DNA of 64,000 nucleotides from Candidatus Poseidoniia archaeon (lineage in GTDB: Archaea; Thermoplasmatota; Poseidoniia; MGIII; CG-Epi1), in assembly GCA_030754655.1 (NCBI GenBank), contig JASLZX010000003.1, positions 15,449 to 79,448 on the forward strand, read 5' to 3'. The position numbers and the translations under genes are program-made. Within the stretch, counting starts at the first letter, position 1. The number at the start of each line of letters is the position of its first letter. The notes under the pieces are model-generated. The model saw only the letters and a program-made list of their open reading frames with translations. It was not told the origin of the DNA and did no database searches. Shown piece after piece: positions 1-64,000 of this stretch.

Positions 1-78
1 GCGCGGCGCACGGGCATGGCTTAAAAAAAAGGTGGGCGCCGGCGCAAAGGTGATTAAACCGGCGCGGGTGGCGGCCGC

Positions 79-525
79 ATGGGCGTCAGCGGCTTCCGCA
101 TCACCGGCATCGAGGCAAGGCGCCATCGCCGCAGCGGGCGGCCGCAGCAGGTGCGCATTGACCACAACACTACCGTGCTCTCGATTCGTGACACCGGCAA
201 GGAACGCGCGACGGTCGAATATCGCTACACCGTAAACTACGGCGGGCTGGGAATGGTCCAGCTCGACGGCGAAGTCACCTACGCCAGCGGCGACGGCGGA
301 ACCGCGAAAGAAGTGCAGAAGCTCTGGGAGCGCGACCACAAAATGCCAGACGGCGCCGCCGAGGAGGTGCACAACGCGGTCCTGTCGCAGGGGTCGTTCG
401 AAGTTTTCGTGCTGGCGCGCAAGCTAGGCCTGCCGCCACCGGTAAAGGTCGAAGTGCCGCAAGTCAAATTCCAGAAAGGCAAGGGCAAAACCAGCGGAAG
501 TACCGCCGGCCCCGAAGTGGCGTAG
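79..525 (+). CDS. hypothetical protein
   Basis: 148-aa ORF with strong GC3 codon bias typical of this genome; no recognisable motif; start uncertain. Confidence 0.4.
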   Translation: MGVSGFRITGIEARRHRRSGRPQQVRIDHNTTVLSIRDTGKERATVEYRYTVNYGGLGMVQLDGEVTYASGDGGTAKEVQKLWERDHKMPDGAAEEVHNAVLSQGSFEVFVLARKLGLPPPVKVEVPQVKFQKGKGKTSGSTAGPEVA

Positions 526-1470
526 ATGCGCCGCCATGCCTTCGAATGCCCGGTCTGCCAGGGTGAGCAGTCAATCCTGCTACCCGACGGTGATGCCAGC
601 GCGACCAGCATCTGCCGCGAATGCCGCAGCGAACTCGAGTTCCTGCCGGATGGCGACGCGGTGAAGGTCGTCCCCGCCGGTCCCCCGGCACCAGCCGGGA
701 CGCGCCGGCCCCCTGCCCAGCGACCGGGCGCGGCTGGCGAGTCGCCAGCCGCGGCCGCAACTGTGCCGGACGATTACCCGCGCTACCGCGGGTCGCCGCT
801 GCGCGAGCAGTCGAAGGCGGGCGGAACGCTCGCAATTGCACTGCTGATCCTGGCGGCGTCGCTCACCGGACTGACAAACGCCTGGTTTGTTCACATCATA
901 CCGGAGGTGAATGAGGGTGAACAGCAGGTCGGGATTACTGTCGAGGTCGCCAACACCACCGGACCGCTGGCCAATGTGACACTGCTGGTCGACGGCGCAG
1001 CCGCCAACCTGACGGCGAGCGAACCGGGGGCTTACACAACCACCGTGAGCAGCGGCATGCGCACGTTCGAGGTTACCGCACCGGGCCACCGTAATGGAAC
1101 CATGTTGGTCTTGGTCTATGTGCAAGACCTCGACATGGCTCCCACGGAGGGCGCCAACCTGTTCAAGTTTATACTTCTAGAGGGCGAAGGGGCGCCAGTC
1201 AAGCAGGAACAGGCGGAACAGGCCTTACTGCAGGGAATGCTTGCTTGGTGCCCGTTCCTGATACTCGCCTTCTCGCTCATCGGGCTCGGCGGCGCATGGG
1301 CCGCGTGGCAGCGCACTTCGTTCCTGGCAGCGCAAGTCGGGGCGCTCTTCAGCGCGCTGGCGCTCGGATTCCTGCTGGTGGGGCCAATCCTGGGGTTGAT
1401 TGCCCTTATCCTTTTGCAGCGACAGAAGCACGCCTTTTCCTTTAAAACGGGCGAGCATCCGCCACCGTGA
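526..1470 (+). CDS. membrane protein with N-terminal zinc-ribbon (CPxC...CxxC) and several TM helices
   Basis: N-terminal CPVCQG...CRECRS zinc ribbon, Pro-rich linker, hydrophobic TM segments, N-glycosylation sequons in predicted extracellular loop. Confidence 0.5.
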   Translation: MRRHAFECPVCQGEQSILLPDGDASATSICRECRSELEFLPDGDAVKVVPAGPPAPAGTRRPPAQRPGAAGESPAAAATVPDDYPRYRGSPLREQSKAGGTLAIALLILAASLTGLTNAWFVHIIPEVNEGEQQVGITVEVANTTGPLANVTLLVDGAAANLTASEPGAYTTTVSSGMRTFEVTAPGHRNGTMLVLVYVQDLDMAPTEGANLFKFILLEGEGAPVKQEQAEQALLQGMLAWCPFLILAFSLIGLGGAWAAWQRTSFLAAQVGALFSALALGFLLVGPILGLIALILLQRQKHAFSFKTGEHPPP

Positions 1471-3188
1471 CACTCACCGCCGGGCTCGAGGTGCACCAGC
1501 AGCTCGACTGCGGCAAGCTCTTCTGCAGCTGCCCCGCCGCCGACGGCAGCCCCGACCCCGGCTTCAGCCGGAGGCTGCACGCGACCGCCAGCGAGATGGG
1601 GCAGGTCGACGCGGCCGCCGCGGCCGAAAACGTGCGCGATTTCGGCTACCACCAGGGCGACGGCAACTGTCTAGTCGAGGCGGACGAGGAGCCGCCGCGC
1701 GGCCCCAACCCGGAGGCGGTCGAGGTCGCACTGCAGGTCGCCGGACTGCTCGGTGCGCAGCCGCTCGAGGAGATACATTTCATGCGCAAGGTGGTCGTCG
1801 ACGGCTCCAATACCACCGGCTTCCAGCGCACCGCACTGGTCGCCACTGGCGGCCGGCTCGACTACGACGGCGGCAGCGTCGACATCGAACAGCTCTGCCT
1901 TGAGGAGGATTCCTGCCGGCGCGGTGAAGGCGAGGACGAGTTCCTGCTCGACCGACTGGGGGTGCCACTGCTCGAGATTTCGACTGCGCCGCAGCTCCAC
2001 TCGCCCGAGGCGGTGCAGGCGGCGGCGCGCACGATGGGGCTGCTGCTGCGCGCCTGCCGCGTCCGGCGCGGGCTTGGGACCATAAGACAGGATTTGAACG
2101 TCTCGATTCCCCAGGGCGTGCGGGTCGAGCTGAAAGGCTTCCAGGACCTCGGAACAATGCCGCAAGTCGTCGAGCGTGAGATGGAGCGGCAGGCAATACT
2201 CGCCACCGTCGAAGCGTGCGAGCCCGGCCCCGCCATAGAAATTACGGCGCTGCTGAAGAAATCGCGCGAGGCGTGGGGCTGCCGGCTGCCGGGCTGGGCT
2301 AGTCTGCTCGGCTCGCCCGAATCCCCAGCAGACCACCCGCGGCTGGGGCGCGAGCTGGCCGACCACGCGCGCCGCGCCGGCGTGGCGGGGCTGCTACAGA
2401 GCGACGAACTGCCGGCGCACGGCGTCTCAGCGGAAGAGGCGGCGGTAATCGCCACCGAGCTCGATTGCAGGAAAGTGGACGCTTTTATACTGGTCTTCGA
2501 GAAAAAAACGCTTGCCAAAGCGGCGCTGGCGCGCGCCTGCAACCGCGCGCGGCAGGGCGGCGTGCCGCACGAAGTGCGGCGCGTGCTGGCCGAGGGCGGC
2601 AGCCGCTACCTGCGCCCCATGCCGGGCGCGGCACGCATGTATCCCGAGACCGATATTTCGCCGCTGCGACTGGCCGGGAACGCAGTCGAGCTGCCGCCGA
2701 CGCTCGCGGAGCGCATCGCGGTTCTGCCGCTGGGGGCGCAGCAAGCCGGGCAGCTAGTGCGCGCCAGACTTGACGCACGCTTCCACGCACTCGTTGCGGC
2801 GGGCGGTCCGCCGAAGACGGTCGCGCGACTGCTGCTGCACCAGTTGCCCGAGCTGCGGAAAGCGAGGCTACCGGCACCGTCCGAAGCGGTGCTCGGGGAA
2901 TTGCTCGCGGCGGTCGCCGACGGCAAGCTAGCGAAGGAAGGCGTCGAGGACGCACTGGCGGCGCTGGCGCGCGGTGAAGCGCTGCCGGAGCAGGCAGCGA
3001 GCGGTGCGGGCGAGCTGGACGCGTTCATCGAGCAGTTGCTCGCAGAGCGCAAGGACTTTGTGCAGCAGCGTGGGATGGAGGCGGTGGGGCCACTGATGGG
3101 AACCGTGATGGGCGAATTCCGCGGCCGGGTCGACGGTGCGCTGGTGAGCGAGCGGCTACGGGTGAAACTGGGGGAATTCCTTGGCTGA
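1467..3188 (+). CDS. gatE: Glu-tRNA(Gln) amidotransferase subunit E (archaeal GatE)
   Basis: N-terminal GLEVHQQLDCGKLFCSCP motif and overall GatE/GatB-like body; GTG start overlapping previous stop (GTGA). Confidence 0.85.
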   Translation: MTLTAGLEVHQQLDCGKLFCSCPAADGSPDPGFSRRLHATASEMGQVDAAAAAENVRDFGYHQGDGNCLVEADEEPPRGPNPEAVEVALQVAGLLGAQPLEEIHFMRKVVVDGSNTTGFQRTALVATGGRLDYDGGSVDIEQLCLEEDSCRRGEGEDEFLLDRLGVPLLEISTAPQLHSPEAVQAAARTMGLLLRACRVRRGLGTIRQDLNVSIPQGVRVELKGFQDLGTMPQVVEREMERQAILATVEACEPGPAIEITALLKKSREAWGCRLPGWASLLGSPESPADHPRLGRELADHARRAGVAGLLQSDELPAHGVSAEEAAVIATELDCRKVDAFILVFEKKTLAKAALARACNRARQGGVPHEVRRVLAEGGSRYLRPMPGAARMYPETDISPLRLAGNAVELPPTLAERIAVLPLGAQQAGQLVRARLDARFHALVAAGGPPKTVARLLLHQLPELRKARLPAPSEAVLGELLAAVADGKLAKEGVEDALAALARGEALPEQAASGAGELDAFIEQLLAERKDFVQQRGMEAVGPLMGTVMGEFRGRVDGALVSERLRVKLGEFLG

Positions 3189-4395
3189 GCAGGCGCTGAT
3201 TCTCGCCGCTGGCAAGGGCACCCGCATGCGTCCGCTGACGGCGCGGCTGCCGAAGCCGCTGCTGCCGGCCGGCGGCGCACCGTTTCTGGAGCACCAGCTG
3301 CGCGCGCTGGCCGAAGCTGGCGTAACGCACGTGGCGGTGCTGGTGGGCTACCGCATGCGCGAGGTGCACGAGGCGCTCGGCGACGGCCAGCGCTTCGGGC
3401 TCGAGCTGGATTTCCTGGTGCAGGAAGAGCAGCTCGGCACCGGCCATGCGGTGGCGCAGGCGGCCGGGAAGCTGGATGGCAATTTCTTCTGCCTGAATGG
3501 TGACACGCTCGTCACGACCGAAACGCTGCGGGCGCTCGCCAGCGCAAAATCCGTGCACGCCATGGCGGTCGCGCAGGTCGCAGACTGCAGCAGATACGGA
3601 CTGGTAAAGGCGCGCGAGGGAAAACTGGCGAGCATCATCGAGAAAGGCGCTGAAGGACTGGGCAAAATTAACGCCGGCATCTATCGCTTCGCGCCTTCCA
3701 TTTTCGAGGCGCTAGAGAGGCTGGAGCGGTCGCCGCGCGGCGAATTCGAGCTGACGACTGCGCTGGAGGCGATTGCAAAGCAGGTCGCGGTCGTCGACGT
3801 TGAGGGCGACTGGCTCGACCTAGGGCGGCCGTGGGACCTGCTGACGGCGAACGCGCTGCTGCTCACGCGGATGGAGCCATCCATCGAGGGAACCGTCGAA
3901 GAGGGTGTGGTGCTGGAGGGAGCGGTGCACGTCGCCGCCGGGGCGATAATCAAGGCGGGCAGCCGCATCGAAGGCCCGGTATGGGTCGGCCCCGGTGCGA
4001 CCGTCGGGCCGAACGCCTGCATCCGCGGTGCGACCATGCTGGGCGCCGGGGTGAAAGTAGGCGGTGCTTCGGAAGTGAAGAATTCAATTCTGATGGACGG
4101 GGCCAAGGCGCCGCACCACAATTACGTCGGCGATTCCATCCTGGGGCGCGACTGCAACCTTGGTTCGGGGACCAAGGTTGCCAACCTGCGCCACGACGGC
4201 GCCAACGTCTACGCCATCATCCGCGGCGAGCGGGTTGACAGCGGGCTGCGCAAGCTGGGCGTCATTCTGGGCGACGACGTCAAGACCGGCATCAACGCTT
4301 CGCTCAATGTCGGCACCGTCCTGGGCGAAGGGACGATTGTCGGCCCCGGACGCGTCGTCTCGGGCAGCTGGGCGGCCGGCTCCCGGATACTCTGA
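3181..4395 (+). CDS. sugar-1-phosphate nucleotidyltransferase with C-terminal left-handed beta-helix (GlmU/RmlA-like bifunctional enzyme)
   Basis: LILAAGKGTRMRPLT nucleotidyltransferase signature; C-terminal hexapeptide repeats; TTG start overlapping gatE stop. Confidence 0.75.
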   Translation: MAEQALILAAGKGTRMRPLTARLPKPLLPAGGAPFLEHQLRALAEAGVTHVAVLVGYRMREVHEALGDGQRFGLELDFLVQEEQLGTGHAVAQAAGKLDGNFFCLNGDTLVTTETLRALASAKSVHAMAVAQVADCSRYGLVKAREGKLASIIEKGAEGLGKINAGIYRFAPSIFEALERLERSPRGEFELTTALEAIAKQVAVVDVEGDWLDLGRPWDLLTANALLLTRMEPSIEGTVEEGVVLEGAVHVAAGAIIKAGSRIEGPVWVGPGATVGPNACIRGATMLGAGVKVGGASEVKNSILMDGAKAPHHNYVGDSILGRDCNLGSGTKVANLRHDGANVYAIIRGERVDSGLRKLGVILGDDVKTGINASLNVGTVLGEGTIVGPGRVVSGSWAAGSRIL

Positions 4396-5516
4396 TGCGG
4401 ATTCTCGAAGTAACGCCCTACTTCCACCCCCACTACGGTGGTGTCGAGTCGCACGTGCTAGGGCTGTCGATGCACCTGCAACAGCGCGGCCACACCGTCG
4501 AGGTCGTCACTTCACGCTACGCGCGCATGCCAGAGCAGGAGACGGTGCGTGGCTTGCCAGTGAACCGGGTGACGCAATGGCTGAACCTGTTCAACACCCC
4601 GGTCGCCCCCGGTTTTGGCGGGCACATCGCCGCGACCGAGGCAGATGTGGTGCATGTCCACTCGCCACCCCCTTTCACCGAGCTGTTCGCCGCGCGTGGC
4701 GCGGCGCGGGCGGGGAAGCCACTAGTCATCACCTACCACTGCGACCTGGAACTGCGCGGCCGGCTCGGCTCGCTGATGGTGCGCGGCTACCAGCGCTATG
4801 CTGGGAAGCGCCCGCTGCAAGCCGCGAAGCGCATTATCTCGACTACTGAAAGCTACGCCGCCACTTCGCGCGCGCTCTGGAACCAGGAGGTCGAGGTAGT
4901 GCCCAACGCGGTCGACACCGATCGCTTCCACCCTTCGAACAACAGCGAGCATCTCTGCAGCCGACTCTCGCCCGAAGGAGAGCCGCTGGCGCTCTTCGTC
5001 GGGCGGCTGGTGCCGCACAAGGGGGTCGACATCCTTATTCGCGCGCTATCGCGGCTCGAACGGGGGCGGCTGGTAGTGGTGGGCGACGGCCCCTACCGCG
5101 GCTGGCTCGAGAGGCTGGTGCGCAGTAAGGGGCTCGGGGAGCGGGTGGTCTTCACCGGCCCCATCGGCGACGCGTGGCTGCCCGCCTACTACGCCGCCTG
5201 CGACACCGTCGTGCTGCCGTCGACGTCGCGGCTCGAGGCGTTCGGCATCGTCGGCCTTGAAGGCATGGCGTCGGGCAAGCCACTCGTGTTGAGCGACATT
5301 CCCGGCGTGCGCGACGTCATCACCGGCGAAGAGGGGCATATCGTCGAGCCGCTCGACCCCGACGCACTCGCTGGCGCGCTGGAAAACATCTGGGATTACC
5401 CCGAGCGCGCGCGGCAGATGGGGAGGCGCGGGCGCGAACGCGCCGAGCGCGAATTCGCCTGGCCACGCGTCGCGGAGAAAATCGAGCAGGTGCTGGAAGC
5501 GGCCCTTTCGACCTAG
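4395..5516 (+). CDS. glycosyltransferase family 4 (GT4)
   Basis: MRILEVTPYFHPHYGGVESHV N-terminus and C-terminal GT4 catalytic region; ATG overlaps upstream stop (translationally coupled). Confidence 0.8.
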   Translation: MRILEVTPYFHPHYGGVESHVLGLSMHLQQRGHTVEVVTSRYARMPEQETVRGLPVNRVTQWLNLFNTPVAPGFGGHIAATEADVVHVHSPPPFTELFAARGAARAGKPLVITYHCDLELRGRLGSLMVRGYQRYAGKRPLQAAKRIISTTESYAATSRALWNQEVEVVPNAVDTDRFHPSNNSEHLCSRLSPEGEPLALFVGRLVPHKGVDILIRALSRLERGRLVVVGDGPYRGWLERLVRSKGLGERVVFTGPIGDAWLPAYYAACDTVVLPSTSRLEAFGIVGLEGMASGKPLVLSDIPGVRDVITGEEGHIVEPLDPDALAGALENIWDYPERARQMGRRGRERAEREFAWPRVAEKIEQVLEAALST

Positions 5517-7234
5517 GCCAGTTCCGTCTCGACCAATAAGCGACGCAATTCGTCGGCCGGCTTGCCCAGCGCTTCGAGCGACGCCACCTTGCCCGCCAGC
5601 GCTTCCGGGTCGGCGGCTCCGCAGCCAAGTGCGCCGTCGAATGCTTCGCTGGCGCGTTGCGCATCGCCATTTTCGAGCGCGCTCCAGCCCAACGCCAGCC
5701 ACGCCTCGAGCCGCGACGGCGCGAGCGCCGTTGCGGCTTCGGCCGCAGCCTGCGCTTCGCGGCTGCGGTCGAGCGCGTGCAGGCAACCACAGCGCGCCAG
5801 CGCCAAATCTGGGTCGTCGAGCGACAGGTACACGAGCGCCGCTTCCGGCTCGCGCGAAGCAAGGTGCAGTCCCAGCTGGCACTTTATATTTTCATCGTCA
5901 AGAAATTCAGCCTGCAAATCGGCGAGTGTTTTGCGCGCAGCATCCCACTCCTGCGCGCGCGACAGAAGCAGTCGACCGGAGCGGGAGCCGGGTTGCAGCT
6001 CGAGCGCGTTTTCGATAAGCGACAGCGCCTGCTCGTTGCGGTCCAGTTCCAGCATCGACTCCGCCAGCCGGAAGCGCGCGCGCGCCGACTCGGGATGCGC
6101 GACCAGCGCGTTGGTGTATTGCCGCGCCGCCTCGTCCAACATCCCGGCGTTGACCAGGATTTTGCCTTTCTCCATCCAGTCCAGGTCGCGCATGCGGTTG
6201 CGCGCCTGATTGTCCATCGCGCGCACCGCCTCGTCGTAGCACTGCAGTGCGTGCCGGGTCTCGCCGCGCTCGCGGCTGGTGTCGCCCAGCGCGACCCAGC
6301 ACATGACGTGCTGACCGTCGGCCGCCAGGCCAAGATTCAGCGTGCGCCGTGCCTCATCGGGGCGGCCGAGCGCCAGCAGGCTGCGCGCCAGCGCCTCGTG
6401 GTAGTCGGGGTCCCCGTCCTCGAGCTCGAGCGCCGTCTCCAAGAACTCGAGACCCTCCTCGGGGCGGCCGAGCCGCGCCAGCGCGCGGCCTTTGGCCATC
6501 CAAGCGTAGTGAAATGTGGGATCCATTTCGAGCGCCTGCTCGTGGTATAGAATGGCCTCCTCGTAGCGGTCCAAGTGATCGAGTGCATTGCCGATGTTGT
6601 TGACGGCGATGACGTATTCCGGGTCGATATCGAGTGATTTCTGGTAGAACTCGATGGAGAGCTCGTATTCGCCCTGGTTATACTGGACGTTGGCGAGATT
6701 ATTCCACGCAATCTTGTCGCGTGGGTCCAGTTCTACGGCGCGCTGATAGTAATCCTTGGCGTCCGCCAGCCGCCCCGAGAGCTGCAGCGTGTAGCCGTAG
6801 TTGTACCACGCCACCGCGTAGGTGGGGTCGGCGCGCATCGCCTCGTCGTAGCAGCGCATCGCCTCGTTCCAGCGATCGAGCATGAAGTTGGCAAAGCCGC
6901 GGTTGTTCCACGCCGGCGCGTTGCGCGGCTCCAGCTCCAGCGCGCGGCCGTACGCCTCGACTGCCTGCGCGTAGCGCTCTAGACGCTGCAGCGCGTCGCC
7001 GCGACGCACATAGTAGCGCGCGATGTCGGGCGCCAACTCGCACGCCCGCTGGTAGGCGCGCAGTGCCCGGGCGGGGTTGCGGCGCGCCATCTCGGCCATA
7101 CCGATGCTGTTGTGGAGCGAAGGGTCCTCCGGCGCCAAGTCCGCCGCCCTGCGGAAGCAGGAAATCGCCTTGCGGAATTTCCTTTCGCGGACCAGCGCCT
7201 CGCCCTGTTCCACCAACTCCGCGACGTCAGGCAT
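5513..7234 (-). CDS. TPR-repeat protein
   Basis: Repeated A-W-xN-G / A-Y-xR-A-L TPR consensus throughout 573 aa. Confidence 0.75.
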   Translation of the reverse strand: MPDVAELVEQGEALVRERKFRKAISCFRRAADLAPEDPSLHNSIGMAEMARRNPARALRAYQRACELAPDIARYYVRRGDALQRLERYAQAVEAYGRALELEPRNAPAWNNRGFANFMLDRWNEAMRCYDEAMRADPTYAVAWYNYGYTLQLSGRLADAKDYYQRAVELDPRDKIAWNNLANVQYNQGEYELSIEFYQKSLDIDPEYVIAVNNIGNALDHLDRYEEAILYHEQALEMDPTFHYAWMAKGRALARLGRPEEGLEFLETALELEDGDPDYHEALARSLLALGRPDEARRTLNLGLAADGQHVMCWVALGDTSRERGETRHALQCYDEAVRAMDNQARNRMRDLDWMEKGKILVNAGMLDEAARQYTNALVAHPESARARFRLAESMLELDRNEQALSLIENALELQPGSRSGRLLLSRAQEWDAARKTLADLQAEFLDDENIKCQLGLHLASREPEAALVYLSLDDPDLALARCGCLHALDRSREAQAAAEAATALAPSRLEAWLALGWSALENGDAQRASEAFDGALGCGAADPEALAGKVASLEALGKPADELRRLLVETELA

Positions 7235-8355
7235 CAGTTTTCCAGGATTAGCTCAATGCGCACTATCGCCTTATTGGTATCTTCCATCAACCGCCCCCAC
7301 TCGGAACCGTCGTGGTGCTCGTGGCCCGACTCGTGCGCCAGCGTGTTCTGGTAGCACTTGAGCGCCTCACGGGGACGGTCGAGCAGCTCGAGCGCGTAGC
7401 CCTTATTGTGCCACGCCCAGGCGTAATCCTCCTTCAGCTCGATAGCGCGCTCGTAGCAGGGGATGGTCTCCTCGATGCGGTTGAGCTGCCGCAGCGTCAC
7501 GCCACGGTTGTTCCACGCCGAGCGGTTTTTGGGATTCAGCTCGGTCGCGCGGGTGAACGCCTGCAGCGCCTCCTTCAGGTTCCCAACGCGGAAGAGAGCC
7601 TTGCCGAGGTTGAACCAGCAGGTGGCGTAGCGCGGGTTGGCCGCCAGCGCCCGCCGGTAGCTCTCGATGGCGCGATGGTTGTAGCCCAGCCGCGAGAGCG
7701 CAACGCCGCGGTCGTTGTAGACCACTTCGTCTTCGGCCTCGAGGCTCTGTTGCAGCGCCTCCGCCGCGGCGCCCGGCTCATCGAGCTGGTCGTGCGCCAG
7801 CCCCTTCGCCTCGAGCGCCGCCAAATCGCGCGGACGCCGGGTGAGGATGGCGTCGAAATCCTGCAGAGCGTCGTTGTAGCGCCCCATCGCGTGGAGTAGC
7901 TTGCCGCGGCGGTAGAGCAGCTCGCGATCCGGTTTCCCGCGAGCGACAGCGTCGAGCGTCGCCAACGCCGCTGTGCCGTCACCGAGTGCCTGCTGGGCGC
8001 GCGCTTTCAGGACGTGCGCTGCAACGTAGCGCGGCTTGATTTTGAGCGAGCGCTCGGCGCACGCCAGCGCTTCTGCGGGGTCGCCGAGCAGCAGCTGCGC
8101 CAGCGCGCGGTCCTTCCACATGATTTCCGAGTGCGAAACTGCATCGGGAATCTGGTCGAGCTCCGCCAGCGCCGCTGCCGGCTGCCCCGCCGCGAGGTGC
8201 ACCTTACCGAGGTCATGCTGCAACCGCTTGCTTCCCGGCTTGGCGGCCAGCGCCTTCTCGAGCGTGCGGCGGGCGCGGCGGTAGTGGCCCAGCTTGAGCT
8301 CGGCCAGCCCTTCCGCGCGCAGCTCGTCGGCATGGTTGCTGTCGTCGATAGGCAC
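7234..8355 (-). CDS. TPR-repeat protein
   Basis: TPR repeats; ORF-track N-terminal extension to 8604 looks like a shadow of the HAL gene, so a GTG start near 8355 is proposed. Confidence 0.6.
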   Translation of the reverse strand: MPIDDSNHADELRAEGLAELKLGHYRRARRTLEKALAAKPGSKRLQHDLGKVHLAAGQPAAALAELDQIPDAVSHSEIMWKDRALAQLLLGDPAEALACAERSLKIKPRYVAAHVLKARAQQALGDGTAALATLDAVARGKPDRELLYRRGKLLHAMGRYNDALQDFDAILTRRPRDLAALEAKGLAHDQLDEPGAAAEALQQSLEAEDEVVYNDRGVALSRLGYNHRAIESYRRALAANPRYATCWFNLGKALFRVGNLKEALQAFTRATELNPKNRSAWNNRGVTLRQLNRIEETIPCYERAIELKEDYAWAWHNKGYALELLDRPREALKCYQNTLAHESGHEHHDGSEWGRLMEDTNKAIVRIELILEN

Positions 8356-8428
8356 AGGTCGCCAGCGAGGGGCAGTTAAAATCCGCTGCCCCGAACAGCG
8401 CTTTATAATCCGGGTGAGGTGGCCGCGC

Positions 8429-9949
8429 GTGAAAGTCGAGCTTGACGGCGGTTCGCTCACGATTGGGCTGCTCGCGAGAGTCGCGAGCGACGGCGCGAGC
8501 GTCTCGCTGGCGCCCGCGGCGCGAAAGCGTATCGCTGCCAACCGCGCCATGCTGGAAGAGAAAATCGCCGCGCACGAGGTGATGTATGGAATCACTACCG
8601 GCATCGGTGAGTTCTCCGAGCATACGCTGACGCCCGACGAGCTGCGCGACTTCCAGCGCTTCCTGGTCTATTCGCACGCCGCTGGCATCGGCGAGCCGCT
8701 GCCGGCGGCTGTCGTGCGCGGCGCGATGTGCGGCCGCGCCAATGTCCACTGCCACGGCCACTCCGGGGGGCGGCCAGCGGTGACCGACGCGCTCGTCGGC
8801 GCGCTGAACGCGGGGGTGACGCCGGTCGCGTGCGAGAAAGGCTCGGTCGGCGCGTGCGGCGACTTGGCGCCGATGTCGCAGGTAGCGCTCTGCCTGATGG
8901 GCGAGGGCGAGGCGTTCTACCGCGACGAGCGGATGGACGCCACCGCTGCCCTGGCGAAAGCGGGACTCGAGGCGCTCGAGCTCGAGGCGCGCGACGGGCT
9001 GGCACTGATTAACGGTTCGAACGTGCTAACAGCGTGGGCGGCGCTGCTGTTGCACGACACGCAGCACTGGTTCAAGCTGCACGACATCGCCGCGGCGATG
9101 ACGCTCGAGGCGCTGCTCGCCAACCAAAAGCCATACGACGCGCGACTGCACGAACTGCGCGGCTTCCGCGGCGCGCAGGAAGTGGCGGGCAACTTGCGGA
9201 AGCTGATGGCTGACAGCCCCATCCTGGCGGCGCACGGCGAGAAGGTGCAGGACGCCTACTCGATGCGCTCGACGCCGCAAGTAGCGGGCGCACTGCGCGA
9301 CGCAGTGCGCCACGCCATCGGCGAAGTGGAGACCGAGCTGAACGGTGTCGGCGACAATCCCATATTCCTTACCGAAGAGAAGGAGGTGCTCACGGGCGCC
9401 AACTTCCAGGGCACACCGGTCGCACTGCCGCTAGAGATGGTCGCGACCGGGTTGAGCATGATTGCCGTATTGAGCGAGCGACGGCTGAACCGGCTCACCA
9501 ACCCTGCGCTCTCGGCGGGGCTGCCGCCCTTCCTGAGCGAGAAGCCGGGGCTCCACTCAGGGATGATGCTGGCGCAATACACTGCCGACGCGCTGATTGC
9601 CGAAGCGCGCATCCTGTCGCACCCCGCCGTCAACCAGTCCATCCCCGCCGCCGCCGACCAGGAGGATTTCGTCTCGATGGGGCTGACCACGATGCAGAAA
9701 GCACAGCAGATTCTCGACAACTGCTTCGGCGTGCTCGCCATTGAGATGATGGCCGCCGCGCAGGCGCTAGACCTGCGCGGCGACGAGCCGGCGGCCGGCA
9801 CCGCTGCCGCACGCGGGGTAATTCGCAAGCACGTTTCGCACCTTGACGAGGACCGGCCGCTCTACCGCGACCACAACCGGCTGGTGCCGCTGCTGCGCTC
9901 GCCCGACATCACCAGCGCGGTCGAGGCGGCCGTCGGTGAGCTGGCCTAG
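8429..9949 (+). CDS. histidine/aromatic amino-acid ammonia-lyase family protein (MIO-dependent lyase/aminomutase fold) with Ala-Cys-Gly at the MIO position
   Basis: YGITTGIGEF, GSVGACGDLAPMSQ and NGSN motifs typical of the HAL/PAL family; proposed GTG start at 8429 (VKVELDGG). Confidence 0.8.
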   Translation: MKVELDGGSLTIGLLARVASDGASVSLAPAARKRIAANRAMLEEKIAAHEVMYGITTGIGEFSEHTLTPDELRDFQRFLVYSHAAGIGEPLPAAVVRGAMCGRANVHCHGHSGGRPAVTDALVGALNAGVTPVACEKGSVGACGDLAPMSQVALCLMGEGEAFYRDERMDATAALAKAGLEALELEARDGLALINGSNVLTAWAALLLHDTQHWFKLHDIAAAMTLEALLANQKPYDARLHELRGFRGAQEVAGNLRKLMADSPILAAHGEKVQDAYSMRSTPQVAGALRDAVRHAIGEVETELNGVGDNPIFLTEEKEVLTGANFQGTPVALPLEMVATGLSMIAVLSERRLNRLTNPALSAGLPPFLSEKPGLHSGMMLAQYTADALIAEARILSHPAVNQSIPAAADQEDFVSMGLTTMQKAQQILDNCFGVLAIEMMAAAQALDLRGDEPAAGTAAARGVIRKHVSHLDEDRPLYRDHNRLVPLLRSPDITSAVEAAVGELA

Positions 9950-11292
9950 AGAGCGGCACGGACACGCGAAAGCAGCTCCACAATCTCGTCGGCCGCAATC
10001 ACCAGCGGCAGCCGGAAACGGATTGAGTTGGCGCCGGACTTGAGCGCCATCACCTTCTGCGCTGCCAGCGAGGCCATCAGCGCGTCGCGCTCCCCCGCCG
10101 ACGGCAGCGTAAAAGCGATGAGGCTGCCGACACCGCGCACGTTGCTGAAGCCGCCGGTCTCGCGCGCCAGTGTGCGCAGCCCAGCCAGCAATTCGGCGCC
10201 CCGCACGGCGGCGTTCTCGCCGAGGCCTTCGGCCTCAATGATGTCGAGGAAACGCTGGCAGCGCACCATATCCGTCAGGTTGCCGCCGAAAGTGGAGTTG
10301 ATGCGGCCCGACATCTGAAAGACGTTGTCGGCAACTTCATCGATGCGCTCGGAGCAGTAGATGCCGCAAACCTGCGTCTTCTTGCCGAAGGCGACGATAT
10401 CGGGCGCGACGTCGTGGTGCTGCCAGAGCCACGGCTTGCCCGACCCCCAGAAGCCGGTCTGCACTTCGTCGTAAATCAGTAGCGCTTCGCGCGAGTCGGC
10501 GTAGCCGCGCAATGCCGCGAAGAATTCGGGGCGGAAGTGGTTGTCGCCGCCTTCGCCCTGCAGTGGCTCGAGCAGGATGGCGGCGATGCGGTCACCGTGC
10601 TGCGCGAAGGCGGCCTCGATTTCGGCGCAAGCGCGTGCTTCCTCGGCGGCGATGTCGTTGGCGACCTCGCCGTCGGGGCCGAACTCGATAGTCGGGTTGT
10701 GGACCCGCGGCCAGTCGAACTTGGGGAAGAGCCCGATTTTGTCGGGCACGGTATTGGTCAGCGAGAGGGTGTAGCCGCTGCGGCCGTGGAATGCATCGCG
10801 CAGGTGCAGGATTACGATGTCGTTTACGTCGGCCCCAAAGTCGGTGCGCCCCAGCTTGCGCGCCTTCCAGTCGAACGCCGTCTTGAGCGCGTTTTCGACC
10901 GCCAGCGCGCCGCCGGCGACCCAGAAGTGATACGGGAAGCCCGAGGGAGTGGCGCGGGTCGCGAACGCTTCGACGAAGCCGGCCATCTCCCGGGTGTAAA
11001 GGTCGGAATTAGCGGGGTTAGCGGTGGCGACCGCGCGCACTTTCGCGAGGAATTCCGGAGTCTGTAACATCGGGTGGTTGTAGCCCACCGGCCACGAGGC
11101 GAAGCAAGTGAAGCAGTCGAGGAATTCCGACTCGGTGCGCGCGTCGTAGAGCCAGGCGCCGTGCGACTGCTCCAAGTCTAGCACGACGTCGTAGCCGTCA
11201 ACCAGCTGGTGCCGCCGCAAAACTTCGTGGACGCTGGTCGCCGCGATACCGTGCGCGGCGGGTGTAGCGGTTCCGGACGACGACGCTTCCAT
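9946..11292 (-). CDS. class-III PLP-dependent aminotransferase (lysine/ornithine/DABA aminotransferase-like)
   Basis: Class-III aminotransferase fold features; FGKKTQVCG lysine region; about 450 aa. Confidence 0.7.
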   Translation of the reverse strand: MEASSSGTATPAAHGIAATSVHEVLRRHQLVDGYDVVLDLEQSHGAWLYDARTESEFLDCFTCFASWPVGYNHPMLQTPEFLAKVRAVATANPANSDLYTREMAGFVEAFATRATPSGFPYHFWVAGGALAVENALKTAFDWKARKLGRTDFGADVNDIVILHLRDAFHGRSGYTLSLTNTVPDKIGLFPKFDWPRVHNPTIEFGPDGEVANDIAAEEARACAEIEAAFAQHGDRIAAILLEPLQGEGGDNHFRPEFFAALRGYADSREALLIYDEVQTGFWGSGKPWLWQHHDVAPDIVAFGKKTQVCGIYCSERIDEVADNVFQMSGRINSTFGGNLTDMVRCQRFLDIIEAEGLGENAAVRGAELLAGLRTLARETGGFSNVRGVGSLIAFTLPSAGERDALMASLAAQKVMALKSGANSIRFRLPLVIAADEIVELLSRVRAAL

Positions 11293-11323
11293 TGCGACCG
11301 GCGCGGTGGAGGCCTGCTGCGGT

Positions 11324-11719
11324 TTAAGCCTGACGGCTGCGCAGCTTGCGCTCCAGCGCCGGCAGCTCCTCGACGCAGCTGATATCGCCGCGCGAAATCA
11401 GCGCCAGTTCGCGCCGCAGTTCCAGGTCGGGCTGCAGGTCGCTGGCGCGACCGAGTTCGGCAAGCTTGCGCGCCAGCCGGCCGCCGGTGCGGTCCCAGTC
11501 GGTCAGGATGGCGAAGCGGCCGCGCGACCCCAGTTGCGCAGCCAACCCCTCGACGGTCTGCAGCACAGAGTTTCCACTGTTGAGCGAAACCAGCTGCAGC
11601 TCGCAGAAGCGGGCCAGCGCGGCGATGTCGCGCTGACCCTCTATGATTACCGGTCCCGGGAATTCCTCAATTTTTTCGAGCCAGCGTTCCAGCGCCTCGA
11701 ACCGTTCGGCGTCGTTCAA
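11324..11719 (-). CDS. small Toprim-domain protein
   Basis: ILTDWDRTGGRLARKL resembles the Toprim DxD acidic motif; 131 aa. Confidence 0.5.
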   Translation of the reverse strand: MNDAERFEALERWLEKIEEFPGPVIIEGQRDIAALARFCELQLVSLNSGNSVLQTVEGLAAQLGSRGRFAILTDWDRTGGRLARKLAELGRASDLQPDLELRRELALISRGDISCVEELPALERKLRSRQA

Positions 11720-12030
11720 CGCAGCGCTCCCGCCAGGCGATTGGTCGCCTCATCGTACGGTAGCGGCAGTCGCACCTGCTTTGAGCGCGAGCGGTGGCCG
11801 CGCAGCAGTTCGGCGCTGCCGGGTTCGAGCCTTAGTTCGCGCTCGAGCAGCCTCAGCAGGGCACGGTTAGCGCGCCCGCTACTGGCGGGCGTGCTGACCC
11901 TGACCGTCAGCGCCCCGCGCCACTCGTCGAATTCCCCGAGCGCATCGCGGCTGGCGCCGGGGGCCACGTGCAGCGTGAGTAGCGTCCTGTCCTCACTCGC
12001 CTGGAGCGCAGCCCCGGCCATTGGCTCCAA
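11716..12030 (-). CDS. DUF167/YggU-family protein
   Basis: Size of about 100 aa and a LTxxV...GxANxALlxxLa pattern typical of DUF167; TTG/ATG start ambiguity. Confidence 0.55.
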   Translation of the reverse strand: MEPMAGAALQASEDRTLLTLHVAPGASRDALGEFDEWRGALTVRVSTPASSGRANRALLRLLERELRLEPGSAELLRGHRSRSKQVRLPLPYDEATNRLAGALR

Positions 12031-12783
12031 ATGGGCCGCGTCTATTTAGCCGGGCAGGAATGGGTCGTGGTGATTCAGGTCCAGGGGCTAACGCGCTACT
12101 ACGGAAAGTTGTGCGCGGTGCGCGACATCAGCTTCGAGATCCACCGCGGTGAAGTCTTCGGGCTGCTCGGGAGCAACGGCGCCGGGAAGTCAACGACCAT
12201 CAAGATGCTCTGCGGGCTGCTCAAGCCGACGCGCGGTAGCGTGAGCGTCGCGGGGGTGGACCTGGCGCGCAAACCGCTACAGGCGAAGGCGATGCTGGGG
12301 TATCTCCCTGAAAATCCCGTTCTGTACGACCGGCTGACCGGGATGGAAATGCTCGAGCTGGTCGGGGCGCTGCGCAAGCTCTCGCCCAAGCTGCTGCGGC
12401 AGCGTGCGAAATACTACAGCGAAGCGCTAGGCCTTGGCGGGCAGATGCAGTCCGAGGTCGGCACCTACTCAAAGGGAATGCGGCAGAAGCTGGCGATTGC
12501 GATGACGCTGGTGCATGACCCCGAAGTGGTGCTGCTCGACGAGCCGGCGGCCGGGCTCGACCCGCGCTATACGCGGCTGCTGAAGGAGTGGGTGCGCAAC
12601 CTCTCGCAGGGCGGCCATACAGTGCTGCTCTCGACTCACATCACTGAGATGGCCTCATCGCTCTGCGACCGTATTGCAGTCATCGACCATGGGCGGCTGC
12701 TCTCGGTCGGGACCGTACCGGAGCTGCTCAGCTCGACCTCGAGCCCCACGCTCGAGGACGCGTTCATCCGGCTTGTGGGCTAG
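12031..12783 (+). CDS. ABC transporter ATP-binding protein
   Basis: Walker A GSNGAGKST, ABC signature, Walker B LLDEP; no adjacent permease. Confidence 0.85.
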   Translation: MGRVYLAGQEWVVVIQVQGLTRYYGKLCAVRDISFEIHRGEVFGLLGSNGAGKSTTIKMLCGLLKPTRGSVSVAGVDLARKPLQAKAMLGYLPENPVLYDRLTGMEMLELVGALRKLSPKLLRQRAKYYSEALGLGGQMQSEVGTYSKGMRQKLAIAMTLVHDPEVVLLDEPAAGLDPRYTRLLKEWVRNLSQGGHTVLLSTHITEMASSLCDRIAVIDHGRLLSVGTVPELLSSTSSPTLEDAFIRLVG

Positions 12784-13331
12784 AACTCGAGCGCCGGATA
12801 TTCCCGCGCGGCTGCGCGCAGGATGCGCTGCGCCCACGCCAGCTTGCGTCGCTTGAGCCGACCGCGACTGCGTCCCGAGTAGGGGCCCACGGCATCGAAA
12901 CGGAAGCCTGCCAACCGCACGCGGCGCGCGCCCATGGCGAGCGCCGCCAGCACAGCGCGGTCACCATCGGTGAAGCCACCCCAGCAAGCCACCCCCACGG
13001 CAGGATGCCCCGCGGTCAGCGCCGCCGGCTGCAGCCGCGGCAGCCATTCGCCAAGCGCCGCCAGATTGTCGCCGTGACCGTGGATTACCAGCGCCGCGTC
13101 GCCGGCGAGGGCCCAGTGCAAGTCGTCGCGGTAGCCGTCCAGATCGCTCACCACCAGCGCCGGCACGCGCCCGCGCTCGCGGCAGGCACGCACCGCACCG
13201 TCGGCGGCGACCAGCGCGCCACGCGGAAGTGCTTCGCCCGGGCGCAGCCCCGCACCGACGATGACCACGCTGCGGCCCCGGAATTGCGGCAGCTCACCTG
13301 ACGGGCGGCCGAGTCGTTGCAGCAACCGCAA
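12780..13331 (-). CDS. DUF115-family protein (MptE-like archaeal 6-hydroxymethylpterin diphosphokinase candidate)
   Basis: About 180 aa, GxG nucleotide-binding-like start, VSDLDG acidic motif; family assignment tentative. Confidence 0.4.
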   Translation of the reverse strand: MRLLQRLGRPSGELPQFRGRSVVIVGAGLRPGEALPRGALVAADGAVRACRERGRVPALVVSDLDGYRDDLHWALAGDAALVIHGHGDNLAALGEWLPRLQPAALTAGHPAVGVACWGGFTDGDRAVLAALAMGARRVRLAGFRFDAVGPYSGRSRGRLKRRKLAWAQRILRAAAREYPALEF

Positions 13332-13408
13332 GGCTACCGCTTCGCGTCGCGGATCGTGGCCAAACTCACGTTCAAGGCGCGCCTGCAGCGGCCACCACCA
13401 CTCCAGGT

Positions 13409-16400
13409 TCAGAGCGGGTTGCCGTCTTCGTTGCAGGGAACTTCTTCGCCCGAGTCGGGGTCGATGTAGTAGAAGGAACCGTCCTCGTCCTCGTAGATTT
13501 CGACCTCATACTCTTCTTCGTCGTCGCCTACTTCGTCGTCGTAGTCGTCAGCGAAGCCGAAGTCGTCGTCAGAGGAAACCGCGGCACCGCTAGCACTCAG
13601 GAGGTCCATCAGACTGGTCTCCTCCCGCGCCTCCTCGCGCGCAGTGCGGACAGACTCGATAGCCTCAATCTTACGCTGGGTTGACTCGTATGCCTTGGTA
13701 ATCTCGGTAAGCTTGGAGAACTGCTCATCGCGCTCCATCTTGAGCACGTACGCCAGCTGTTCCTCAATCTGCCCCAGTTCGGTGCGGGTGTCGACCAGTC
13801 TGGTCAGCGTACCGTGGAACCGCTCGGCGAGCAATTCCATGTCGGGGTCGGCCATGTCAAGCTCGAGCTGTTCCGCTGCCGCGGTTTCGGCTGCCTCGGC
13901 AGCCTCCAGTTCGGCTAGCCGCTCGGTGGCGGCAATCTGCTGGGCCTTGACCAGTATTTCGTTGAAGGCCGAAAGGTGGGCCTCCAGCTTGGTCGCGACG
14001 CGAGATGCGTCGTAAGCTGCTACCTCGAGCAGTTCCTCGCGACCCTTGGAGGTCTCAAGGCTCTGTTCGACTTCTGCCAGACGTGCTCTTTCTTGCTTGT
14101 TCATGCTTTCACCAGTAAATCCGCTCGTGCGGACGTTATACGCTGCGGCGGCCATTAGCAGACCCAAAACCAGTCCGCCCACCAGAACGATGAAGCTGCG
14201 GTTCCAGTTGTCTGCCACCATTACACTCTGGGCTTCCGCCACCACTACTTCCTGAGCCACAGTGGTAGTCACCGCACCAGAGTTGTCAACTGCGGTGACC
14301 TGCACCTGATAGGTGCCGGGCGCCGCATAGGCGTGCTTCAGGTTCAGCGTGCTCTGATCAGTCAGGTCACTGCCACTGAAGGAAATTTGCGAGCCATCGC
14401 CGAAGTCGACCACCAACATCGCGATGCTGCCGTCGCCATCGGTCGGGACTGCCAGGACAAACTCGACTGTGTGCTCCTCGACCACGCTGACGGTGTTGCC
14501 GTCAATCGTGATGCCCTCATCCACACTCACCGAGGGTGCCGGGACCAAGGGTGCGCTGTTAGCGGCAGTTACCGGCGCGCTAAAGCTCGTGACCTGTCCG
14601 AGGCTGTCGGTTGCGACTAACGAGATGGTGTAGTCGCCTGCCATATCGTAGGTGTGGTCCTGCGAGGCGCCGCCGTCAACAATGCTGGCTCCGTCACCGA
14701 AGTCCCAGTCAATCGTCAGTCCCGCTGCGGCGTCGCTCAGCGCAAAGATGTGCGCGGAGCCGGCCATGGTGCCGCCCGTGCTGAGCGACCAGCCGGAGAT
14801 GTCCTGCGGCAGGTTGGGGGTAATCGAGATGGTCTGCGAAGCGCCAGTACCGTCAATCGACGGCGTGACTGTGAAACCGGCGGAGCTCGCCGCGGTCGCG
14901 CCAGCCGGGACCATGACGGTCAACAGGACCGTCTGGAAACCGCTCTTGTCGATGCGGAAGCTGGTTGTCGAGAAACGCAGGTTGTCGTGGCCCGCAGTGA
15001 CGACTATGGTGTAGTCGGTCGCGACGCTGCCGGTATTGGTCACTGTAACAACCGTGGTCGCCGAAGTTCCGGGGTTGAGCTGGAAGCTGTCATCAGCCGC
15101 GCTCACGCCTGCGCTCCGCGCATCACTGGAGATGTCGATTGTCGCGCTTGCGCTGTCATCGTCAGTTGCAGTCGATATAGAGTAACTGCCACCAGCCGGA
15201 GTATCTTCGGGGACATTAATCCAGACGCGGAAGTCGAAGCTGGCGCCGGCTTCGAGTATGTCGGTGGAGGTGGTGTTCAGCACTGCCCAGCCGTTAGCCT
15301 CACTGTTGCCGCTGATACCAAAGGAGTAGGTTGCGTCACCGTTACCGGTGTTGGTGACGGTGCCGGAAATCTGGAAGGAGTCGCCCGGATACGCTGCGGA
15401 AACCGTGCCGAGCGTTATGCTCGAGCCAGTCACCAGCCCGGCGCTGCTGTCGGCCGAGTCGCTGTCGGAAGCGCCGCCGGTCGCGGTGAGCGTTACCGTG
15501 TCGCCCGCACCGTGCGCTGCGCCTGCGGGGACGTCGTGCGTGACCGTAACTAGCCGCACCTCGCCCATGCCGAGGCTCATCCCGCTGGAGGAAGCAGATG
15601 AGGACCAGCTTCCACTGGTTGAAATTACGAACGTGTTATCGTAGTTACCGGTGTTCTGCACCGTGAAGGTGTGGATCGTGGAACTGCCCGGTGCGCCTTC
15701 CTGCGTGCTGGAAACTGCGGTGACTGCGACGTCCTGCACTAGCCCGACTGAATAAATCATGCTGTGCGCATCGGTCGCGGTGCCGTCGTTCTGCGACGCG
15801 ATATCGACGTCAATCTGGTTCGGAACACCGTAGGCCAAGAAGGGGACGCTGAGCGTCAGGTCGAAGGTGGCTGAGCTGTCGTAGGCTACGTCAACCGTCG
15901 CCGGGAAGCTCAGGTCCCAGCTCGCGAAGTTGCTGGCACCGATGGTGTAGGTGTCATCGGCGTTGCCGCTGTTGGTAATCGTGAAGGTGATTGTGCGGTC
16001 GCCCGGCGCGCCCGAGGTATCTGCCGGATCGTCTAGGTCTGCGCCGCCGACATAGTCGACGAAGAAGCTCGCTGTCCCGGCGTCGCCGGTTGCGGGCGCA
16101 CCGACACTGTCGGTGGCACTGAAGGTAACAGTGCGAGTGCCACCACGGTCAATGAGGTCTAACAGGTCAAGCGTGGCTGAATAGGTACCATCACTGTTGT
16201 CGTTGAGCGTGAGGGTTCCATAGTGCTGGAGGTCGGCCGAAACTGTAAGTGAATCCCCATCGTCCTCGTTAATGTCACTGGCGCTGGCAGTGAAGGTGTA
16301 GGTGTCACCGGCACGTTCTACAGTCCCGTTGGCCGTGAAGGCCGGCGCGTCGTTGACCGCAATCGAGCCGCCCGAAAGCTGTGCGGCGTCGTTGGCACCA

Positions 16401-17884
16401 TTGTTGGCGTCGAAAGCCACGGAATGGGTGCCCCAAGCCATGGTGCCGGTGTAGGCATATTCGGCGCCAGCGGCGTCAGCCGGGCTCTCCGAGGCGTTGG
16501 TGCGTGAGAGCGAGAAGAAATTGCTGCCGACCGTCACGCTGATGGTTGAGGCGTTGGTGCCGTTGTACTCGTGGTAGCGGACCGAGAAGTTGAAGTTGTC
16601 GTTCTCGCCGCCGCTGGCTGGCGAAACTGCCGCGTCGGTCAGCCACGGAATATCGGTGCGGACCCAGACTGAGCCGGCGACCGCGTTGGAATCATCCATG
16701 CTGTCGTTCGAACTGGCAGCGAACACCGTCTTACCAGCTGCGAATACCTGGCTGTGCTCGTACTGCTTACCGTCGGTGTAGTCACCATCGTTTGGGTCGG
16801 AGGCGAACATCGGTACTGCGGTGCCGTCACAGCCATCGCTCAGGTCGTCGTCGCCGACGCAGAGCGTTATCGCACTGGGTGCCTGGTCGTTAGCGTCGGT
16901 ATAGGTGACGGTAACCGTGGCGGGGTCTACTGGTAGTGGTACCGTTGAGGGTGTTGCCGTAATAGAGCTCAGGACCGGTTCGTCATTAACGCGAGGGCCA
17001 TCGTAGGTATCGGAGGTTGCGTCGTCCTCCCCGTCAGAACTGGTGAAGTAGTAGGTGTGCATCCCGAGGCCAATATCTCCCGCTAGGGTGAAGGCGTACT
17101 CGTAATTCTCGCCATTGGTGTAATCACCATCGTTGCTGCTGGAGGAAGTCATTGGGTATCCGGTATCATCGACAAAGAGGAGTACCTCACTGGGAGCGTC
17201 GCCGTCAAGGTCGGTGTAGGTGACCTGGAAACCCACCGTGTCACTCGCGGAGATAGGCCAGTTGGCTTCTCCCGGGGAAACTTGGCCGTCCGTGAGAGTC
17301 GGGGCGCGGTTCTGCTGGACCAGCGGGCGGCTCAGGTCCCATGCTTCCTCGTCTCCGACCTGACACTCCTCCGTGCCATCGAGCCAGATACAGCTCATGC
17401 TGGCTATGTAGAAGGTGACGTCCCCATGGTAGTCTGAGGGTGCCCAAACAAACTCCCACGACAAAGATTCGTCTCCGTCATCTTCGGAGTTGCTCATGAT
17501 GTAGTCGTAACCATCCGAAGCGGTAACGAGGGTTATATCGCCCACCTCAATCGAGAAATTGCCGACTGAGTCGCCATTACCGTTGATAACCACCATCTCA
17601 AAACCGAACTTGTCGTGACCGCTGCCACTCACAGTTACGTCGATGTCTACGTCCTCGCCGGGCACGTACTCTGCAACGCTGAGCGTTACGTCCAGCGAAC
17701 TCTCACCATCGTTGGGATTAGCGTCGGTGTGGCATGACGTGCAGTCATTATCACCTGGCGCGCTGGAATAGCCTGGGTCAATATCTCCGCCCTGATGTCC
17801 CTGCGCATAACCTGCAGCGATGACGGCTATCACCGTCACAATCAGGATACCTGCCAATAGTTGTTCCGGCCGACGTGTCAGCAT
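13409..17884 (-). CDS. giant type-I membrane surface protein with multiple PKD/Ig-like domains, single TM, cytoplasmic coiled-coil and poly-acidic C-terminal tail
   Basis: N-terminal signal anchor (MLTRRPEQLLAGILIVTVIAVIAAG), PKD signatures (WDFGDG...HTY, VDFGDGS...HAY), TM LVGGLVLGLLMAAAAY, then heptad-like E/A/L-rich segment and DDDFGFADDYDDEVGDDEEEYEVEIYEDEDG tail. Confidence 0.8.
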   Translation of the reverse strand: MLTRRPEQLLAGILIVTVIAVIAAGYAQGHQGGDIDPGYSSAPGDNDCTSCHTDANPNDGESSLDVTLSVAEYVPGEDVDIDVTVSGSGHDKFGFEMVVINGNGDSVGNFSIEVGDITLVTASDGYDYIMSNSEDDGDESLSWEFVWAPSDYHGDVTFYIASMSCIWLDGTEECQVGDEEAWDLSRPLVQQNRAPTLTDGQVSPGEANWPISASDTVGFQVTYTDLDGDAPSEVLLFVDDTGYPMTSSSSNDGDYTNGENYEYAFTLAGDIGLGMHTYYFTSSDGEDDATSDTYDGPRVNDEPVLSSITATPSTVPLPVDPATVTVTYTDANDQAPSAITLCVGDDDLSDGCDGTAVPMFASDPNDGDYTDGKQYEHSQVFAAGKTVFAASSNDSMDDSNAVAGSVWVRTDIPWLTDAAVSPASGGENDNFNFSVRYHEYNGTNASTISVTVGSNFFSLSRTNASESPADAAGAEYAYTGTMAWGTHSVAFDANNGANDAAQLSGGSIAVNDAPAFTANGTVERAGDTYTFTASASDINEDDGDSLTVSADLQHYGTLTLNDNSDGTYSATLDLLDLIDRGGTRTVTFSATDSVGAPATGDAGTASFFVDYVGGADLDDPADTSGAPGDRTITFTITNSGNADDTYTIGASNFASWDLSFPATVDVAYDSSATFDLTLSVPFLAYGVPNQIDVDIASQNDGTATDAHSMIYSVGLVQDVAVTAVSSTQEGAPGSSTIHTFTVQNTGNYDNTFVISTSGSWSSSASSSGMSLGMGEVRLVTVTHDVPAGAAHGAGDTVTLTATGGASDSDSADSSAGLVTGSSITLGTVSAAYPGDSFQISGTVTNTGNGDATYSFGISGNSEANGWAVLNTTSTDILEAGASFDFRVWINVPEDTPAGGSYSISTATDDDSASATIDISSDARSAGVSAADDSFQLNPGTSATTVVTVTNTGSVATDYTIVVTAGHDNLRFSTTSFRIDKSGFQTVLLTVMVPAGATAASSAGFTVTPSIDGTGASQTISITPNLPQDISGWSLSTGGTMAGSAHIFALSDAAAGLTIDWDFGDGASIVDGGASQDHTYDMAGDYTISLVATDSLGQVTSFSAPVTAANSAPLVPAPSVSVDEGITIDGNTVSVVEEHTVEFVLAVPTDGDGSIAMLVVDFGDGSQISFSGSDLTDQSTLNLKHAYAAPGTYQVQVTAVDNSGAVTTTVAQEVVVAEAQSVMVADNWNRSFIVLVGGLVLGLLMAAAAYNVRTSGFTGESMNKQERARLAEVEQSLETSKGREELLEVAAYDASRVATKLEAHLSAFNEILVKAQQIAATERLAELEAAEAAETAAAEQLELDMADPDMELLAERFHGTLTRLVDTRTELGQIEEQLAYVLKMERDEQFSKLTEITKAYESTQRKIEAIESVRTAREEAREETSLMDLLSASGAAVSSDDDFGFADDYDDEVGDDEEEYEVEIYEDEDGSFYYIDPDSGEEVPCNEDGNPL

Positions 17885-17965
17885 ATTTACACCTTTTTTG
17901 CGTGAGACTGAAGTCCTCCGTAATGGGCGGACTGACCTCTCTCGTAGCGCCTTCATACCCAAGGA

Positions 17966-17981
17966 CTTTATTTAAATTTAC
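17966..17981. promoter_or_regulatory. AT-rich element (CTTTATTTAAATTTAC) in a divergent intergenic region, candidate TATA/BRE
   Basis: Only strongly AT-rich stretch between the divergent giant PKD gene (-) and PQQ/TPR gene (+). Confidence 0.25.
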
Positions 17982-18066
17982 TTGTTCGGTAAAGCGCCTT
18001 CCCGGCGTGCAGGAAAACAGGTGGCGGGGCAAGCGGATAAATAGCTCAGGGCTTGCGCCGCCGCCC

Positions 18067-19413
18067 ATGCCCGAAACGTCCCGATTCCGGCTGGTCCTGC
18101 CCGGTCCGGCCCTCAGCCTGGCGGTCGCCGCCGATGGCTCGACCATCGTTGCGGGGGACCGCAATGGAAACCTCACCGTCTCGGACGGGGAGGGAGCGCT
18201 GCTATGGCAACGCAAGCTGGGCGAAGGCATCCACGGCGTCGCAGTCTCGCGCGACGGGCAGCTGATTGTGTGCGGTAGCCAGGACTGCCAGCTGCGGACG
18301 TTCACCCGCGCGGGGGAGCTCGAGTGGGAACAGCCACTTGGCAAGTCGGTCTGGTCTTTAGCGATGGACCCCGGCGGCAACTTCATCGCCACCGGCACCG
18401 GCGACTCGGTCGCGTTCTACACCGATGGCGGCATCCTGGTCTGGGAGTACGAAACCGCGCGCGCGATGGTCGGCGTCAGTGTCTCGCGCGCCGGGTCGCG
18501 AATTATCGCCTGCGGGGACGAGCAGCTCTTCTGCCTCGATGGCGAGGGAGCCTTGCTGTGGCAGAAGAAGCGTGGCGACTCGCTGTGGGACGCCGCCATC
18601 AGCGAGGATGGCGGGCGCGTCTTCCTCGGCGGCTGGGACCGCAAGGTGCACTGCCTCGACGGCAGCGGCGAGGAGCGCTGGGAATACCTGACTGACGGTT
18701 ACGTGCGCGCAGTCTGCCCGACCACCGACGGCGGGGTGCTGGCCGCCTCGCACGACGGCTGCATCTACCGGCTCTCGCCGGCGGGCGACGCGCTGGCAGT
18801 GCGGCGGCCGGGCGGCGAGCTTACCTCGGTGAGCTGCAGCGCGAGCCTCGCGCTGGCGGTCGCCGGCACCGGCACCGACGTGGTCGCCTACCAGATGGAC
18901 ATAACCGACACGGTCGTGCCGGCGGCGACGCCAGCTCCCGCAGCGGAGCCCGAGGAGGATAACCTGTTCGGCTTCGGCATGTTCGGCGACATCGAGCCCG
19001 ACACCAGCGGGCTAGGCAACTACGAGCCCGGCACCGCCACGCCACCCGTAACCGGCACAGCGGGCGAGGGCGGCGAATTCCGCGAATTCGCCGCCGAGAT
19101 GGTGAAGGAGGACGTGCGCAACTACCTGCGGCTCGGGAACGTCGCCTGGCGGGGGGGCCGCTTCGCGCGCGCAGCCGAGCATTACGAGCGCGCAACGCAG
19201 GTCGCGCCGGACGAACCGCGCGGCTGGCACAACCTGGCGGTCTGCCGCTACTACCTCGCGCGCAAGTCCAACCCGGACGATATCGAGGGAGCGGTGCGAC
19301 AAGCGTACGAGCCGCTGCGCAGCGCCAACCGCAGCGACGCGCAGTACGGACCGGCGCTGGCAACGCTCGAATATTTTGCCGAGCTGTTGAAGCTGCTAGA
19401 GGATATCGAGTAA
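18067..19413 (+). CDS. PQQ-like beta-propeller repeat protein with C-terminal TPR-like region
   Basis: Repeated G-x-L-W / DG-x-L-xx-D motifs characteristic of PQQ/BamB-like propeller blades; ATG at 18067 chosen to avoid overlap with the divergent gene. Confidence 0.65.
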   Translation: MPETSRFRLVLPGPALSLAVAADGSTIVAGDRNGNLTVSDGEGALLWQRKLGEGIHGVAVSRDGQLIVCGSQDCQLRTFTRAGELEWEQPLGKSVWSLAMDPGGNFIATGTGDSVAFYTDGGILVWEYETARAMVGVSVSRAGSRIIACGDEQLFCLDGEGALLWQKKRGDSLWDAAISEDGGRVFLGGWDRKVHCLDGSGEERWEYLTDGYVRAVCPTTDGGVLAASHDGCIYRLSPAGDALAVRRPGGELTSVSCSASLALAVAGTGTDVVAYQMDITDTVVPAATPAPAAEPEEDNLFGFGMFGDIEPDTSGLGNYEPGTATPPVTGTAGEGGEFREFAAEMVKEDVRNYLRLGNVAWRGGRFARAAEHYERATQVAPDEPRGWHNLAVCRYYLARKSNPDDIEGAVRQAYEPLRSANRSDAQYGPALATLEYFAELLKLLEDIE

Positions 19414-19415
19414 TT

Positions 19416-20525
19416 TCAGGCCAGCTCGACCACGGTCGCGAAGTAGTAACTGTACTGGAGCGTTAGCACCCAGTCGTTGCCGTTGTCAAGGTCGAACACC
19501 AAACCAATCGAGGGGGCGTTGTGGCAGGTTACCGCTAGCGTCCAGTCACCGCCCCCCTTGCCGCTGAAGTCGCCGCCCGCCAGCAACTGCGCGTAGATGT
19601 CGGCGCCGGACTCGCCCTCCATCTCGCGCGCGGCCGGGGCTGAGTCGAGGACCGTGAAGTTGACCGAGAGGTCGCCGCTGGTCGAGCGCGCCGTCTCGCG
19701 GGCGCCCCAGGCGCTGTCGCCTCGCAGCTCGAAATCGTCGGGGAAGAGCCCCAGCGCATCCGCCGCTTCATCTTCGCTCCACTCGAGGCGGAGGGTGACG
19801 CTGGTAACGTTGTAGGGCAGCGTTTCGAGCCATTCGGTCATGTCGCCCTCCGCTGTCCAGTCCGGAACGGTCACTGTGCGGGTGGTTTCGCTGAAGCCGA
19901 CGCTGTAGTTGCGCAGCCGCACTTCGGCCCACGTTGAAGCTGTTGCCGTAAGGTTCTCGGCGTCGGTGACTACCAACGTGACCGAGTAGTTGCCGGGCGC
20001 CGAGTAGTTGTGGAACGGCCGCGCGCCCGAGCCAAGCACACCGTCGCCGAACTCCCACGCCCAGTCCAGCACGCCCTCGGGGTCGCTCGAGTTGGAGCCG
20101 TCGAACCGCAACTGCTCATGCACGCGCGCCTGTAATCCGGGACCGGCGTCCGCGGTCGGCGGCAGGTTGCGGTGCATGATTTCGACGCTGGCAGTCGCCG
20201 CGCCGGTCGCGCCATCCGGGGCGACGGCGGTCAGCCGCACTGCGTAGGTACCTTCGTCTGTGTAGGTATGGGCTGGCGCCGCACCGACAATGCCGTTGCC
20301 GTCGCCGAACTCCCAGTAATATGTCGTGCCGGACGGCTGTGAGCCAAGCAGGCTGAATTGCGCCGAGTCGCCCTCGATGATACCCTCCGGCACCACAATC
20401 TCGGCGTTCTCCAGCGTCCCCGGTCCGGCATCGAGGCAGCCGGCCATGAGCAGGAGGGCGGCAAGCAGCAGGGCAGGGCGCACGCGGGCGCAGCAGCATG
20501 GTGTTAAAGGATTGTGCGCGACCAT
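19416..20525 (-). CDS. secreted lipoprotein with two PKD domains
   Basis: Lipobox-like LLLMAGC after a hydrophobic N-terminus; WEFGDG...HTYTDEGTY and WEFGDG...HNYSAPGNY PKD signatures. Confidence 0.7.
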   Translation of the reverse strand: MVAHNPLTPCCCARVRPALLLAALLLMAGCLDAGPGTLENAEIVVPEGIIEGDSAQFSLLGSQPSGTTYYWEFGDGNGIVGAAPAHTYTDEGTYAVRLTAVAPDGATGAATASVEIMHRNLPPTADAGPGLQARVHEQLRFDGSNSSDPEGVLDWAWEFGDGVLGSGARPFHNYSAPGNYSVTLVVTDAENLTATASTWAEVRLRNYSVGFSETTRTVTVPDWTAEGDMTEWLETLPYNVTSVTLRLEWSEDEAADALGLFPDDFELRGDSAWGARETARSTSGDLSVNFTVLDSAPAAREMEGESGADIYAQLLAGGDFSGKGGGDWTLAVTCHNAPSIGLVFDLDNGNDWVLTLQYSYYFATVVELA

Positions 20526-20580
20526 ACCTATTTAGCACTCCAGCGGCGGTGGCGCGTCGATTTCAATGCAGGCAGGCCAC

Positions 20581-21279
20581 ATGGCGTATGACCGCGCCAT
20601 CACCGTATTCTCGCCCGACGGGCGACTCTTTCAGGTCGAGTACGCCCGTGAGGCGGTCAAGCGCGGTACCACGACCGTCGGAATCAAGTTCAAGGATGGC
20701 GTAATTCTGATTGTCGACAAACGGCTCAGTTCCAAACTCATCGAACCCGACTCGATTGAGAAAATGTTCAAGATTGACAACCATGTCGGCTGCGCCACTT
20801 CGGGGCTGGTCGCCGACGCGCGGGCACTGGTCGACCGAGCGCGGGTCGAGTGTCAGGTTAACGCCTTCAACTACGAGGAGAAAATCCCGGTCGAGGCGCT
20901 GGTCAAGAAGCTCTGTGACTTCAAGCAGAGCTACACCCAGTACGGCGGTGTGCGGCCTTTCGGGACTGCGCTGTTGATGGCGGGCGTCGACGAGTCGGGG
21001 CCGCATCTCTACGAGACCGACCCCTCGGGCGCGATGATGGCGTACAAGGCGGGCGGCATCGGTGCCGGCCGCAACGAAGTCATGGAAGTCTTCGAGGATA
21101 ATTACAAGGAAGGAATGACGCAGGCGCAGGCAATCGCCTTGGGCCTGAAGGCGCTGGCGGCAGCTAATGAGCACAAACTCAAGTCAGAAATCATCGAGAT
21201 TGCCGTCGTTTCAGCCAAACAAGATTTCCACACCCTCGACCAGGCTGACGTGAAGAAGGCGGTCGCCAAGGCCAAGTAA
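20581..21279 (+). CDS. psmA: proteasome alpha subunit
   Basis: [30 protein letters not shown] canonical N-terminus; first gene of the exosome superoperon. Confidence 0.9.
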
Positions 21280-21971
21280 TGGTATCGCTGGACGAGGCGG
21301 TAATTGCACGCCTCGAATCCGGCGGCCACAAATTCGAAATCCTGATTGACCCCGAGGCGGCGCAGGCGTTCCGCGAAAGCGGCGAAATCGACTGGGACGA
21401 CGCACTCGCGGCAGAAGGCGTCTGGAGCGACTCGGCCAAGGGCGAGCACGCTAGTGACGAGGCGGTGCAGGAAGTCTTCGGCACGCTCGAGCTGGAAGCG
21501 GTTTGCACCGCCATCCTCGAGCGGGGCGACATCCAGCTCACCGCGGCGCAGCGCAAGGAGCTGGTCGAGCGGCGGTACAAGCAGCTGGTGGCGCACATCG
21601 CCTCGGCGGCGATGAACCCACAGACCGGCGCGCCACACCCGCCGCAGCGCATCGAAAATGCCTTGGCCGAAGCAAAGTTCGCGGTCGACCCGCTCGAAGC
21701 GCTCGAGCGGCAGGTCGAGCGCGCGGTGAAGGCGCTGCGGCCGCTGCTGCCAATCTCCTTCGAGAAGATGCGCGTCGCCGTGCGGATTCCGGCGCAGCAC
21801 GTCGGCCGCTGCTACGGCGAGATGAAGGCGCTGGCAACCATCACGCAGGAAGAATACCAATCGGACGGCAGCTGGATTGCGGTTCTCGAACTGTCGGCGG
21901 GCGCGCACGCCGACCTGCTCGAACGGCTCGGCTCGCTGACGCACGGCACCGCCGAAATCAAGCAGCTGTAG
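21279..21971 (+). CDS. SBDS/Sdo1 ribosome maturation factor homolog
   Basis: About 230 aa, conserved position between psmA and rrp4 in the archaeal exosome superoperon; ATG overlaps psmA stop. Confidence 0.8.
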   Translation: MVSLDEAVIARLESGGHKFEILIDPEAAQAFRESGEIDWDDALAAEGVWSDSAKGEHASDEAVQEVFGTLELEAVCTAILERGDIQLTAAQRKELVERRYKQLVAHIASAAMNPQTGAPHPPQRIENALAEAKFAVDPLEALERQVERAVKALRPLLPISFEKMRVAVRIPAQHVGRCYGEMKALATITQEEYQSDGSWIAVLELSAGAHADLLERLGSLTHGTAEIKQL

Positions 21972-22071
21972 CGCGAGACGCGGGCGACGGGGACGGCGCA
22001 ACAGGCCAAGCTTCAAATACCGCACGAGGTCCGCGCCGACACACGTAAGGCAAAGAAAGGAGTGATTTCTT

Positions 22072-22743
22072 ATGACAAAATCTTCATCTAAACAAGCCAG
22101 CGGCAGGTCTGTCCTGCTGCCGGGCGACAAGCTAGCAGCGGACCAGAAAGCCGGCTCCGGCACGTTCCGCCGCGACGGGGAGGCACACGCCGCCGTGCTC
22201 GGTTTTTCGAGCGAGAGTTCCGGCTACACCAACGTCCAGCCGATATCGGGGCGCTACAGCCCGCGCGTCGGCGACAAGGTCGTCGCGGTCTGTGTCGAGA
22301 CCGGCCCTTCGCTCTGGCGCATGGACATCGGCGCGTTCCAGAATTCGATGCTACACCACAGCGAAACCGACTGGAAGGTGGACTTCGGCGATACTGCCAG
22401 CTTCATCAGCATCGGTGACGCGGCGCTGGCTGAGGTATACATGGTCGACGGCAGCGGCAGCCACCAGGTCACCCTGAAGAAGGACGACTGCCGCAAGCTC
22501 TATGCCGGCACCATAGTCCATGTCGCGCCCACGTGCGTGAACCGCGTGATTGGCAAGCAGGGGTCGATGATTACACTAATTCGCGAAAAGACGGGATGCC
22601 GCATCCAGGCCGGCCAGAACGGCTTAATCTGGATAGATGGCGAACCCGATCAGATTGCCCGCGCCCAGCAGGCAGTCGAGACTATTTCCCGCGAGGCAAC
22701 TAGCAGCGGGCTGACGGAGAAAATCGAAAAACTACTGGAGTGA
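22072..22743 (+). CDS. rrp4: exosome complex RNA-binding protein Rrp4 (S1 + KH)
   Basis: S1-like N-region and KH motif VIGKQGSMI; GGAGTGA RBS 8 nt upstream. Confidence 0.85.
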
Positions 22744-22747
22744 AAAC

Positions 22748-23473
22748 ATGGCAGGCGGAAACAGCGATATCGAATTTATCAAGAAGGGCAAGCGACTTGA
22801 CGGTCGTAAGCCAGACGAGCTGCGCGAAGTGCGCATTGAAGCCGGCGTGCTGAACCGCGCCGACGGGTCATGCTACCTGGAGTGGGGCAACAACAAAGTG
22901 TACGCTGGGGTCTTCGGTCCTATAGAGTGCCACCCGCGCCACAAGCAGCAGCAGGACCGCGCCATCGTACAGGCGCGCTACACCATGGCGCCTTTCAGCG
23001 TCAACGACCGCAAGCGGCCCGGCTACGACCGCCGCTCGAGCGAAATTTCCTACATTGTCTCGCAGGCGCTGGAGCGCGTCGTGATGGTCGAGCAGTTCCC
23101 GCGTGCCGCCATCCGGGTGGACATGCAGGTCGTCGAGGCGCACGCCGGCACCCGCTGCGCGGCGCTGACAGCGGCATCAGTCGCGCTAGCTGACGCCGGC
23201 ATCCCGATGACCGATCTCATCCCGTCCTGCGCGGCAGGCAAGGTGAGCGACACCGTCGTGCTTGATCTGAACAAGGAAGAAGATAACTACGGGCAGGCGG
23301 ACCTTCCGCTAGCCATCGTGCCTTCGACGGGCGAAGTGGTGCTGCTCCAGCTGGACGGCCACTTGACGCCCGAGGAGTTCGAGCAGGCGCTCGACATGGC
23401 CTACAAGGGCTGCATGGACCTTTACGAAATCCAGCGGGCGGCACTTGCCAACCGCTATGGAGGCGGCGCATGA
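22748..23473 (+). CDS. rrp41: exosome complex exonuclease Rrp41 (RNase PH-like)
   Basis: [13 protein letters not shown]...[13 protein letters not shown] signature. Confidence 0.9.
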
Positions 23474-24258
23474 GCTCCGCTACCGTCGCCAACCTGATGC
23501 GCGGGCACATCGAGAAGCTCGCCGCACAGGGCAAGCGTACCGACGGACGTGGCGCCAACGAGTTCCGCGGCGTCAGCATCGAGACCGGACTCATCGGCAC
23601 CGCCGAGGGGTCTTCGCGCGTCAGCCTGGGCGATACCACGGTGATGTGCGGCGTCAAGCTACTGGTCGGCACGCCCTACCCCGATTCCCCGGGGCGCGGC
23701 AGCATGACTACCACCGCCGAACTGGCGTGTCTCGCTTCTGAGCAGTTCGAGCCCGGGCCGCCGCGTGAGCCCGCTATCGAACTGGCGCGCGTCGTCGACC
23801 GCGGCATCCGCGAGTCGCAGATGATTGACTTCGAGGGTCTCTGCATCGAGCACGGCGAAAAGGTGTGGATTGTCTTCATCGACATGCACATCCTGGACCA
23901 CGGCGGCAACCTGTTCGACTGCTGCACGCTCGCCGCGGCATCTGCGCTTGGGAACGCGAAAATCCCGAATGTCCAGCACGGTATCGCCGACAAGGACGTC
24001 GACCTACCTCTCAGTTGCTGGCCCATCTCCTGCACCTTCGCCAAACTCGGGGAGACAATCGTGCTCGACCCGAACCACGACGAGGAGACGGTGATGAACG
24101 CCCGGTTGACCGTGGCGCACGACGAAAACGGCAACCTGCGGGCGATGCAGAAGGGCTACAGCGGCGCCTTCACCCCCGACGAAATCAAGGCTTCGGTCAA
24201 AACCGCGCGCACCGCCGACAAGGCACTGCGCAAGGCGCTGAAAGAGGCCACGAAATGA
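23470..24258 (+). CDS. rrp42: exosome complex protein Rrp42
   Basis: Second RNase-PH-like subunit directly downstream of rrp41, overlapping start. Confidence 0.85.
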
Positions 24259-24485
24259 GTCAGAGAACCCGCAAGGTTGGCAGCACCGGCCGCTTCGGCC
24301 CGCGCTACGGCGTCTCCGTCAGGCGACGCATCGGTTCCGTTGAGACAAAGCAGCGCAAGTGGCACGCCTGCCCCGAGTGTACCAAGCCGCGCGTGCGGCG
24401 TGTCTCGACCGGCATCTACCGCTGCCGCAGCTGCGGACTTGAGTTCGCCAGCGGCGCCTACTACCCGACCCCGGTGGAGAAGTAA
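24255..24485 (+). CDS. rpl37ae: 50S ribosomal protein L37ae
   Basis: [19 protein letters not shown]...CPEC...CRSCG zinc-ribbon; ATGA overlap with rrp42. Confidence 0.9.
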   Translation: MSQRTRKVGSTGRFGPRYGVSVRRRIGSVETKQRKWHACPECTKPRVRRVSTGIYRCRSCGLEFASGAYYPTPVEK

Positions 24486-24625
24486 TGGTCAACTACAAAT
24501 GCTCGGTCTGCGGCACTTCGCTCGAGATGGACCTTGAGACGCTCGGGCTGACCTGTCGCAAGTGCGGCAACAAGATTTTCTACAAGAAGCGCCCTTCGAC
24601 CAAGAAGACTGTCCTGTCGGACTGA
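24485..24625 (+). CDS. rpoP: DNA-directed RNA polymerase subunit P (Rpo12)
   Basis: 46-aa MVNYKCSVCG...CRKCGNKIFYKK zinc-ribbon protein; below ORF-track size cutoff; TAATG overlap. Confidence 0.8.
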   Translation: MVNYKCSVCGTSLEMDLETLGLTCRKCGNKIFYKKRPSTKKTVLSD

Positions 24626-24855
24626 TGCGCGCTTCGCTCGACCTGCGCACCGGCCCTCGCACGGCGGCGGTCGCAGCTGCGCTCGCTCCCGAAGTCGAGG
24701 AGGGCGTCCCCAAAGTCAAGCTGGAGATGAGCAGCGCTGGCGAACGGCTGCGGCTCGAGATCGAGGCCGGAGACATGGTGAGCCTGCGCGCCGCGCTCAA
24801 TTCTTTTTTAGGCTGGGCCGCTTGCGCGCAGCAGGTGGCTGAAGATGGCGACTGA
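24625..24855 (+). CDS. pcc1: KEOPS complex subunit Pcc1
   Basis: 76 aa; C-terminal SLRAALNSFLGWAACAQQV matches the Pcc1 pattern (SALRGTVNSYLRWIKAA); TGATG overlap with rpoP. Confidence 0.6.
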   Translation: MRASLDLRTGPRTAAVAAALAPEVEEGVPKVKLEMSSAGERLRLEIEAGDMVSLRAALNSFLGWAACAQQVAEDGD

Positions 24856-25228
24856 CGCGATTCCCGACGACGTGCAGCAGCAACTGGAGCAGTTCGAGCA
24901 GCTGCGGCAGCAGGCGCAGGCGCTGGCGCAGCAGCAGTCGCAGGTCGAGATGGCGGTGCGCGAGACCGAGCGCACGCTGGAGGAGCTGGACGAGGTCGCG
25001 GCCGATACGCCGCTCTACCGCGCCAGCGGCGCCATCATGGTGCGCGTCGACGACCTAAAGAAGCTGAAGAGCGACCTGAAGGAAGAACTGGAGAGACTCG
25101 AGCTGCGCACGAAAACGCTCAAAACACAGATTGACAAATTGAATACCCAGTTGCAGGAGATGCAGACCCGGCTGACACCAGTGCTGCAGCGGCTGCAGGG
25201 GCCGGGTGGTCCCGGTGCCGGGTCCTGA
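24845..25228 (+). CDS. pfdB: prefoldin beta subunit
   Basis: Coiled-coil QQLEQFEQLRQQ...LEEL...hairpin...LKTQIDKL architecture, 127 aa. Confidence 0.8.
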   Translation: MATDAIPDDVQQQLEQFEQLRQQAQALAQQQSQVEMAVRETERTLEELDEVAADTPLYRASGAIMVRVDDLKKLKSDLKEELERLELRTKTLKTQIDKLNTQLQEMQTRLTPVLQRLQGPGGPGAGS

Positions 25229-26177
25229 CCCCGCCGCGCTGGAGGCGGCGCTCGCGCGCGAGCTGCTGCTGCTGGTCCACCACCACGGTGACGCCGACTC
25301 GGTCGGCTGCACCATCGCGCTCGCGGCGGCGTTCCCGGGCGCGCGTATCTCCGCCACCGACGGGCTGAGCGCCGCTGGCAAGGTGATGGCGGAGCGGCTC
25401 GAGGTCGAAATCGAGGCGCGACCGCCCGCGAGCTGGGACGGCACGGTCGTCGTGGTAGACACGTCCAATCCGGAACACTGCGCGCCGCTGCCGGAGTGCA
25501 ACAGCGTCGTGGTAATCGACCATCACCAGACTGCGGGCGAATGGCCTGCAGGGACGTTGCTAATACACGAGCCGGAGGCGAAAAGCACCGCCGAAATCGT
25601 GACTCGCCTGATTCCGGAGCTGGGCATCGAGCTGACGCCGCAAATGGCGTTGCCGCTACTCGCCGGCGTCTACGCCGATACCGGCCACTTCCGCCACGCG
25701 AGTTCCGACAGCTTCGCGGTGGCGCACACGCTCGCCGCTGCCGGCGGGGAACCCCGCCAAGCGATGGTCCTGCTCGACCGCGTGCGGCCACAGCAGCAGC
25801 GCACGATGTTCCTGAAGGCGGCGCAGCGGCTCAAGTTTTCTCAGGAGGGTAAGTGGCTGCTGGCGACGACCCGCACCGGCTCGTTCGAGTCGGGGACGGC
25901 GCGGCTGATGGTCGCGCTTGGCGCCGACGTCGCGCTCGCCGCTTCGGGCAACAAGAAGGGGCAAGTCCGGATTTCGAGCCGCGCGTCGAGCGCGGCCATC
26001 GAGGCAGGGCTGAACCTGGCGGAGTTGCTCGAGGCACTCGCCGACGAGCAGGACGGCTCGGCGGGCGGGCATCCGGGGGCGGCCGGCTTCCAGGCGCAGG
26101 GCGACCCCGACGCGCTGCTGGCGATGGCACAGCAGGGGTGCGTCGCACAGCTGAAATCGCTAGCCGAAGGCGCTTAA
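25206..26177 (+). CDS. DHH/DHHA1 phosphoesterase (NrnA-like)
   Basis: LLLLVHHHGDADSVGC and VVIDHHQ motifs of the DHH family; C-terminal GGGH DHHA1 motif. Confidence 0.7.
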   Translation: MVPVPGPDPAALEAALARELLLLVHHHGDADSVGCTIALAAAFPGARISATDGLSAAGKVMAERLEVEIEARPPASWDGTVVVVDTSNPEHCAPLPECNSVVVIDHHQTAGEWPAGTLLIHEPEAKSTAEIVTRLIPELGIELTPQMALPLLAGVYADTGHFRHASSDSFAVAHTLAAAGGEPRQAMVLLDRVRPQQQRTMFLKAAQRLKFSQEGKWLLATTRTGSFESGTARLMVALGADVALAASGNKKGQVRISSRASSAAIEAGLNLAELLEALADEQDGSAGGHPGAAGFQAQGDPDALLAMAQQGCVAQLKSLAEGA

Positions 26178-26198
26178 CCGGGGGGCAACTGGCGCAGG

Positions 26199-27431
26199 GT
26201 GCTGTCACGAGGGCTCTTCCGCATCTACGGTCTTGTGCTGGGCAACCTGCTGCTGCTGATGGGGGGGCAGCTGGCGTATCTCTACTTTGTCCCGCTCGAG
26301 CAGGACGGGACGCCGCTGCTGCTGCCCGCGGTGCCGCTGCTGCCCTTCTTCATGCTCATCATGCTCTGCTCGGGCGGGCTCATCGTCGGAGCACTGTTGC
26401 AGAAGATGCCGCGGCCGCTGCTCTTCATCCCGTCGCGGAAGAGCGGGGGGCTACCGCCCTTCCGCGGCTACTTCCTGCCGGGGCAGGGCGAGCGCTACTA
26501 TCACCGTGAACTACCCGAGGACGACCTGCCGTTGCCGGAGATGGAAGAGGAACTGGTGGAGCCGCCCCGGATTCAACCGGTCCCGAGCCAGCCGCTCGAA
26601 CTGCCGGCGGCCAAGTGGCTGCTACTCGGCTTCCTGATGGCGATTGCACTGGGGGTCGCGGTGCTCGCTGAGAAGGGCGAATTCCTGCTGCTTTTCCCGC
26701 TGGCGTTCGTCGCCGCCTTCTCGTTCCCAGCGTTACTCTGGGTGAGCTACATCTACCGTCGCACGCACAGCGAGCCCGAGCCGCAGCGGTTGGTGCTGAT
26801 TGCGCTCTCGTGGGGCATGTTCGCGACGCTGCCAGCGAGCCTGCTGAACGATGCCGGCGGGCGGCTGCTGGGGGCAGACCCTATGCTGATGCTCGAGGGC
26901 GGCACGGTCGGCCGGGCCGAAATCCTGCTGGTGACGGTAGTCGCGCCACTGGTCGAGGAGGCACTGAAACCGCTCGGCCTGCTGTTCGTGATGAGCCGGT
27001 TGCGGACGCCGTACGAGGGGGTGCTCTACGGCGCCGCGTGCGGGATGGGGTTCGCGATGATGGAGAACATGCTCTACGACCTGCTGGTGCTGATATGGTA
27101 TGGAGCTGACGCCTGGACCATCAACGCCTTCGCGCGCGGCGTCGGCTCGACCGTGCTGCACGCGGTCGGCCCGGCGCTGGTCGGCTTCGCGCTGGCGCTG
27201 TCGCAGAACGGCGACTGGCCGGCGGAGCGGGTCGTGCCAGCCGCCTATCTTGGCGGCGTCATCGTCCACGGCGCCTGGAACGGCGCCGCGACGCTGCCGT
27301 TCATTTTTCCCGACGACCCGCAGATGGCGACCAATTCGTGGGTCGCGCTGGGGCTGGTGCTAGTCGCCTGCCTGCTGCTGATGCGCGAGCTGCTCCGCCG
27401 CGGGCTGGCGTACGACGAGCCGCAGCCTTAA
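26199..27431 (+). CDS. PrsW-family intramembrane protease-like protein
   Basis: Polytopic; EEALKP (EExxK), FAMME (FxxxE) and HGAWN (HxxxN) motifs in TM regions as in PrsW/CAAX-protease-like families. Confidence 0.55.
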   Translation: MLSRGLFRIYGLVLGNLLLLMGGQLAYLYFVPLEQDGTPLLLPAVPLLPFFMLIMLCSGGLIVGALLQKMPRPLLFIPSRKSGGLPPFRGYFLPGQGERYYHRELPEDDLPLPEMEEELVEPPRIQPVPSQPLELPAAKWLLLGFLMAIALGVAVLAEKGEFLLLFPLAFVAAFSFPALLWVSYIYRRTHSEPEPQRLVLIALSWGMFATLPASLLNDAGGRLLGADPMLMLEGGTVGRAEILLVTVVAPLVEEALKPLGLLFVMSRLRTPYEGVLYGAACGMGFAMMENMLYDLLVLIWYGADAWTINAFARGVGSTVLHAVGPALVGFALALSQNGDWPAERVVPAAYLGGVIVHGAWNGAATLPFIFPDDPQMATNSWVALGLVLVACLLLMRELLRRGLAYDEPQP

Positions 27432-27454
27432 CCCTGATATAGTGCCGGCAAATG

Positions 27455-27573
27455 CAGCCGCACCCGCCTTAGCTCAGACTGGCTAGAGCGGCCGGCTGTA
27501 GGGGTTAAACCTGAAGTCCCGTGAGAACGGGAGGCCGCAGATACCGGCAGGTCCCCGGTTCAAATCCGGGAGG
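27455..27573 (+). tRNA. tRNA-Tyr(GTA) with 41-nt canonical BHB intron (27494..27534) and encoded CCA
   Basis: Acceptor CCCGCCT/AGGCGGG (C1-G72, A73), D-stem GCTC/GAGC, anticodon stem GCCGG/CCGGC, loop CU-GUA-G|intron|A, T-arm CCCGG-TTCAAAT-CCGGG; intron forms 3-nt bulge/4-bp helix/3-nt bulge with cleavage sites at 37/38. Confidence 0.8.
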
Positions 27574-27575
27574 CG

Positions 27576-27586
27576 GGACCAGTTCT
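27576..27586. terminator. T-rich tract (TCTATTTTTAT) immediately 3' of tRNA-Tyr
   Basis: Archaeal terminators are oligo-T; located between the tRNA and the convergent SDR gene. Confidence 0.3.
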
Positions 27587-27609
27587 ATTTTTATAGCGGT
27601 CGTCGAGAA

Positions 27610-28344
27610 CTATTCGGCTGTCACGCCGCCATCGACCGCAACGATGGAACCGGTGGTCCAGCCCGCTTCCGAGCCGCAGAGGTGCAGCGCCATCGCGGCG
27701 ATTTCTGCCGGCTGGCCCATGCGCCCCATCGGCTGTACGCTCTCCATCTCTTCCCGGTCTTCGGTCCCGGCGTCAATGCGGTCGGTCGCCATCGGCGTCT
27801 CGACCACCGCGGGGCAGATGCAGTTGACACGCACGCGCGGCGCCAGCTCAAGCGCCATCGCGCGCGTCAGGTTCACGAGCCCGCCCTTAGCGGCGCAGTA
27901 GGCGGCCGCGTCGGGGATGCCGCGCAGGCCGAGCGTCGAGCCGATGTTCAGGATGCAGCCGCCGTCCGGCACCAGCGGCAGCAGCGCCCGCGATACGAGC
28001 CACGGCCCCTTCAGGTTGGTGTCGACAACCGTGTCCCAGTCCGCTTCGCTGGTCGTCGTGGCAGAGCCCGGCAGGAACAGCCCAGCGTTGTTGACGACTA
28101 TATCGACCCGCTCGAACTCCGCTTCGAGCCATTTCGCCAGCGCCGCGACGCTGTCGCTGTCAGAGACGTCGGCGACCATCCACTGCGCCCCGCAGGCGGC
28201 CACGGTTTCGCGCAGTGGCGCGTCGCGCCGGCCGCAGATGGCGACGCGCGCGCCTTCCGCGGCGAACCGCTCGGCGATGGCGCGGCCGATGCCGGTGCCG
28301 CCGCCGGTCACGAGCGCGACCTTGCCGTCGAGCGTTCCGCCCAT
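27610..28344 (-). CDS. short-chain dehydrogenase/reductase (SDR)
   Basis: GKVALVTGGGTGIGRAIA Rossmann motif, NAG and YxxxK regions; start trimmed to MGGTLDG. Confidence 0.8.
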   Translation of the reverse strand: MGGTLDGKVALVTGGGTGIGRAIAERFAAEGARVAICGRRDAPLRETVAACGAQWMVADVSDSDSVAALAKWLEAEFERVDIVVNNAGLFLPGSATTTSEADWDTVVDTNLKGPWLVSRALLPLVPDGGCILNIGSTLGLRGIPDAAAYCAAKGGLVNLTRAMALELAPRVRVNCICPAVVETPMATDRIDAGTEDREEMESVQPMGRMGQPAEIAAMALHLCGSEAGWTTGSIVAVDGGVTAE

Positions 28345-28438
28345 GCTGCGCCAGCGCGCCCTGCCATAAAGGCGGCGCGGCGAACTCGCCGCACCGCCGT
28401 GCGGGACAAGGTTAATCCCCGGCGCAGGCTGGCGGAGT

Positions 28439-29695
28439 GTGCGATTCCTGCTGTTGGCGACGCTGCTGGGGCTGGCGCTGCTGGCGCTCGCGCCGCAGGC
28501 CGAGGCACTCGAACTGCTCCACAACTACTACGAGCTGCGCGACGACACCGAGGCGCTGGCGGCGCAGTACCCCGATATCGCGATTTACAGCGAGCATGGC
28601 AGCAGCACCGGACCACTCGGGCTCGCCATCTTTTCAGTCGACGTCACGCTGAACATCACCACGCTTTCCGAAGCGGAGCTAGCGGCGCTGCCGACCTTCT
28701 ACGTCGACGGCGCACACCACGGCAACGAGGGGATGTCGTCTGAGGCGGCGTTCCTGTTCCTGCAGGACGTACTCGGGCGATCAGCAGCCGACCCAGACTA
28801 CCTGGCAGGCAAGCGGCTGGTGGTGACACCCATCATAAACCCCGACGGCCACCTGCTGGACTGCCGCAACAACTGGAACAACGTCGACCTGAACCGAAAC
28901 TATCCCTGGATGTGGGGCGCCTACGGCACCAGCGACACCCGCGGCTCCTGTCCCGTTCCGGGCACCTACCGTGGACCGAGCGCCGGGAGTGAGGACGAGA
29001 CGCAAGACAACATGGCGCTGATGCGCAACCTGAATCTCTACGCCTACTTTTCAGGCCACACCGGCTCAAATGACATTGTGTTGCCGTGGAAAATTACCGG
29101 TGAAAACGCCGTGCCAATCAAAGACTGGGCACTCTACGAACGGTTCCTAAACGAATCGACCAATGTCTCGGGACTCTCCTATCGCGACCCGGGGGGCGCC
29201 GGTGAGTCGACAGCGTGGGGCTACGGCGCACGCGGCGCGGTGAGCGTGATTGTCGAAGTTACCACCCTGCAGTGGGTTCCCGTCGAGGATTCGACGCTGC
29301 GGCAGGAGCTGGCGAACGAGCTGCTAATGTATGACATGGCGTGGGAAAACCTGCTGAAACTGGGCGGCCGCCCGGTGGTCATCGGCACCGGCCCCGGCGA
29401 ACTCACGGTGCGTAACGACGGCTGGGGCGCCGCCTACAATCTCTCGGCCGGCGGCATAATCCTGCCGCGGCTCGAGCCGGGCGAGACTGCCACGGTGGAC
29501 TGGCATGACTCGCAGCTGCGCTACGAGCGCATCCTGCGCAACCCCGAGCGCGATGTGGACGCCGATGGGGTGGTGACGCTCGAAGTCGGCACGCCGCTTC
29601 CAGATATCCTGAACCAGCCGGTGCCTGCAGTCTCGCCATTAGCGGTGTTCGTGGTACTGGGGCTGGCGGCGCGGAGCCGGATTATCCGGGCTTGA
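28439..29695 (+). CDS. secreted M14-family zinc carboxypeptidase with C-terminal membrane anchor
   Basis: Signal peptide; HHGNE zinc-binding motif, NPDG, NRNYP motifs; C-terminal hydrophobic stretch plus RSRIIRA. Confidence 0.8.
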   Translation: MRFLLLATLLGLALLALAPQAEALELLHNYYELRDDTEALAAQYPDIAIYSEHGSSTGPLGLAIFSVDVTLNITTLSEAELAALPTFYVDGAHHGNEGMSSEAAFLFLQDVLGRSAADPDYLAGKRLVVTPIINPDGHLLDCRNNWNNVDLNRNYPWMWGAYGTSDTRGSCPVPGTYRGPSAGSEDETQDNMALMRNLNLYAYFSGHTGSNDIVLPWKITGENAVPIKDWALYERFLNESTNVSGLSYRDPGGAGESTAWGYGARGAVSVIVEVTTLQWVPVEDSTLRQELANELLMYDMAWENLLKLGGRPVVIGTGPGELTVRNDGWGAAYNLSAGGIILPRLEPGETATVDWHDSQLRYERILRNPERDVDADGVVTLEVGTPLPDILNQPVPAVSPLAVFVVLGLAARSRIIRA

Positions 29696-30503
29696 CAAGC
29701 AGGTATCTGTGATAATGCAAACTGCCTGAATGGAATCCTTCATACACTGGAGTTCCCCGGACACCTGCGAACGTCTCAAAACTTTTTCTGATTGATTTCG
29801 GGACGTTCTCCCTAATTTGCTCGATTTTCGCTTCATTTATCTCATCCAGTGCAGCTAGAACCTCTCTGGTAATCTCCTTTTTTGAAACCAGTTTAAAACC
29901 AGAATCAACGAATAGGGATTGAACTTTCTGCATGGTTTCTTCATCTCTGAAATCAGTCCAGCAGAAATGCCCGCCCGCTCGGAGGACACGATTAACCTCC
30001 CCTACAAAGGCTCTCATGTTTCCATAACAATGAGATGATTCGACATTGTAAACCACGTCAAAAGCCGAATCATTTATCGGTAATGATTCCGCATTACCCT
30101 CTATGAAGGAAAGATTTTCCTGTTCGGAATACCATTTTCGGGATAGTCTGACAGCTTCTTTGGAAAAATCAACTCCAACTAATGACTCGGGTTTGCAATA
30201 CTTCGCTATCCAGGAAGCACCCCCTCCTCTCCCGGAACCCACCTCAAGGACTTCTCTCCCCTGCAAATCAATGTCTCTGATATTCATGTGATAGAGCTGG
30301 ATGAACAGTCGATTTGGTTCGTCTTCCCTGGACAGTTTTGGACCCTTGTCATCCTTGTACCCATAGTTCATAAAACGAAAATCAGACCTGCGATGTGCTT
30401 TAGCCAACCTCTGATACCACCATTTCCACATCCAATTGCGAACACGGCCTGGTGAAACTCTAAGAATTACCGAGAATAGCCGAGCTGGGAACCCCATTGC
30501 CAT
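29682..30503 (-). CDS. class-I SAM-dependent methyltransferase on a sharply low-GC (about 42%) single-gene island
   Basis: VLEVGSGRGGGASW motif I, acidic motif II (VGVDFS), FMNYGY N-region; GC drops from about 67% to about 42% exactly over this gene. Confidence 0.75.
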   Translation of the reverse strand: MAMGFPARLFSVILRVSPGRVRNWMWKWWYQRLAKAHRRSDFRFMNYGYKDDKGPKLSREDEPNRLFIQLYHMNIRDIDLQGREVLEVGSGRGGGASWIAKYCKPESLVGVDFSKEAVRLSRKWYSEQENLSFIEGNAESLPINDSAFDVVYNVESSHCYGNMRAFVGEVNRVLRAGGHFCWTDFRDEETMQKVQSLFVDSGFKLVSKKEITREVLAALDEINEAKIEQIRENVPKSIRKSFETFAGVRGTPVYEGFHSGSLHYHRYLLVKPG

Positions 30504-30584
30504 TTCTGGGCCTGACTAGTGGGTTGGGATTTATCTGTTTGGGAAACCGGCACCCTTTTTGACCCCCCTCACTGGCGCCGGCGC

Positions 30585-31370
30585 ATGCCTATCGACATCC
30601 GCGATGAGGGCGCGGTGCGGATTATCACTCTCAACCGGCCCGCGAAGCTGAACGCGCTCACCCTCGCGATGGCGACCGACATCTGCAACGCCGTGGAGTC
30701 CGCGGCGGCTGACCCATCAGTGCGCTGCCTGCTGCTGATCGGCAGCGGCCGCGCCTTCTCGAGCGGCGGCGACGTCAACGAGATGGGCGAGCACCTGCCG
30801 CGCGCGGGCGACCTGTTCTACCAGCTGACCGACCAGCTGCACGACACGGTCAGCGCGATGCTAACGATGCGAAAGCCGGTCGTCACCGCCATCAACGGCA
30901 TCGTCGCCGGCGGTGCTATCGGCATGGCGCTAGCGGGTGACGTGCGCATCGCGGCCGAGTCGGCACAGCTGCTCTCGGCGCACTTCAAACGAGGCTTCGT
31001 CCCGGCCGGGGGCGCGACCTACCTGCTGCCACGGCTCATCGGCCTCAGCCGCACGCAGGCGCTCTTCTTCGGCGAGCGGACCCTCACCAGCGCCGAGATG
31101 CGCGAGTGGGGGCTGGTGCACCACCTAGTCCCCGACGGGGAGCTAGTGGAATTCGCGATGACTGAGGCGCAGCGGCTCGCCGCCGGGCCGACGCAGGCAA
31201 TGGGCGAAACCAAACGGCTGCTGGCGGCGGCCGACAACCTCACCGCCGAAGAGCAGCTCGAGCTGGAGAGCGAGCGCAACCGCGATTCTGGCAACACCGG
31301 CGACGCGGTCGAGGGCATCACCGCCTTCCTCGAGAAGCGCGAGCCGGAGTTCGGCCGCTCAGAAAATTAA
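30585..31370 (+). CDS. enoyl-CoA hydratase/isomerase (crotonase family)
   Basis: ITLNRPAKLNAL, GSGRAFSSGGDV and crotonase fold. Confidence 0.8.
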   Translation: MPIDIRDEGAVRIITLNRPAKLNALTLAMATDICNAVESAAADPSVRCLLLIGSGRAFSSGGDVNEMGEHLPRAGDLFYQLTDQLHDTVSAMLTMRKPVVTAINGIVAGGAIGMALAGDVRIAAESAQLLSAHFKRGFVPAGGATYLLPRLIGLSRTQALFFGERTLTSAEMREWGLVHHLVPDGELVEFAMTEAQRLAAGPTQAMGETKRLLAAADNLTAEEQLELESERNRDSGNTGDAVEGITAFLEKREPEFGRSEN

Positions 31371-31384
31371 ACTTCTATAGTCGC

Positions 31385-31460
31385 TGGCGGGCCCGGGGGG
31401 ATTTGAACCCCCGTATCTGGGTCCGAAGCCCAGCAGGATTCCGAACTACCTCACGGGCCC
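31385..31460 (-). tRNA. tRNA-Arg(TCG) with encoded CCA
   Basis: Reverse complement GGGCCCG..CTGGG-CTTCGGA-CCCAG..GGGGG-TTCAAAT-CCCCC-CGGGCCC-G-CCA; perfect acceptor, anticodon and T stems. Confidence 0.8.
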
Positions 31461-31483
31461 GGGCGCGGATTATGGGGGGTGCT

Positions 31484-32152
31484 TTAGGCTTGGGGGAGGC
31501 GCGCCACGACTCCCGCGACGCGCGGCAGCTCGATGACCGCCAGCACGCGCTGCCGCTCCACGCACGCCTCGCGCAGCCGTCGCGCCATCTCCGCCTCGCG
31601 GCCGCGCTCGACGGCGGCGTAGCCGCTCAACGTGCACAGGTGGCAGTCCATTTCGAGCGCGAGTTCCTGCGGCGTCTCGGCTTTGAGGCCGCGCTTGCGG
31701 AGCCGTTTCTCGAGCCGGTCGCAGCGGAACCACTGCCAGGTCGAGACCGATTCCGTGAACAGCGTGGTGAACTCCTCCTCGATGAGATCGAGCGCTTCGA
31801 CCGGGACGTTGTCGGCATCGGCCAGCGCGAGCGCGTGGCGGAGAGCGGGAGGCGGGAGGCGCACGCCGTCATCACCCGCCACCTGGCGCAGCGCTAAGCC
31901 ATATAATTCCTCCCAGCCCGAGATGTCGAACGGCTCGCCGTCCCACTCGCGCAGCCCCGCGACCTCGCCGGGGCTGACGGCCAGCGCTAGCGCCTGCGGG
32001 CGCGCCGCGGCCCACGCCGCCTCCAGCTCCGGCAGCTCGCTCGCGAGCCCCTTGACCGTCGGGAAGATGGCGAGCGCGCAGTCGCCTAGCTTCAGCTCCA
32101 TGGCCCGCGCAAGCGCGCCGTGTAATAAATTCAGCCCAGCTTTGCGCTGCAA
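31484..32152 (-). CDS. hypothetical protein
   Basis: 222-aa ORF with genome-typical codon bias; the opposite-strand ORF is Ser-rich low complexity. Confidence 0.45.
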   Translation of the reverse strand: MQRKAGLNLLHGALARAMELKLGDCALAIFPTVKGLASELPELEAAWAAARPQALALAVSPGEVAGLREWDGEPFDISGWEELYGLALRQVAGDDGVRLPPPALRHALALADADNVPVEALDLIEEEFTTLFTESVSTWQWFRCDRLEKRLRKRGLKAETPQELALEMDCHLCTLSGYAAVERGREAEMARRLREACVERQRVLAVIELPRVAGVVARLPQA

Positions 32153-32298
32153 CTATGGGCGCTGTGGCAATCACCGCAAAGCATCGCTGAACAGCCGCGG
32201 CAAGCGGTGAGAGCGGGCGCGCCACACTCGGTGCAGAGGCCGGCTCGCATGAGGGGCGAGGCGCAAACCCTAATTTAGGATGGAGGCTGCCGCGCTCT

Positions 32299-32595
32299 GT
32301 GTTCAGAGCCAATAAGATTACCGTGTTCCTGCCGGGCGACGGCGAGACGCAGGTCTTCGAGAAAGTGAAGTTCCAGTCGAACCCCGAGGTGGGGGTGCTG
32401 GCTGTTTTCCCCGGCGAAGGCAAGGAGGCGCTGGTCTTCTCCGGCCTGAGCTTCCGCATCGAGATGGACGTGAAAGGCGCCAAGGAATCGTTTGAGATGG
32501 CCGAGAAGGCGCACAAGGTCTCGCGCGAGCAGATGAAGCAGATGTTCGAGCGCGAGTCGGGGAAGGGCGACCGCTTCAGCTCCAGCTTCGGGTAG
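32299..32595 (+). CDS. small hypothetical protein
   Basis: 98-aa ORF immediately upstream of and co-oriented with the HAD hydrolase gene. Confidence 0.35.
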   Translation: MFRANKITVFLPGDGETQVFEKVKFQSNPEVGVLAVFPGEGKEALVFSGLSFRIEMDVKGAKESFEMAEKAHKVSREQMKQMFERESGKGDRFSSSFG

Positions 32596-32597
32596 CC

Positions 32598-33239
32598 ATG
32601 GCGCTGAAACTCGTCGTCTTCGACATGGACGGAACGCTGCTGCGCCCCAAGTCGTCGTGGGGGCTGCTGCACGACTATTTCGGCACCGATAATTCCGAGA
32701 TGCTCGCGCACTACCAGCGACACGAGGTGAGCGACGCCGAGTTCGTCGCCACCGACCTTGCGCTCTGGGCCGCCGCCTATGGCGGCCCGGTCGATGCGGT
32801 GACGGTCAACGCCGTGCTCGACGGAGCCGAACTGCTGCCGGGCGCCGTCGAGGCGGTCGCCGGGCTGCACGCGGCGGGAGTCGCGACCGCGATTATCTCG
32901 GGCGGCATCGATTATCTCGCGCAGAAGCTGGCGGCGGAGTGGGGCATGGCGGAAGCGCACGCCAACCCGCTGTTCGATTCGCCCGCGGGGCTGCAGGGCG
33001 ATATTCGCGTCAGCCGCCACGCCAAGGCGCCGGTGATGCGCGGCGTGATGGCGCGCCATCACGTCGCGCGCGACGAGGTGGCGGCGGTCGGCGACACGGT
33101 GGTTGACCTAGACCTGTTCGCGCTCGCGGGGACCAGCGTCGCGGTCAACACCGATGACGAGCGCGTCATCGCGGCGGCGACGCACCACCTGCCTGACGAG
33201 TCGCTCGACGGGCTGCTACCGTTATTGCTTCCGCGTTAG
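32598..33239 (+). CDS. HAD-superfamily hydrolase (phosphoserine-phosphatase-like, HAD-IB)
   Basis: VVFDMDGTLL motif I, later GDxxxD motif. Confidence 0.75.
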   Translation: MALKLVVFDMDGTLLRPKSSWGLLHDYFGTDNSEMLAHYQRHEVSDAEFVATDLALWAAAYGGPVDAVTVNAVLDGAELLPGAVEAVAGLHAAGVATAIISGGIDYLAQKLAAEWGMAEAHANPLFDSPAGLQGDIRVSRHAKAPVMRGVMARHHVARDEVAAVGDTVVDLDLFALAGTSVAVNTDDERVIAAATHHLPDESLDGLLPLLLPR

Positions 33240-34556
33240 CAACGCCCCAATCAACGCCGCCGCGGCCGCGACCAGCGCCAGCCGGTCCAGTCCTGGCGAG
33301 GGCGAGATGGCCCAGAGCGCGAGGCTGAAGCCGGCAAAGAGCAACGCGCTCTGCTGCACCACGGCGCGGCGCGACTGCCCCACCTGCAGCATCAGCACCA
33401 GCACCAGCGCGAAGGTGAGCGACGCGAGGCGGAACGGCGCCGCGTAGCCAAGCAGCGTCCAGAGGCTGGTGCCGAGCAGCGGCCCGATGGCACGCGACAG
33501 TGCGCCCAGCGACTGGCTCAGTCCCAGCACCGTCCCCTGCTCCTGCGGCCCCACCGCGCGCGAAATTAGCGCGTTGAGCGTCGGCTGGATGAAGCCACTG
33601 CCGAGCGAGAAAATCGTCGTCGCCAGCGCAACGCCTTCGAGCGTCGTGGTGTAGGGAATATAGCCCATACCGAGCAGCATCAACAGCGCCCCCGCGCGCG
33701 AGGTCCACGCTTCGCCGCAGCGGCGCACCGCCGGGCCGACGAGGCCGCCCTGCGTCACGATGCTGACGCCGCCCATGTAGGCGAACAGCACCCCCGAGAG
33801 CCGCACCGGCAGGCCGATGCGTTCCTTCGAAAACTCGACGAAGGTGCCGAAGATTATTGAGAACGCCAGCAGGTAAAGCGTGAAGATTACCAGGAGCAAC
33901 CCCAGCCGCGGCTGCCGCAGGTAGGCGAGCGTCTCGCGCAGCGCTTCCCCCGGCGAGACGCGCGGCCGCACCACGTGGCCTGGCGGAAGCGACTCGGGCA
34001 GCCAGCGCCAAGCGCAGAAGAGGTTCAGCAGCGCCAGCCCCGACCCGAAGAATGCCGGCAGCCAGAAGCCCCACTGCCCCAGCAGCCCGCCCAGCGCCGG
34101 CCCGCAGACAAAGCCCAGCCCGAAGGCGACGCCGAGCATCCCCATCCCCTGCGCGCGCTCCTCGGGCGGCGTCACGTCCGCCACGTAGGCGTACGCGGCG
34201 GCGTAGTTGGCGCTCATCACTCCCAGCATGATGCGCGACAGGAACAGCACCCCCAACAGCAACCGCCGGTCGTCGCTCAACCCCAGCGCCGGGTCGGCCA
34301 GCCCGAACACCGCGTAGGCGACAGCCGCACCGCCGAGACCGAGCATGATGACCGGCCGGCGGCCGATACGGTCGCTCAACCGGCCCCACGCGGGAAGGCA
34401 GGCAAACTGCGCCAGCGAGAAGGCGGTAATCAGCAGGCCGACGGTGAGGATGCTGCCGCCCAGTTCGGCCACGATATAGTTCAGCAGCGGGATGAACATC
34501 GCGAACCCCGCAAGGTCGATGAACATCGTCAGCATCAGGATGTGGAGCGGCTTCAC
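33222..34556 (-). CDS. MFS transporter
   Basis: 12 predicted TM helices; GRLSDRIGRRP MFS signature between TM2 and TM3. Confidence 0.8.
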   Translation of the reverse strand: MKPLHILMLTMFIDLAGFAMFIPLLNYIVAELGGSILTVGLLITAFSLAQFACLPAWGRLSDRIGRRPVIMLGLGGAAVAYAVFGLADPALGLSDDRRLLLGVLFLSRIMLGVMSANYAAAYAYVADVTPPEERAQGMGMLGVAFGLGFVCGPALGGLLGQWGFWLPAFFGSGLALLNLFCAWRWLPESLPPGHVVRPRVSPGEALRETLAYLRQPRLGLLLVIFTLYLLAFSIIFGTFVEFSKERIGLPVRLSGVLFAYMGGVSIVTQGGLVGPAVRRCGEAWTSRAGALLMLLGMGYIPYTTTLEGVALATTIFSLGSGFIQPTLNALISRAVGPQEQGTVLGLSQSLGALSRAIGPLLGTSLWTLLGYAAPFRLASLTFALVLVLMLQVGQSRRAVVQQSALLFAGFSLALWAISPSPGLDRLALVAAAAALIGALLTRKQ

Positions 34557-34600
34557 CGGCCCGCAGGCGGGGGGTGGATAACAGCCTGCGTTACAATCAC

Positions 34601-34606
34601 TTATAG
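34601..34606 (+). promoter_or_regulatory. TATA-like hexamer (TTATAG) about 30 nt upstream of the giant adhesin ATG
   Basis: Spacing compatible with a leaderless or short-leader archaeal transcript. Confidence 0.25.
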
Positions 34607-34633
34607 CCCCGTGCGCTCTGTCACACTCCCGGG

Positions 34634-37600
34634 ATGATGATTTTCATGCGCAAGACCCTCAAATATTCGTTCGCCGTACTAGTGTTTGCATTCCTGCTTT
34701 CACTGGCTGCCTCCGAGGCTTCCGGTGAAGTGGACCTGACGATTACCTCCTTGGACTACACTAATGACTTCGATACCGGAGATCCTGTTACTATCGTCCA
34801 GAGCGGGAAGGATGCTGACACTGTATACAAGTATAATTTTTACGACGATGACAACGATGACTGCGATGAACAGAGGTGTCTCCCCGAGAATTGGTATGCG
34901 AAGAATTTTGACGACGCAATCTGGAGTTCAGGAGCCGCACCCTTCGGCAATAATGACCAGGCCGGCGCCAGTCCGGGCACGATATGGCAAACAGAGGAGG
35001 ATCTGAATGACCACATCGTAATTCGCCATCACTTTACTTACAGTAATGAGTATGATGCAATCAGTGCTACCCTGAACCTGGCCTACAATAACTACTATGT
35101 CGCCTACCTGAACGGGAACCTTATTCGAGACTGCTATTCTTACCAAAACAATAATAATTGTTACCAAGGCGACACTGCATACTGGAACAATGAACTAACC
35201 TATAACGGAGGCTCCCAGTCAGGGCCTAATCAAGATTGGCTAGTCGAAGGTGACAACGTACTTGCCATACTAGGAAGAGACAGCACTTGGGGTGGGGACC
35301 CTAATCAGTGGCTTGATGTCGAGTTCGTGGTCAACGTCCAGTCCTGGAGGGAAAAACCGATTATCCTCGGTGATGACGTGTGGCTGAGGGTGATTACTTC
35401 CAACGTAGGAAACGAAACCGCTGAGAACTTCAACGTCACGCTGGCGGTCGAGGGTGAGGAGCTGGGGAATGCTACCATAACGGAACTGGCACCTAATGCT
35501 ACGGCTGAAAGTGTGTTCTACTGGACTCCGGAGGCGCTCGGAGACTTTAATCTTGTGGCTTTTGCTGATGCTGGGCAAGATGTTGGAGAAAGCGATGAGG
35601 ACAACAATACCCTGAATCGCACAATACACATTGGGTTCTATGCGTACAATATTGCTGTGGAATCAAACCATGTTGTAGGAAATGCTACAGAGATTTTCAG
35701 GTACAATCTAACTGTCACTAACGAAGGCGACGTGGAAGACAATTTCACCCTCTCAGCCTCAGGTATTTTCTACAATTGGGATTGGACCCTTACGCCCAAC
35801 GTACTTCACCTGCAACCCGGAGGGAGCGGGAATGCGACTCTTGAAATAGTTCCGGACAGAGAGACATTGGCTGGGAATTACTCCGTGTTCATGAGTGCCA
35901 GGTCTCAGTACTATAGTGAATTCAGAGAGAACGTAGTCCTGAGTGGCCGGGATAACGAGACAGAATGGTGGTGGGCCCATTCCAATAGCAGTAACACGCG
36001 ACTCTACTATTGCACGGACAATGATGAACCCGACGACCCAGATTATGAATGCGATATTAGCTGGACCGAACTAGACTTCGACTATGATGACAACTGGACC
36101 CTTGACCCGGCACCCTTCGGAGATACCGACATAGGCAATGTAGACAACAACACGGTCTGGCAAGGCAACAGTTACGCCTACTTCCGCCATATATTCACTA
36201 TCGATAATATTTCGGCTTACGAAGGGGGCAGCCTGAGCCTGAATACTGCGGCAAACAACTACGGAACCTACTACCTGAACAGCCAGATAGTGTTCAATGA
36301 CATGCGGCAGGGTCAGGGCCACACCGCGAATTACTGGAACGATGAAACCCTGTTTGGACCCGAACTCTTGCAGGAAGGCGAAAATATCCTGGCATCAGTA
36401 GTCCGGGAAACTGGAAACACCCAGTGGTTTGATGAGGAAGTCGTGGCTGTTTTCTCCCAATCCGCAGCCTGGGATTTCGTTCCGCTACCACTAGAACTGG
36501 AAATGGAGATACTGCCGACCTATAATTTCTCGCTCTCGGCCCCCATTAGCAACAAGCAGATTCCGGACGACACTAACTACACCTTTGAAGTCTGGATTAC
36601 CAATCTAGGAAACATCGGAGATACCTATGAGATGGTAGTCACACTAAACGACACCTACAACTTTACAATCCTTAACTACACCACTACTGAAATGCACAGC
36701 GTTGTTGGAGAAGGTGCAATAGGTTACATTAATGTCACCATGCGCGACCTTATCGAGGAAGACGCGCGTGGCGGTTTCAATGTTACTGTAATTTCGCGCA
36801 ACTCGACCGAACAACTCACTAAATGGATTGAGCTGACTGCAATGCTCTATATCGTGCCTGACACACTGCGTCCTGTTACGGAGGCTATAACAGATCCACT
36901 CGTCAACTCGACCTCGTTCCAGGTAGGGTGGGAAGTAGCCGAATGGTATCGCCTCGACGATGTGCTCGGCAACGACACCTTGGTGGTGACCGTCGAATAC
37001 CGGCGCGACAACGGCAGCGGCAGCTGGGAGGAGTGGCAAGTGTGGCAGGTCTTCACGGCCGAGGACGAGGACAATCCGCTCGGCAGCGGGAGCGGAACCT
37101 TCTCGCTGGGCGAGGACGGTCGCAGCTTCCAGTTCCGGGCAACCGGCCTCGACGATGACGGGCTGTTGGAGGACAAGACGGGACGCAATGACACCGAGAC
37201 GCTGGTCGACACAACCCCGCCAACGGTCGCCGTTTCCAGCGACCCAGCTGGCGCGCTGCTCAGCACCAACTACCTCGAGCTGAGCTGGGAGAGCAGCGCC
37301 AGCGACCTTGCGGGCTACGACCTGCAACATTCGTTTGACGGCGGAGCGTGGGAAACGCTGCTGGCCGACTCGCTCGCGACGCGCTACGACTACTACGTCA
37401 CGGCCGACGGCAGCCACGCCTTCCGCGTCATCGCGAGCGATGACGCGGGCAACCGTGACGTGCCCGACACGCCCCAAATCAGCATGGTCATCGACACCGC
37501 AGCCCCGACGGGGAGGCTCGCGCCGCTGGAGCCGCTGACCGGCGCGCTAGCGGTGACGTTGCTGCCATCGCAGGATAACGCCAGCAGCTACAACCTGAGC

Positions 37601-45371: not shown

Positions 45372-46556
45372 TCAGCCGATAGTACCAGGACTGATGACAG
45401 ATGTGGCGATTCCCATCACTTCGAAGACCAGCCAGCCGATAAAGAGCAACATCGAGGAACGGTTGAACGCCGAGTAGAGCTTGCCAGTGGCCATGAAACC
45501 GGCCGCCATGCCGTTGCCAATGCTCTGGACAATTATGCTGTAGAGGAATATGGTCGAAATCCAGACTTCGTTCAGGTTGCGCACCTGCAGGTTACCGATG
45601 GACATACCCTCTCCGCCGGTGGCAGAGGCGGAATCGGCAATCGCCGGGACGAAAGTGCTGGCCAAGACGAGGATAATAATCAGGTAGACCATAAACGAAA
45701 CGTATACCACCATCATATAGCTGGTAACTTCCTGCGCTCGCTCGGTCTCGAGCGCCTTGATTTCCCTGGCGTCATAAGAGGCGGCGAGCAGGATGTCCGA
45801 AATGCGGCCTCCCGCGCGGTTGGCCTCATCGACCATGCGGACCGCCCGCGACACGATGGGCGACCGGACCCGTTCGGTAAACATCCCCAGCACTTCACTG
45901 AAGGAGATACCCCACGAAATCTGGGTTGACATCTTGTGTACTTCGTCGTTGAGGTTGCCATATTCGCCCCGCGCCAGCGTCTGGATAGCGACGGTCATGC
46001 TGAGACCGCCCTTCCAGTACTCGGCAAGGTCGCGCAGGAAGTCGGGGAATTTCTCCTCAACCCGCGTCCGGAGCTTGTCCTCACGCCAGCCCCAGATGCC
46101 ATAAGGCAGCATCAGCGCAATCAGTGCAAAAATGTAGTAGTCAAGGGTCGAAATTTCAGGATAGTATCGATACCAGGTTGTAGCTTCTACATCCTCGTCA
46201 ATACCGTTAATCAACGGGTCAGCGTCACGACTCTCGTTCTTGGCAATCGAGGGGAGGCCATACATGTAGGGCGTAATCGTGAAGGGGCCATCGTTCATGG
46301 CCTCCGGATTGTCGAACTGCGAATCACCGTCGAAATCGGTGACGACCGTTGTCAGGTCGGCCTGGTGATTCAACTGCCCCAGCGCGATGAACGCGCCGCC
46401 CATCATCAGCGAGAGGAAGACGACGACATAGATCGTAATGTCAGTCTTGCCCTCCTTCACCTCGATCCACTTCAGCGCCATGCGGTAGGTCATCCAGCGC
46501 CGCTTCTTGCCGGTCCGCTCATCGCGGTAGACCCGTTTCTCGAGATTACTTGCCAT
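45372..46556 (-). CDS. TadC/FlaJ-like type II secretion F-domain membrane protein
   Basis: T2SSF-like cytoplasmic domain (LSMTVAIQTLARGEYGNL) between TM helices. Confidence 0.7.
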   Translation of the reverse strand: MASNLEKRVYRDERTGKKRRWMTYRMALKWIEVKEGKTDITIYVVVFLSLMMGGAFIALGQLNHQADLTTVVTDFDGDSQFDNPEAMNDGPFTITPYMYGLPSIAKNESRDADPLINGIDEDVEATTWYRYYPEISTLDYYIFALIALMLPYGIWGWREDKLRTRVEEKFPDFLRDLAEYWKGGLSMTVAIQTLARGEYGNLNDEVHKMSTQISWGISFSEVLGMFTERVRSPIVSRAVRMVDEANRAGGRISDILLAASYDAREIKALETERAQEVTSYMMVVYVSFMVYLIIILVLASTFVPAIADSASATGGEGMSIGNLQVRNLNEVWISTIFLYSIIVQSIGNGMAAGFMATGKLYSAFNRSSMLLFIGWLVFEVMGIATSVISPGTIG

Positions 46557-47497
46557 TAATCAATTGCGACCTCATTGCTCAGTGCGAGGAAAATATAGGC
46601 GAAGAAAATCTGGATTATCGGGAACATCAGGAAGACCATCATGTAGAGGTGCTCTTCCTCCAGTTTCATCCCGGACCCGGAAACCCAGAAGGTGATCACG
46701 GCCATAATCATCGCGAAAATTGGAAGTGCCACCGCCATCACCACATACGCTTCCGCAAAGAGTGCCATCTGCTGGATGACACTCTTGACATGCACCCGGT
46801 TGGCCTGCGCGTAGTATTCTGCCCGGTTCAGGAAGTAGAGCTTCAGGTTACCGCCCGAGGTAAGCGTGCCGACAATTCCCTGCAAGAACTCGGCAAATCG
46901 TTCCGAGGGCGACCGTTCGACGGCCTCCTTGAGCGTCGTCACCAAGTCACGAGCCATGAACTCAACAGAGTGGTAAACCCAAGCCGCATCCTTCGAAATC
47001 TCACCGTAAATATCCTCACTACGAGCGAGCGATTTGAAAATCATCGCCGGCGTTGCATTAGCCGCCGCCATCGCTGCTGTGTAGCTGGCGGCGAAGGGCA
47101 GCTTGCGGTCCATGTCCGTGGCGCGCGAGCCAACTCTCAGCCCGGGCTCGAGCCAGTTCACCATCGCTATCAGCAGCGGCAGTACGATAACCAGCACCAG
47201 TGCTAGGATAGCCTGTATGAATTCCGAGACGATGATCGGCTCACCGTCTGGACCAGTCATTTGCGCTAGGAATGGAACGCCGACGACGATGAAAGCAAAC
47301 ACCAGCGCCAGCCCAGCGATGAAAGTAGCGAAAACCTGCATTGCGGCGTGGGCAACGTAGCCTTCGGGCAGCAGCGGAATGCGCGCCTTCACGAGCTGTT
47401 GCTTGAGCCCGAAGGAATTCTTGGTCAGCAAGCGACCCAGCCAGCCGAAAAGGAGCAGGCTGAGTGACTGCAGGCCGCTTAGAACCACCGGTGCCAC
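46556..47497 (-). CDS. TadB/FlaJ-like type II secretion F-domain membrane protein
   Basis: Second T2SSF-like domain protein adjacent to the first; split platform as in bacterial TadB/TadC. Confidence 0.7.
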   Translation of the reverse strand: MAPVVLSGLQSLSLLLFGWLGRLLTKNSFGLKQQLVKARIPLLPEGYVAHAAMQVFATFIAGLALVFAFIVVGVPFLAQMTGPDGEPIIVSEFIQAILALVLVIVLPLLIAMVNWLEPGLRVGSRATDMDRKLPFAASYTAAMAAANATPAMIFKSLARSEDIYGEISKDAAWVYHSVEFMARDLVTTLKEAVERSPSERFAEFLQGIVGTLTSGGNLKLYFLNRAEYYAQANRVHVKSVIQQMALFAEAYVVMAVALPIFAMIMAVITFWVSGSGMKLEEEHLYMMVFLMFPIIQIFFAYIFLALSNEVAID

Positions 47498-49755
47498 CAG
47501 CGCGGATTGGCCGAGTGCTCAACGCGCTTCGCCAGATTGCTCTGTAGATTGGTCAGCGCATTGGCCTGCCGGGCCTCTTCCTTAGCCGCTTCCTTAGCCT
47601 GCTTGTCTGGACTGGAGGAAAGCTTGACCTGCTTGGCTTCGGCCTTGGCACGCTTCGTTAGCTCGCGGTTGCACGACTTCAACAGTCGTCCCGCCTCACG
47701 TACTGAGAGACTGGATACGTCACCGATACCAAGCTGCGTCGCAGCGGGTGTAAGCTGCCGTAGCGGAGCATAGCGCGCCTGCGCCTTCAGCATATCACGC
47801 TCGAGATAGGCGTCTGACTTGGCGCGGCGAGTCGCTTCCTTCGCCTCGAGCTTGGCGCGCTTGGCCTCGTCGTCAGTATCAGCCGCCCGAGTATCGGCCT
47901 TCGCGCGAGCCGCCGCCTCCTTAGCGAACCGATTCTGGAACTTCTCCTGCACCCCGGCCGGGAACTCGGTGATATCGACACCCTCATCGGCTGCGCCAGC
48001 ACCGCTCAGGTCAAGGTCACGCTCCTTCACCTTGCGGCGGCGCTTGCGACCGCCCACCTGCAGGTCAGCATAGACCCGGCGCATCACGTCCTCGGGGTGG
48101 ACGTAGTACTCGGCCACCACCCGGGCGAAGTCGCGGTAGTCACGGATGCTCTTCTTGAGGCACCACTCGATGACCAGCTGTCGCCGCTTGATTTCGTCCA
48201 TGATTTCGACGCGGTTCAGGTTGGCCTTCAACATGATTTTCTCAAGCACGTAGGACTTGCCGGTGAAGACAAACTCATCGGTGGCGTTGTCCCAGCGGAA
48301 TGCCTCGTTGGTCAGCAGCTCGTGCGAATGGGGGTCAATGCCGATAATTTCGACGATGTTCTTGTTGCGCCGCACGCGCTTCCCACCGACGCGGGTCTGA
48401 ATCTGGATTGAAATCGCGTCAAGCGACGGAATCAGCACGCGCGGAATCTCAATCGGCTTATTCTCAAGCCGGTGCACCAGGCTCTGGATTGAATCGGCGT
48501 GGAAGGTGGAATAGGTAGTGTGCCCAGTCGCCATGGCCTGGAACAGCACGTACGCCTCTGCACCACGGATTTCTCCCACAATGATGTATTCCGGCCGCTC
48601 ACGCAACGCTGCCCGCAGCAGGTCGTACATGTCGACCACTCCTGCCGCCTTGGCGCCCGCCATAGCGGACTCACCACCGAAACCCTCACGGGTACAGCCA
48701 GGAATCCAGTTGGGATGCGGCAGGTTCAGCTCACGCGTCTCCTCAATACTCACAATTTTGTGCTGCCACGGCAGGAAGAGTGAGCAGGCATTGAGGGAAG
48801 TGGTCTTGCCGGAAGCAGTACCACCGACAAACAGCATCGACATGCCGTACTGCATCGCGAGCCAGAAGAAGGCAATCTGCATTGAGGAAAAGGTCTTGAA
48901 CTCGAGTAGGTCCACCGGCGTGAACGGTTCGTCACGGAAACGCCGGATGGTAAAGGTCGAACCTTTCGTGGAGACCTCACGGCCCAGCGTCATGACGATA
49001 CGCGAACCATCCATCAGTGTCGCGTCGAGCAGTGGTTCAGCAATCGAGATGTGCTTACCGCAGCGCTGTGCCATGCGGATGATGTATCGCTCCAGCTCAA
49101 ACTCGTCCGTCCAGAGGACATTGGTCCGCAGCGACTCGAAGCGCCGGTGGTAGACGAACACCTCGACGCCGGGGCCGTCGCAAGAAACGTCCTCGATATT
49201 CGGGTCGTGCATCATGGTATCAATCAGGCCGTAGCCCACCAAGTCACGCTCGATGTAGTAGTGGATTTTCTCGCGGTTGCTCTTGCGACTCGGAAGCCGG
49301 TATGCGTCGAGGATGTCGTCAACCGCCTGATGCAGGAACTCGTCCTGCCCCTCTTCGAGGGTTTCGCGGCTGATATTCAGCGCCCGCTGGAGCACATCCT
49401 GGATGGTCTGCAGGTCCTGTTTCTCCTGTTCGGACGCTTTTGGTTCGACGACATAGTAGAAGCGAGAGTAATCACGCTTGTCGAACAGGATGCGGACGTA
49501 GGAGAAGGGGGGCCTTACGGGGTAGGTATCAAGTTCCTCGAAATCCTCGCCCAACTCGATGTCGTCCATGACGAGGTCATGGATGACGCCCGCCTTCTCG
49601 GCCGCCTTGCGGGACTGATCCTGCTGCTTGCGCTCCTTGCGCAAGCGCCGTTTTTCACGCCATGAAAGCTGGCTCTCGTCGACCGTTTCCTCAGTCGGCG
49701 ATAGCATACCGAGAGGGGCTGATTCTGTGTCAATTGAGTCGCCGGCAGCTCCCAT
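47479..49755 (-). CDS. FlaI/TadA (CpaF)-family secretion ATPase with about 220-aa C-terminal K/A/E/R-rich low-complexity extension
   Basis: Walker A GGTASGKTT, Asp/His boxes, core of about 540 aa; extension KRRRKVKERD...AKEAAKEEARQ... reads as coiled-coil/low complexity. Confidence 0.85.
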   Translation of the reverse strand: MGAAGDSIDTESAPLGMLSPTEETVDESQLSWREKRRLRKERKQQDQSRKAAEKAGVIHDLVMDDIELGEDFEELDTYPVRPPFSYVRILFDKRDYSRFYYVVEPKASEQEKQDLQTIQDVLQRALNISRETLEEGQDEFLHQAVDDILDAYRLPSRKSNREKIHYYIERDLVGYGLIDTMMHDPNIEDVSCDGPGVEVFVYHRRFESLRTNVLWTDEFELERYIIRMAQRCGKHISIAEPLLDATLMDGSRIVMTLGREVSTKGSTFTIRRFRDEPFTPVDLLEFKTFSSMQIAFFWLAMQYGMSMLFVGGTASGKTTSLNACSLFLPWQHKIVSIEETRELNLPHPNWIPGCTREGFGGESAMAGAKAAGVVDMYDLLRAALRERPEYIIVGEIRGAEAYVLFQAMATGHTTYSTFHADSIQSLVHRLENKPIEIPRVLIPSLDAISIQIQTRVGGKRVRRNKNIVEIIGIDPHSHELLTNEAFRWDNATDEFVFTGKSYVLEKIMLKANLNRVEIMDEIKRRQLVIEWCLKKSIRDYRDFARVVAEYYVHPEDVMRRVYADLQVGGRKRRRKVKERDLDLSGAGAADEGVDITEFPAGVQEKFQNRFAKEAAARAKADTRAADTDDEAKRAKLEAKEATRRAKSDAYLERDMLKAQARYAPLRQLTPAATQLGIGDVSSLSVREAGRLLKSCNRELTKRAKAEAKQVKLSSSPDKQAKEAAKEEARQANALTNLQSNLAKRVEHSANPRWWHRWF

Positions 49756-49765
49756 CCTTACTCGT

Positions 49766-50221
49766 CTATCCTGCGGTCAGGGTGACCACTTGGGATGTTG
49801 CGTCATACTGCACGACTATATAAGAAGTGCTAGAGTACACTTTCCCCTCTATAGCCGTGGCTGGCGCAAGCGGAAAATCCGCTGTGTATCGACCCCCCAC
49901 AGGAGCCTTGCTGACCACTTTCAGGCCGGTCTCGGTGCCGATTACCGTGTAGAGCACGCCGTGCTCCTCGGTGGCGGCGGGAATATTCAGAGTGGCGTCA
50001 ATTCCGGGATAAGCACGGACCATCGCGAGCAGCTCCTCAACCAGTTGCTGCAGTCGCACGCCCACCTGTTCCACCTCTTCCTGTGCCGTGAAGGTGTGGT
50101 TGCCCTTCAGCACGTCGGCGACCGCCATGGTCACCGCCGACAGCAGCAGTACTGCCAGCAACGAGGTGTAGATGAACCCTATTTCCTGCGCGCCTGACTC
50201 AGCGCAATCCAAACGATACAT
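49766..50221 (-). CDS. pilin-like protein
   Basis: N-terminal QEIGFIYTSLLAVLLLSAVTMAVA hydrophobic helix after a short leader; adjacent to the ATPase. Confidence 0.45.
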   Translation of the reverse strand: MYRLDCAESGAQEIGFIYTSLLAVLLLSAVTMAVADVLKGNHTFTAQEEVEQVGVRLQQLVEELLAMVRAYPGIDATLNIPAATEEHGVLYTVIGTETGLKVVSKAPVGGRYTADFPLAPATAIEGKVYSSTSYIVVQYDATSQVVTLTAG

Positions 50222-51191
50222 GCACCGTCCTCTCCATCAGGCGTAGGTCTAGCGAGGTCGTCTGTGTCAGGTAGACCTCGTCATTCTGCAGGTCACGGCT
50301 GAATCCCCACTGGGACTGGAAGAAGCCGTAGGTTCCATACTGTGCATCGCCATCCACGACGATACGCAGGCTGTAAGCCTCAATACTCCCGGAATCGCTG
50401 CCGCCCTGGTTGCGCAGCGAGAAGTCGAAGTTGGAGGGGCCAGTCATACTGCTCATCTGCGAGCCGCTGTTGTTGTACGAAACTAGGTATATCGACAGCG
50501 CATCCACGTTTCCGCTGCCGCGCACCAGCGGGCGGTCCTCGAAGTAGTACCCGCCACCCGGCTCATGCGACAGTACCGCACCGTTGAACAATCGCATCTG
50601 GAACTGCCCTGCCGTCGAGCGGTACTTGTAGGAGAGGACATCCTGCATGTAGTAGCGGAACTCGCCAATGGCGGTACCGTTGGCGGCAGCAGCGGTACCG
50701 GTCACGCCCGCCACGATGGGCGGCAGCGGTCCCAGCCGGTTGCCGTCGGTGTCACCGCTCCATACCGTCCCGTTGGGATAAGTGATGGTGACCGTCAGCG
50801 TCGCCACGGTTTCGGTCAGGTCCTCGACGCGCAGGATTGTGGCGCCCGCTTCCACGTTACGCGCCGAAAGCTGCGCCCAAGAAACGGTGCTCCAACAGAG
50901 CAGCAGGTCTTCCTGCGCCTTCTTCAGCGTGAAACTACCCGAGCCGAGCGAGACGGTCGAGGTGCGCGAGGCGCCCTCACCCTGCAGCAGCACCTGGTCC
51001 ATGTCAGCGTCCAAGTTGAGCAGGTTGGAGCGCGTCGTCGCATACTGCGCCCACGCCTCGTTGTTCTGGATTTGCGGGATACCCCACGCCAGCATAGTAC
51101 CTACGATGGTGACCATCATTACCATAATCAGGATGGTACCAATAACCTGGCTTACACCATCCTCGTCGCGAGGCAGGAGCTGACGCTTCAC
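50199..51191 (-). CDS. large pilin-like protein (class III signal peptide)
   Basis: MKRQLLPRDEDGVSQVIGTILIMVMMVTIVGTMLAWGI; first gene of the pilus operon. Confidence 0.55.
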   Translation of the reverse strand: MKRQLLPRDEDGVSQVIGTILIMVMMVTIVGTMLAWGIPQIQNNEAWAQYATTRSNLLNLDADMDQVLLQGEGASRTSTVSLGSGSFTLKKAQEDLLLCWSTVSWAQLSARNVEAGATILRVEDLTETVATLTVTITYPNGTVWSGDTDGNRLGPLPPIVAGVTGTAAAANGTAIGEFRYYMQDVLSYKYRSTAGQFQMRLFNGAVLSHEPGGGYYFEDRPLVRGSGNVDALSIYLVSYNNSGSQMSSMTGPSNFDFSLRNQGGSDSGSIEAYSLRIVVDGDAQYGTYGFFQSQWGFSRDLQNDEVYLTQTTSLDLRLMERTVHVSFGLR

Positions 51192-51251
51192 GCCTTCACC
51201 ACGCGGTGGGGGACTAAAAAGCGTGCGTGCCGAACAGCGCTATAAAAGTCG

Positions 51252-52169
51252 CTACTGCGCCTCGAGCCAGCGCTCGGCGTCTATCGCCGCCATGCAGCCC
51301 ATTCCGGCCGCAGTCACCGCCTGCCGGTAGCGCGTGTCGACGACGTCGCCCGCCGCGAATACGCCCTTCACGGAAGTCATCGAGTGCTGCTTCCAGAGCA
51401 GGTAGCCCGAAGCGTCGGTCTCAAGCTGCCTGTCCAGGAAGCTGGTAATCGGCTTGTGGCCGATGGCGATGAACGCCCCTTCGCAGGTGAAATCCTCCTC
51501 GCTGTCGTCAGCGGTCGAGCGCAGTCGCGCGCCGCGGAAGTCGCCCTCCGCGCCGAGCCAGCCGGTGACCGTGTGGTTCAGCTTCCAGGCGATACGCGGA
51601 TTGTCGCGGGCGCGTAGCCCCATAATCTGCGACGCGCGTAGCCCCTCACGGCGGTGGACAATCGTCACCTTGGGGCAGAAACGGGTCAGGAAAGTCGCCT
51701 CCTCCATAGCCGAGTCGCCGCCACCGACAACCATGACTTCCTTGTCGCGAAAGAAGGCGCCGTCGCAGGTGGCGCAGGTCGAAATCCCGCGCCCCTTGTG
51801 CACTTCCTCGTTCTCGACACCGAGCCAGATGGCCTCGGCGCCAGTGGCGATAATCAGCGCCTCCGCCTGCCAGGACTTATCGCCGCTGGTGACCCCGAAC
51901 GGTCGGTGCGAGAGGTCGACGGAGTCGACGTTGCGGTCGAGGATGCGGGTGCCGAACCGCTCCGCCTGCGCGCGCAGCTGCATCATCATCTCCGGTCCCT
52001 GAATGCCTTCGGGGTAGCCGGGGTAATTCTCGACGTCGCTGGTGAGCATCAGCTGCCCGCCGCTGGCGTAACCGGCGAAAAGCAGCGGCTCGAGCATCGC
52101 CCGCGACGCGTAGAGCCCGGCGGTGTAGCCGGCCGGCCCGGACCCGATGATTATCAGCTTCTCAACCAT
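51252..52169 (-). CDS. trxB: thioredoxin reductase
   Basis: IIGSGPAGYTAG FAD motif, CATC redox-active disulfide, second GGGDSA NADPH motif. Confidence 0.85.
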   Translation of the reverse strand: MVEKLIIIGSGPAGYTAGLYASRAMLEPLLFAGYASGGQLMLTSDVENYPGYPEGIQGPEMMMQLRAQAERFGTRILDRNVDSVDLSHRPFGVTSGDKSWQAEALIIATGAEAIWLGVENEEVHKGRGISTCATCDGAFFRDKEVMVVGGGDSAMEEATFLTRFCPKVTIVHRREGLRASQIMGLRARDNPRIAWKLNHTVTGWLGAEGDFRGARLRSTADDSEEDFTCEGAFIAIGHKPITSFLDRQLETDASGYLLWKQHSMTSVKGVFAAGDVVDTRYRQAVTAAGMGCMAAIDAERWLEAQ

Positions 52170-52201
52170 TGCTGCGCCAGTCGGGCCGGTGGGTTAAGGT
52201 T

Positions 52202-52942
52202 TCACCCGAAATGGCGCGCGCTGACGATGAAACCGGTGTGCCCCAGCATGCGGTGTTGCGGTCGCAATGATTGCGGTTTCGGCTCCCAGTCGCGCTGCAG
52301 GTTTTCCAGAACGCGCAGCTCGCCCCACCCTTCGAGCGTCCTCAGAAGCTGCGCCACCTGCGGGGTCGTCGGGAGGTATGCCACCAGCCGCCCGCCGGGC
52401 GCGAGCGACGCGGCGGCCCAGCCGACCAGCTCCCACGGTTGCGGCAGGTCCAGCGCAACAGCGTGGCATTCGCGGGGATCAGTTTCGGGCGTCAGCGATT
52501 CCGGGATTACCTCGATCAGCGCCGCGTGCGGGCTGCGTTGCAAGTTGCGCTCGAGCACCTGTCGATGCGCCGGCCGCGGCTCGAAGCTCGCGACTCGCCC
52601 GTCGGGGGCGACCGCACGCGCCAGCGCCAGCGTCAGCCCGCCCGAGCCGCCACCCGCCTCGACCACGCTGTCACCCGGCTCCAAGGCAAGCGCCCACGTT
52701 ATCCACGCCAGGTCGCGCGGCAGGATTACCTGCGGGCCGCGCGACAGATTCGCCTCGAGGTCGGGCAGCGTCGGCTCGAACAGCCGCGCCGGGGTGCCGA
52801 CTAGGTCGAACTCCTCACCGAGGGGGGCGGCGCGCAGCACCGCCGAGTGGAAACTGCCCAGTCCGGGCAACTCCTGTTTCTCGGCATTGAGGTTTACAAG
52901 GTGCGTTTTTCCCTGCGCCAGCAGCAGCCGCCAGTTCGCCAT
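52202..52942 (-). CDS. trmI: tRNA (adenine-N1)-methyltransferase TrmI/Gcd14-like
   Basis: VVEAGGGSGGLTLALA SAM motif with Gcd14-like N- and C-terminal regions. Confidence 0.65.
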   Translation of the reverse strand: MANWRLLLAQGKTHLVNLNAEKQELPGLGSFHSAVLRAAPLGEEFDLVGTPARLFEPTLPDLEANLSRGPQVILPRDLAWITWALALEPGDSVVEAGGGSGGLTLALARAVAPDGRVASFEPRPAHRQVLERNLQRSPHAALIEVIPESLTPETDPRECHAVALDLPQPWELVGWAAASLAPGGRLVAYLPTTPQVAQLLRTLEGWGELRVLENLQRDWEPKPQSLRPQHRMLGHTGFIVSARHFG

Positions 52943-52963
52943 GCGGGGTCAGCTGCCGCGGTA

Positions 52964-54307
52964 TTAGAGCCCTAGCTGCGCGGCGACCTGCTCGTCGGCT
53001 GCGGCGAGGAATTGCTCTTCTGCGTCGAGGGGGACAGTCGCGCCCGCCGCGATGGCGTGGCCGCCGCCGATGCCACCGCACTTGCCGGCGGACTGCGACA
53101 TGACCTCAGCCAGGTTGAGCCCGCGTTCGATGAGCTCGGGCGTCGCGCGCGAAGAGACAATCAGCTCGCCGTCGCGTGGCGAAAGGCCGATGGCGGGCAG
53201 CGAGCGGTCGAGGAAGTAGCCCAGCGCCAGTCCGCAAATCGTGCCTTTCAGCGCCGGCTCGCTGGTGCTAAAGTGCTGGATGGCGTTGCGCCGCTCGAAC
53301 TTCGCCGCGCTGAGCAGCGCGAGCAGTTGCTTGCGCTGAGCCAGCTCATGCGCCCCCGCACGGCTACGCGCCGCCGTCGAGCCGAGCAGCAGCGCAATCC
53401 CGGTCGAGGCGTCATCCTGCCGGCCGCTGGCATCGACCAGCGACGCCAGCTCAGAGACGGTGCAGCCCCATCCCGGCAACTGATAGCTGGGCGCGAAAAG
53501 CTGCTTGCACTGCTCGCTCCCGGCGCCCTGCTCGAGCAGCTTCAGCGCCAGCCAGTCTGCCAGCCGCGTCGCCTCCTCGCCCGCAAGGCCATCCGACGCC
53601 GCGGTGGGGTCGAGGCCGATTTCGCGCAGCGCCTCTTCCGCCGCAGTGGGCTGCCCGGAGATGCCGACGAGGTACGGCTCGAGTGACCCCGCCAGCGCCT
53701 CGGCCAGGCTCACACCATGGAGCGGAAGTTGCTGCTTTTCTTTTAAATAATTATCTTCGGTAGCCATATTGGCGATTTCGAGGTTCCAGCCCTTCCATCC
53801 ACCGGTCATCTGGCGGTCGCCGCAGGCTCCCGCCAGCGCGATGGGGGCAAGGTCACGGTTCGGCTCGTCCAGCGTTAGCGCCAGCGCGAAGGCGACGCTC
53901 GCGGCGGACGCCTCGCGATTGCCGTCAACCCCTGCCTTGTGGGCATTCAGCTCGAGGACGTTGCCGGGAACCTCGCCCTGCGGCAGGTGGTGGTCAACCA
54001 CCAACGCAGGCGCCTCGAGCTGCGCCAGCAGGTCCATGTAGCCCGACCCGAGGTCAGTGAAGAGCACCAGCGCAGGCGCCTCGCGGTTCAGCCGCTCGAT
54101 GACACCGGGCGCCAGCGAGAGGACATTGCTGAGGTGGAAACGCTTCCCGAGCCGCAGCAGCGTCTGAACCAAGATAGCCGACGAAGTCAGCCCGTCGCAG
54201 TCGTAATGGCCGATGATGCGCACCGGCTGCTCGATTTCCCGCAGGCGATCTGCCAATGGTTGTGCCGCTTCCGCCAGCGGCTGCGGCATCGCCGCGGCGG
54301 GGTTCAC
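52964..54307 (-). CDS. DHH-family RecJ/Cdc45-like (GAN-like) nuclease
   Basis: IIGHYDCDGLTSS DHH motif I region, about 450 aa; adjacent to rps15, a conserved archaeal neighbourhood. Confidence 0.65.
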   Translation of the reverse strand: MNPAAAMPQPLAEAAQPLADRLREIEQPVRIIGHYDCDGLTSSAILVQTLLRLGKRFHLSNVLSLAPGVIERLNREAPALVLFTDLGSGYMDLLAQLEAPALVVDHHLPQGEVPGNVLELNAHKAGVDGNREASAASVAFALALTLDEPNRDLAPIALAGACGDRQMTGGWKGWNLEIANMATEDNYLKEKQQLPLHGVSLAEALAGSLEPYLVGISGQPTAAEEALREIGLDPTAASDGLAGEEATRLADWLALKLLEQGAGSEQCKQLFAPSYQLPGWGCTVSELASLVDASGRQDDASTGIALLLGSTAARSRAGAHELAQRKQLLALLSAAKFERRNAIQHFSTSEPALKGTICGLALGYFLDRSLPAIGLSPRDGELIVSSRATPELIERGLNLAEVMSQSAGKCGGIGGGHAIAAGATVPLDAEEQFLAAADEQVAAQLGL

Positions 54308-54756
54308 CCGACCAGCAGCTTGGCGTTGGCGAGCGTGTATTTCCAGTCGTCCGGCAATACGCTGCTGCGCTTGTAGTAGCGCACCAGCCGCAGTATCTTC
54401 GACTCGGTGAGCTGCAGCGCCCGCCGGTTGTGGACGTCCTTGCGGTTGGACTCCAGATGCTCGCCCAGTCGCACCGCCTTGCGCATCAGGTTCGACAAAT
54501 CCTCGGGGAGGTCGGGTGCCAGGCCGGCGTCGCGCACCATAGCCGCGACCGCCTTGCCGGTCGCCAGCTTGACACTCGGGATGCCATGCGAATCGCGCAG
54601 CTGGAGACCAATTTCGGCCGTCGAAAATCCCTCTTTCGAGAGCTTGCCCACCATCTCCTCGACCTCTTTCGGTTCGGGAGCCCAGGCAGGGTGCTCGCTG
54701 CGGGGCAGCGCGCTGGAGCCGGAACGGCCTTTCCGTCGAGCGTAGATTCGTGCCAT
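54304..54756 (-). CDS. rps15: 30S ribosomal protein S15 (uS15)
   Basis: MARIYARRKGRSGS N-terminus, C-terminal RLVRYYKR; start trimmed from the ORF-track extension. Confidence 0.85.
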   Translation of the reverse strand: MARIYARRKGRSGSSALPRSEHPAWAPEPKEVEEMVGKLSKEGFSTAEIGLQLRDSHGIPSVKLATGKAVAAMVRDAGLAPDLPEDLSNLMRKAVRLGEHLESNRKDVHNRRALQLTESKILRLVRYYKRSSVLPDDWKYTLANAKLLVG

Positions 54757-54796
54757 AGCTGGAATGTGGGCGGCAGTTAACCCTCTATTAAAAGAC

Positions 54797-56434
54797 TCAC
54801 ACCGCGTAGCCGTAACTCCAGTAGAAAGCGAGCTCGTCGTCAGCGTAGACACGATAGCAGAACCAGTCAATCCAGCGGTAATGGGTGCTGATGATGATGG
54901 ATTCGGGAATGCTGGCGCTGCCGGTCGCCTCCGGGAAGGCGATGTTCACCAGCGAGAGGCTACGGTCAGCCGAGATGTTCTCGTTGAACTCGTTCCGGTT
55001 TTCCCACGTCCAAAGATGGTCGTTCTGCTCCGTAAAGAGCGCACGCCAGCCAAGGTATTCCAGCTCCATCGCGGCCGGGTCGATGACGCCCTGCGCCAGC
55101 CCATCGGCGTCGCGCGTCGCGATTAGCCCGGAGTAGGCATCGACCCGTCGGGTGCGCTTGATGTCGTTCGCCTCGAAAAATTCGCCATCGGCGTGCGCGC
55201 TGCCCCAGAATGCGGCGGCGATGGTCGGCTCGCGCACGTGGTAGCTGTAGCTAGTCTCCGGCCGCTCCATGTGGTCGATGCGTCCGCGCAGGTCGACCGC
55301 GCCCGAGACTCCCGACAGCACGAATAGCGCCGCCACCAGCGCCGCCCGGCCACGACGGGATGGCAGCTCACGCAGCAGCATCTCGGCGCCCGGTCCGACC
55401 AGTAGCAACATCCCGAGCAGCAGCAGGTAGACGAGGTAAATCCGGTCGAGGATAACGTAGGCGCCGAGCGCCAGCCACGTCAGCGCTAGCCATGTCGCCA
55501 GCGTCGGGCGCCCCTGCTGGAGCGTGCCGCCCACGCCGAGCAGTGCCAACAGCAGCAATGGCCCACCGAGTAGTCCATAATGCACCGCGAGGTTGGCGAA
55601 CCGCACCGGCAGCGTTTCGCCCTCGAAAAGGTAGACGCTGAACAGCCCCTCAGACGGGGCGTAGAGCGTGCCGCCGAGGTAGGTGAGGTAAGCGAGGTAG
55701 AGGCCAAGCCCGGTGCAGAAGGCGACCCCCTGACGCGCTGCGCGCTCGCGGTCGAGCGCGCCCGCCTGCCAGCGGCTGAGCGCCGCCGCCAGCGCGAACG
55801 CCAGCAGGAAGCCCGGCAGCAGCAGCCCCATACGGTGGACCGCCGGCAGCGCCAGCCCCAGCGCCAGCCCCAGCGCGATGAGCCGTGCCGGATGGCGGCC
55901 GTAGCGGCGATGCTGGCTGCGCAGCAGCGCCCAGAGGAAGAGCGGCAGCAGCACCACCATCAGGTAGCGCAGCGAAAGCCGCCAGAGCGCGAAAGTGATG
56001 AAGCGCGGCGCGACCGCAAACGAGAGCGCCGCCAGCCAGCGCGCTGCGGGCGAGACACCCAGCTCGCCCGCCAGCAGCCACATCCCGGCGACGCCGAGCA
56101 GCGAAATCGCGAGCGAGAGCAGCAGCGCCGACCCCTCGAAGCCGAGCCCCGTGGTTTCCTCGAAGGCGCCGGTCAGCGCCAGGTGACCGGCCGGCGAGGT
56201 GCCGGGGTAGAGGCCGAAATAGGCGGCCGGGTGGAGCAGCCATTCCATCGCACCCGCATCGCGCAGCGACGCAACCTGGACGAAATACACGAAACTGTCG
56301 CTGCCGGTCGGGCGAGGCGTCAGGGGCCAGCGTAGCAGCAGTGTCACCGCCACGAGGAGTGCGCCCGCAACCCGGGGGAGAGGCCGGCCCATGGCGGTGC
56401 AGCCAGCGCGTGCTAAAAGCGGCTGCTGCGCCAC
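54797..56434 (-). CDS. polytopic membrane protein, GT-C-like glycosyltransferase candidate with C-terminal extracytoplasmic domain
   Basis: About 11 TM helices in the N-terminal 380 aa followed by a soluble about 160-aa domain; architecture like ArnT/PMT/AglB-type enzymes but no definitive motif. Confidence 0.45.
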   Translation of the reverse strand: MAQQPLLARAGCTAMGRPLPRVAGALLVAVTLLLRWPLTPRPTGSDSFVYFVQVASLRDAGAMEWLLHPAAYFGLYPGTSPAGHLALTGAFEETTGLGFEGSALLLSLAISLLGVAGMWLLAGELGVSPAARWLAALSFAVAPRFITFALWRLSLRYLMVVLLPLFLWALLRSQHRRYGRHPARLIALGLALGLALPAVHRMGLLLPGFLLAFALAAALSRWQAGALDRERAARQGVAFCTGLGLYLAYLTYLGGTLYAPSEGLFSVYLFEGETLPVRFANLAVHYGLLGGPLLLLALLGVGGTLQQGRPTLATWLALTWLALGAYVILDRIYLVYLLLLGMLLLVGPGAEMLLRELPSRRGRAALVAALFVLSGVSGAVDLRGRIDHMERPETSYSYHVREPTIAAAFWGSAHADGEFFEANDIKRTRRVDAYSGLIATRDADGLAQGVIDPAAMELEYLGWRALFTEQNDHLWTWENRNEFNENISADRSLSLVNIAFPEATGSASIPESIIISTHYRWIDWFCYRVYADDELAFYWSYGYAV

Positions 56435-56523
56435 GCAACCTTTCAGTCACCAGCGCTGCAACGCTTCTCAATATCATTATATAGGGTAAGCCATCCTCGC
56501 AGGCGACCTGACCGGAGGTTACG

Positions 56524-57219
56524 GTGGCTCTTCGAAAAAGACGTAATTTCGGACTGATTTTCGCATTGCTTTCAGCCGCACTCCTGACGGGCGGAAGCGT
56601 GGTCGGGTATTCCGGAGGCGGCGACACCGGCGGCGATGACTGGGCTGCCGGCGTGATGGTGGAGGGCTGCAGCTGCCACAACCTCGAGCAGAGCGAAACC
56701 GGGATGTGGGCGCTCGAGGGCTTCCCGGCGCGCTACGGGCCCGGAACAGTCTACAACCTAACGCTCACGATTGCCGATTCCAGCGTCACCGACGCTGCCG
56801 ACCCGGCGGCGGCGGGCGGCTTCCTGCTGCGCGTCACCAACGGCAGCTTCGCCAGCGGCGATGGTTTCTGGACCGGCGATAGCGGCCGCCTGCTCTCGCA
56901 CAACGCCGACTCGGACGACCGGCGCAACTGGACTGTGACGTGGACCGCACCCGACGAAGGGACGGGCGACGCGGTGCTGACCGTCTACTTCAACGTCGTC
57001 AACGGCGAGAACGGCAACGACGCCGGCGACGGCTGGACCCGGCTCGTGGCGGTCTCGCTCGGGACCCCACAGGCGCTGGAGGACGAGAAGGGCATCCACG
57101 AGCTGGGAGTCAGCCTGAAACAGTACTGGATTGGCCTGATTGGCATCGCCGTGACGCTGGTCTTCGTGCTGCTGGCGTACATCGTACTACGAGGGGGGAG
57201 TGCCAATTACCGAGGTTAA
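56524..57219 (+). CDS. secreted protein with C-terminal TM anchor (contains CSCH motif)
   Basis: GTG start with GGAGGT RBS; signal peptide; C-terminal hydrophobic helix; upstream of the Rieske/cytb genes. Confidence 0.5.
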   Translation: MALRKRRNFGLIFALLSAALLTGGSVVGYSGGGDTGGDDWAAGVMVEGCSCHNLEQSETGMWALEGFPARYGPGTVYNLTLTIADSSVTDAADPAAAGGFLLRVTNGSFASGDGFWTGDSGRLLSHNADSDDRRNWTVTWTAPDEGTGDAVLTVYFNVVNGENGNDAGDGWTRLVAVSLGTPQALEDEKGIHELGVSLKQYWIGLIGIAVTLVFVLLAYIVLRGGSANYRG

Positions 57220-57571
57220 CGAAATCCTCGAGCAGGTCGCCAGCGGCGAGCTGACGCAGGCGGACGCGCAGAAGCTGCTCGGCACCCGCGGTGACGAGCA
57301 GCTCGGTGCAATCCGGCACGAGACGCCGGCGCCGGAACAGCTCTCGATTTTCGCGATTATCATGCTGCTGATGGTGGTGCAGCTGCTCTACGACGCACTC
57401 TTCATCTTCGGGCTGATTGAGGGATGGGACCAGACTTTCCTATCATTCATCATCGGTATGGCGATGCTGACGTTCGGGCTGATGCTCGACCTCTACCGCC
57501 GCAGCTTCCTGCCCGACGTACTCGAAACCAAGCGCCGTCGCGACAAGGTCGTACCGCGGCTGGAGCGATAG
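57200..57571 (+). CDS. small membrane protein
   Basis: Two to three TM helices; precedes the Rieske gene directly. Confidence 0.4.
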   Translation: MPITEVNEILEQVASGELTQADAQKLLGTRGDEQLGAIRHETPAPEQLSIFAIIMLLMVVQLLYDALFIFGLIEGWDQTFLSFIIGMAMLTFGLMLDLYRRSFLPDVLETKRRRDKVVPRLER

Positions 57572-58252
57572 ATGCCGGTCACACGGCGCAATTTCCTGAA
57601 AGGCGCCCTCGCGCTTGCCGGGAGCGGCATGGGCGGCGCACTCTCGGTGCCGGCGTTGATGACGCTGCTGCCGCCACCCGTTGTCCGTTGCAACTCGGAC
57701 GAGGCGTACGACACTCTGCTCTTCAAGGAACGGGAGCCGGGCACGTGGTACGAACCGCTGGCTGGCAAGGTGGCACGCAAAGAGGACTTTGCGTTGAACC
57801 AGGCGGCGATGGTGACCTGGGCGCCGAAGGAACTGGAGGAGGGGCTGGGAACCTGCGAAATCGTGCTAACGCTAATCAAGCTGCCAGCCGAGGAGGCAAT
57901 GATTGAATGGGGTATCTCCGACGATGGGGGCAACGCGGTAATGATGGCGTACCACACCTACAAGTGCCCGCACCTCTGCTGCAAACCAGTCTTTATGGAA
58001 AAAGAGGAACTCAGCAGCCTCAGCGGCGACACCTACGTGAACATGTTCCTCTGCCCGTGCCACTTGAGCCTCTTCGACCCGCTCTCGATTGTCGAGGCTA
58101 CCGACGAGCTGGGACGCAAGGTAATGGTCGCCGAGCTGGTCGAGGGGCCGGCGCCGTACGGGCTGCCGATTGTGCCAATCATCGAACGCGACGGCGAGCT
58201 TGTAGGGCGAACTGATAAACTGGAGTGGCTGAAATACTGCGGACAGGGATGA
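57572..58252 (+). CDS. Rieske [2Fe-2S] protein with Tat signal peptide
   Basis: RRNFLKG twin-arginine motif; Rieske boxes CPHLCC and CPCHLS. Confidence 0.8.
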   Translation: MPVTRRNFLKGALALAGSGMGGALSVPALMTLLPPPVVRCNSDEAYDTLLFKEREPGTWYEPLAGKVARKEDFALNQAAMVTWAPKELEEGLGTCEIVLTLIKLPAEEAMIEWGISDDGGNAVMMAYHTYKCPHLCCKPVFMEKEELSSLSGDTYVNMFLCPCHLSLFDPLSIVEATDELGRKVMVAELVEGPAPYGLPIVPIIERDGELVGRTDKLEWLKYCGQG

Positions 58253-59193
58253 GAACGACAATAGCGGCTGCAACCGCCCTCGCGCTGCTCGCGCTGGCCG
58301 GGAGCGCCCGCGCCGAGACGCCGCTGCTGGAGGAGTTCATGCGCGACTACACCTTCCTGCTGATTTTCCTCTCGCTGGTCGGCGCAGTGGTCGGCTTCGC
58401 CTTCCTCTGGGCAACCGGGGCGCTGCCGCAGGTGCTGCTGTCGACCTGGGCCTGGCTCGACGAGCGATTTGCGCTGCGGCGCTACGCCAGCCTAGCGCGG
58501 CGCGAATACTACTCGGTGGTCTTCACGCTGCTGCCGGCGAGTGGACGCACCTTCCCGCAGTCGCACACCGAGCGGTACAACGTCAAGGCGGTCTGGTACT
58601 GGTACCCCTTCTACTGCCTCGGCGGGCTTTCGTTCCTGGCGTTCATCATCCTGACCATTACCGGCATCTATCTCGGTTTCTACTACGTCCCTGACGGCGA
58701 TTTCGTCGAGGGCGCTGACGGCGAGATGACCTCCGGAGCGTACGAGTCTATGGAACTCATCATGACCGAGGTGAGCTTTGGCTACATCATGCGTGCGGTG
58801 CACCACTGGGCGGCGCACTTCATGGTCGCAGCGGTGTTCCTGCATATGATGCGGGTCTACTTCGTGGGGGCGTATCGCAACCCGCGCGAGCTGAACTGGA
58901 TTCTGGGGTCCATCCTGCTGATGGTGACTATTTTCTTTGGCTATACCGGCTACCTGTTGCCGTGGGACGAACTGGGCTTTGCTGCCGGGTCAATCGGGCT
59001 CGAAATGGCGACCTCGATTCCGGCCATGGGGCCGCTGATGGCGCAAATCGTCTTCGGCGGGACGCAGCTTACCGGCACGACCGTGCTGCGGATGTACTGG
59101 CTGCACGTCTTCGTGCTGCCCGCAGTGGGAATCGCGCTGATGGTGCTGCACATGGCGCTGGTCTGGATACAGGGGGAGGCGGAGCCGCACTGA
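58249..59193 (+). CDS. cytochrome b, N-terminal di-heme domain (b6-like)
   Basis: Conserved His pairs (VHHWAAHFM...; WLHVFVLP...HMALVW) in TM helices; ATGA overlap with the Rieske gene. Confidence 0.85.
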   Translation: MRTTIAAATALALLALAGSARAETPLLEEFMRDYTFLLIFLSLVGAVVGFAFLWATGALPQVLLSTWAWLDERFALRRYASLARREYYSVVFTLLPASGRTFPQSHTERYNVKAVWYWYPFYCLGGLSFLAFIILTITGIYLGFYYVPDGDFVEGADGEMTSGAYESMELIMTEVSFGYIMRAVHHWAAHFMVAAVFLHMMRVYFVGAYRNPRELNWILGSILLMVTIFFGYTGYLLPWDELGFAAGSIGLEMATSIPAMGPLMAQIVFGGTQLTGTTVLRMYWLHVFVLPAVGIALMVLHMALVWIQGEAEPH

Positions 59194-60254
59194 TGGGCGA
59201 CTACACCGAGAACCTGATTAGCGAATACCAGCAAGGGCGGCAGGCGGAGGACGCTGCCGAGCGCATCGGGCGCAGGACCGAGTTCACGCGAGAAACGCCG
59301 CGGCAGGCGCACTCGGTGCTCGAGGCGTCGCACGTCAAAGGCGAGCCGCTCTACCCGCACGAACTGGTGCGCGACAGCGTGCTGACGCTCTACGTCACCT
59401 CCATCCTCTTCTTCCTGTCGGCGTTCATTCCGCCGCCGTTGCACCGGGCGGCCGACCCCGCCGCCTCGACCGCCTTCCCGCCGCCGCTGCCGGACTGGTA
59501 CCTGCTCTGGGCGTTCGGCTGCCTGAAGGTGGCGTGGGACATCGAGTTCACCATCCTGGGTCACCACTTCTTCCTGATGACTGCCAAGGTCTGGGGAACG
59601 CTGGTGCAGGGGATGATTATCGGCATGGTCGTCGCGGTGCCATTCATCGACCGCGCGCTGGGCTACCTGATTGACCCCGGGCCGAAGGAGGGGATGATGG
59701 ACGTCCTCAACTCCGGCCACGCGCGCCGCCCCATCGAGGACCCCGTGCGCGCCGCGATTGGCGTCTGGGGGCTCGCCTTCGTCGTGATGCTCTCAATATA
59801 TTCCATCAACGCCAACATCGTGCTCTACTACCCCGCCGTCACGACCTCCGTGCTGGCAGGGGTGACGCTGTGGGGGCCGCTGGCGTGCGCCGGGCTGACC
59901 TATCTCTGGCTCGACCGGCGCCGTGCCGAAGGGGCGCGGCCGCTGAGCGATGAGGAGCGGTTCGAGCTCTATCGCGACGGGATTACCAGTCGCCGCATGC
60001 AGCGCATCTACGAGTTCAAGCTCAACCGCTGCTACCAGTGCGGCCTCTGCGACGACATCTGTCCGGTGCGCACCAACGAGGGCGAGGAGGAGCTGAACAT
60101 CATTTTCAATACTTTCCAGAACGAGCACGACGGCGTCGCGAAATGGTCGTGCATCACCTGCGGGATGTGCACCGCCATCTGCCCGCAGAACATCGAATAC
60201 GTGGATTACGTCCTCGAGCAGCGCGCAATTGCGCTGCAAGGAGCCGCAACATGA
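59193..60254 (+). CDS. cytochrome b C-terminal domain (subunit-IV-like, PDWY motif) fused to a 2x[4Fe-4S] ferredoxin domain
   Basis: PPLPDWYLLWAFG (PEWY-like) in TM region; C-terminal CYQCGLCDDICP and CITCGMCTAICP cluster motifs. Confidence 0.75.
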   Translation: MGDYTENLISEYQQGRQAEDAAERIGRRTEFTRETPRQAHSVLEASHVKGEPLYPHELVRDSVLTLYVTSILFFLSAFIPPPLHRAADPAASTAFPPPLPDWYLLWAFGCLKVAWDIEFTILGHHFFLMTAKVWGTLVQGMIIGMVVAVPFIDRALGYLIDPGPKEGMMDVLNSGHARRPIEDPVRAAIGVWGLAFVVMLSIYSINANIVLYYPAVTTSVLAGVTLWGPLACAGLTYLWLDRRRAEGARPLSDEERFELYRDGITSRRMQRIYEFKLNRCYQCGLCDDICPVRTNEGEEELNIIFNTFQNEHDGVAKWSCITCGMCTAICPQNIEYVDYVLEQRAIALQGAAT

Positions 60255-61135
60255 GTCGCACCGAACCCTACGCCCGCACCATCCCGCACCCGCTCTTCGA
60301 GCGCATGATAATCAACGACGTCGACACGCCCGACGAAGCGCCGTGGCAGCCCGAGCGGCAGCACGAATACGGCTACTTCCCCGGCTGCGTCGACTTCATG
60401 GACGTCGAAGTCAAGTTCTCGCACCTGAACAAAGGCGATGCCGACCACGCCTCGATTGCGGCGGCGGCTATCAAACTGATGAACGCCGCCGGCATCGACC
60501 CTCTGATTCTCGACATGAACTCGTTCAAGTGCTGCGGGCACGACCAGCTCTGGCAAGGACAGCTCGAGGTCTTTGACGAGCTGAAGGCGCACAACCTGCG
60601 CCGCATGCAGGAGAGCGGTATCCGCACCCTCGTCGTCACCTGCGCCGAAGGCTACCGCACCTTCGCGGTCGACTACGACCTGCCCGGTCAAGGCATCCAG
60701 GTCGAGCACATCACGCAGACGCTGCGCGGGCGCGGTCTCAAGTTCAAGTCACCCGAACCGGTGCGCGTCACCTTCCACGACCCGTGCCGGCTCGGCCGCA
60801 TGATGGGTGAATACGACGCGCCGCGCGACCTTATCCAATTGGTGGACGGCGCCGAGATGGTTGAACTGGAGAACAGCCGCGAGAAGGCGCTCTGCTGCGG
60901 CGTCTCGTCGATGATGTATTGCAACGACGCGACCAAGGCGGTGCGCAAGAAGCGGCTGGACCAAGGCACCGACGCCGAAATCCAGGTGATGCTTGGCGGC
61001 TGTCCCAAGTGCTACATGCATATGCAATGTCTGCTCAACGAGGAGCGCATGGACCCCGGCGAACACAACCACTCGTTCGAGATGCTGGACCTGATGCAGT
61101 TCCTCTCCGCCTGCCTTGTTGAGGAAGCCGCCTGA
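60251..61135 (+). CDS. CCG-domain (cysteine-rich, HdrB/HdrD/GlpC-C-terminal-like) iron-sulfur protein
   Basis: Two Cys-rich CCG-type repeats (FKCCGHD...; ALCCGVS...CPKC); ATGA overlap with the upstream gene. Confidence 0.7.
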   Translation: MSRTEPYARTIPHPLFERMIINDVDTPDEAPWQPERQHEYGYFPGCVDFMDVEVKFSHLNKGDADHASIAAAAIKLMNAAGIDPLILDMNSFKCCGHDQLWQGQLEVFDELKAHNLRRMQESGIRTLVVTCAEGYRTFAVDYDLPGQGIQVEHITQTLRGRGLKFKSPEPVRVTFHDPCRLGRMMGEYDAPRDLIQLVDGAEMVELENSREKALCCGVSSMMYCNDATKAVRKKRLDQGTDAEIQVMLGGCPKCYMHMQCLLNEERMDPGEHNHSFEMLDLMQFLSACLVEEAA

Positions 61136-61983
61136 TGGCTGCTGGCATCGACCGACAATACCTCTCCGCCTGGAAGCAGGCCGCAACGCACGCGGGTGAC
61201 AGCGAGCCGGTGCAAATCTGGACACAGGACGGCACCTACGGCGGACTCGACTCGGGCAAGCTCGGCATCTGGGGCACCGTCGTCGGCGTCGATTTCGACA
61301 TGTGCATCGCCGACGGGGCGTGCATCGACGCCTGCCCGGTCGACGTCTACGAGTGGATTGATTCTCCCGGCCACGCCGCGTCGGAGCGCAAGCCGTTCAT
61401 GCCACGCGAGCCGGACTGCATTGTCTGCCGCGCCTGCGAGGAGGTCTGCCCGGTCGACGCGGTGCTGATTACCGACCCGGGCGACGTCGAGGCGGCGATG
61501 GCGGGCGCGGACGCCGCGGCCGCCCCGGCAATCACGGAAGCGGTCGCCACCGAAGGCGAAGCCTCGGCCGAAGCCGCCGCTACCGTTGCGGCTGAACCGG
61601 CAATCGCAGCACCGGTGTGGGAGCCGAAGCCCGATGTGTGGCTCCAGCGCATGAAGGAATCGCTGGCGGACGCCAATCTGCCCGATACCGGCATGGCGAA
61701 GGCGAAGCCGCTCTTCAAGGAAATCCGCAAGGAGACGCTCGACTCGCTCTCGCGCGGCAAGGAATTCATCGCGCTGGTGCACAACGACAAGTGCATCGGC
61801 TGCACGCAGTGCGTCTATTTCTGCAACTTCGCGTCAATTGACATGATTGGGTGGGAACTCGAAACACGCACCGACGCGTTCGAATCGAAGAAAGCGCTGA
61901 TTGTCGAAGATACCTGCACCGGCTGCACGCTCTGCGTCTTCGCCTGCCCCGTCGAAGCAATCACCATGGAAGCGCGGGCGTGA
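61135..61983 (+). CDS. polyferredoxin with four [4Fe-4S]-type Cys motifs
   Basis: CIADGACIDACP, CIVCRACEEVCP, CIGCTQCVYFCN, CTGCTLCVFACP; Ala/Glu-rich linker between the two ferredoxin pairs. Confidence 0.75.
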   Translation: MAAGIDRQYLSAWKQAATHAGDSEPVQIWTQDGTYGGLDSGKLGIWGTVVGVDFDMCIADGACIDACPVDVYEWIDSPGHAASERKPFMPREPDCIVCRACEEVCPVDAVLITDPGDVEAAMAGADAAAAPAITEAVATEGEASAEAAATVAAEPAIAAPVWEPKPDVWLQRMKESLADANLPDTGMAKAKPLFKEIRKETLDSLSRGKEFIALVHNDKCIGCTQCVYFCNFASIDMIGWELETRTDAFESKKALIVEDTCTGCTLCVFACPVEAITMEARA

Positions 61984-62033
61984 GCCCGACTGCGTCAGAT
62001 AACCTGTTGCGCGCCAGCTTCGGTATTTGTGGG

Positions 62034-62618
62034 ATGTTAGCGCTGCTCGACGCACTGCTGACACAGAGCGTGCCAGTTGAGTACTTGGCCTATCTAACGG
62101 CACTTGCTGTGTTTGGGATAACGACGGTGTGGCGAGACTCACTGCCGTCCGACAACCTGAGGCTGCGCTACGGCATCGTGGCCGTGGTCTGGCTGCTGGT
62201 GCTGGGGCTCGCCGGGCTCGCCACCCGCGCCGGCGACCCCGGCTTCGGGCAGGCGTCATTCATCCTGCTCGGCACGCTGCTGACCTGGGTCGTGCTGCGC
62301 GCCTGGCCGCCGCCGGCGGTCGAGCCGCCGCCAGCCGAGATTGTCATCGAGACGCCGATTGACGCTCCCGAGTGGGGCATCAGCGAGAACGGCTATCGGC
62401 GGCTGACCTGGGCGACGATGATACTCGCCACCGGCTGCGTCGCGGTCTTCCTGGAGGGGCTGATACAAGAGCGCTTCGCCGCCGCGCTGGGGATGCTGCT
62501 GCTCGGCAGCGTCATCGCGGTGCTGCCGCTCATCATCCCGGTGCGCGAGACCGAGGCGACCATCCGGCGCCTTGCGGAGCGCAAACGGCGCAAGGCATGG
62601 CGCCGGCGCGAGCAATAA
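62034..62618 (+). CDS. membrane protein, hypothetical
   Basis: About 5 TM helices; start trimmed to avoid overlap with the polyferredoxin. Confidence 0.4.
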   Translation: MLALLDALLTQSVPVEYLAYLTALAVFGITTVWRDSLPSDNLRLRYGIVAVVWLLVLGLAGLATRAGDPGFGQASFILLGTLLTWVVLRAWPPPAVEPPPAEIVIETPIDAPEWGISENGYRRLTWATMILATGCVAVFLEGLIQERFAAALGMLLLGSVIAVLPLIIPVRETEATIRRLAERKRRKAWRRREQ

Positions 62619-62646
62619 CCCTAATCACCCGGCCTGCTGGCGCGCC

Positions 62647-63822
62647 ATGCAGGAGCTACTGGAAGAGGCACTCGCCACGCTGGTCCCGTCTGACGCGGAG
62701 CAGGCGGCCGTCGCGGCGCTCTGCGACTCGCTGCTGGCGCGCGCCCGCAAGGCGGCGCCGGACGGCGTCGAGCCGCTGCTGGTCGGCTCGGTCGCGAAGG
62801 GGACCTGGCTGCCGGGCGCCGATATCGACCTGTTCCTGCGCTTCCCGGAAGGCGCGGACCTGAAGACGGAAGGGCTGGCGCTGGCGCGCGCGGTGCTGCC
62901 CGACGGCGAGGAGCTCTACGCACAGCACCCCTACCTGCGCGGATCGGTCGAGGGGCACAGCGTCGACGCGGTCCCCTGCTTCGCCATCAGCGACCCGTCG
63001 CAGCCAGCGTCGGCGGTCGACCGCACGGTGTTCCACACCTCGTGGGTACACGATAATCTCACCGACGCGCAGCACAACGATGTGCGGCTCGCGAAGCGCT
63101 TTCTCGCAGTCGCAGGCGCCTACGGGGCGGCAGCGGCCGTCGGCGGTTTCTCGGGTTACCTGGTCGAGGTGCTGGTACATCGCGCCGGCGACTTCCCCGC
63201 CTTCGTGGAGGAAGTCGCCGGCTGGCGGCCGCCGGTCGCGCTAGGCGCGGTGCCGGGAGCACCGGAGGCGGAAATCACACTCCCCGACCCCGTCGACCCC
63301 GGCCGCAACGTCGCCGCCGGCGTGATGCGCGACGGGCTGGCGCGCGCGGTGCTGGCGGCGCGACGATTTCTGGCGGAGCCGATCGCGGACGCGTTCGTCG
63401 TTGGGACGGCAGAGCGCAAGCCACTCGGCTGCGTCACGACGGTCGTGCTGCCGCACCCCGGCGGCGTCGAGGAGACCGCGCTGCCGCACATACAGCGGCA
63501 GGGGCGCAAGCTAGTGCGCGCGCTCGAGCCGTTCGGCGTGCTCGGCAGCCACTGCTCGCTCGGCAACGAGGGGTTCATCGTGCTCGAGACCGCCGCAGTG
63601 GAGCTGCCCGAGCGGCAGCTTCACCGCGGTCCGGCGGCGTGGGACGCGGGCACGTTCGAGTTTCTGGCGGCTTACCCACAGGCACCGCTGCGCGACGGCC
63701 GTTTCTGGGCGCTGAAGCCACCGCTACATCCCGACATCGCCAGCGCGGTGCAGACGCTGTTGCCGAAGGCGCGCGTGGTCGAGGGGCTCGCCGACGGGGC
63801 GGAGCCGTTGCCGGCCGCCTGA
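62647..63822 (+). CDS. cca: archaeal class-I CCA-adding tRNA nucleotidyltransferase
   Basis: GSVAKGTWLPGADIDLFLRF nucleotidyltransferase motif (GS...DxD) as in archaeal Cca. Confidence 0.8.
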   Translation: MQELLEEALATLVPSDAEQAAVAALCDSLLARARKAAPDGVEPLLVGSVAKGTWLPGADIDLFLRFPEGADLKTEGLALARAVLPDGEELYAQHPYLRGSVEGHSVDAVPCFAISDPSQPASAVDRTVFHTSWVHDNLTDAQHNDVRLAKRFLAVAGAYGAAAAVGGFSGYLVEVLVHRAGDFPAFVEEVAGWRPPVALGAVPGAPEAEITLPDPVDPGRNVAAGVMRDGLARAVLAARRFLAEPIADAFVVGTAERKPLGCVTTVVLPHPGGVEETALPHIQRQGRKLVRALEPFGVLGSHCSLGNEGFIVLETAAVELPERQLHRGPAAWDAGTFEFLAAYPQAPLRDGRFWALKPPLHPDIASAVQTLLPKARVVEGLADGAEPLPAA

Positions 63823-63866
63823 CGCGGCGCGCGAACCGACTTAACCGGCGTCCCGCTCCGCAGCGT

Positions 63867-64000
63867 ATGGGCAAGGAGGTCATAGTCTCGCGCGAGGGAA
63901 ATATTGGCCGCGTCACGGTCAACCGGCCCGAGCAGCTCAACGCGATGAACACGGCGGCGCGCAGCGCAATCGCCGCGGCCTTCGAGCAGTTCGGTGCTGA
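63867..64000 (+). CDS. enoyl-CoA hydratase/isomerase family protein (5' partial, runs off window)
   Basis: MGKEVIVSREGNIGRVTVNRPEQLNAMN crotonase N-terminus. Confidence 0.55.
   Translation, partial: MGKEVIVSREGNIGRVTVNRPEQLNAMNTAARSAIAAAFEQFGA

Follow-up and report, generated by a model that had tools for sequence, protein, structure and literature searches.

Among described enzymes, the closest to the protein analysed here is the histidine ammonia-lyase (HAL) HutH of P. putida (EC 4.3.1.3; PDB 1b8f and 1gkm), which has the same fold and length, a MIO loop in register and 40.6% sequence identity. The MIO triad of this enzyme family is defined as X-Ser-Gly, and its central serine has been described as strictly conserved or invariant (PMC3903478, PMC9002059). 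Other members of the superfamily, including SgTAM (2ohy), AdmH (3unv), RsTAL (2o6y) and AvPAL (2nyn), share the MIO chemistry but match our protein much more weakly, with E values of 1e-85 to 1e-47. A precedent for a different residue at the central position exists in S143C, an engineered variant of P. putida HAL which, in work by Langer, Lieber and Retey in Biochemistry in 1994, was reportedly converted post-translationally to a fully active enzyme; cysteine in an Ala-Cys-Gly triad is thus said to be able to yield the dehydroalanine-type methylidene of MIO.

Herein we describe an archaeal HAL homologue whose triad is Ala-Cys-Gly, and which thus departs from the family definition. Whereas S143C is a laboratory point mutant, the cysteine of the subfamily to which this protein belongs is natural, in the majority, apparently ancestral, and found in both Archaea and Bacteria. 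The literature that we searched contained nothing relevant on a natural Ala-Cys-Gly MIO triad, and natural Cys-type MIO precursors appear to be undescribed.

A histidine ammonia-lyase homologue with cysteine at the MIO serine position

The stretch of DNA analysed, hereafter the window, is 64 kb in length (64,000 nucleotides) and derives from a 65%-GC archaeon of the Poseidoniia (MGII/III, Thalassarchaeaceae-like). The features of the HAL gene are as follows.

8402..8409, + strand: putative TATA-like box TTTATAAT, approximately 24 nt 5' of the HAL GTG start, read from the sequence
8429..9949, + strand: hutH-like gene for a Cys-type histidine ammonia-lyase of 506 aa, running from a GTG start to a TAG stop
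8840..8881, + strand: MIO-loop motif GSVGACGDLAPMSQ, with the subfamily signature P-M-x-Q, not P-L-x-H
8855..8857, + strand: TGC codon of Cys143, located by alignment; the residue, Ser143 in canonical enzymes, is predicted to supply the methylidene carbon of MIO

The 506-aa product, whose length fits that of its homologues (506-507 aa), matches the Pfam family PF00221 (Lyase_aromatic) from residue 10 to 466 and across profile positions 1-465 of 466 (E = 1.7e-163). Thirty-nine PDB sequences match it at E < 1e-20, the best in a phmmer search being P. putida HAL 1gkm (E = 1e-97, 40.6% identity over 495 residues). Because the phmmer alignment of the two proteins is free of gaps around the MIO loop, with kgsvgaCgdlap in the window protein opposite kgsvgaSgdlap in 1gkm, Cys143 (P. 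putida HAL numbering is used for all active-site residues) falls at the position of the MIO serine, Ser143, and the reading that it lies elsewhere is ruled out. A sequencing error or a chance motif can likewise be dismissed, as Ala-Cys-Gly is present in 120 of the 120 closest database homologues (68-99% identity). An earlier note on this DNA, made from the sequence alone, had proposed a HAL/PAL-family enzyme with cysteine in place of the MIO serine, and these data bear it out.

Comparison of the active sites using a MAFFT alignment revealed that Y53, S82-H83, D145, N195, Q277, Y280, R283, F329, M382 and E414 are identical to those of P. putida HAL. The catalytic and MIO-shaping set (Y53, D145, N195, Q277, Y280, R283 and F329) is therefore kept in full, and S82, H83 and E414 are present not only in the window protein but in all members of its subfamily. 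H83 and E414 are established as HAL-specific substrate residues. In addition to Cys143, the window protein differs from P. putida HutH by the substitutions L149M, H151Q, N412D and H416F, which set its subfamily apart.

The window protein passes the NCBIfam HAL subfamily model PRK09367 (539.5 against a cut-off of 524) and falls narrowly below the hutH equivalog TIGR01225 (512.1 against 539.15), a pattern that is reproduced by a Cys-type HAL located within a hut cluster (L098, 12081-13601; 539.8 and 514.4, respectively). Scores are far under the cut-off for the aminomutase models (TIGR03832, 369.5 against 501; TIGR04475, 321.7 against 800; TIGR04473, 153.7 against 1250) as well as for the PAL/TAL models (TIGR01226, 229 against 519; FlxA TAL, 308 against 700; BagA, 222 against 1000), and the selectivity positions 82/83 are occupied by Ser-His rather than by the Phe-Leu or His-Leu of the PAL/TAL switch. 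These scores, along with the HAL-type selectivity residues, rule out an aminomutase, PAL or TAL; accordingly, neither the aminomutase activity nor the aromatic substrate previously suggested for this protein is upheld, the latter given Ser-His and Glu414 in place of the PAL/TAL switch residues.

We consider it likely, with a probability of roughly 0.7, that the product of the gene is a working histidine ammonia-lyase that depends on MIO and belongs to a distinct and widespread Cys-type subfamily, in which MIO would be formed from cysteine via loss of H2S. This reading draws on the homology, the exact position of the cysteine, the full conservation of the residues that act in catalysis or bind imidazole, and the location of orthologues in hut clusters described below; from it we infer maturation of MIO from cysteine, enzyme activity, and downstream hut enzymes in the window genome. 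In the proposed mechanism, the Ala142-Cys143-Gly144 loop would cyclise autocatalytically after folding, and the exocyclic MIO methylidene would arise by elimination of H2S from Cys143 in place of water from Ser143. The mature electrophile would then be the same as in canonical HAL, and the reaction would be the conversion of L-histidine to trans-urocanate and NH3. Given the S143C precedent, the presence of Cys143 does not rule out MIO formation. Upstream, the putative TATA-like box suggests that the gene may have its own archaeal promoter and possibly a leaderless transcript.

Distribution and history of the Cys-type subfamily

The subfamily reaches from marine Poseidoniia archaea to bacterial phyla, Chloroflexota, Acidobacteriota, Ignavibacteriota and Elusimicrobiota among them. 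None of its members is characterised or solved, the nearest PDB structure being 1gkm at 40.6% identity. The earlier note had called a natural cysteine form uncommon, which holds for the family as a whole, where Ala-Cys-Gly (ACG) occurs in 6 of approximately 150 representative clusters at 50% identity, but not for the subfamily itself, where it is the majority state (42 genome loci, against 30 with Ala-Ser-Gly, ASG). Closely related subfamily members may carry ACG in one case and ASG in the next, and a rough NJ tree implies at least 11 Ser/Cys switches, with cysteine apparently being the ancestral state. The serine codons of subfamily members include AGY as well as TCN codons, either class being one nucleotide from TGY, and the interchange recurs without other changes in the active site. 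Alternation, repeated switches and mixed serine codon classes are what functional interchangeability of the two residues would be expected to produce. Together with membership in hut operons, the repeated interchange suggests that cysteine and serine can indeed stand in for one another.

A more far-reaching version of this history, which we put forward tentatively and regard as possible rather than likely, is that Cys-type HALs constitute an ancient lineage forming MIO from cysteine via H2S loss, from which serine re-evolved often, that the choice of precursor may matter functionally, and that the window protein is possibly a stand-alone deaminase. Precursor choice may affect how fast or how fully the cofactor matures, or redox or oxygen sensitivity, while L149M, H151Q, N412D and H416F may be linked to a shift in substrate range. 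In one genome (L060), a canonical and a Cys-type HAL occur in tandem, an arrangement compatible with some functional divergence between them.

A large natural HAL subfamily with cysteine at the MIO serine position stands against the view that this serine is invariant (PMC3903478, PMC9002059). If the Cys-type enzymes function as we propose, this would account for the names given to subfamily proteins in databases, where they are inconsistently labelled HAL, PAL or 'aromatic amino acid ammonia-lyase', and would provide enzyme engineers with a collection of natural MIO enzymes that start from cysteine. Thirty years on from S143C, the known routes of autocatalytic MIO biogenesis would also come to include a natural one with loss of H2S. 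The practical consequences are modest, since no difference in the mature cofactor is expected.

hut gene context in the window and in related loci

The earlier note had observed that hut genes are not nearby, and tblastn and Pfam searches agree, having found no hutU, hutI, FtcD or second HAL gene anywhere in the 64-kb window. The neighbourhood of the HAL gene is one of housekeeping genes rather than a hut cluster, with the order GatE-glmU-GT4-TPR-TPR-HAL-aminotransferase, and is the same in syntenic relatives. In this respect the window gene differs from P. putida hutH; its orthologues, however, adjoin hutU and hutI.

Cys-type orthologues at 65-67% identity match the window HAL at all 17 positions inspected. 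Amongst the Poseidoniia, a Cys-type HAL gene directly adjoins hutU in L018, L019, L020, L021, L098, L115 and L116; hutI is also close by in L018, L020 and L098, and L098 and L115 contain FtcD-type genes. The gene order in an Elusimicrobia locus (L064) is HAL-hutU-hutI, and the HAL is again of the Cys type. Model scores exceed the cut-offs for hutU (411 in L018, 826 in L020 and 956 in L064, against 375) and hutI (299 in L018 and 401 in L064, against 298), and FtcD scored 276 against 221 in a cluster with a Ser-type HAL (L099). These associations contradict the non-canonical pathway previously proposed for the window enzyme, and support the catabolism of histidine in MGII archaea by a THF-dependent FtcD route. 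The literature searched yielded nothing relevant on hut genes in MGII/III.

The hutU-HAL-DUF835 slot, in which the Cys-type gene is found in L018-L021 and L098, is filled by a canonical ASG HAL in other MGII (L094-L097, L099, L100, L102 and approximately 25 metagenome loci), indicating that the two types substitute for each other. The Ser-type MGII enzymes (for example L099, 6267-7832, and L094, 12034-13581), whose hosts belong to the same class as that of the window HAL, differ from it in having ASG and P-L-x-H, in sharing 34-38% identity with it, and in passing the hutH equivalog (557 against 539).

The alternative that fares best, although we regard it as unlikely, is that the window gene encodes a stand-alone or second HAL-family lyase acting outside the His-to-Glu pathway, such as an orphan histidine deaminase or a lyase of a modified imidazole amino acid. 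A deaminase of this kind could serve in nitrogen scavenging or produce urocanate as an end product; a canonical Ser-type HutH, if present, would serve the hut cluster. The lack of hut genes within 64 kb and the tandem HALs of L060 are in keeping with this explanation, as is the location of L149M, H151Q, N412D and H416F close to the MIO loop and to the segment around E414. Since a HAL gene is already present beside hutU at every Poseidoniia hutU locus sampled, genomes arranged like the window may either lack a hut cluster or encode a canonical HAL in addition. In bacteria, too, the subfamily genes mostly lie away from hutU, with 5 of approximately 70 loci adjoining it. Furthermore, no high-GC NCBI hutU was found among approximately 175 Poseidoniia hutU clusters, in surveys comprising the best 120 matches each, and the cluster of the window HAL contains at least six NCBI accessions; this absence is a weak hint in favour of a stand-alone or second enzyme. 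Clustering of flanking ORFs from the approximately 70 bacterial loci identified no conserved neighbour, no family being found in more than 12 of them.

The amino-acid composition of hutU matches, protein searches, contig look-ups and a metagenome scan gave no assignment of a hutU to the window lineage. L099, a hut cluster of 65% GC in which the HAL is canonical, was considered as the lineage's own, in which case the lineage would have two HALs, and was ruled out by its tetranucleotide distance to the window (0.041), which exceeds both the distances within the window (0.010-0.020) and that of a contig from the same species (L015; 0.012) and therefore marks L099 as a different lineage.

Weighing against a stand-alone lyase, orthologues identical to the window HAL at 17 of 17 inspected positions hold the hutH slot in hut clusters, and the HAL-specific residues H83 and E414 are retained. 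In many organisms hutH is unlinked from hutU, and so the lack of linkage in the window says little.

The neighbouring L-lysine 6-transaminase and remaining alternatives

The gene convergent with HAL is as follows.

9946..11292, - strand: L-lysine 6-transaminase (LAT), 448 aa, class-III aminotransferase (TIGR03251, PDB 2cin)

The earlier identification of this neighbour as a lysine-type class-III aminotransferase proved correct: the protein passes the NCBIfam equivalog TIGR03251 (544.6 against 520.8) and matches M. tuberculosis Lat (2cin) over its full length (residues 18-448, E = 6e-126). The host of the window gene is archaeal, and lrp is not adjacent to it, unlike in the Acidobacteriota locus L040. 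HAL and LAT are convergent, with both stop codons sharing the palindrome CTAG at 9946-9949, and, being arranged tail to tail, are not co-transcribed.

A partnership between a HAL-like lyase or aminomutase and this aminotransferase in a non-canonical pathway, as the earlier note had envisaged, is very improbable. The two genes are also adjacent in a MAG of the same species (L015), in L017 and in Acidobacteriota L040 and L070, and syntenic relatives keep a class-III aminotransferase in this slot. However, the slot enzyme of these relatives (L001 and L004, and by ORF clustering L014 and L016) is unrelated, being 23% identical to LAT, and that of L001 has no match to the LAT model. As the entire 20-kb neighbourhood is syntenic, the adjacency of HAL and LAT is unspecific. 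Urocanate chemistry and lysine epsilon-transamination have no intermediate in common, and the low aminomutase scores (369 against 501 and 322 against 800) add to these objections, as does the pairing of LAT with an Lrp/AsnC regulator in L040, as in mycobacteria. Convergent orientation, the unrelated enzyme in relatives and the extended synteny rule out HAL-LAT as a conserved functional pair, and LAT is probably an independent gene that is adjacent to HAL by chance and functionally unrelated to it.

Least credible is the notion that cysteine blocks MIO formation, so that the protein would be a HAL homologue that is catalytically dead or lacks MIO and serves some other function: the strict conservation ascribed to the central serine, the existence of MIO-less relatives such as ergothionase (6s7j) and the occurrence of SVG and SLG variants would accommodate it, but the S143C mutant reportedly matures to full activity, all residues for cyclisation and catalysis are conserved, and the Cys form is retained across phyla and in hut operons, exchanging repeatedly with serine while the rest of the active site stays the same.

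The HAL gene and its cysteine

Two stretches of the window carry the evidence for the active site of its histidine ammonia-lyase (HAL):

8429-9949 (+), HAL gene with a GTG start, 506 aa, matching PF00221 end to end (E 1.7e-163)
8840-8881, motif GSVGACGDLAPMSQ, which holds Cys143 (codon TGC, 8855-8857)

The protein scores above the cut-off of the NCBIfam HAL subfamily model, narrowly missing that of the hutH equivalog, and retains Y53, S82-H83, D145, N195, Q277, Y280, R283, F329, M382 and E414. While its fold, catalytic residues and subfamily model all agree with the HAL family, it departs from the textbook triad of MIO, the self-made cofactor of these enzymes, in that the central Ser is absent and Cys stands instead. 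In P. putida HAL, the side chain of Ser143 becomes the MIO methylidene. As the earlier note had proposed, Cys143 falls exactly on this Ser143 (phmmer, E 1e-97, 40.6% identity; MAFFT concurs), and the resulting Ala-Cys-Gly (ACG) triad is found in all 120 of the best 120 database homologues (68-99% identity; labelled Poseidoniia, MGIII or Thermoplasmatota). The Cys at the MIO position is genuine and not an error. Approximately 24 nt upstream of the GTG start lies a TATA-like TTTATAAT (8402-8409), whose position suggests a possibly leaderless HAL transcript.

Distribution of the Ala-Cys-Gly triad

The 150 clusters closest to the query (representatives at 50% identity, out of 1.84 billion library proteins) comprised 127 with the triad Ala-Ser-Gly (ASG), 10 with SSG, 6 with ACG, and one each with TSG and CSG; ACG thus accounts for only about 4% in the HAL-like section of the family. 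When GTDB species genomes were scanned, the window protein fell into a tight subfamily common to Poseidoniia archaea and many bacterial phyla (59-69% identity), among them Chloroflexota/Anaerolineales, Acidobacteriota, Ignavibacteriota, Actinomycetota and Elusimicrobiota, and marked by L149M, H151Q, N412D, H416F and often S82N. Here ACG predominates (42 loci versus 30 with ASG); the Cys form is thus uncommon, as had been supposed, across the HAL-like family but not within its own subfamily. When a rough neighbour-joining tree is rooted on canonical HALs, every basal branch is Cys, and parsimony requires at least 11 Ser/Cys changes. Both AGY and TCN codons are used for Ser, and a single-nucleotide change separates either class from the Cys codons TGY. 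Cys is the typical state of this subfamily, freely swapped with Ser, and was probably its original state.

Outside the subfamily there are two more ACG lineages (proteins P0191/P0192 and P0200). P0192 is the second member of a tandem HAL pair inside a bacterial hutU-hutI operon (L009, 6457-8004 and 8001-9536; also L010) and carries Q277R and Y280L along with its ACG; here the triad arose independently, and catalytic residues have changed as well. Of the Cys-type members of the subfamily, P0121 (48-49% identity) diverges most, and its gene overlaps that of an AMP-binding, acyl-CoA ligase-like protein at the latter's start (L011, 5368-6897 and 6897-8225), an arrangement that recalls pairs of TAL and coumarate-CoA ligase.

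Histidine-pathway clusters of relatives and the role of the enzyme

Cys-type orthologues from other Poseidoniia (65-67% identity), identical to the window HAL at 17 of 17 inspected positions, directly adjoin hutU in L018, L019, L020, L021, L098, L115 and L116. The general form of these clusters is FtcD, FTCD_C, a class-I/II aminotransferase, hutU, HAL, DUF835 and, further along, hutI. Of the loci named, L018, L020 and L098 have hutI, while L098 and L115 have FtcD-type genes. In the Elusimicrobia locus L064, a Cys-type HAL, hutU and hutI are consecutive. Scores against the NCBIfam equivalog models were as follows:

hutU (cut-off 375): L018, 411; L020, 826; L064, 956
hutI (cut-off 298): L018, 299; L064, 401
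FtcD (cut-off 221): L099, a Ser-type cluster, 276

Other MGII genomes have a canonical Ser-type HAL (34-38% identical) between hutU and DUF835 (L094-L097, L099, L100, L102 and ~25 metagenome loci). Since both types occupy the same operon slot, they replace each other there, which argues for equivalent function, and the Cys-type HAL of the L098 hut cluster scores almost equally to the window protein against the HAL models. Across the MGII hut clusters (L094-L103, L018-L021, L098, L104-L118), which also hold an EF-hand protein between DUF835 and hutI, the genes make up a clustered THF-dependent histidine pathway, and the presence of either a Ser-type or a Cys-type HAL in one slot looks like gene displacement in place.

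Langer, Lieber and Retey reportedly found in 1994 that the S143C mutant of P. putida HAL matures to a fully active enzyme. Taken together, the hut context of the relatives, which is decisive, the interchange of HAL types and this mutant make it most likely that the window protein is an ordinary HAL whose Ala-Cys-Gly would cyclise with elimination of H2S to give MIO, on which the usual catalysis would then run.

The window HAL could instead be a stand-alone or functionally shifted paralogue. The earlier note rightly reported no hut genes nearby: the 64-kb window contains no hutU, hutI, FtcD, DUF835 or second HAL. All sampled Poseidoniia hutU loci have a HAL alongside, so genomes with the window arrangement could hold a second, canonical HAL or have no hut cluster, and no high-GC NCBI hutU was among the ~175 hutU clusters listed, which cover the best 120 hits of each survey. 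L099, a Ser-type hut cluster of 65% GC, belongs by its tetranucleotide signature to another lineage and was rejected as the window's own. The Melioribacteraceae MAG locus L060 has a tandem pair of one canonical Ser-Ser-Gly HAL and one Cys-type HAL (6256-7812 and 8222-9745) that does not adjoin hutU, a hint that they need not be redundant in every genome; only 5 of ~70 bacterial subfamily members adjoin hutU. For these reasons we leave the paralogue some room, though we consider it unlikely beside an ordinary HAL with a Cys-derived cofactor.

The central Ser of the triad has been stated to be invariant (PMC9002059; PMC3903478), and our literature search found no published natural Ala-Cys-Gly triad. 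Proteins of the subfamily are already in public databases, named inconsistently as HAL, PAL or 'aromatic amino acid ammonia-lyase'. What is new is Cys as a natural, widespread residue at the predicted MIO precursor position, anticipated by the 1994 mutant; no departure from the usual mature cofactor and reaction is expected, and the value lies in MIO enzymology and annotation rather than in a new system.

The neighbouring aminotransferase and the surrounding genes

The gene downstream of HAL is the lysine-type class-III aminotransferase that the earlier note took it for:

9946-11292 (-), L-lysine 6-transaminase (LAT), convergent to HAL, above the TIGR03251 cut-off; M. tuberculosis LAT 2cin, E 6e-126

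The suggested partnership of the two did not hold up. The palindrome CTAG (9946-9949) holds both stop codons; as convergent genes, the two are not co-transcribed. The 20-kb neighbourhood (GatE, GlmU, GT4, two TPR genes, HAL, aminotransferase, ABC, MptE and a PKD giant protein) keeps its synteny in relatives whose GC content is 34-37%, and the adjacency was therefore inherited along with everything else. In four syntenic relatives (L001, L004, L014, L016), the LAT slot holds an unrelated class-III aminotransferase, that of L001 being 23% identical and without a match to the LAT model, and the others assigned to its type by ORF clustering. Apart from the window, L015 and L017, just two loci, both from Acidobacteriota, have LAT next to HAL, and in one of them (L040) LAT is paired with an Lrp/AsnC regulator. 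Around the ~70 bacterial subfamily loci, none of the neighbour families was shared by more than 12. The HAL-LAT pairing does not look functional.

The L001 slot gene (11521-13041, -) encodes a 506-aa protein with an N-terminal extension, as do those of L004, L014 and L016, and its top NCBIfam match, the acetylornithine transaminase model, reaches only 116 bits (cut-off 372). Between window positions 1-20500 and L001, L004, L014, L016 and L017, gene order is kept through WD40 and PKD genes beyond the giant protein, at ~68% protein identity, despite a very large shift from 65% to 34-37% GC.

The window itself (GC ~65%) is archaeal in its genes, which include GatE, a GlmU of archaeal type and others resembling those of type IV pili. 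Its tetranucleotide signature agrees with that of L015 (distance 0.012), a contig of the MAG 'Candidatus Thalassarchaeaceae archaeon CB27_Tmax.1' whose HAL is 98% and aminotransferase 97% identical; the source is thus a Poseidoniia archaeon (Marine Group II/III) of high GC content. The genes at 45372-51191 (-), for two membrane proteins with T2SSF domains, a T2SSE-type ATPase of 758 aa carrying a PilB3 C-terminal domain, and a DUF7289 protein, form a cluster that looks like a type IV pilus or archaellum-like system of archaeal kind. Local GC dips (55-61% versus ~66%) contain two giant proteins predicted to lie at the surface (13409-17962, -; 34634-38617, +), one of 1517 aa with PKD, Ig and FixG_C-like domains and the other of 1327 aa with a CARDB domain. 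Finally, the 247-aa ORF at 11306-12049 (+) has no family match and may be spurious, since relatives have at the syntenic place an annotated 137-aa gene on the opposite strand (window 11324-11719, -).

Follow-up and report, generated by a model that had tools for sequence, protein, structure and literature searches.

A re-read of the window, the whole stretch of 64,000 nucleotides that was analysed, recovered three neighbouring genes, placed and oriented as the sequence-only reading had described them: a gene for a giant membrane protein, a beta-propeller/TPR gene diverging from it on the opposite strand, and a gene for a lipoprotein candidate with two PKD domains that converges on the propeller gene, the stop codons of this pair being just 2 bp apart (Table 1). 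The giant gene is not split by a frameshift, which the reading had raised as a possible objection, and gene calling on 16 independent metagenome contigs yields the identical, intact protein. Gene calls and the N-termini of homologs place the true start of the propeller/TPR gene at 18067. The spacer between the divergent genes contains two AT-rich, TATA-like boxes read from the sequence, TTTATTTAAATTT and GATAAATAG, which are putative promoter elements, and a GGTG upstream of the ATG of the giant gene.

Table 1. Features of the three-gene locus, in order of position in the window.
Feature	Position	Strand	Details
Giant membrane protein gene (very probably type I)	13409..17884	-	1,491 aa from ATG; stop codon 13409-13411
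Three-stranded beta mini-domain, 29 aa	13412..13498	-	pLDDT ~84, three strands
Disordered acidic linker with interspersed F/Y	13499..13591	-	pLDDT <50; alignment
Helix 2, aa 1349-1431	13592..13840	-	AF2 helix 124-206; alignment
Helix 1, aa 1263-1345	13850..14098	-	AF2 helix 38-120; invariant columns in alignment
Single transmembrane helix, aa 1230-1250	14135..14197	-	Kyte-Doolittle scan and AF2 model
Two membrane-proximal PKD domains, ~aa 1031-1215	14240..14794	-	PF00801 and PF18911, two stretches each
Variable Ig-like array, ~aa 200-1030	14795..17287	-	Big_9, Ig_VWA7, FixG_C, CARDB-like
Choice-of-anchor-V domain, aa 21-165, contains CTSCH	17390..17824	-	NF041895
N-terminal hydrophobic segment, aa 9-27, signal peptide or signal anchor	17804..17860	-	Kyte-Doolittle scan
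Divergent intergenic spacer, giant gene / propeller gene	17885..18066	.	182 bp
Beta-propeller/TPR gene	18067..19413	+	448 aa
Seven-bladed WD40-like beta-propeller (modelled), aa 1-280	18067..18906	+	pLDDT ~95
Conserved short motif in disordered linker	18955..19023	+	alignment; EDNLFGFGMFGDIEPDTSG in the window
C-terminal TPR-like helical domain, aa 338-440	19078..19386	+	five helices, pLDDT 65-77
Lipoprotein candidate gene with two PKD domains	19416..20525	-	369 aa

The open reading frame, the domain hits, and a Kyte-Doolittle scan that finds only two hydrophobic segments (aa 9-27 and aa 1230-1250) confirm the PKD/Ig-like repeats of the earlier description; its signal anchor may equally be a signal peptide. 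The N-terminal domain belongs to the choice-of-anchor-V family (NF041895; 62.8 bits, cut-off 42); apart from the closest relatives, only some of the sister lineages have it. Compared with the heme-binding CXXCH motif of c-type cytochromes, this domain has CTSCH in the window, P0046 has CASCH, and the spacing in L050 and P0054 is C-x5-CH. The two membrane-proximal PKD domains score well above threshold (PF00801, 64.2 bits against 23.5; PF18911, 63.6 bits against 27). The intervening Ig repeats show partial similarity to choice-of-anchor T (NF041740; 47.5 bits against a cut-off of 70) and to a PACE-CTERM putative S-layer protein (NF033506; 40.4 bits against 110), and membership in both families was rejected. 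dS jumps along the gene, indicating recombination in the Ig-like array, and the extracellular stalk is most plausibly an adhesion structure or a surface coat. We strongly infer a type-I topology, ectodomain out and tail in, as had been proposed earlier, from an N-terminal signal, a single transmembrane (TM) helix with extracellular-type domains N-terminal to it, a juxtamembrane R/K/H residue directly after the TM in all homologs, and the placement of N-glycosylation sequons, which in homologs number 59, 41, and 25 on the ectodomain side versus 1, 0, and 0 on the tail side.

The tail proper comprises 241 residues (aa 1251-1491); the single internal TM helix of the sequence-only reading stands, its estimate of about 280 cytoplasmic residues does not. 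Two helices of ~83 residues are followed by an acidic linker studded with F/Y and by the 29-aa beta mini-domain. Helix 1 has the conserved core EELLEV(S/A)AYDASR..KLE.H..AF; helix 2 comes after a conserved (D/E)PD kink and has the core ERFH..L..LV..R..L..IE..LA..LKMERDEQ. An AF2 model of the tail contains both 83-residue helices, at a pTM of 0.22. As to the proposed heptad-like coiled coil, the 3.5-residue hydrophobic periodicity of helix 2 is significant against shuffled controls (p=0.01), while that of helix 1 is marginal (p=0.086). Self-BLAST for internal repeats gave no match at E<=1e-3. What had been called a poly-acidic tail is indeed acidic in the linker (DDDFGFADDYDDE in the window, DFGDFGDFG in relatives), but ends in the separately folded, nearly invariant mini-domain. 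As judged from alignments, the tail is the conserved core of the giant protein and its most conserved part: its identity across Marine Group III (MGIII) is 53-60%, versus ~30% for the ectodomain, and its dN is 0.033 versus 0.095-0.165, with dN/dS ~0.1. It also exists without the ectodomain, in CG-Bathy1 genomes that carry the tail alone, as a TM+tail protein of 267-270 aa, at the same locus. The notion of a cytoplasmic appendage of an adhesin is thereby overturned. The tail had no match in Pfam or NCBIfam, a sequence-profile search of the PDB returned only the GreA coiled coil (E 0.016), and we found nothing on this family in the literature on MGIII and Poseidoniales surface proteins; the cytoplasmic module appears to be previously undescribed and lies outside any database family.

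The mini-domain (IYEDEDGSFYYIDPDSGEEVPCNEDGNPL in the window) is nearly invariant among relatives, in genomes of 35% to 66% GC, with an amino-acid identity of 0.91 at a third-codon-position identity of 0.39, and is therefore conserved at the level of protein and not of DNA. It has one invariant Cys, a D/E-rich surface, and a G-x-(F/Y)-Y-Y-x-(D/N) core, and it had no match in Pfam, NCBIfam, or the PDB. WW domains and other three-stranded beta-meander mini-domains resemble it in their ~30 residues, three antiparallel strands, and core motif. However, WW domains have two signature tryptophans, 20-22 residues apart, where the MGIII mini-domain has an invariant Cys and no Trp, Foldseek matches to them are non-significant, and the best Pfam WW scores (PF00397) are 20.1 bits (P0070) and 11.5 bits (P0028) against a cut-off of 26.9. 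Membership in PepSY was likewise rejected, with a score under the cut-off and the signature residues missing. Sister-lineage tails end in a Cys4 zinc ribbon at this position; alignment of the mini-domain to these ribbons by hhalign gave a probability of 0.1%, and a degenerate zinc ribbon was rejected. There is no second copy in the window. A search with a profile of the mini-domain alone returned 22 short fragments and nothing else, and a scan of IMG/VR for a P0065-type mini-domain protein was negative. Gene blocks that look mobile or viral (L052, P0038) also carry copies of the mini-domain.

The product of the divergent gene is predicted to combine a seven-bladed, WD40-like propeller with a C-terminal TPR-like domain. 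Foldseek matches the propeller to Tup1, WDR5, WDR61, and seven-bladed designer propellers, with target-normalised TM-scores (TMt) of up to 0.89. TPR membership is marginal (TPR_14, 27.5 bits against 23.5; the remaining TPR profiles fall under their cut-offs). The earlier name, PQQ-like propeller/TPR protein, is right about propeller and TPR, but PQQ is a profile label only: the generic repeat profile PQQ_2 passes (54.7 bits against 27.6), but PQQ-dependent dehydrogenase (TIGR03075; 31 bits against 480) and BamB (TIGR03300; 51 bits against 285) are far under their cut-offs, the modelled propeller has seven and not eight blades, and there is no signal peptide. WD40 scaffolds such as WDR5, Tup1, RACK1, and prokaryotic WD40 proteins are closer in kind, being likewise seven-bladed and cytoplasmic, with TM-scores of up to 0.85-0.89 normalised to the target and with a TPR domain attached. 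Unlike them, the propeller here profiles as PQQ_2/BamB-like, belongs to a narrow, clade-specific family, and is followed by a conserved FG-rich linker motif, (E)PMFGFGMFD.P.PDT(T/S)G, in which G304, F306, and P311 are invariant. Docking of this motif in cis on the propeller would have hinted at a groove for the DFGDFG linker of the tail, but residues 309-315 rise no further in the model than a pLDDT of 50 or slightly above, which gives such docking no support. Since a signal peptide is absent from every homolog and the N-terminus lies inside the confidently modelled propeller, the propeller/TPR protein is predicted to lie in the cytoplasm, where the tail is too, and not to be a surface protein. 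The third protein has a signal peptide with the lipobox LMAG-C30, PKD domains at aa 47-111 and 120-195 (76.1 bits with PF00801 and 124.1 bits with PF18911, PKD_4), and an unassigned C-terminal domain. Taking as lipobox the pattern [LVIM][ASTVIP][GAS]C behind a hydrophobic N-terminus, its Cys being conserved, we find the G-C kept in all full-length homologs read (as PGC, AGC, or SGC), in agreement with the lipoprotein signal noticed earlier; the protein is a candidate extracellular lipoprotein with predicted lipid modification. With the propeller/TPR protein inside, the trio is not purely one of the cell surface.

Both cytoplasmic families are rare. The tail has 36 matches among 1.84 billion representatives and the propeller/TPR family comprises ~36 full-length clusters. 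All complete MGIII loci examined keep the three genes side by side, and so do the sister lineages L043, L046, L047, L049, and L050, where other neighbours have been inserted or replaced; this supports a conserved trio. Adjacency was seen wherever a complete tail with both helices was found, down to ~31% identity for the propeller and ~42% for the tail. The flanking genes (proteasome alpha, SBDS, MptE-like, ABC ATPase) are syntenic across the clade too, so the adjacency of the trio may be inherited rather than selected. In most lineages the tail core bears an ectodomain stalk, 1,000-2,300 aa long, built from Ig-like and PKD domains. In L040 and L042 the syntenic position is taken by the stand-alone TM+tail proteins (P0027, P0028, and P0043), in which the TM is followed by SRRK and whose genes diverge directly from that of the propeller; since the outgroup lineages all have the giant form, the short form appears derived. 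The most distant relative of the tail, P0064 (L044/L045), shares helix 2 only and is without propeller or PKD neighbours. P0066 is a soluble relative in which helix 2 is flanked by zinc ribbons.

Parts of this arrangement have parallels in known systems. Giant archaeal or bacterial surface proteins with Ig/PKD/CARDB arrays (adhesin-like or S-layer-like; the NCBIfam choice-of-anchor families) share the signal peptide, the choice-of-anchor-V domain, the arrays, the PKD domains, the C-terminal single TM, and fast-evolving distal domains; however, known TM-anchored examples stop soon after the anchor, whereas the MGIII protein adds a conserved cytoplasmic module of 241 aa that can exist without the ectodomain. 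The Sulfolobales S-layer stalk SlaB likewise joins beta-sandwich domains, a long coiled coil, and a TM anchor, but the SlaB coiled coil lies outside the membrane, whereas the MGIII helices come after the TM, inside the cell, and the two showed no similarity in sequence. Tol-Pal (TolA, TolB, Pal, and CpoB) is a parallel in components only: a long-helix TM protein with a small C-terminal domain, a beta-propeller, a lipoprotein, and a TPR protein are co-encoded there, but these parts work in the periplasm of diderm bacteria, while the archaeal helices and propeller/TPR protein are predicted to be cytoplasmic, and neither sequences nor folds match.

We tentatively favour, at a little short of an even chance, a three-gene envelope module specific to MGIII and sister lineages within Poseidoniia, in which a clade-specific transmembrane tether docks a WD40/TPR scaffold through its tail. 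Its core would be a single-pass membrane protein whose two amphipathic, ~83-residue cytoplasmic helices form a coiled coil or a helical hairpin, ending in a flexible acidic/aromatic linker and a small docking domain (the mini-domain in MGIII, the Cys4 ribbon in sister lineages), and whose extracellular N-terminus is extended by a fast-evolving, recombination-shuffled Ig/PKD stalk. The helices may oligomerise the giant protein beneath the membrane; the tethered terminal domain, the acidic linker, or both may recruit the co-encoded propeller/TPR scaffold; and outside, the lipoprotein may associate with the two membrane-proximal PKD domains of the giant protein, so that a surface array would be physically coupled to a cytoplasmic scaffold. 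The oligomerisation and all of the protein-protein contacts are what we infer. The modelled propeller/TPR fold is of a peptide-binding type, which counts for docking of the tail, and the similarly narrow spread of the tail and propeller/TPR families, as far as sequence searches go, counts for a module of three genes.

Inherited synteny, the neighbourless P0064 locus, and the lack of confident docking of the propeller linker motif speak against this module, and they are also what would be expected if the three genes were functionally unlinked: the giant protein would be an ordinary TM-anchored adhesin or S-layer-like coat, to which the weak resemblance of its Ig arrays to NF033506 (40 bits against 110) might also point, and the tail would stabilise the anchor or oligomerise the coat. 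We consider this unlikely on balance. Housekeeping genes on either side are equally syntenic, yet the trio remains adjacent where other neighbours have been replaced and its tail and propeller families are equally narrow; a pure coat-anchoring role is also hard to reconcile with a tail that persists in CG-Bathy1, where the ectodomain is lost completely, and that retains a nearly invariant mini-domain.

Two further explanations give the tail a role of its own. Methyl-accepting chemotaxis proteins consist of an ectodomain, a TM helix, long paired helices, a flexible linker, and a partner-tethering C-terminal tag, and the giant protein, with its two equal, long, kinked helices and a neighbour of adaptor-type fold, could by analogy be a receptor: a variable ectodomain would sense ligands or particles, a chemoreceptor-like hairpin would signal, and the C-terminal domain would recruit a WD40/TPR output adaptor. 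The likeness is one of layout only, since the MGIII helices are shorter, their conserved part lies away from the kink, and Pfam/NCBIfam searches at E<=0.01 (E<=1 for P0028) gave no MCPsignal or HAMP hit, nor a kinase or other output domain. The lack of che or two-component genes nearby, the inability of an ectodomain-less form to sense the outside, and the resemblance of the recombinational swapping of ectodomains to antigenic or adhesive variation make a receptor decidedly improbable. The existence of a stand-alone form with an N-terminal TM and long helices, the helices being the best-conserved region, and the soluble relative P0066 would fit a cytoplasmic module that came first, as a membrane-anchored coiled-coil organiser or remodeller (EzrA-, DivIVA-, or Vipp1-like in principle), and acquired its ectodomain secondarily; with the short form apparently derived and no division genes adjacent, we give this very little credence.

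The ocean abounds in MGIII and related Poseidoniia, which have never been cultured and whose cell envelope is essentially uncharted. The locus offers a testable handle on it: a cytoplasmic module without a family, a mini-domain of 29 aa, and a candidate cytoplasmic partner. If the proposed coupling is true, it would link a rapidly varying adhesive surface to the interior of an archaeal cell and supply annotators with two new domain families; if it is false, the tail can still serve as a lineage marker and shows how an "anchor" may outlive its ectodomain. A bolder version of the three-gene module, which we think rather improbable, would make it an unrecognised outside-in coupling system of planktonic archaea, in which a clade-specific membrane tether has a recombining adhesion stalk outside and recruits the WD40/TPR scaffold inside through the coiled coil and the mini-domain or zinc ribbon, similar to the receptor-adaptor arrangement of eukaryotic cell-surface receptors; the mini-domain copies of L052 and P0038 could then be mimics that hijack this docking site.

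All three genes of the cluster are intact in the reading frames of the window and arranged as the sequence-only reading had described them. The giant ORF, which that reading had also taken to be a single gene, is real and no frameshift artefact, because gene calling on 16 independent metagenome contigs yields an identical 1,491-aa protein, each time with matching gene neighbours. An alternative TTG start would extend it to 17962, overlapping the adjacent gene, and gene calls do not back it. The 182-bp divergent spacer contains two AT-rich TATA-like boxes, and a GGTG precedes the ATG of the giant gene (putative promoter elements from sequence reading).

Features of the three-gene cluster (window positions) and domains of the giant protein (residues)
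Feature	Position	Strand or orientation	Remarks
Giant gene	13409..17884	-	1,491 aa counted from ATG
Propeller/TPR gene	best start 18067	divergent from giant gene	448 aa; start from gene calls and homolog N-termini
369-aa protein gene	19416..20525	-	convergent with propeller/TPR gene; 2 bp separates the stop codons
Choice-of-anchor-V domain	aa 21-165 of giant protein		contains CTSCH; Pfam/NCBIfam match
Ig-like matches Big_9, Ig_VWA7, FixG_C, HYDIN-like	~aa 500-930 of giant protein		Pfam/NCBIfam
Two PKD domains	~aa 1031-1215 of giant protein		Pfam/NCBIfam

The giant protein has just two hydrophobic segments in a hydrophobicity scan, aa 9-27 and 1230-1250. Because typically extracellular domains and then a single transmembrane segment (TM) come after an N-terminal signal or anchor, the remaining tail must lie on the opposite membrane side. 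All homologs have a basic residue after the TM (a stand-alone form has an acidic flank N-terminal to the TM and SRRK immediately after it), and N-glycosylation sequons in homologs are limited to the ectodomain N-terminal to the TM (59 vs 1, 41 vs 0, and 25 vs 0). The tails of sister lineages terminate in a Cys4 zinc ribbon, a module characteristic of proteins inside the cell. Together, these features argue strongly for a cytoplasmic tail, as proposed from the sequence alone, with a length of 241 residues rather than the roughly 280 given there. At the opposite end, CTSCH (aa 46-50, window ~17735-17749, minus strand) has counterparts in the homologous proteins P0046 (CASCH) and P0054 (C-x5-CH, also at locus L050); this Cys/His motif at the tip of a surface protein could be a heme site, a metal site, or a disulfide loop.

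An AF2 model of the TM and tail, built from a 12-sequence alignment and cited here in model numbering, places after the TM helix two helices (38-120 and 124-206) split by a three-residue break at a conserved (D/E)PD, a disordered acidic stretch (207-237, pLDDT below 50), and a three-stranded beta unit (238-259, pLDDT about 84). With an overall pTM of 0.22, the model does not define how the helices pack against each other. Helix 2 shows significant heptad periodicity (p=0.01) and helix 1 a marginal signal (p=0.086); the heptad-like pattern noticed earlier is thus clearer in helix 2. Pfam and NCBIfam leave aa 1251-1491 uncovered except for one sub-threshold PepSY match. The tail frame is interrupted in two relatives, by an in-frame stop at L047:15764-15790 (AES*PDIERL) and a frame break at L023:~9000-9420, either assembly errors or pseudogenes.

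The C-terminal 29-aa beta unit, or mini-domain, is nearly invariant in all 38 of the 38 copies read, as (E)YEVEIYEDEDG(S/T)(F/Y)YYIDPD(S/T)GEEVPC(D/N)EDGN(P/A)L, and it is conserved at the protein level, since amino-acid identity is 0.91 against 0.39 at third codon positions. It has no significant match in the PDB by sequence or fold. Assignments as PepSY and as WW were rejected, both scoring under the Pfam cut-off and the latter missing both WW tryptophans. The mini-domain acts as a small mobile domain, because it occurs in several other protein contexts: N-terminally in P0065/P0039-type proteins, followed by a zinc ribbon and SHOCT; after a zinc ribbon in the polytopic P0062; in P0068; and C-terminally in helical proteins of 165-175 aa (P0070, P0072, and P0073). 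Distant tail homologs (P0045, P0046, L047, and P0064) have a longer poly-acidic stretch and a Cys4 zinc ribbon in place of the mini-domain; profile-profile comparison did not support homology between these two end-modules. At L052:1-6518, a protein with N-terminal mini-domain, zinc ribbon, and SHOCT lies within nine co-directional overlapping small genes without assigned function, and in P0038 the mini-domain is joined to an N-terminus matching the viral peptidase family phrog_459 (E 7e-42). These archaea may have a virus or mobile element to which L052, P0065, P0039, and P0038 belong; a scan of IMG/VR for a P0065-type mini-domain protein was negative.

The tail is narrowly distributed. It retrieved 39 clusters, every one marine metagenome or Thermoplasmatota; among 1.84 billion representatives, an exhaustive profile search found only 36 proteins, and scanning a single genome for each species gave 36 loci. 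Those with lineage given below phylum are all Marine Group III (MGIII) or Poseidoniia-type (Poseidoniales, Poseidoniia, Thalassarchaeaceae), the rest carrying generic archaeal labels only, and the genomes span 35% to 66% GC. Across MGIII clades the tail is 53-60% identical, propeller/TPR 40-48%, the lipoprotein 40-46%, and the ectodomain about 30%, while the N-terminal roughly 200 aa of the giant protein are missing from more distant members; by these comparisons the tail is the protein's conserved core. In comparisons of close strains, the TM and helices have a dN of 0.033 vs 0.095-0.165 for the Ig arrays, and dN/dS is 0.1-0.25 in all regions, reflecting purifying selection. The closest relatives of the window are L007 (Cayman_92_shallow), L009, and L008. 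Against L007, otherwise near-identical, dS leaps within the giant gene from 0.03 (PKD domains, TM, and tail; window 13412-14794) to 0.50 (aa 663-1030; window 14795-15900), which indicates a breakpoint where the distal ectodomain was swapped by recombination.

The 369-aa protein has a hydrophobic leader closing with (A/P/S)-G-C, kept in all full-length homologs read, then two PKD domains and a C-terminal domain without family, and is thus a candidate extracellular lipoprotein, in keeping with its initial description. For the propeller/TPR protein, the PQQ-like label of the sequence-only reading reflects a profile match only, and the placement at the cell surface needs correcting. Foldseek matches the propeller to 7-bladed WD40 scaffolds (Tup1, WDR5, WDR61, RACK1, and a prokaryotic WD40 domain) with target-normalised TM-scores up to 0.89, and equivalog scores for PQQ dehydrogenase or BamB are far under cut-offs. 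All ~25 homologs lack a signal peptide, and the first residues form propeller strands modelled at pLDDT about 95, so sequence and model point to a cytoplasmic scaffold-type protein on the same membrane side as the tail. A disordered linker contains the conserved EPMFGFGMFD.P.PDT(T/S)G; next comes EGGEFREFA, ahead of a C-terminal five-helix TPR-like domain. Acidic FG-type motifs occur in both linkers: LFGFGMFGD (window 18955-19023, plus strand; EPMFGFGMFD in relatives) in propeller/TPR and DDDFGFADD (13499-13591, minus strand; DFGDFGDFG in relatives) in the tail.

The order lipoprotein (forward), propeller/TPR (reverse), giant or tail gene (forward) recurs in every complete MGIII locus and in sister lineages (L043, L046, L047/L048, L049, and L050), with identities there of 42-48% for the tail and 31-33% for the propeller. 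This adjacency could be plain inheritance, with a tail that merely anchors, since housekeeping neighbours (proteasome alpha, SBDS, MptE-like, and ABC ATPase) are largely syntenic too; likewise, the remotest tail relative, P0064 (32% GC), shares only helix 2 and is without propeller and PKD neighbours. However, the trio persists in sister loci despite insertion or replacement of other genes (SDR, class-V aminotransferase, PhoU, GxGYxYP, and a zinc-ribbon protein). A merely anchoring tail is also at odds with CG-Bathy1 (L040 and L042; P0027, P0028, and P0043), where the gene in the giant gene's place, next to the propeller gene and divergent from it, encodes just 260-270 aa: a short N-terminus, TM, both helices, acidic linker, and mini-domain. 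This short form is probably derived, since outgroup lineages carry the giant form, and its retention shows that the cytoplasmic module is functional in its own right. The full-length propeller/TPR family, at ~36 clusters, is as narrow as the tail family. We consider a functional link among the three genes the likelier case; of the functional cell-surface module first suggested, the conserved trio stands, propeller/TPR moves to the cytoplasm, and the function is one that we infer.

The evidence best fits a clade-specific transmembrane tether with proposed protein contacts: the tail helices would oligomerise under the membrane, and the flexible acidic/aromatic linker would offer the terminal docking domain to the WD40/TPR scaffold, while outside the recombining Ig/PKD stalk would serve adhesion or form a surface coat, possibly with the PKD lipoprotein. 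Alternatively, the giant protein could be a chemoreceptor-like sensor or a membrane-organising coiled-coil protein. The ectodomain families and the overall class, TM-anchored Ig/PKD surface proteins, are known. The 241-aa cytoplasmic module, mini-domain, stand-alone form, and cytoplasmic WD40/TPR association are unmatched in Pfam, NCBIfam, and PDB, and full-text literature searches for them found nothing.

The window also encodes a second giant surface protein of type I (1,327 aa, 34634-38617, plus strand), which has a signal peptide, a CARDB domain, a TM (aa 1251-1272), and a short cytoplasmic tail terminating in a Cys4 zinc ribbon (CSGC...CPGC). This suggests that the organism repeatedly uses a TM with a small cytoplasmic end-domain as an anchor. 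GC content drops to 0.55-0.61, vs ~0.66 elsewhere, at 14001-18000 and 34001-38000, exactly over both giant surface-protein genes. At 45372-49755 (minus strand), a T2SSE/PilB3-like ATPase (758 aa) adjoins a membrane protein for which two or more transmembrane segments are predicted; the locus resembles one for a type IV pilus or an archaellum-like structure.

Follow-up and report, generated by a model that had tools for sequence, protein, structure and literature searches.

A low-GC methyltransferase gene between carboxypeptidase and enoyl-CoA hydratase genes of a Marine-Group-III-like archaeon: probably an old, vertically retained cassette

Gene layout, composition and borders of the low-GC tract

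The window (the whole 64,000-nt stretch of DNA analysed) belongs to a deep-sea, Marine-Group-III-like archaeon (Poseidoniia) with a genome GC content of approximately 65%. Relatives of this host carry the labels MGIII or Poseidoniia, and archaeal markers (exosome, Pcc1, L37ae, and proteasome) are encoded near the locus under study, where a methyltransferase gene (MT) lies between the genes for an M14 zinc carboxypeptidase (M14) and an enoyl-CoA hydratase (ECH; Table 1). The composition of MT is atypical for the host: its GC content is 0.450, against 0.670 and 0.674 in the 2 kb on either side, and its GC values by codon position are 0.52, 0.39, and 0.44, compared with a third-position GC (GC3) of 0.81–0.90 in seven neighbouring genes. 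Indeed, when GC was recalculated in sliding windows, composition was not uniform, and the MT tract was the lowest of all 822-bp windows in the 64 kb (0.451, approximately 3.8 SD under the mean of 0.642, SD 0.05); the only other region under 0.50 was found at 34.5–36.2 kb. Transitions occur at about 29600–29800 and 30400–30600 in 200-nt windows, in line with the single-gene island with sharp borders described in an earlier, sequence-only reading of this DNA. The drop from about 67% to about 42% GC given there is correct for the flanks, but 42% is slightly low for the gene as a whole, 200-nt windows ranging from 0.40 to 0.485. The 14-nt overlap with the convergent M14 gene is exact, and the distance of about 80 nt to the next gene is 81 nt when counted to the ECH start codon.

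Table 1. Features of the M14–MT–ECH locus (window positions; ELW, alternative occupant of the site, see text)
Feature	Position	Strand	Remarks
M14 zinc carboxypeptidase gene	28439–29695	+	418 aa
Inserted/swappable cassette	29674–30544		871 bp; GC 0.455; limits are homology breaks between MT- and ELW-bearing conspecific genomes
MT open reading frame	29682–30503	-	ATG start; 273 aa; tryptophan-rich basic N-terminal helices, residues 7–35
TATA-like hexamer ATAAAT	30529–30534	-	26–31 nt upstream of the MT start codon, inside the cassette
ECH upstream region	30545–30584	+	40 nt; common to MT- and ELW-bearing genomes, missing from low-GC relatives
TATA-like CTTTTTGA	30555–30562		-30 to -23 of the ECH ATG, within the ECH upstream region
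ECH gene	30585–31370	+	261 aa; ATG at 30585 is the start common to homologues
tRNA-Arg	31385–31460		840 bp from the insert, beyond the native ECH gene

At least 24 contigs assembled independently encode an identical MT protein; 23 of them share one gene context, and on the remaining one MT likewise lies between M14 and ECH. The M14–MT–ECH order recurs in independent MAGs, and the two junctions were followed nucleotide by nucleotide in five of these. With the same M14 and ECH flanks on so many independent contigs, the arrangement is therefore no assembly chimera.

The limits of the insert were provided by one mid-GC species that is polymorphic at this site, carrying either MT (loci L017 and L036) or a gene for an ELWxxDGT-repeat surface protein (ELW; L018, L019, L037, and L038), with identical break points and flanks that are 94–99% identical. 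In blastn comparisons of L017 with L018 and L038, alignments stop at position 7229 of L017 and restart at 8101, corresponding to window positions 29673 and 30545, although the right border is fuzzy by approximately 40 nt, with CTGACT and TTGGGAT shared in the promoter region. The cassette also supplies the final six codons and the stop of M14 (29675–29695, SRIIRA), and M14 in the ELW-bearing genomes ends in RQY. Promoter elements were read by eye and interpreted from general archaeal promoter architecture. On reading the sequence upstream of MT no Shine-Dalgarno motif was seen, so that the transcript is probably leaderless or has a very short leader; CTTTTTGA is a putative promoter element of ECH.

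Beyond chance matches of 10–30 nt, the boundaries show no flanking repeats, target duplications, or end motifs common to both cassettes (MT and ELW), and no integrase is encoded among the neighbouring genes, in agreement with the lack of flanking repeats and integrase noted previously. Integration targeted to the tRNA-Arg gene was considered and rejected, since the native ECH gene stands between it and the insert.

The predicted product and its relatives

The MT protein scores well above threshold against Methyltransf_11 (PF08241, 72.6 bits, cut-off 21.2) and also matches Methyltransf_25 (PF13649, 64.7 bits) and Methyltransf_31 (PF13847, 59.4 bits), over residues about 82–208. A glycine-rich motif I for SAM, LEVGSGRGGGA, spans residues 85–95, with E87, G89, G91, and G93 invariant in 50 homologues; strands and helices alternate in the AlphaFold model (pLDDT 86.9), in keeping with a seven-strand alpha/beta fold, and Foldseek assigned it a probability of 1.00 of matching many class I methyltransferases. 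In Foldseek searches of the PDB, the neighbours were natural-product, lipid, and isoprenoid methyltransferases (AtmM/RebM, TleD, MitM, the StiD O-methyltransferase, and FPP/GPP C-methyltransferases) at 13–22% identity and TM scores of 0.6–0.7, and searches by sequence for a solved structure of a close relative returned only generic class I methyltransferases. Thus, Pfam, NCBIfam, and Foldseek agree with the earlier assignment to a class I SAM methyltransferase of small-molecule or lipid type rather than a DNA methyltransferase, and the FMNYGY motif reported for the N-region is present at residues 44–49.

Rv2952 of Mycobacterium tuberculosis, which acts on phthiotriol/phenolphthiotriol dimycocerosates, is a lipid O-methyltransferase (PMC3169546). 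Homology of MT to the corresponding model, NF045823, is full-length (residues 22–271 against model positions 5–255 of 256, E = 1.5e-66), and in both proteins the class I SAM fold is preceded by helices at the N-terminus, the methyl group presumably going to a hydroxyl on a hydrophobic substrate. However, the score of 224.2 bits lies below the equivalog cut-off of 300, indicating a homologue and not an equivalog, and, unlike Rv2952, MT resides in an archaeal host with no PDIM pathway genes adjoining it. The wider MT family comprises 661 clusters at E < 1e-30, and ten of its other members, 39–48% identical to the window protein, score 215–260 bits on NF045823; they therefore form a broad uncharacterised family and not the mycobacterial orthologue group. 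A similar picture was obtained with the Mtf2 fatty-acid O-methyltransferase (NF045825, function according to the model name), which MT matches over residues 27–271 (model positions 2–247 of 248) with 197.9 bits, far under the cut-off of 400. Judged from these alignments, MT appears to be a member of a broad, mostly uncharacterised Rv2952/Mtf2-like lipid O-methyltransferase family, under both curated cut-offs.

Characterised Rv2952/Mtf2-like members methylate hydroxyls of long-chain lipids, and in PDIM synthesis the methylase acts after a reductase. This order resembles the arrangement in low-GC homologues, in which the MT gene is translationally linked to that of an SDR reductase; the homologues' neighbourhood further includes genes for an alpha/beta-hydrolase, a 4HBT thioesterase, and AhpC. 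The window copy stands without the SDR and AhpC neighbours. Taking homology, structural neighbours, and the homologues' gene neighbourhood together, MT presumably encodes a lipid or small-molecule O-methyltransferase, and its tryptophan-rich amphipathic N-terminus suggests that it could work on a hydrophobic molecule at the membrane interface.

A role in defence or as a DNA methyltransferase was rejected. PADLOC returned a partial match to mad2 (53 bits) that is confined to the SAM core (residues 81–181), whereas the full-length matches are to lipid O-methyltransferase models. Pfam and NCBIfam searches gave no DNA methyltransferase family, and no partner nuclease or specificity gene was found near MT, whose neighbours are housekeeping genes.

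Occupancy of the site, divergence and origin

In approximately 45 low- and intermediate-GC loci, M14 is directly followed by ECH with no MT between them, and the two genes share an ATGA overlap in all eight junctions read base by base. M14 and ECH are 78–79% identical among the low-GC lineages and 60–68% identical between these and the window. The two genes thus appear to be ancestral, ATGA-overlapping operon partners, and the insertion between them proposed from the sequence gains support from the abutting genes of these distant relatives. MT occupies the M14–ECH site in 9/9 high-GC loci, which span 89–98% flank identity, always with the same composition, in addition to part of the mid-GC sister species; among the contigs carrying the protein, no copy was found outside this context. 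ELW, the alternative occupant, is also low in GC (GC3 0.49).

Divergence of MT was found to follow that of its neighbours. Synonymous divergence (dS) was 0.08, 0.11, and 0.20 for MT, against approximately 0.04–0.10, 0.12–0.24, and 0.19–0.25 for the flanks (leaving out M14, which is higher), and third-position distances of MT and ECH were correlated both within the high-GC clade (r = 0.84) and overall (r = 0.98). The dN/dS of MT is about 0.1 (0.07–0.12), pointing to purifying selection. Between the mid- and high-GC clades, the dS of MT is 0.48, about half that of the flanks (0.8–1.1), a value compatible with a lower substitution flux and also with transfer between the clades at a somewhat later date; in every comparison, MT has about half the third-position divergence of ECH, and the 93% amino-acid identity of MT between clades is above that of most flanks. 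From these comparisons, MT appears to have codiverged with its neighbours and to have been inherited vertically since its insertion.

The recent horizontal acquisition claimed in the sequence-only reading is therefore unsupported, given codivergence with the flanks and purifying selection. Presence of the gene with similar composition in relatives, which that reading had itself named as evidence against its claim, was what we found for the close relatives, where MT is present in all nine high-GC loci and its dS equals that of the flanks. Likewise, the suggested homology searches identified the closest family but no donor: among 5.8 billion sequences searched, the closest outside homologue shares only 73% identity.

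In a neighbour-joining tree (272 columns), the cassette-borne genes form a monophyletic group whose sister is a clade of transketolase-linked MT genes (174/200 bootstraps). The latter are chromosomal copies of low-GC marine archaea, located beside a transketolase gene and co-transcribed with an SDR reductase gene; the taxonomic placement of the contigs with this context rests on tetranucleotide similarity, which is suggestive for only one of them, L025 (GC 0.44), whose correlation with MGIII-like M14–ECH loci of GC 0.43–0.46 (r = 0.83) equals the within-group value. The best 120 transketolase homologues listed are all at least 77% identical to the query, too close a range for high-GC orthologues to show up, and no high-GC-encoded paralogue stood out by amino-acid composition among the best 120 MT homologues. 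As the sister group would thus be low-GC marine archaea of the same class, according to tetranucleotide similarity, a distant lineage does not appear to be the donor, and the source is therefore likely to be either a relative of low GC or an ancestral copy within the lineage itself; the sister position fits ancient transfer and vertical descent alike.

Persistence of low GC and competing explanations

MT has not ameliorated toward host composition. Its GC3 is 0.44–0.47 in every host, whether the GC3 of the host is 0.7 or 0.9. When third-position changes were polarised, AT-to-GC (W>S) changes were found at 13/144 sites in MT versus 123/184 in the seven genes of the flanks (Fisher p = 3e-28), an approximately 7-fold lower rate per site that would be hard to produce through the lower-GC outgroup used for polarising, even though this outgroup may inflate the W>S counts of the flanks. 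GC-to-AT (S>W) rates were equal (25/126 versus 224/1434, p = 0.2). Fixed differences between the high- and mid-GC clades are symmetric in MT (17:13) but strongly skewed in the flanks (346:27, p = 5e-7). It is conceivable, although we hold it doubtful, that the MT tract is specifically exempt from the force keeping the genome GC-rich and sat out the shift in GC3 from 0.7 to 0.9 between host clades.

The explanation we consider probable is that MT is an old single-gene cassette, dating from the common ancestor of the mid- and high-GC clade, vertically kept and bypassed by the GC-raising bias, and not a recent import. A piece of low-GC DNA of approximately 0.87 kb, derived either from a relative of low GC or from an ancestral copy of the lineage itself, would have landed exactly on the M14/ECH ATGA stop/start overlap in that ancestor, bringing one gene and its putative TATA box, replacing the last few codons of M14, and splitting off ECH, which would now have a short upstream region of its own. 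The insert would then have been inherited with its neighbours, fixed in the high-GC clade, and held under purifying selection, while in the mid-GC sister species it would still alternate with a second cassette, the two presumably being swapped through homologous recombination within the flanking genes. In this reading, the fixation bias that raises GC elsewhere in the genome does not act on the gene, so that its GC would stay low.

A less likely explanation, to which we nevertheless give some weight, is that MT is a native gene left behind, i.e., the lineage's own orthologue of the transketolase-linked gene, which relocated to the M14–ECH site and missed the rise of host GC from approximately 40–45% to 55–65%. 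In its favour, the cassette clade branches as sister to all transketolase-context genes and is not nested within them, just as the hosts are related according to M14 and ECH; the signature of L025 matches MGIII-like loci, no closer donor emerged from the protein searches, and escape from the host GC shift has been shown for the mid-to-high step. However, this scenario needs a non-homologous relocation plus a gene-specific exemption across the entire GC rise; the low GC of ELW suggests that the slot is fed from a low-GC pool, and the contigs with the transketolase context are weakly linked to a taxon. An old cassette is also preferred to a circulating one that species would acquire again and again, or by sweeps, from a common low-GC pool of flexible genes and that would display the composition of this pool. 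The MT/ELW polymorphism with identical break points within one species, the halved third-position divergence relative to ECH, and the high inter-clade protein identity would suit such a pool, but we judge it very unlikely, as MT and flank divergences are tightly correlated, MT copies are missing outside the M14–ECH context, and sweeps would depress both types of change, not W>S alone.

Still more improbable is a recent acquisition of a tailoring enzyme by this genome, with low GC as the unerased signature of the donor. GC and codon usage far from those of the host, borders that are sharp, and the absence of MT from the locus in low-GC relatives would be expected of it, but the gene occupies the same site throughout the high-GC loci and in the mid-GC sister species, its dS equals that of the flanks with correlated divergences, equal per-site S>W rates indicate equal genealogical depth, and the best outside homologue is distant. 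The chance that the island is an assembly or binning chimera, or a DNA or RNA methyltransferase of a restriction or defence island, is negligible: single genes of low GC are a typical feature of defence islands and mad2 was partially matched, yet independent assemblies share the M14 and ECH neighbours with junctions read in five, the PADLOC match covers only the SAM core, full-length matches and structural neighbours are lipid and small-molecule methyltransferases, and no partner nuclease or specificity gene lies nearby.

Accessory genes are generally AT-richer than core genes (PMC5303225), and in Pseudomonas aeruginosa transferred genes are reported to show no systematic amelioration (PMC8461475). 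The site resembles flexible genomic islets or replacement islands in that unrelated alternative cassettes, both below core GC, without mobility genes, and one of them encoding a surface protein, occupy the same position in conspecific genomes. It differs from them in that a single gene is set precisely on an ATGA translational-coupling junction of an archaeal host, in that MT is fixed across a multi-species clade instead of being strain-variable, and in that its non-amelioration was quantified directly and shows up solely as a deficit of W>S changes. Integron gene cassettes are likewise one-gene units swapped at a fixed site; unlike them, the M14–ECH slot has no site-specific integrase, attC-like repeats, or shared boundary motif, is not an array, and its MT and ELW cassettes each bring their own promoter-like element.

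The site itself is unusual, a translationally coupled operon junction that has become a slot for either of two unrelated cassettes without a recombinase. The island corrects the easy equation of low GC with recent transfer, and offers a dated, non-ameliorating archaeal example in which host GC3 differs by 0.2 between clades, the insert stays at approximately 0.45, and the deficit is limited to AT-to-GC changes, thereby bearing on the long debate on whether selection or biased gene conversion, and not mutation, maintains high GC. If the exemption is true, GC bias can skip a fixed, expressed, and selected gene, and the locus would be a built-in control indicating that the high GC of deep-sea MGIII comes from fixation bias (selection or GC-biased gene conversion) and not from mutation. 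As annotation, the finding is of ordinary value, adding to the uncharacterised methyltransferases of uncultured marine archaea. Nevertheless, the MT clade, abundant and conserved in marine Poseidoniia and found beside SDR, thioesterase, and peroxiredoxin genes, is a candidate for lipid chemistry that could merit attention in work on MGII and MGIII lipids.

A single-gene low-GC island in an exchangeable slot

The methyltransferase gene (MT), which encodes 273 aa from an ATG start, has a GC content of 0.450, versus 0.670 and 0.674 for the adjoining 2-kb stretches on either side. Its GC by codon position is 0.52/0.39/0.44, with GC3 in seven neighbouring genes at 0.81-0.90. The gene is the minimum of all 822-bp windows in the 64-kb sequence (mean 0.642, SD 0.05), only one other region of which falls below 0.50, and the borders of the dip are sharp in 200-nt windows. 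At least 24 independently assembled contigs carry the exact MT protein: 23 have one gene context in common, and one other likewise places the gene between M14 (zinc carboxypeptidase) and ECH (enoyl-CoA hydratase). Thus, the feature is real, and an assembly artefact was ruled out. The sequence-only reading had described a true single-gene compositional island, and this is borne out in its details: the 14-nt convergent overlap with M14 is exact, the reported gap of about 80 nt to the next gene is 81 nt to the ECH start codon, and the FMNYGY motif is present at residues 44-49.

In public annotations, the start of MT is often placed at an internal Met, giving 229 or 249 aa (gene calls P0121-P0127 and P0149) and losing a conserved 44-aa tryptophan-rich N-terminus with several positions invariant in 50 homologues.

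Genes nearby for exosome subunits, Pcc1, ribosomal protein L37ae, proteasome alpha and SBDS identify the host as an archaeon. A scan of the M14 protein against species-representative genomes returned 12 loci, labelled Poseidoniia, 'MGIII-9', 'uncultured marine group III euryarchaeote' and 'Cayman_92', the last name agreeing with deep-sea MG-III bins (Li et al., 2015; PMC4660358). The gene order around MT is PrsW protease, SDR, M14, MT, ECH, tRNA-Arg, two unknown genes, HAD hydrolase and MFS transporter, and MT stands alone in this genome. The tRNA-Arg gene, 14 nt past the ECH stop, was rejected as integration target because it does not adjoin the island.

The M14-ECH slot was surveyed in 12 genome loci and in 59 loci from metagenomes, retrieved using the ECH protein. 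In the low and intermediate clade (about 45 loci, locus GC 0.34-0.46) nothing occupies the slot and ECH directly follows M14; the M14 stop and ECH start overlap as ATGA in 8/8 low-GC loci read base by base, the two genes forming a translationally coupled pair. MT fills the slot, on the opposite strand, in all nine loci of the high clade (locus GC 0.63-0.66), and MT is also the occupant in two mid-clade loci (locus GC 0.53-0.56; L017 and L036). Four other mid-clade loci (L018, L019, L037 and L038) carry instead a gene for a 670-aa protein that combines a lipoprotein-like signal and a coiled coil with ELWxxDGT repeats (TIGR04534, 382 bits). This ELW gene is low-GC too (GC3 0.49 versus 0.67-0.72 in its flanks) and occurs in genomes 94-99% identical to MT-bearing ones. 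Indeed, the flanks of MT-bearing and ELW-bearing mid-GC genomes show 94-99% identity, and the two points at which homology ends are identical throughout: the MT slot also takes another cassette.

Mapped to the window, the swappable unit spans 871 bp (GC 0.455) and includes the whole MT ORF as well as the last six codons and stop of M14 (SRIIRA-stop versus RQY-stop in ELW genomes). Within it, the hexamer ATAAAT precedes the MT ATG by 26-31 nt and may be an archaeal TATA box; no Shine-Dalgarno motif is present, and the MT transcript may be leaderless. The 40 nt upstream of ECH are common to both cassette types and absent in low-GC relatives, and contain CTTTTTGA at -30 to -23 of ECH. As previously described for the island, no repeats flank the unit at its borders and no integrase was found among the immediate neighbours of MT; these include no transposase either.

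Coordinates of the features discussed
Feature	Sequence	Positions	Strand
MT ORF	Window	29682..30503	-
M14 gene	Window	28439..29695	+
ECH gene	Window	30585..31370	+
Swappable cassette	Window	~29674-30544	
Stretch shared by both cassette types	Window	30545-30584	
tRNA-Arg (anticodon TCG)	Window	31385-31460	-
Divergent block of M14	Window	28600-29200	
GC fall within M14 block	Window	29000-29199	
CARDB-domain surface protein gene	Window	34634..38617	+
Its N-terminal two-thirds	Window	34634 to about 36900	
Milder GC dip	Window	13409-17962	-
Milder GC dip	Window	45372-49755	-
ELW gene	L018	2507-4519	same as MT
ELW gene	L019	7233-8465	same as MT
ELW gene	L037	20-2014	same as MT
ELW gene	L038	2399-4408	same as MT
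470-aa ORF, transketolase context	L090	5708-7120	
470-aa ORF, transketolase context	L091	5708-7120	
470-aa ORF, transketolase context	L092	3818-5230	

Age of the insertion and absence of amelioration

The acquisition had been proposed to be recent, a claim that the divergence data do not support. MT dS between the window and three other high-GC genomes is 0.08, 0.11 and 0.20, and that of the flanking genes, M14 left aside, about 0.04-0.10, 0.12-0.24 and 0.19-0.25; M14 gives higher values (0.30-0.39), partly due to its divergent block. MT dN/dS is 0.10-0.12. Third-position distances of MT and ECH across ten genomes are correlated (r = 0.84 inside the high-GC clade, 0.98 overall), the raw rate of MT being approximately half that of ECH. 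Flank identity between the window and the high-GC locus L013 is 89-94%, indicating that MT is common to several species, not strains alone, and the closest homologue outside the clade, among 5.8 billion clustered proteins searched, is 73% identical. Taken together, the dS match, the distance correlation, the cross-species presence and the distant nearest outsider place the insertion before the high-GC clade radiated. On the simplest reading, it is also older than the split from the mid-GC clade, across which dS is 0.48 for MT and 0.8-1.1 for the flanks. MT is an old, fixed and vertically inherited gene.

GC3 of MT is 0.44-0.47 in all ten genomes, in hosts with a GC3 of about 0.9 and of about 0.7 alike. 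With mid-GC sequences as outgroup, variation at third positions was polarised within the high-GC clade. AT-to-GC changes per AT site numbered 13/144 in MT versus 123/184 in seven flanking genes (Fisher p = 3e-28), a 7-fold difference that is not plausibly explained by the lower-GC outgroup, which can inflate the counts inferred in the flanks. GC-to-AT changes per GC site were 25/126 versus 224/1434 (p = 0.2). Fixed differences with G or C in the high clade and A or T in the mid clade, relative to the reverse, were 17:13 in MT and 346:27 in the flanks (p = 5e-7). Thus, MT loses GC at a normal rate, which argues for a genealogical depth equal to that of its flanks, and the GC-raising flux that shapes its neighbours is missing; at the equilibrium that these rates imply, GC3 would be about 0.3 in MT and about 0.8 in the flanks. 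Possible causes of this exemption are less recombination in a flexible slot, and hence less biased gene conversion, relaxed selection on composition, or selection for an AT-rich coding sequence. In bacteria, accessory genes are documented to be AT-richer than core genes (PMC5303225) and transferred genes often do not ameliorate (PMC8461475). A flexible-genome islet or non-ameliorated acquired gene is a known kind of thing, and only the one-sided, measured absence of amelioration and the operon-junction slot make this case mildly unusual.

Origin and predicted function

Low-GC (0.36-0.44) contigs of marine archaea contain MT homologues of 62-73% identity in great numbers, and two contexts are conserved: AhpC-MT-AsnC-enolase (278/279-aa homologues, labelled 'Euryarchaeota archaeon'), and RNA polymerase-L7Ae-transketolase-MT-SDR-(alpha/beta hydrolase)-(AhpC)-(4HBT thioesterase) (270-273-aa homologues, 66-73% identical). 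In one sub-lineage of the latter, a 470-aa ORF without Pfam hit lies between MT and its SDR partner and overlaps the MT stop.

In a neighbour-joining tree, the cassette copies (window, L013 and L017) form one clade, sister to the whole transketolase-context clade (174/200 bootstraps), implying that they share a single origin. This topology fits either ancient transfer or vertical descent with relocation, and the codon-position GC of the cassette lies somewhat above that of the low-GC homologues (0.45-0.48/0.36-0.37/0.24-0.34). Relocation supposes that the transketolase-context contigs are low-GC MGIII; some support comes from one of them, L025, whose tetranucleotide signature correlates at 0.83 with MGIII-like loci of GC 0.43-0.46, equal to the within-group value. 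Among the matches listed, a search with transketolase showed close low-GC sequences alone. Ancient transfer, the source being a low-GC relative that is either a stem lineage or unsampled, is modestly favoured because the ELW gene in the same slot is low-GC as well; relocation is rather unlikely.

Pfam matches of MT are limited to generic class I methyltransferase domains. Full-length matches were obtained to two NCBIfam models, NF045823 for Rv2952-type phthiotriol O-methyltransferase (224 bits against a cut-off of 300) and NF045825 for Mtf2 fatty-acid O-methyltransferase (198 bits against a cut-off of 400). Both scores lie below cut-off; the matches are consistent with a lipid-type methyltransferase, one of the enzyme types suggested earlier. 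Loss of Rv2952, an O-methyltransferase, leaves unmethylated phthiotriol dimycocerosate (PMC3169546). An exhaustive HMMER scan yielded 661 clusters (50% identity) at E < 1e-30, and ten family members 39-48% identical to MT likewise score 215-260 bits against NF045823, so that, judged by these scores, MT belongs to a broad, mostly uncharacterised Rv2952/Mtf2-like family and is neither equivalog. A PADLOC match to mad2 covers the SAM core only. The AlphaFold model (pLDDT 86.9) is nearest to natural-product, polyketide O-, isoprenoid C- and phosphoethanolamine N-methyltransferases (TM 0.6-0.7, 13-22% identity), and no solved structure of a close relative was found. Common to 50 homologues are an invariant W-rich basic N-terminus (W26, W28, W29 and Y30), the FRFMNYG block and the SAM motif.

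The MT stop and SDR start overlap by 4 nt in the L010 context of low-GC relatives, and AhpC and the MT start share 13 nt in the MGII-type context, which points to a pathway shared with the reductase and peroxiredoxin. An AhpC/Redoxin-family peroxiredoxin gene accompanies the homologue in both conserved contexts (L004, L007-L012, L025-L030 and L090). This arrangement suggests that marine Poseidoniia conserve an uncharacterised module with a lipid- or redox-related role. MT itself is a putative O-methyltransferase of the membrane interface, predicted to modify a hydroxylated lipid or a comparable hydrophobic compound.

Other low-GC or divergent tracts

The M14 divergent block shows only 75-90% identity to all six other high-GC relatives, versus 95-99% on both sides, and its GC falls to 0.545; it looks like a recombination import or hypervariable segment, separate from the cassette. 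The only region besides MT below 50% GC lies in the gene for a 1327-aa CARDB-domain surface protein, whose N-terminal two-thirds (GC 0.46-0.51, GC3 0.56) switch sharply, within the gene, to a C-terminal third of GC 0.65-0.68 (GC3 0.855); the low-GC part may be a mosaic or an exposed domain that was replaced. The N-terminal end of a 1517-aa PKD/Ig-domain surface protein and genes of T2SSF/T2SSE type, for archaellum or pilus assembly, are the sites of two milder dips (0.53-0.60). Across this genome, a lower GC content seems to be associated with cell-surface genes.

Follow-up and report, generated by a model that had tools for sequence, protein, structure and literature searches.

An operon at positions 56524-61983 (+ strand) of a 64,000-nucleotide stretch of Candidatus Poseidoniia DNA (contig JASLZX010000003.1, positions 15,449 to 79,448; hereafter the window) raises the question of what an HdrD-like iron-sulphur module does on a Rieske/cytochrome b complex. 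Judged from the sequence of this locus and its relatives, MGII and MGIII appear to encode a conserved variant of complex III in which cytochrome b is fused on its cytoplasmic side to an HdrD-like Fe-S chain and is accompanied by a tethered ferredoxin. Such a chain would connect electron carriers of the cytoplasm straight to the quinone cycle; earlier literature mentions the pieces only in passing (PMC9038741, PMC6336850, PMC4122944).

The seven genes (g1 to g7, all on the + strand), read as open reading frames from the sequence, are translationally coupled. A candidate archaeal TATA box (TTATATA, 56477-56483, + strand) lies ~40 nt upstream of the g1 start and GGAGGT (56514-56519, + strand) just 5' of its GTG start codon, both read off the sequence. 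Genes g1 and g2 overlap by 20 nt, the TAG stop of g2 is followed directly by the ATG of g3, the g3/g4 and g5/g6 pairs overlap in ATGA, and the g4/g5 and g6/g7 pairs share one base (TGATG). A preliminary description of the locus had correctly located the genes that it listed and their tight coupling, and domain searches and orthologue profiles agree with the Rieske, cytochrome b, subunit IV-ferredoxin and CCG identities that it assigned; its operon limits of 57200-61983 need extending by one gene, to the start of g1 at 56524. Besides g1, the 7Fe-ferredoxin/flavodoxin head of g7, the resemblance to EtfD and the passing literature mentions were absent from that description.

Gene order is not a matter of chance, since all seven genes keep this arrangement in ~40 independent MGII/MGIII genome and metagenome loci (44–99% identity), and Rieske/cytochrome b and CCG proteins thereby co-occur in the kind of neighbourhood survey that the preliminary description suggested. 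The in-frame fusion of subunit IV to a ferredoxin domain in g5 (59193-60254, + strand) is found in >130 protein clusters and ~40 genome loci, including metagenome-assembled and single-cell genomes, and so is not an assembly or frameshift artefact. In distant Thermoplasmatota (L046/L047, P0121, P0123, P0126, P0127, P0129) subunit IV, ferredoxin and CCG domains form a single polypeptide, confirming the earlier proposal that the module is attached to a Rieske-type cytochrome b instead of HdrE. It is therefore very improbable that the locus encodes an ordinary complex III merely co-transcribed with unrelated Fe-S proteins, or that the fusion is an annotation or assembly error: gene adjacency alone would suffice for such a reading and the Cytochrom_B_C score of g5 in the window is sub-threshold, but the fusion recurs in independent assemblies, CCG domains are joined to the same polypeptide in distant relatives, and neighbouring genes are connected by start/stop overlaps along the whole operon.

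The core of the complex resembles cytochrome b6f. The g3 product (57572-58252, + strand) carries a Tat signal (TRRNFLK) and the cluster boxes CPHLCC and CPCHLS, which all 42 loci that yielded the gene retain, and thus has the CxH...CxxH boxes, disulfide Cys and Tat export of Rieske [2Fe-2S] proteins of the bc1/b6f superfamily. Its orthologue profile matches the Thermus Rieske protein 3fou (1.6e-8) and QcrA with both boxes aligned. Encoded by g4 (58249-59193, + strand) is a b6-type four-helix cytochrome b (Cytochrome_B PF00033, 4.4e-37), which among PDB entries matches cyanobacterial cytochrome b6 best (6.5e-40; core ~45% identical) and, according to a TM scan, has an additional signal-like segment and TM helix at its N-terminus. 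In the alignment to cytochrome b6, all four heme-ligand His positions (which we take to be H86, H100, H187 and H202 of b6) are His in g4, and its FYCLGG aligns with the same sequence in b6, a CxGG motif whose Cys (presumably Cys35 in b6 numbering) binds heme cn, making this a predicted heme cn site; the Cys is replaced by Ser in 34 other Poseidoniia loci.

The N-terminal part of g5 (59193-60005, + strand) is the cytochrome b C-domain or subunit IV, matching residues 250–400 of PDB QcrB and, in residues 46–210, QcrB_actin (5.4e-10). Its Qo motif PDWY is present in 45 of the 47 loci with the gene recovered, the stretch not being recovered in the other two. Of the profile searches suggested by the preliminary description, those for Cytochrome_B, Fer4_8 and CCG matched the window proteins themselves, whereas Pfam Rieske failed to match g3 of the window but matched its L046/L047 orthologues, and Cytochrom_B_C (PF00032) was sub-threshold for g5 of the window (0.0085) compared to 8.6e-10 in the L047 orthologue. 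Rather than the three helices ending on the p-side that are typical of subunit IV in b6f, hydropathy predicts four TM helices (E–H) in g5, followed by a basic RRR after helix H, which places the C-terminus, and with it the ferredoxin domain, in the cytoplasm as had been supposed. A low-confidence AF2 model shows the same number of helices in its secondary structure; the model is too poor to position the ferredoxin domain against the membrane part.

Like b6f and Firmicute-type Rieske/cytochrome b complexes, with their split cytochrome b, the locus encodes a Rieske protein exported by Tat, a cytochrome b of four helices that has all four His ligands and (in this window) the heme cn Cys, a subunit IV of its own bearing P(D/E)WY, and a C-terminally anchored beta-sandwich protein where cytochrome f would act. 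It differs in the fourth helix and cytoplasmic 2x[4Fe-4S] domain of subunit IV, the extra cytochrome b helix, the Ser at the heme cn position in the 34 loci mentioned, and the added CCG and ferredoxin subunits. No cytochrome f subunit with a CxxCH heme motif is encoded in the operon, where g1 carries CxCH instead.

This 231-aa protein (56524-57219, + strand) consists of an N-terminal signal/anchor, a beta-sandwich with the reeler-domain fold (Foldseek) and one C-terminal TM helix, and its invariant residues among homologues include GCxCH and S125-H126. Its position is analogous to that of cytochrome c1/f, and we regard it as a candidate for accepting electrons from the Rieske protein on the outer face; it may bind a cofactor. 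The 123-aa product of g2 (57200-57571, + strand) is a small membrane subunit with two TM helices (TM scan) and a basic C-terminus, belonging to DUF7318 (PF24002, 1.3e-13). A DUF7318 gene heads the distant clusters L044-L047, and g1 and DUF7318 are fused as one protein in P0346-P0349.

The cytoplasmic arm begins with the C-terminal 2x[4Fe-4S] domain of g5 (60006-60254, + strand), which has the motifs CYQCGLCDDICP ... CITCGMCTAICP and matches Fer4_8 (1.7e-9) and HdrC (8.5e-9). It continues in g6 (60251-61135, + strand), a soluble protein with two CCG stretches (PF02754, 4.2e-20) that also matches the C-terminal half of TfrB (4e-26). Residues 272–344 of g5 align with residues 3–75 of P0410, a 350-aa annotated HdrD, at 39% identity (6e-14), and residues 41–286 of g6 with its residues 117–344 at 48% identity (1e-77). 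As both halves are colinear with P0410, the g5 ferredoxin domain and g6 constitute a split HdrD, upholding the earlier view that they form an HdrD-like module. The ~350-aa HdrD-like proteins of Methanosarcinales and ANME likewise have two CCG domains after a 2x[4Fe-4S] domain, and the same motifs (CYQCGxC, CCGHDQLWQG, CAEC/G-YRT, CCGVSS, CPKC). In Poseidoniia, by contrast, the module is divided between two genes, its ferredoxin half is fused to a Rieske-associated cytochrome b of the bc/b6 type instead of having the NarI-like HdrE as partner, CCG domain 1 is one Cys short, and the host is an aerobic heterotroph.

These HdrD-like features could indicate that the CCG protein is a catalytic site reducing or forming a disulfide in the cytoplasm, whether between low-molecular-weight thiols or in a protein, in exchange with the quinone pool via cytochrome b and with the ferredoxin subunit as a second input; we consider this unlikely. 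All five Cys of the C...CC...CxxC motif are present in CCG domain 2, a distant clade has five Cys in each CCG domain and an MvhD-like partner protein, the best NCBIfam matches are TfrB, TmcB and DsrK, and the annotated HdrD proteins to which the two halves are 39–48% identical are encoded beside hdrC, hdrB, hdrA and mvhD. However, neither the operon nor the scanned ORFs of the window yielded candidate substrate-handling genes (DsrC/TusA, a lipoate-binding protein, CoM/CoB synthesis), and MGII are aerobes not known to produce CoM/CoB. All Poseidoniia keep only four of the five Cys of CCG domain 1, with 'CS..CxxC' at 35 loci, 'CT' at one further locus and 'CC..CxxG' in the clade of the window; the non-catalytic EtfD has four as well (PMC13083937).

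Mycobacterial EtfD (PDB 9ojn) is by sequence the closest solved structure to g6 (2.4e-16). In EtfD and EMO-type ETF:menaquinone oxidoreductases, the same ferredoxin and CCG module (2x[4Fe-4S] and 2xCCG) is a non-catalytic wire on the cytoplasmic side of a membrane heme b protein, by which electrons of the soluble carrier ETF reach menaquinone via heme b. Its CCG domain 1, of the linear [3Fe-4S] type, has four Cys ligands (PMC13083937), with 'CT' compared to 'CS' in most Poseidoniia; most orthologues share the EtfD-like pattern 'C[ST]G...CxxC', from which the window clade departs. By analogy, the four-Cys CCG domain 1 and the likeness to EtfD favour a wire over a catalyst. The membrane part of EtfD differs in having five helices and a single heme, without a Rieske protein or Qo site, and EtfD has an ETF partner whereas no etf genes were found among the scanned ORFs of the window. 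The His of CPHC that caps the noncubane cluster in EtfD (His583) is Glu in g6 (CAEG/CAEC), which counts against electron input and in favour of disulfide chemistry. The closest free-standing relatives of the module (45–49% identity) likewise lie among catalytic disulfide reductase systems, the hdrCBA-mvhD clusters of Methanosarcinales, and the five-Cys CCG domain 1 and MvhD-like partner of the distant clade point the same way.

The last subunit, g7 (61135-61983, + strand), was initially described as a four-cluster polyferredoxin. It does have four Fe-S motifs and matches Fer4 families, but the first motif is CxxDxxC, the [3Fe-4S]-type motif of 7Fe ferredoxins, so it does not hold four [4Fe-4S] clusters. 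A head with CIADGAC...CP and CIVCRAC...CP (about nt 61252-61473) is joined by an Ala/Glu-rich linker of ~95 aa to a C-terminal 2x[4Fe-4S] domain (about nt 61756-61980). The 7Fe type serves as the major soluble ferredoxin of aerobic archaea (PMC2946596). In 13 related loci the head is swapped for Flavodoxin_1, which identifies it as a carrier domain. Family matches include ZFX_Thplmales (5.6e-18) and, below cutoff, rnfB (4e-15); assignment as RnfB was rejected (TIGR01944, 55.9 bits against a cutoff of 68.7), and MGII lack RnfACDEG (PMC6336850).

Other Rieske/cytochrome b systems are also among the closest known. The anammox complexes Kuste4569-74 and Kustd1480-85 share a b6-like cytochrome b with a cytoplasmic-side Fe-S chain, although what they attach to it is an FAD/NAD(P) reductase module that comes with multiheme cytochromes c. 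In the bacterial PDWF-FeS clade, whose clusters lack a Rieske protein, 4Fe-4S and MvhD domains are joined to cytochrome b (PMC4122944). The haloarchaeal halocyanin-Rieske/cytb cluster differs in having halocyanin and no heme-ci Cys, with no Fe-S domain reported on its second subunit. The papers on the anammox, PDWF-FeS and Angelarchaeales systems contain no account of the seven-gene arrangement of Poseidoniia, nor of its split HdrD, its subunit with the reeler fold or its head of ferredoxin or flavodoxin.

For systems with such n-side modules, bifurcation or ferredoxin entry has been proposed (PMC12954380). In quinone-based bifurcation with a cytoplasmic output, menaquinol oxidation at Qo would split electrons between Rieske, g1 and oxidase on one branch and, on the other, bp, bn, the arm and then the tethered ferredoxin/flavodoxin or another low-potential acceptor, replacing the Qi quinone. 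We find this possible but doubtful. It gains from the likeness to the anammox complexes, which combine a b6-like cytochrome b and subunit IV with an Fe-S chain that leads to a reductase on the n-side and are proposed to produce NAD(P)H by this route (PMC12954380), and from the universal conservation of the Fe-S arm among the surveyed loci. Menaquinone and a low- to mid-potential PDWY-type Rieske protein (PMC4122944) would moreover put bn near -150 to -200 mV, by our own estimate using the symmetry rule cited in PMC12954380, a value that would suit a [3Fe-4S] centre or the ox/sq couple of flavodoxin. Against this, the anammox Rieske protein (>+300 mV) makes very-low-potential bifurcation feasible, unlike here, where the Rieske box (CPCHLSxF) lacks the Tyr typical of high-potential Rieske proteins. 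Only one Rieske/cytochrome b complex has been reported in MGII, which are aerobic heterotrophs (PMC6336850), so a working Q-cycle and Qi site are needed; if every second electron were sent elsewhere, the gain of the Q-cycle would be lost unless the process is regulated, and aerobic heterotrophs already obtain reduced ferredoxin from oxoacids.

The best explanation of the locus as a whole, which we hold tentatively as plausible rather than probable, is that the arm feeds low-potential cytoplasmic electrons into heme bn and the Qi site of a menaquinol-oxidising Q-cycle. In its favour are the EtfD-like arm, the ferredoxin/flavodoxin carrier head and the need of MGII for a working Q-cycle. One objection is that passing electrons from ferredoxin to quinone without pumping wastes ~300 mV, as has also been argued for the anammox complexes (PMC12954380). 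Another is that the ORF scan of the window found no etfAB or oxoacid oxidoreductase genes.

In this reading, the core is a b6-type menaquinol-oxidising complex of Tat-Rieske protein, four-helix cytochrome b and separate subunit IV with PDWY. Subunit IV has gained a fourth helix, which is predicted to bring its C-terminus into the cytoplasm. There it carries the split HdrD/EtfD-like wire, which has a pair of cubane clusters in the ferredoxin domain fused to it and a pair of CCG-type clusters in g6. The g7 protein would dock via its 2x[4Fe-4S] domain, with its ferredoxin head, replaced by flavodoxin in some lineages, held on a flexible tether. The arm would receive electrons from low-potential donors in the cytoplasm, such as ferredoxin-type carriers that 2-oxoacid oxidoreductases reduce, and perhaps from ETF. 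These electrons would pass to heme bn, to heme cn in complexes that have the Cys, and to the Qi-site quinone; from there they would join the Q-cycle and exit by way of the Rieske cluster and the GCxCH protein g1 to the terminal oxidase. Complex III was suggested earlier as an entry point for reduced ferredoxin in Angelarchaeales, in which hdrD-like and rnfB-like genes adjoin it (PMC9038741).

The genes g1 to g7 form a single operon on the + strand and are translationally coupled. They encode a reeler-fold membrane protein (g1, 56524–57219), a DUF7318 protein (g2, 57200–57571), a Tat-Rieske protein (g3, 57572–58252), a cytochrome b (g4, 58249–59193), a subunit IV fused to a 2x[4Fe-4S] domain (g5, 59193–60254), a protein with HdrD-type cysteine-rich (CCG) domains (g6, 60251–61135) and a ferredoxin-linker-2x[4Fe-4S] protein (g7, 61135–61983), and neighbouring genes meet, in order, through an overlap of 20 nt, by abutting directly, and through ATGA, TGATG, ATGA and TGATG. 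An 89-bp gap 5' of g1 contains a TTATATA box and GGAGGT, as read directly in this ~65% GC sequence. The preliminary description had placed a Rieske/cytochrome b module with HdrD-like and polyferredoxin subunits at 57200–61983; its coordinates and domain calls are correct and the genes in that span belong to the operon, except that the operon begins one gene earlier, the true first gene being g1 (56524). A multi-TM protein without family match follows g7 (61980–62618, +; GTGA overlap if the start is GTG 61980); its position is kept, with 26–35% identity outside the window clade versus 63–97% within it, and in other loci the counterpart gene overlaps that of the CCA-adding enzyme, not the operon. 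Divergent from the operon lies a gene for a 545-aa polytopic membrane protein without Pfam match (54797–56434, −), which is syntenic in nearly all related loci (34–96% identity).

The genes of the region are 94–99% identical to those of the Candidatus Thalassarchaeaceae MAG L005, and their homologues are named MGII/MGIII; we assign the window to a Marine Group II archaeon. A genome scan found 46 loci, and tblastn recovered the complete set of seven genes, in unchanged order, in MAGs and single-cell genomes of both MGII and MGIII; the loci share flanks of S15 and a large membrane protein upstream, and a small membrane protein and CCA-adding enzyme downstream. Four Thermoplasmata MAG loci (L044–L047, 32–36% identity) carry a variant cluster, consisting of DUF7318, a Rieske protein, a cytochrome b bearing a large Big_5 ecto-domain, a single ORF for subunit IV, ferredoxin and CCG, and an Fe-S protein that includes an MvhD (FlpD) domain. 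The ecto-domain in L046 (3234–9227) and L047 (1169–7462) is N-terminal and contains four Big_5 repeats, and in both loci the MvhD/FlpD protein, the last gene, replaces the ferredoxin-headed subunit.

The in-frame fusion of subunit IV to ferredoxin in g5 is genuine, as the preliminary description had read it. A frameshift or assembly artefact is rejected, since more than 130 homologous clusters keep the same length and architecture and independent MAG and single-cell loci keep the fusion. Matches to g5 below 1e-30 comprise only 13 proteins in a library of 1.84 billion representatives, and in five of the ten distant representatives scanned subunit IV, ferredoxin and CCG form a single chain. These fusions tie the Fe-S module to the cytochrome b; they contradict the notion that the Fe-S genes are unrelated and merely co-transcribed, which we regard as highly improbable.

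The membrane core is a b6-type Rieske/cytochrome b with its Qo motif and heme ligands intact. In g3 a perfect Tat motif is accompanied by two cluster boxes, CPHLCC and CPCHLS. The window protein gave no Pfam Rieske match and none by phmmer against PDB; its Rieske identity was recovered by a profile of its orthologues, which matches Rieske subunits of Thermus and actinobacteria and aligns the two boxes as well as the Pro loop. The best match of g4 is a cyanobacterial cytochrome b6 (6.5e-40), and all four His ligands are present. The hexapeptide FYCLGG (58609–58626) aligns with b6, in which its Cys is the residue that binds heme cn. This Cys is kept only in the window clade (L005–L008, L036), the MGIII loci L037 and L038 (one of which is CG-Bathy1; we describe both as bathypelagic) and the distant Thermoplasmata clade, the position being Ser in 34 other MGII/MGIII loci; this distribution raises the possibility of a split between deep-water and surface-water lineages. 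The subunit IV part of g5 carries the Qo motif PDWY, which has been tied to menaquinone and low- to mid-potential Rieske proteins (PMC4122944). The g5 protein has four predicted helices followed by RRR, which would place its Fe-S domain in the cytoplasm; from an AF2 model built on a 22-sequence alignment (pLDDT 44, too low for a fold search) we took the helix count alone. A TM scan assigns two helices to g2. The system belongs to the Rieske/cytochrome b superfamily, and is like b6f in its split cytochrome b and, in the window, the heme-cn Cys, whereas it has neither cytochrome f nor a three-helix subunit IV.

The family search identified g1 as a choice-of-anchor-V domain protein; in the TM scan it starts with a signal/anchor, continues as a beta-sandwich and closes with a C-terminal TM helix. 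Its AF2 model (pLDDT 71.8) matches the reeler-domain sandwich in Foldseek (1e-6, 22–25% identity). The motifs G48-C49-x-C51-H52 and S125-H126 are invariant, and further invariant columns include R134, W136, W140, D149, N157 and D169. The reeler fold has also been used to model a predicted archaeal monoheme cytochrome c, with CxxCH near the N-terminus (PMC4429474). Our search of the literature for CxCH as a heme site gave no precedent. The predicted mature N-terminus of g1 (Y-P/S, preceded by G) lies ~20 residues before the Cys motif, an arrangement that recalls cytochrome f; true homology of g1 to cytochrome f is not supported, the similarity being limited to a general beta-sandwich and analogous topology. 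Homology of g1 to the N-terminal ecto-domain of the cytochrome b fusion encoded in L047 (877 aa) was rejected (hhalign probability 0.1), and that fusion is therefore not counted as evidence for g1. We regard g1 as the likely outer-face electron acceptor of the Rieske protein, and GCxCH reeler-fold proteins may represent an undescribed kind of extracytoplasmic redox carrier. In another Thermoplasmata group g1 is fused to DUF7318, and two g1-type proteins adjoin a molybdopterin oxidoreductase in a complete Thermoplasmata genome, L051; the g1+g2 module may thus be a general membrane redox partner. The L051 pair (CP070808.1, 9319–13403; GCTCHN and GCHCHN, one fused to DUF7318) lies immediately upstream of an 804-aa Fdh/Nas/Nap-like molybdopterin oxidoreductase, and there is no Rieske/cytochrome b within 9319–13403.

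On the cytoplasmic side, the proposed HdrD-like module is borne out by alignment to both halves of P0410, a 350-aa Methanosarcinales protein annotated as HdrD. The g5 ferredoxin domain (residues 272–344) is 39% identical to P0410 residues 3–75 (6e-14) and g6 residues 41–286 are 48% identical to residues 117–344 (1e-77), with the motifs CYQCGxC, CCGHDQLWQG, CAE(C/G)YRT, CCGVSS and CPKC in common. Free-standing relatives of the module adjoin hdrC, hdrB, hdrA and mvhD in Methanosarcinales. The arm is HdrD-like by sequence; it has no HdrE partner, and its Cys set is ambiguous, CCG domain 1 having four Cys in the window clade ('CC...CxxG') and domain 2 all five. The best match among solved structures is mycobacterial EtfD (9ojn, 2.4e-16), in which a ferredoxin + CCG module is a non-catalytic wire from ETF via heme b to menaquinone, CCG domain 1 holds a linear [3Fe-4S] cluster on four Cys, the second Cys of 'CC' being Thr, and the noncubane cluster is capped by His (PMC13083937). 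The logic of the arm is similar to that of EtfD, although the membrane part is unlike. In 35 other loci CCG domain 1 reads 'CS...CxxC', and in a single one 'CT...CxxC'; the distant clade and the Hdr-cluster relatives keep the full set ('CC...CxxC'). This variation is compensating: in every Poseidoniia variant the Cys count stays at four, the number found at the linear [3Fe-4S] site of EtfD. We consider it doubtful that the arm forms a catalytic thiol/disulfide site: its closeness to Hdr-cluster proteins and the absence of the EtfD-type His cap (Glu in g6) speak for such a site, while the four-Cys domain 1 favours a wire carrying electrons inward.

The g7 protein would provide the terminus of this arm. 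Its head carries the pair CIADGAC...CP / CIVCRAC...CP, the 7Fe motif of archaeal zinc-ferredoxin-type proteins (ZFX_Thplmales, 5.6e-18), and is followed by an Ala/Glu-rich linker, the stretch between the two Fe-S domains being 102–114 residues (18 loci measured). The C-terminal 2x[4Fe-4S] domain shares 33% identity with the Fer4 portion of the MvhD protein in L047. In 13 loci (L021–L028, L030–L032, L035, L043; mostly MGIII CG-Epi-type and other MAGs) a Flavodoxin_1 domain stands in place of the ferredoxin head (8e-27 and 8e-29), and the linker and 2x[4Fe-4S] docking domain are retained. Exchange of ferredoxin and flavodoxin at one position argues that the head would act as a tethered one-electron carrier. 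It is a classical iron-sparing swap, inside a respiratory complex subunit, and together with other iron-saving substitutions in surface lineages it suggests that the complex is tuned to iron supply. MGII have been reported to possess cytochrome b and Rieske proteins but no canonical bc1, and in addition an orphan RnfB (PMC6336850), which is probably g7; membership of the RnfB family itself is rejected, as the score is below the RnfB cutoff.

The cytoplasmic chain comprises up to eight predicted Fe-S clusters with the tethered carrier at its end, and we infer both the assembly of these subunits into one complex and the direction of electron flow. The observation in the preliminary description is confirmed, and its interpretation as a quinol-linked complex exchanging electrons with a cytoplasmic acceptor is supported. 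We tentatively favour electron entry, in which cytoplasmic low-potential donors would reduce the g7 head, electrons would travel along g7 and g6 and then over the clusters of g5 to reach heme bn/cn and quinone at the quinone-reducing (Qi) site, and would leave by the normal Q-cycle route. This preference draws on the EtfD precedent, on a CCG domain 1 with four Cys, on the requirement for a working Qi site in the only complex III of an aerobe, and on the same suggestion for Angelarchaeales, in which hdrD-like and rnfB-like genes adjoin complex III (PMC9038741). Output by bifurcation, as in the proposal for anammox complexes (PMC12954380), appears improbable. A specific form, aerobic archaeal quinone bifurcation, is likewise unlikely; here menaquinol at Qo would send one electron via bp/bn to the HdrD-like site or the tethered ferredoxin/flavodoxin, yielding low-potential reductant or reduced thiols, and the other to oxygen via Rieske and a new reeler-fold CxCH class replacing cytochrome c1/f. 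Bacterial cytochrome b fused to 4Fe-4S/MvhD is known from clusters without a Rieske protein (PMC4122944). Our search of the literature library found no description of the seven-gene architecture, split HdrD, reeler-fold subunit or ferredoxin/flavodoxin head, and no biochemistry of the complex.

This is the only complex III reported for Poseidoniia, and their respiratory chain therefore cannot be correctly modelled without it. Poseidoniia (MGII/MGIII) are among the ocean's most abundant archaea. With a ferredoxin or flavodoxin and an HdrD/EtfD-like wire hard-wired at the n-side, the complex lends itself to testing two long-standing questions: whether electrons from ferredoxin can enter b6f-type complexes on the side of heme bn/cn, a matter of debate in cyclic electron flow, and whether Qo bifurcation can be a source of low-potential reductant, as proposed for anammox. 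No respiratory or ETF/oxoacid-oxidoreductase genes were present among 20 large ORFs scanned elsewhere in the window. Three stretches of lower GC (0.55–0.61 vs ~0.66), at 13409–17962 (−), 34634–38617 (+) and 45372–49755 (−), fall on the genes for very large PKD/CARDB-domain surface proteins and for a type IV pilus/archaellum-like ATPase/membrane-protein cluster, and may be variable cell-surface islands.
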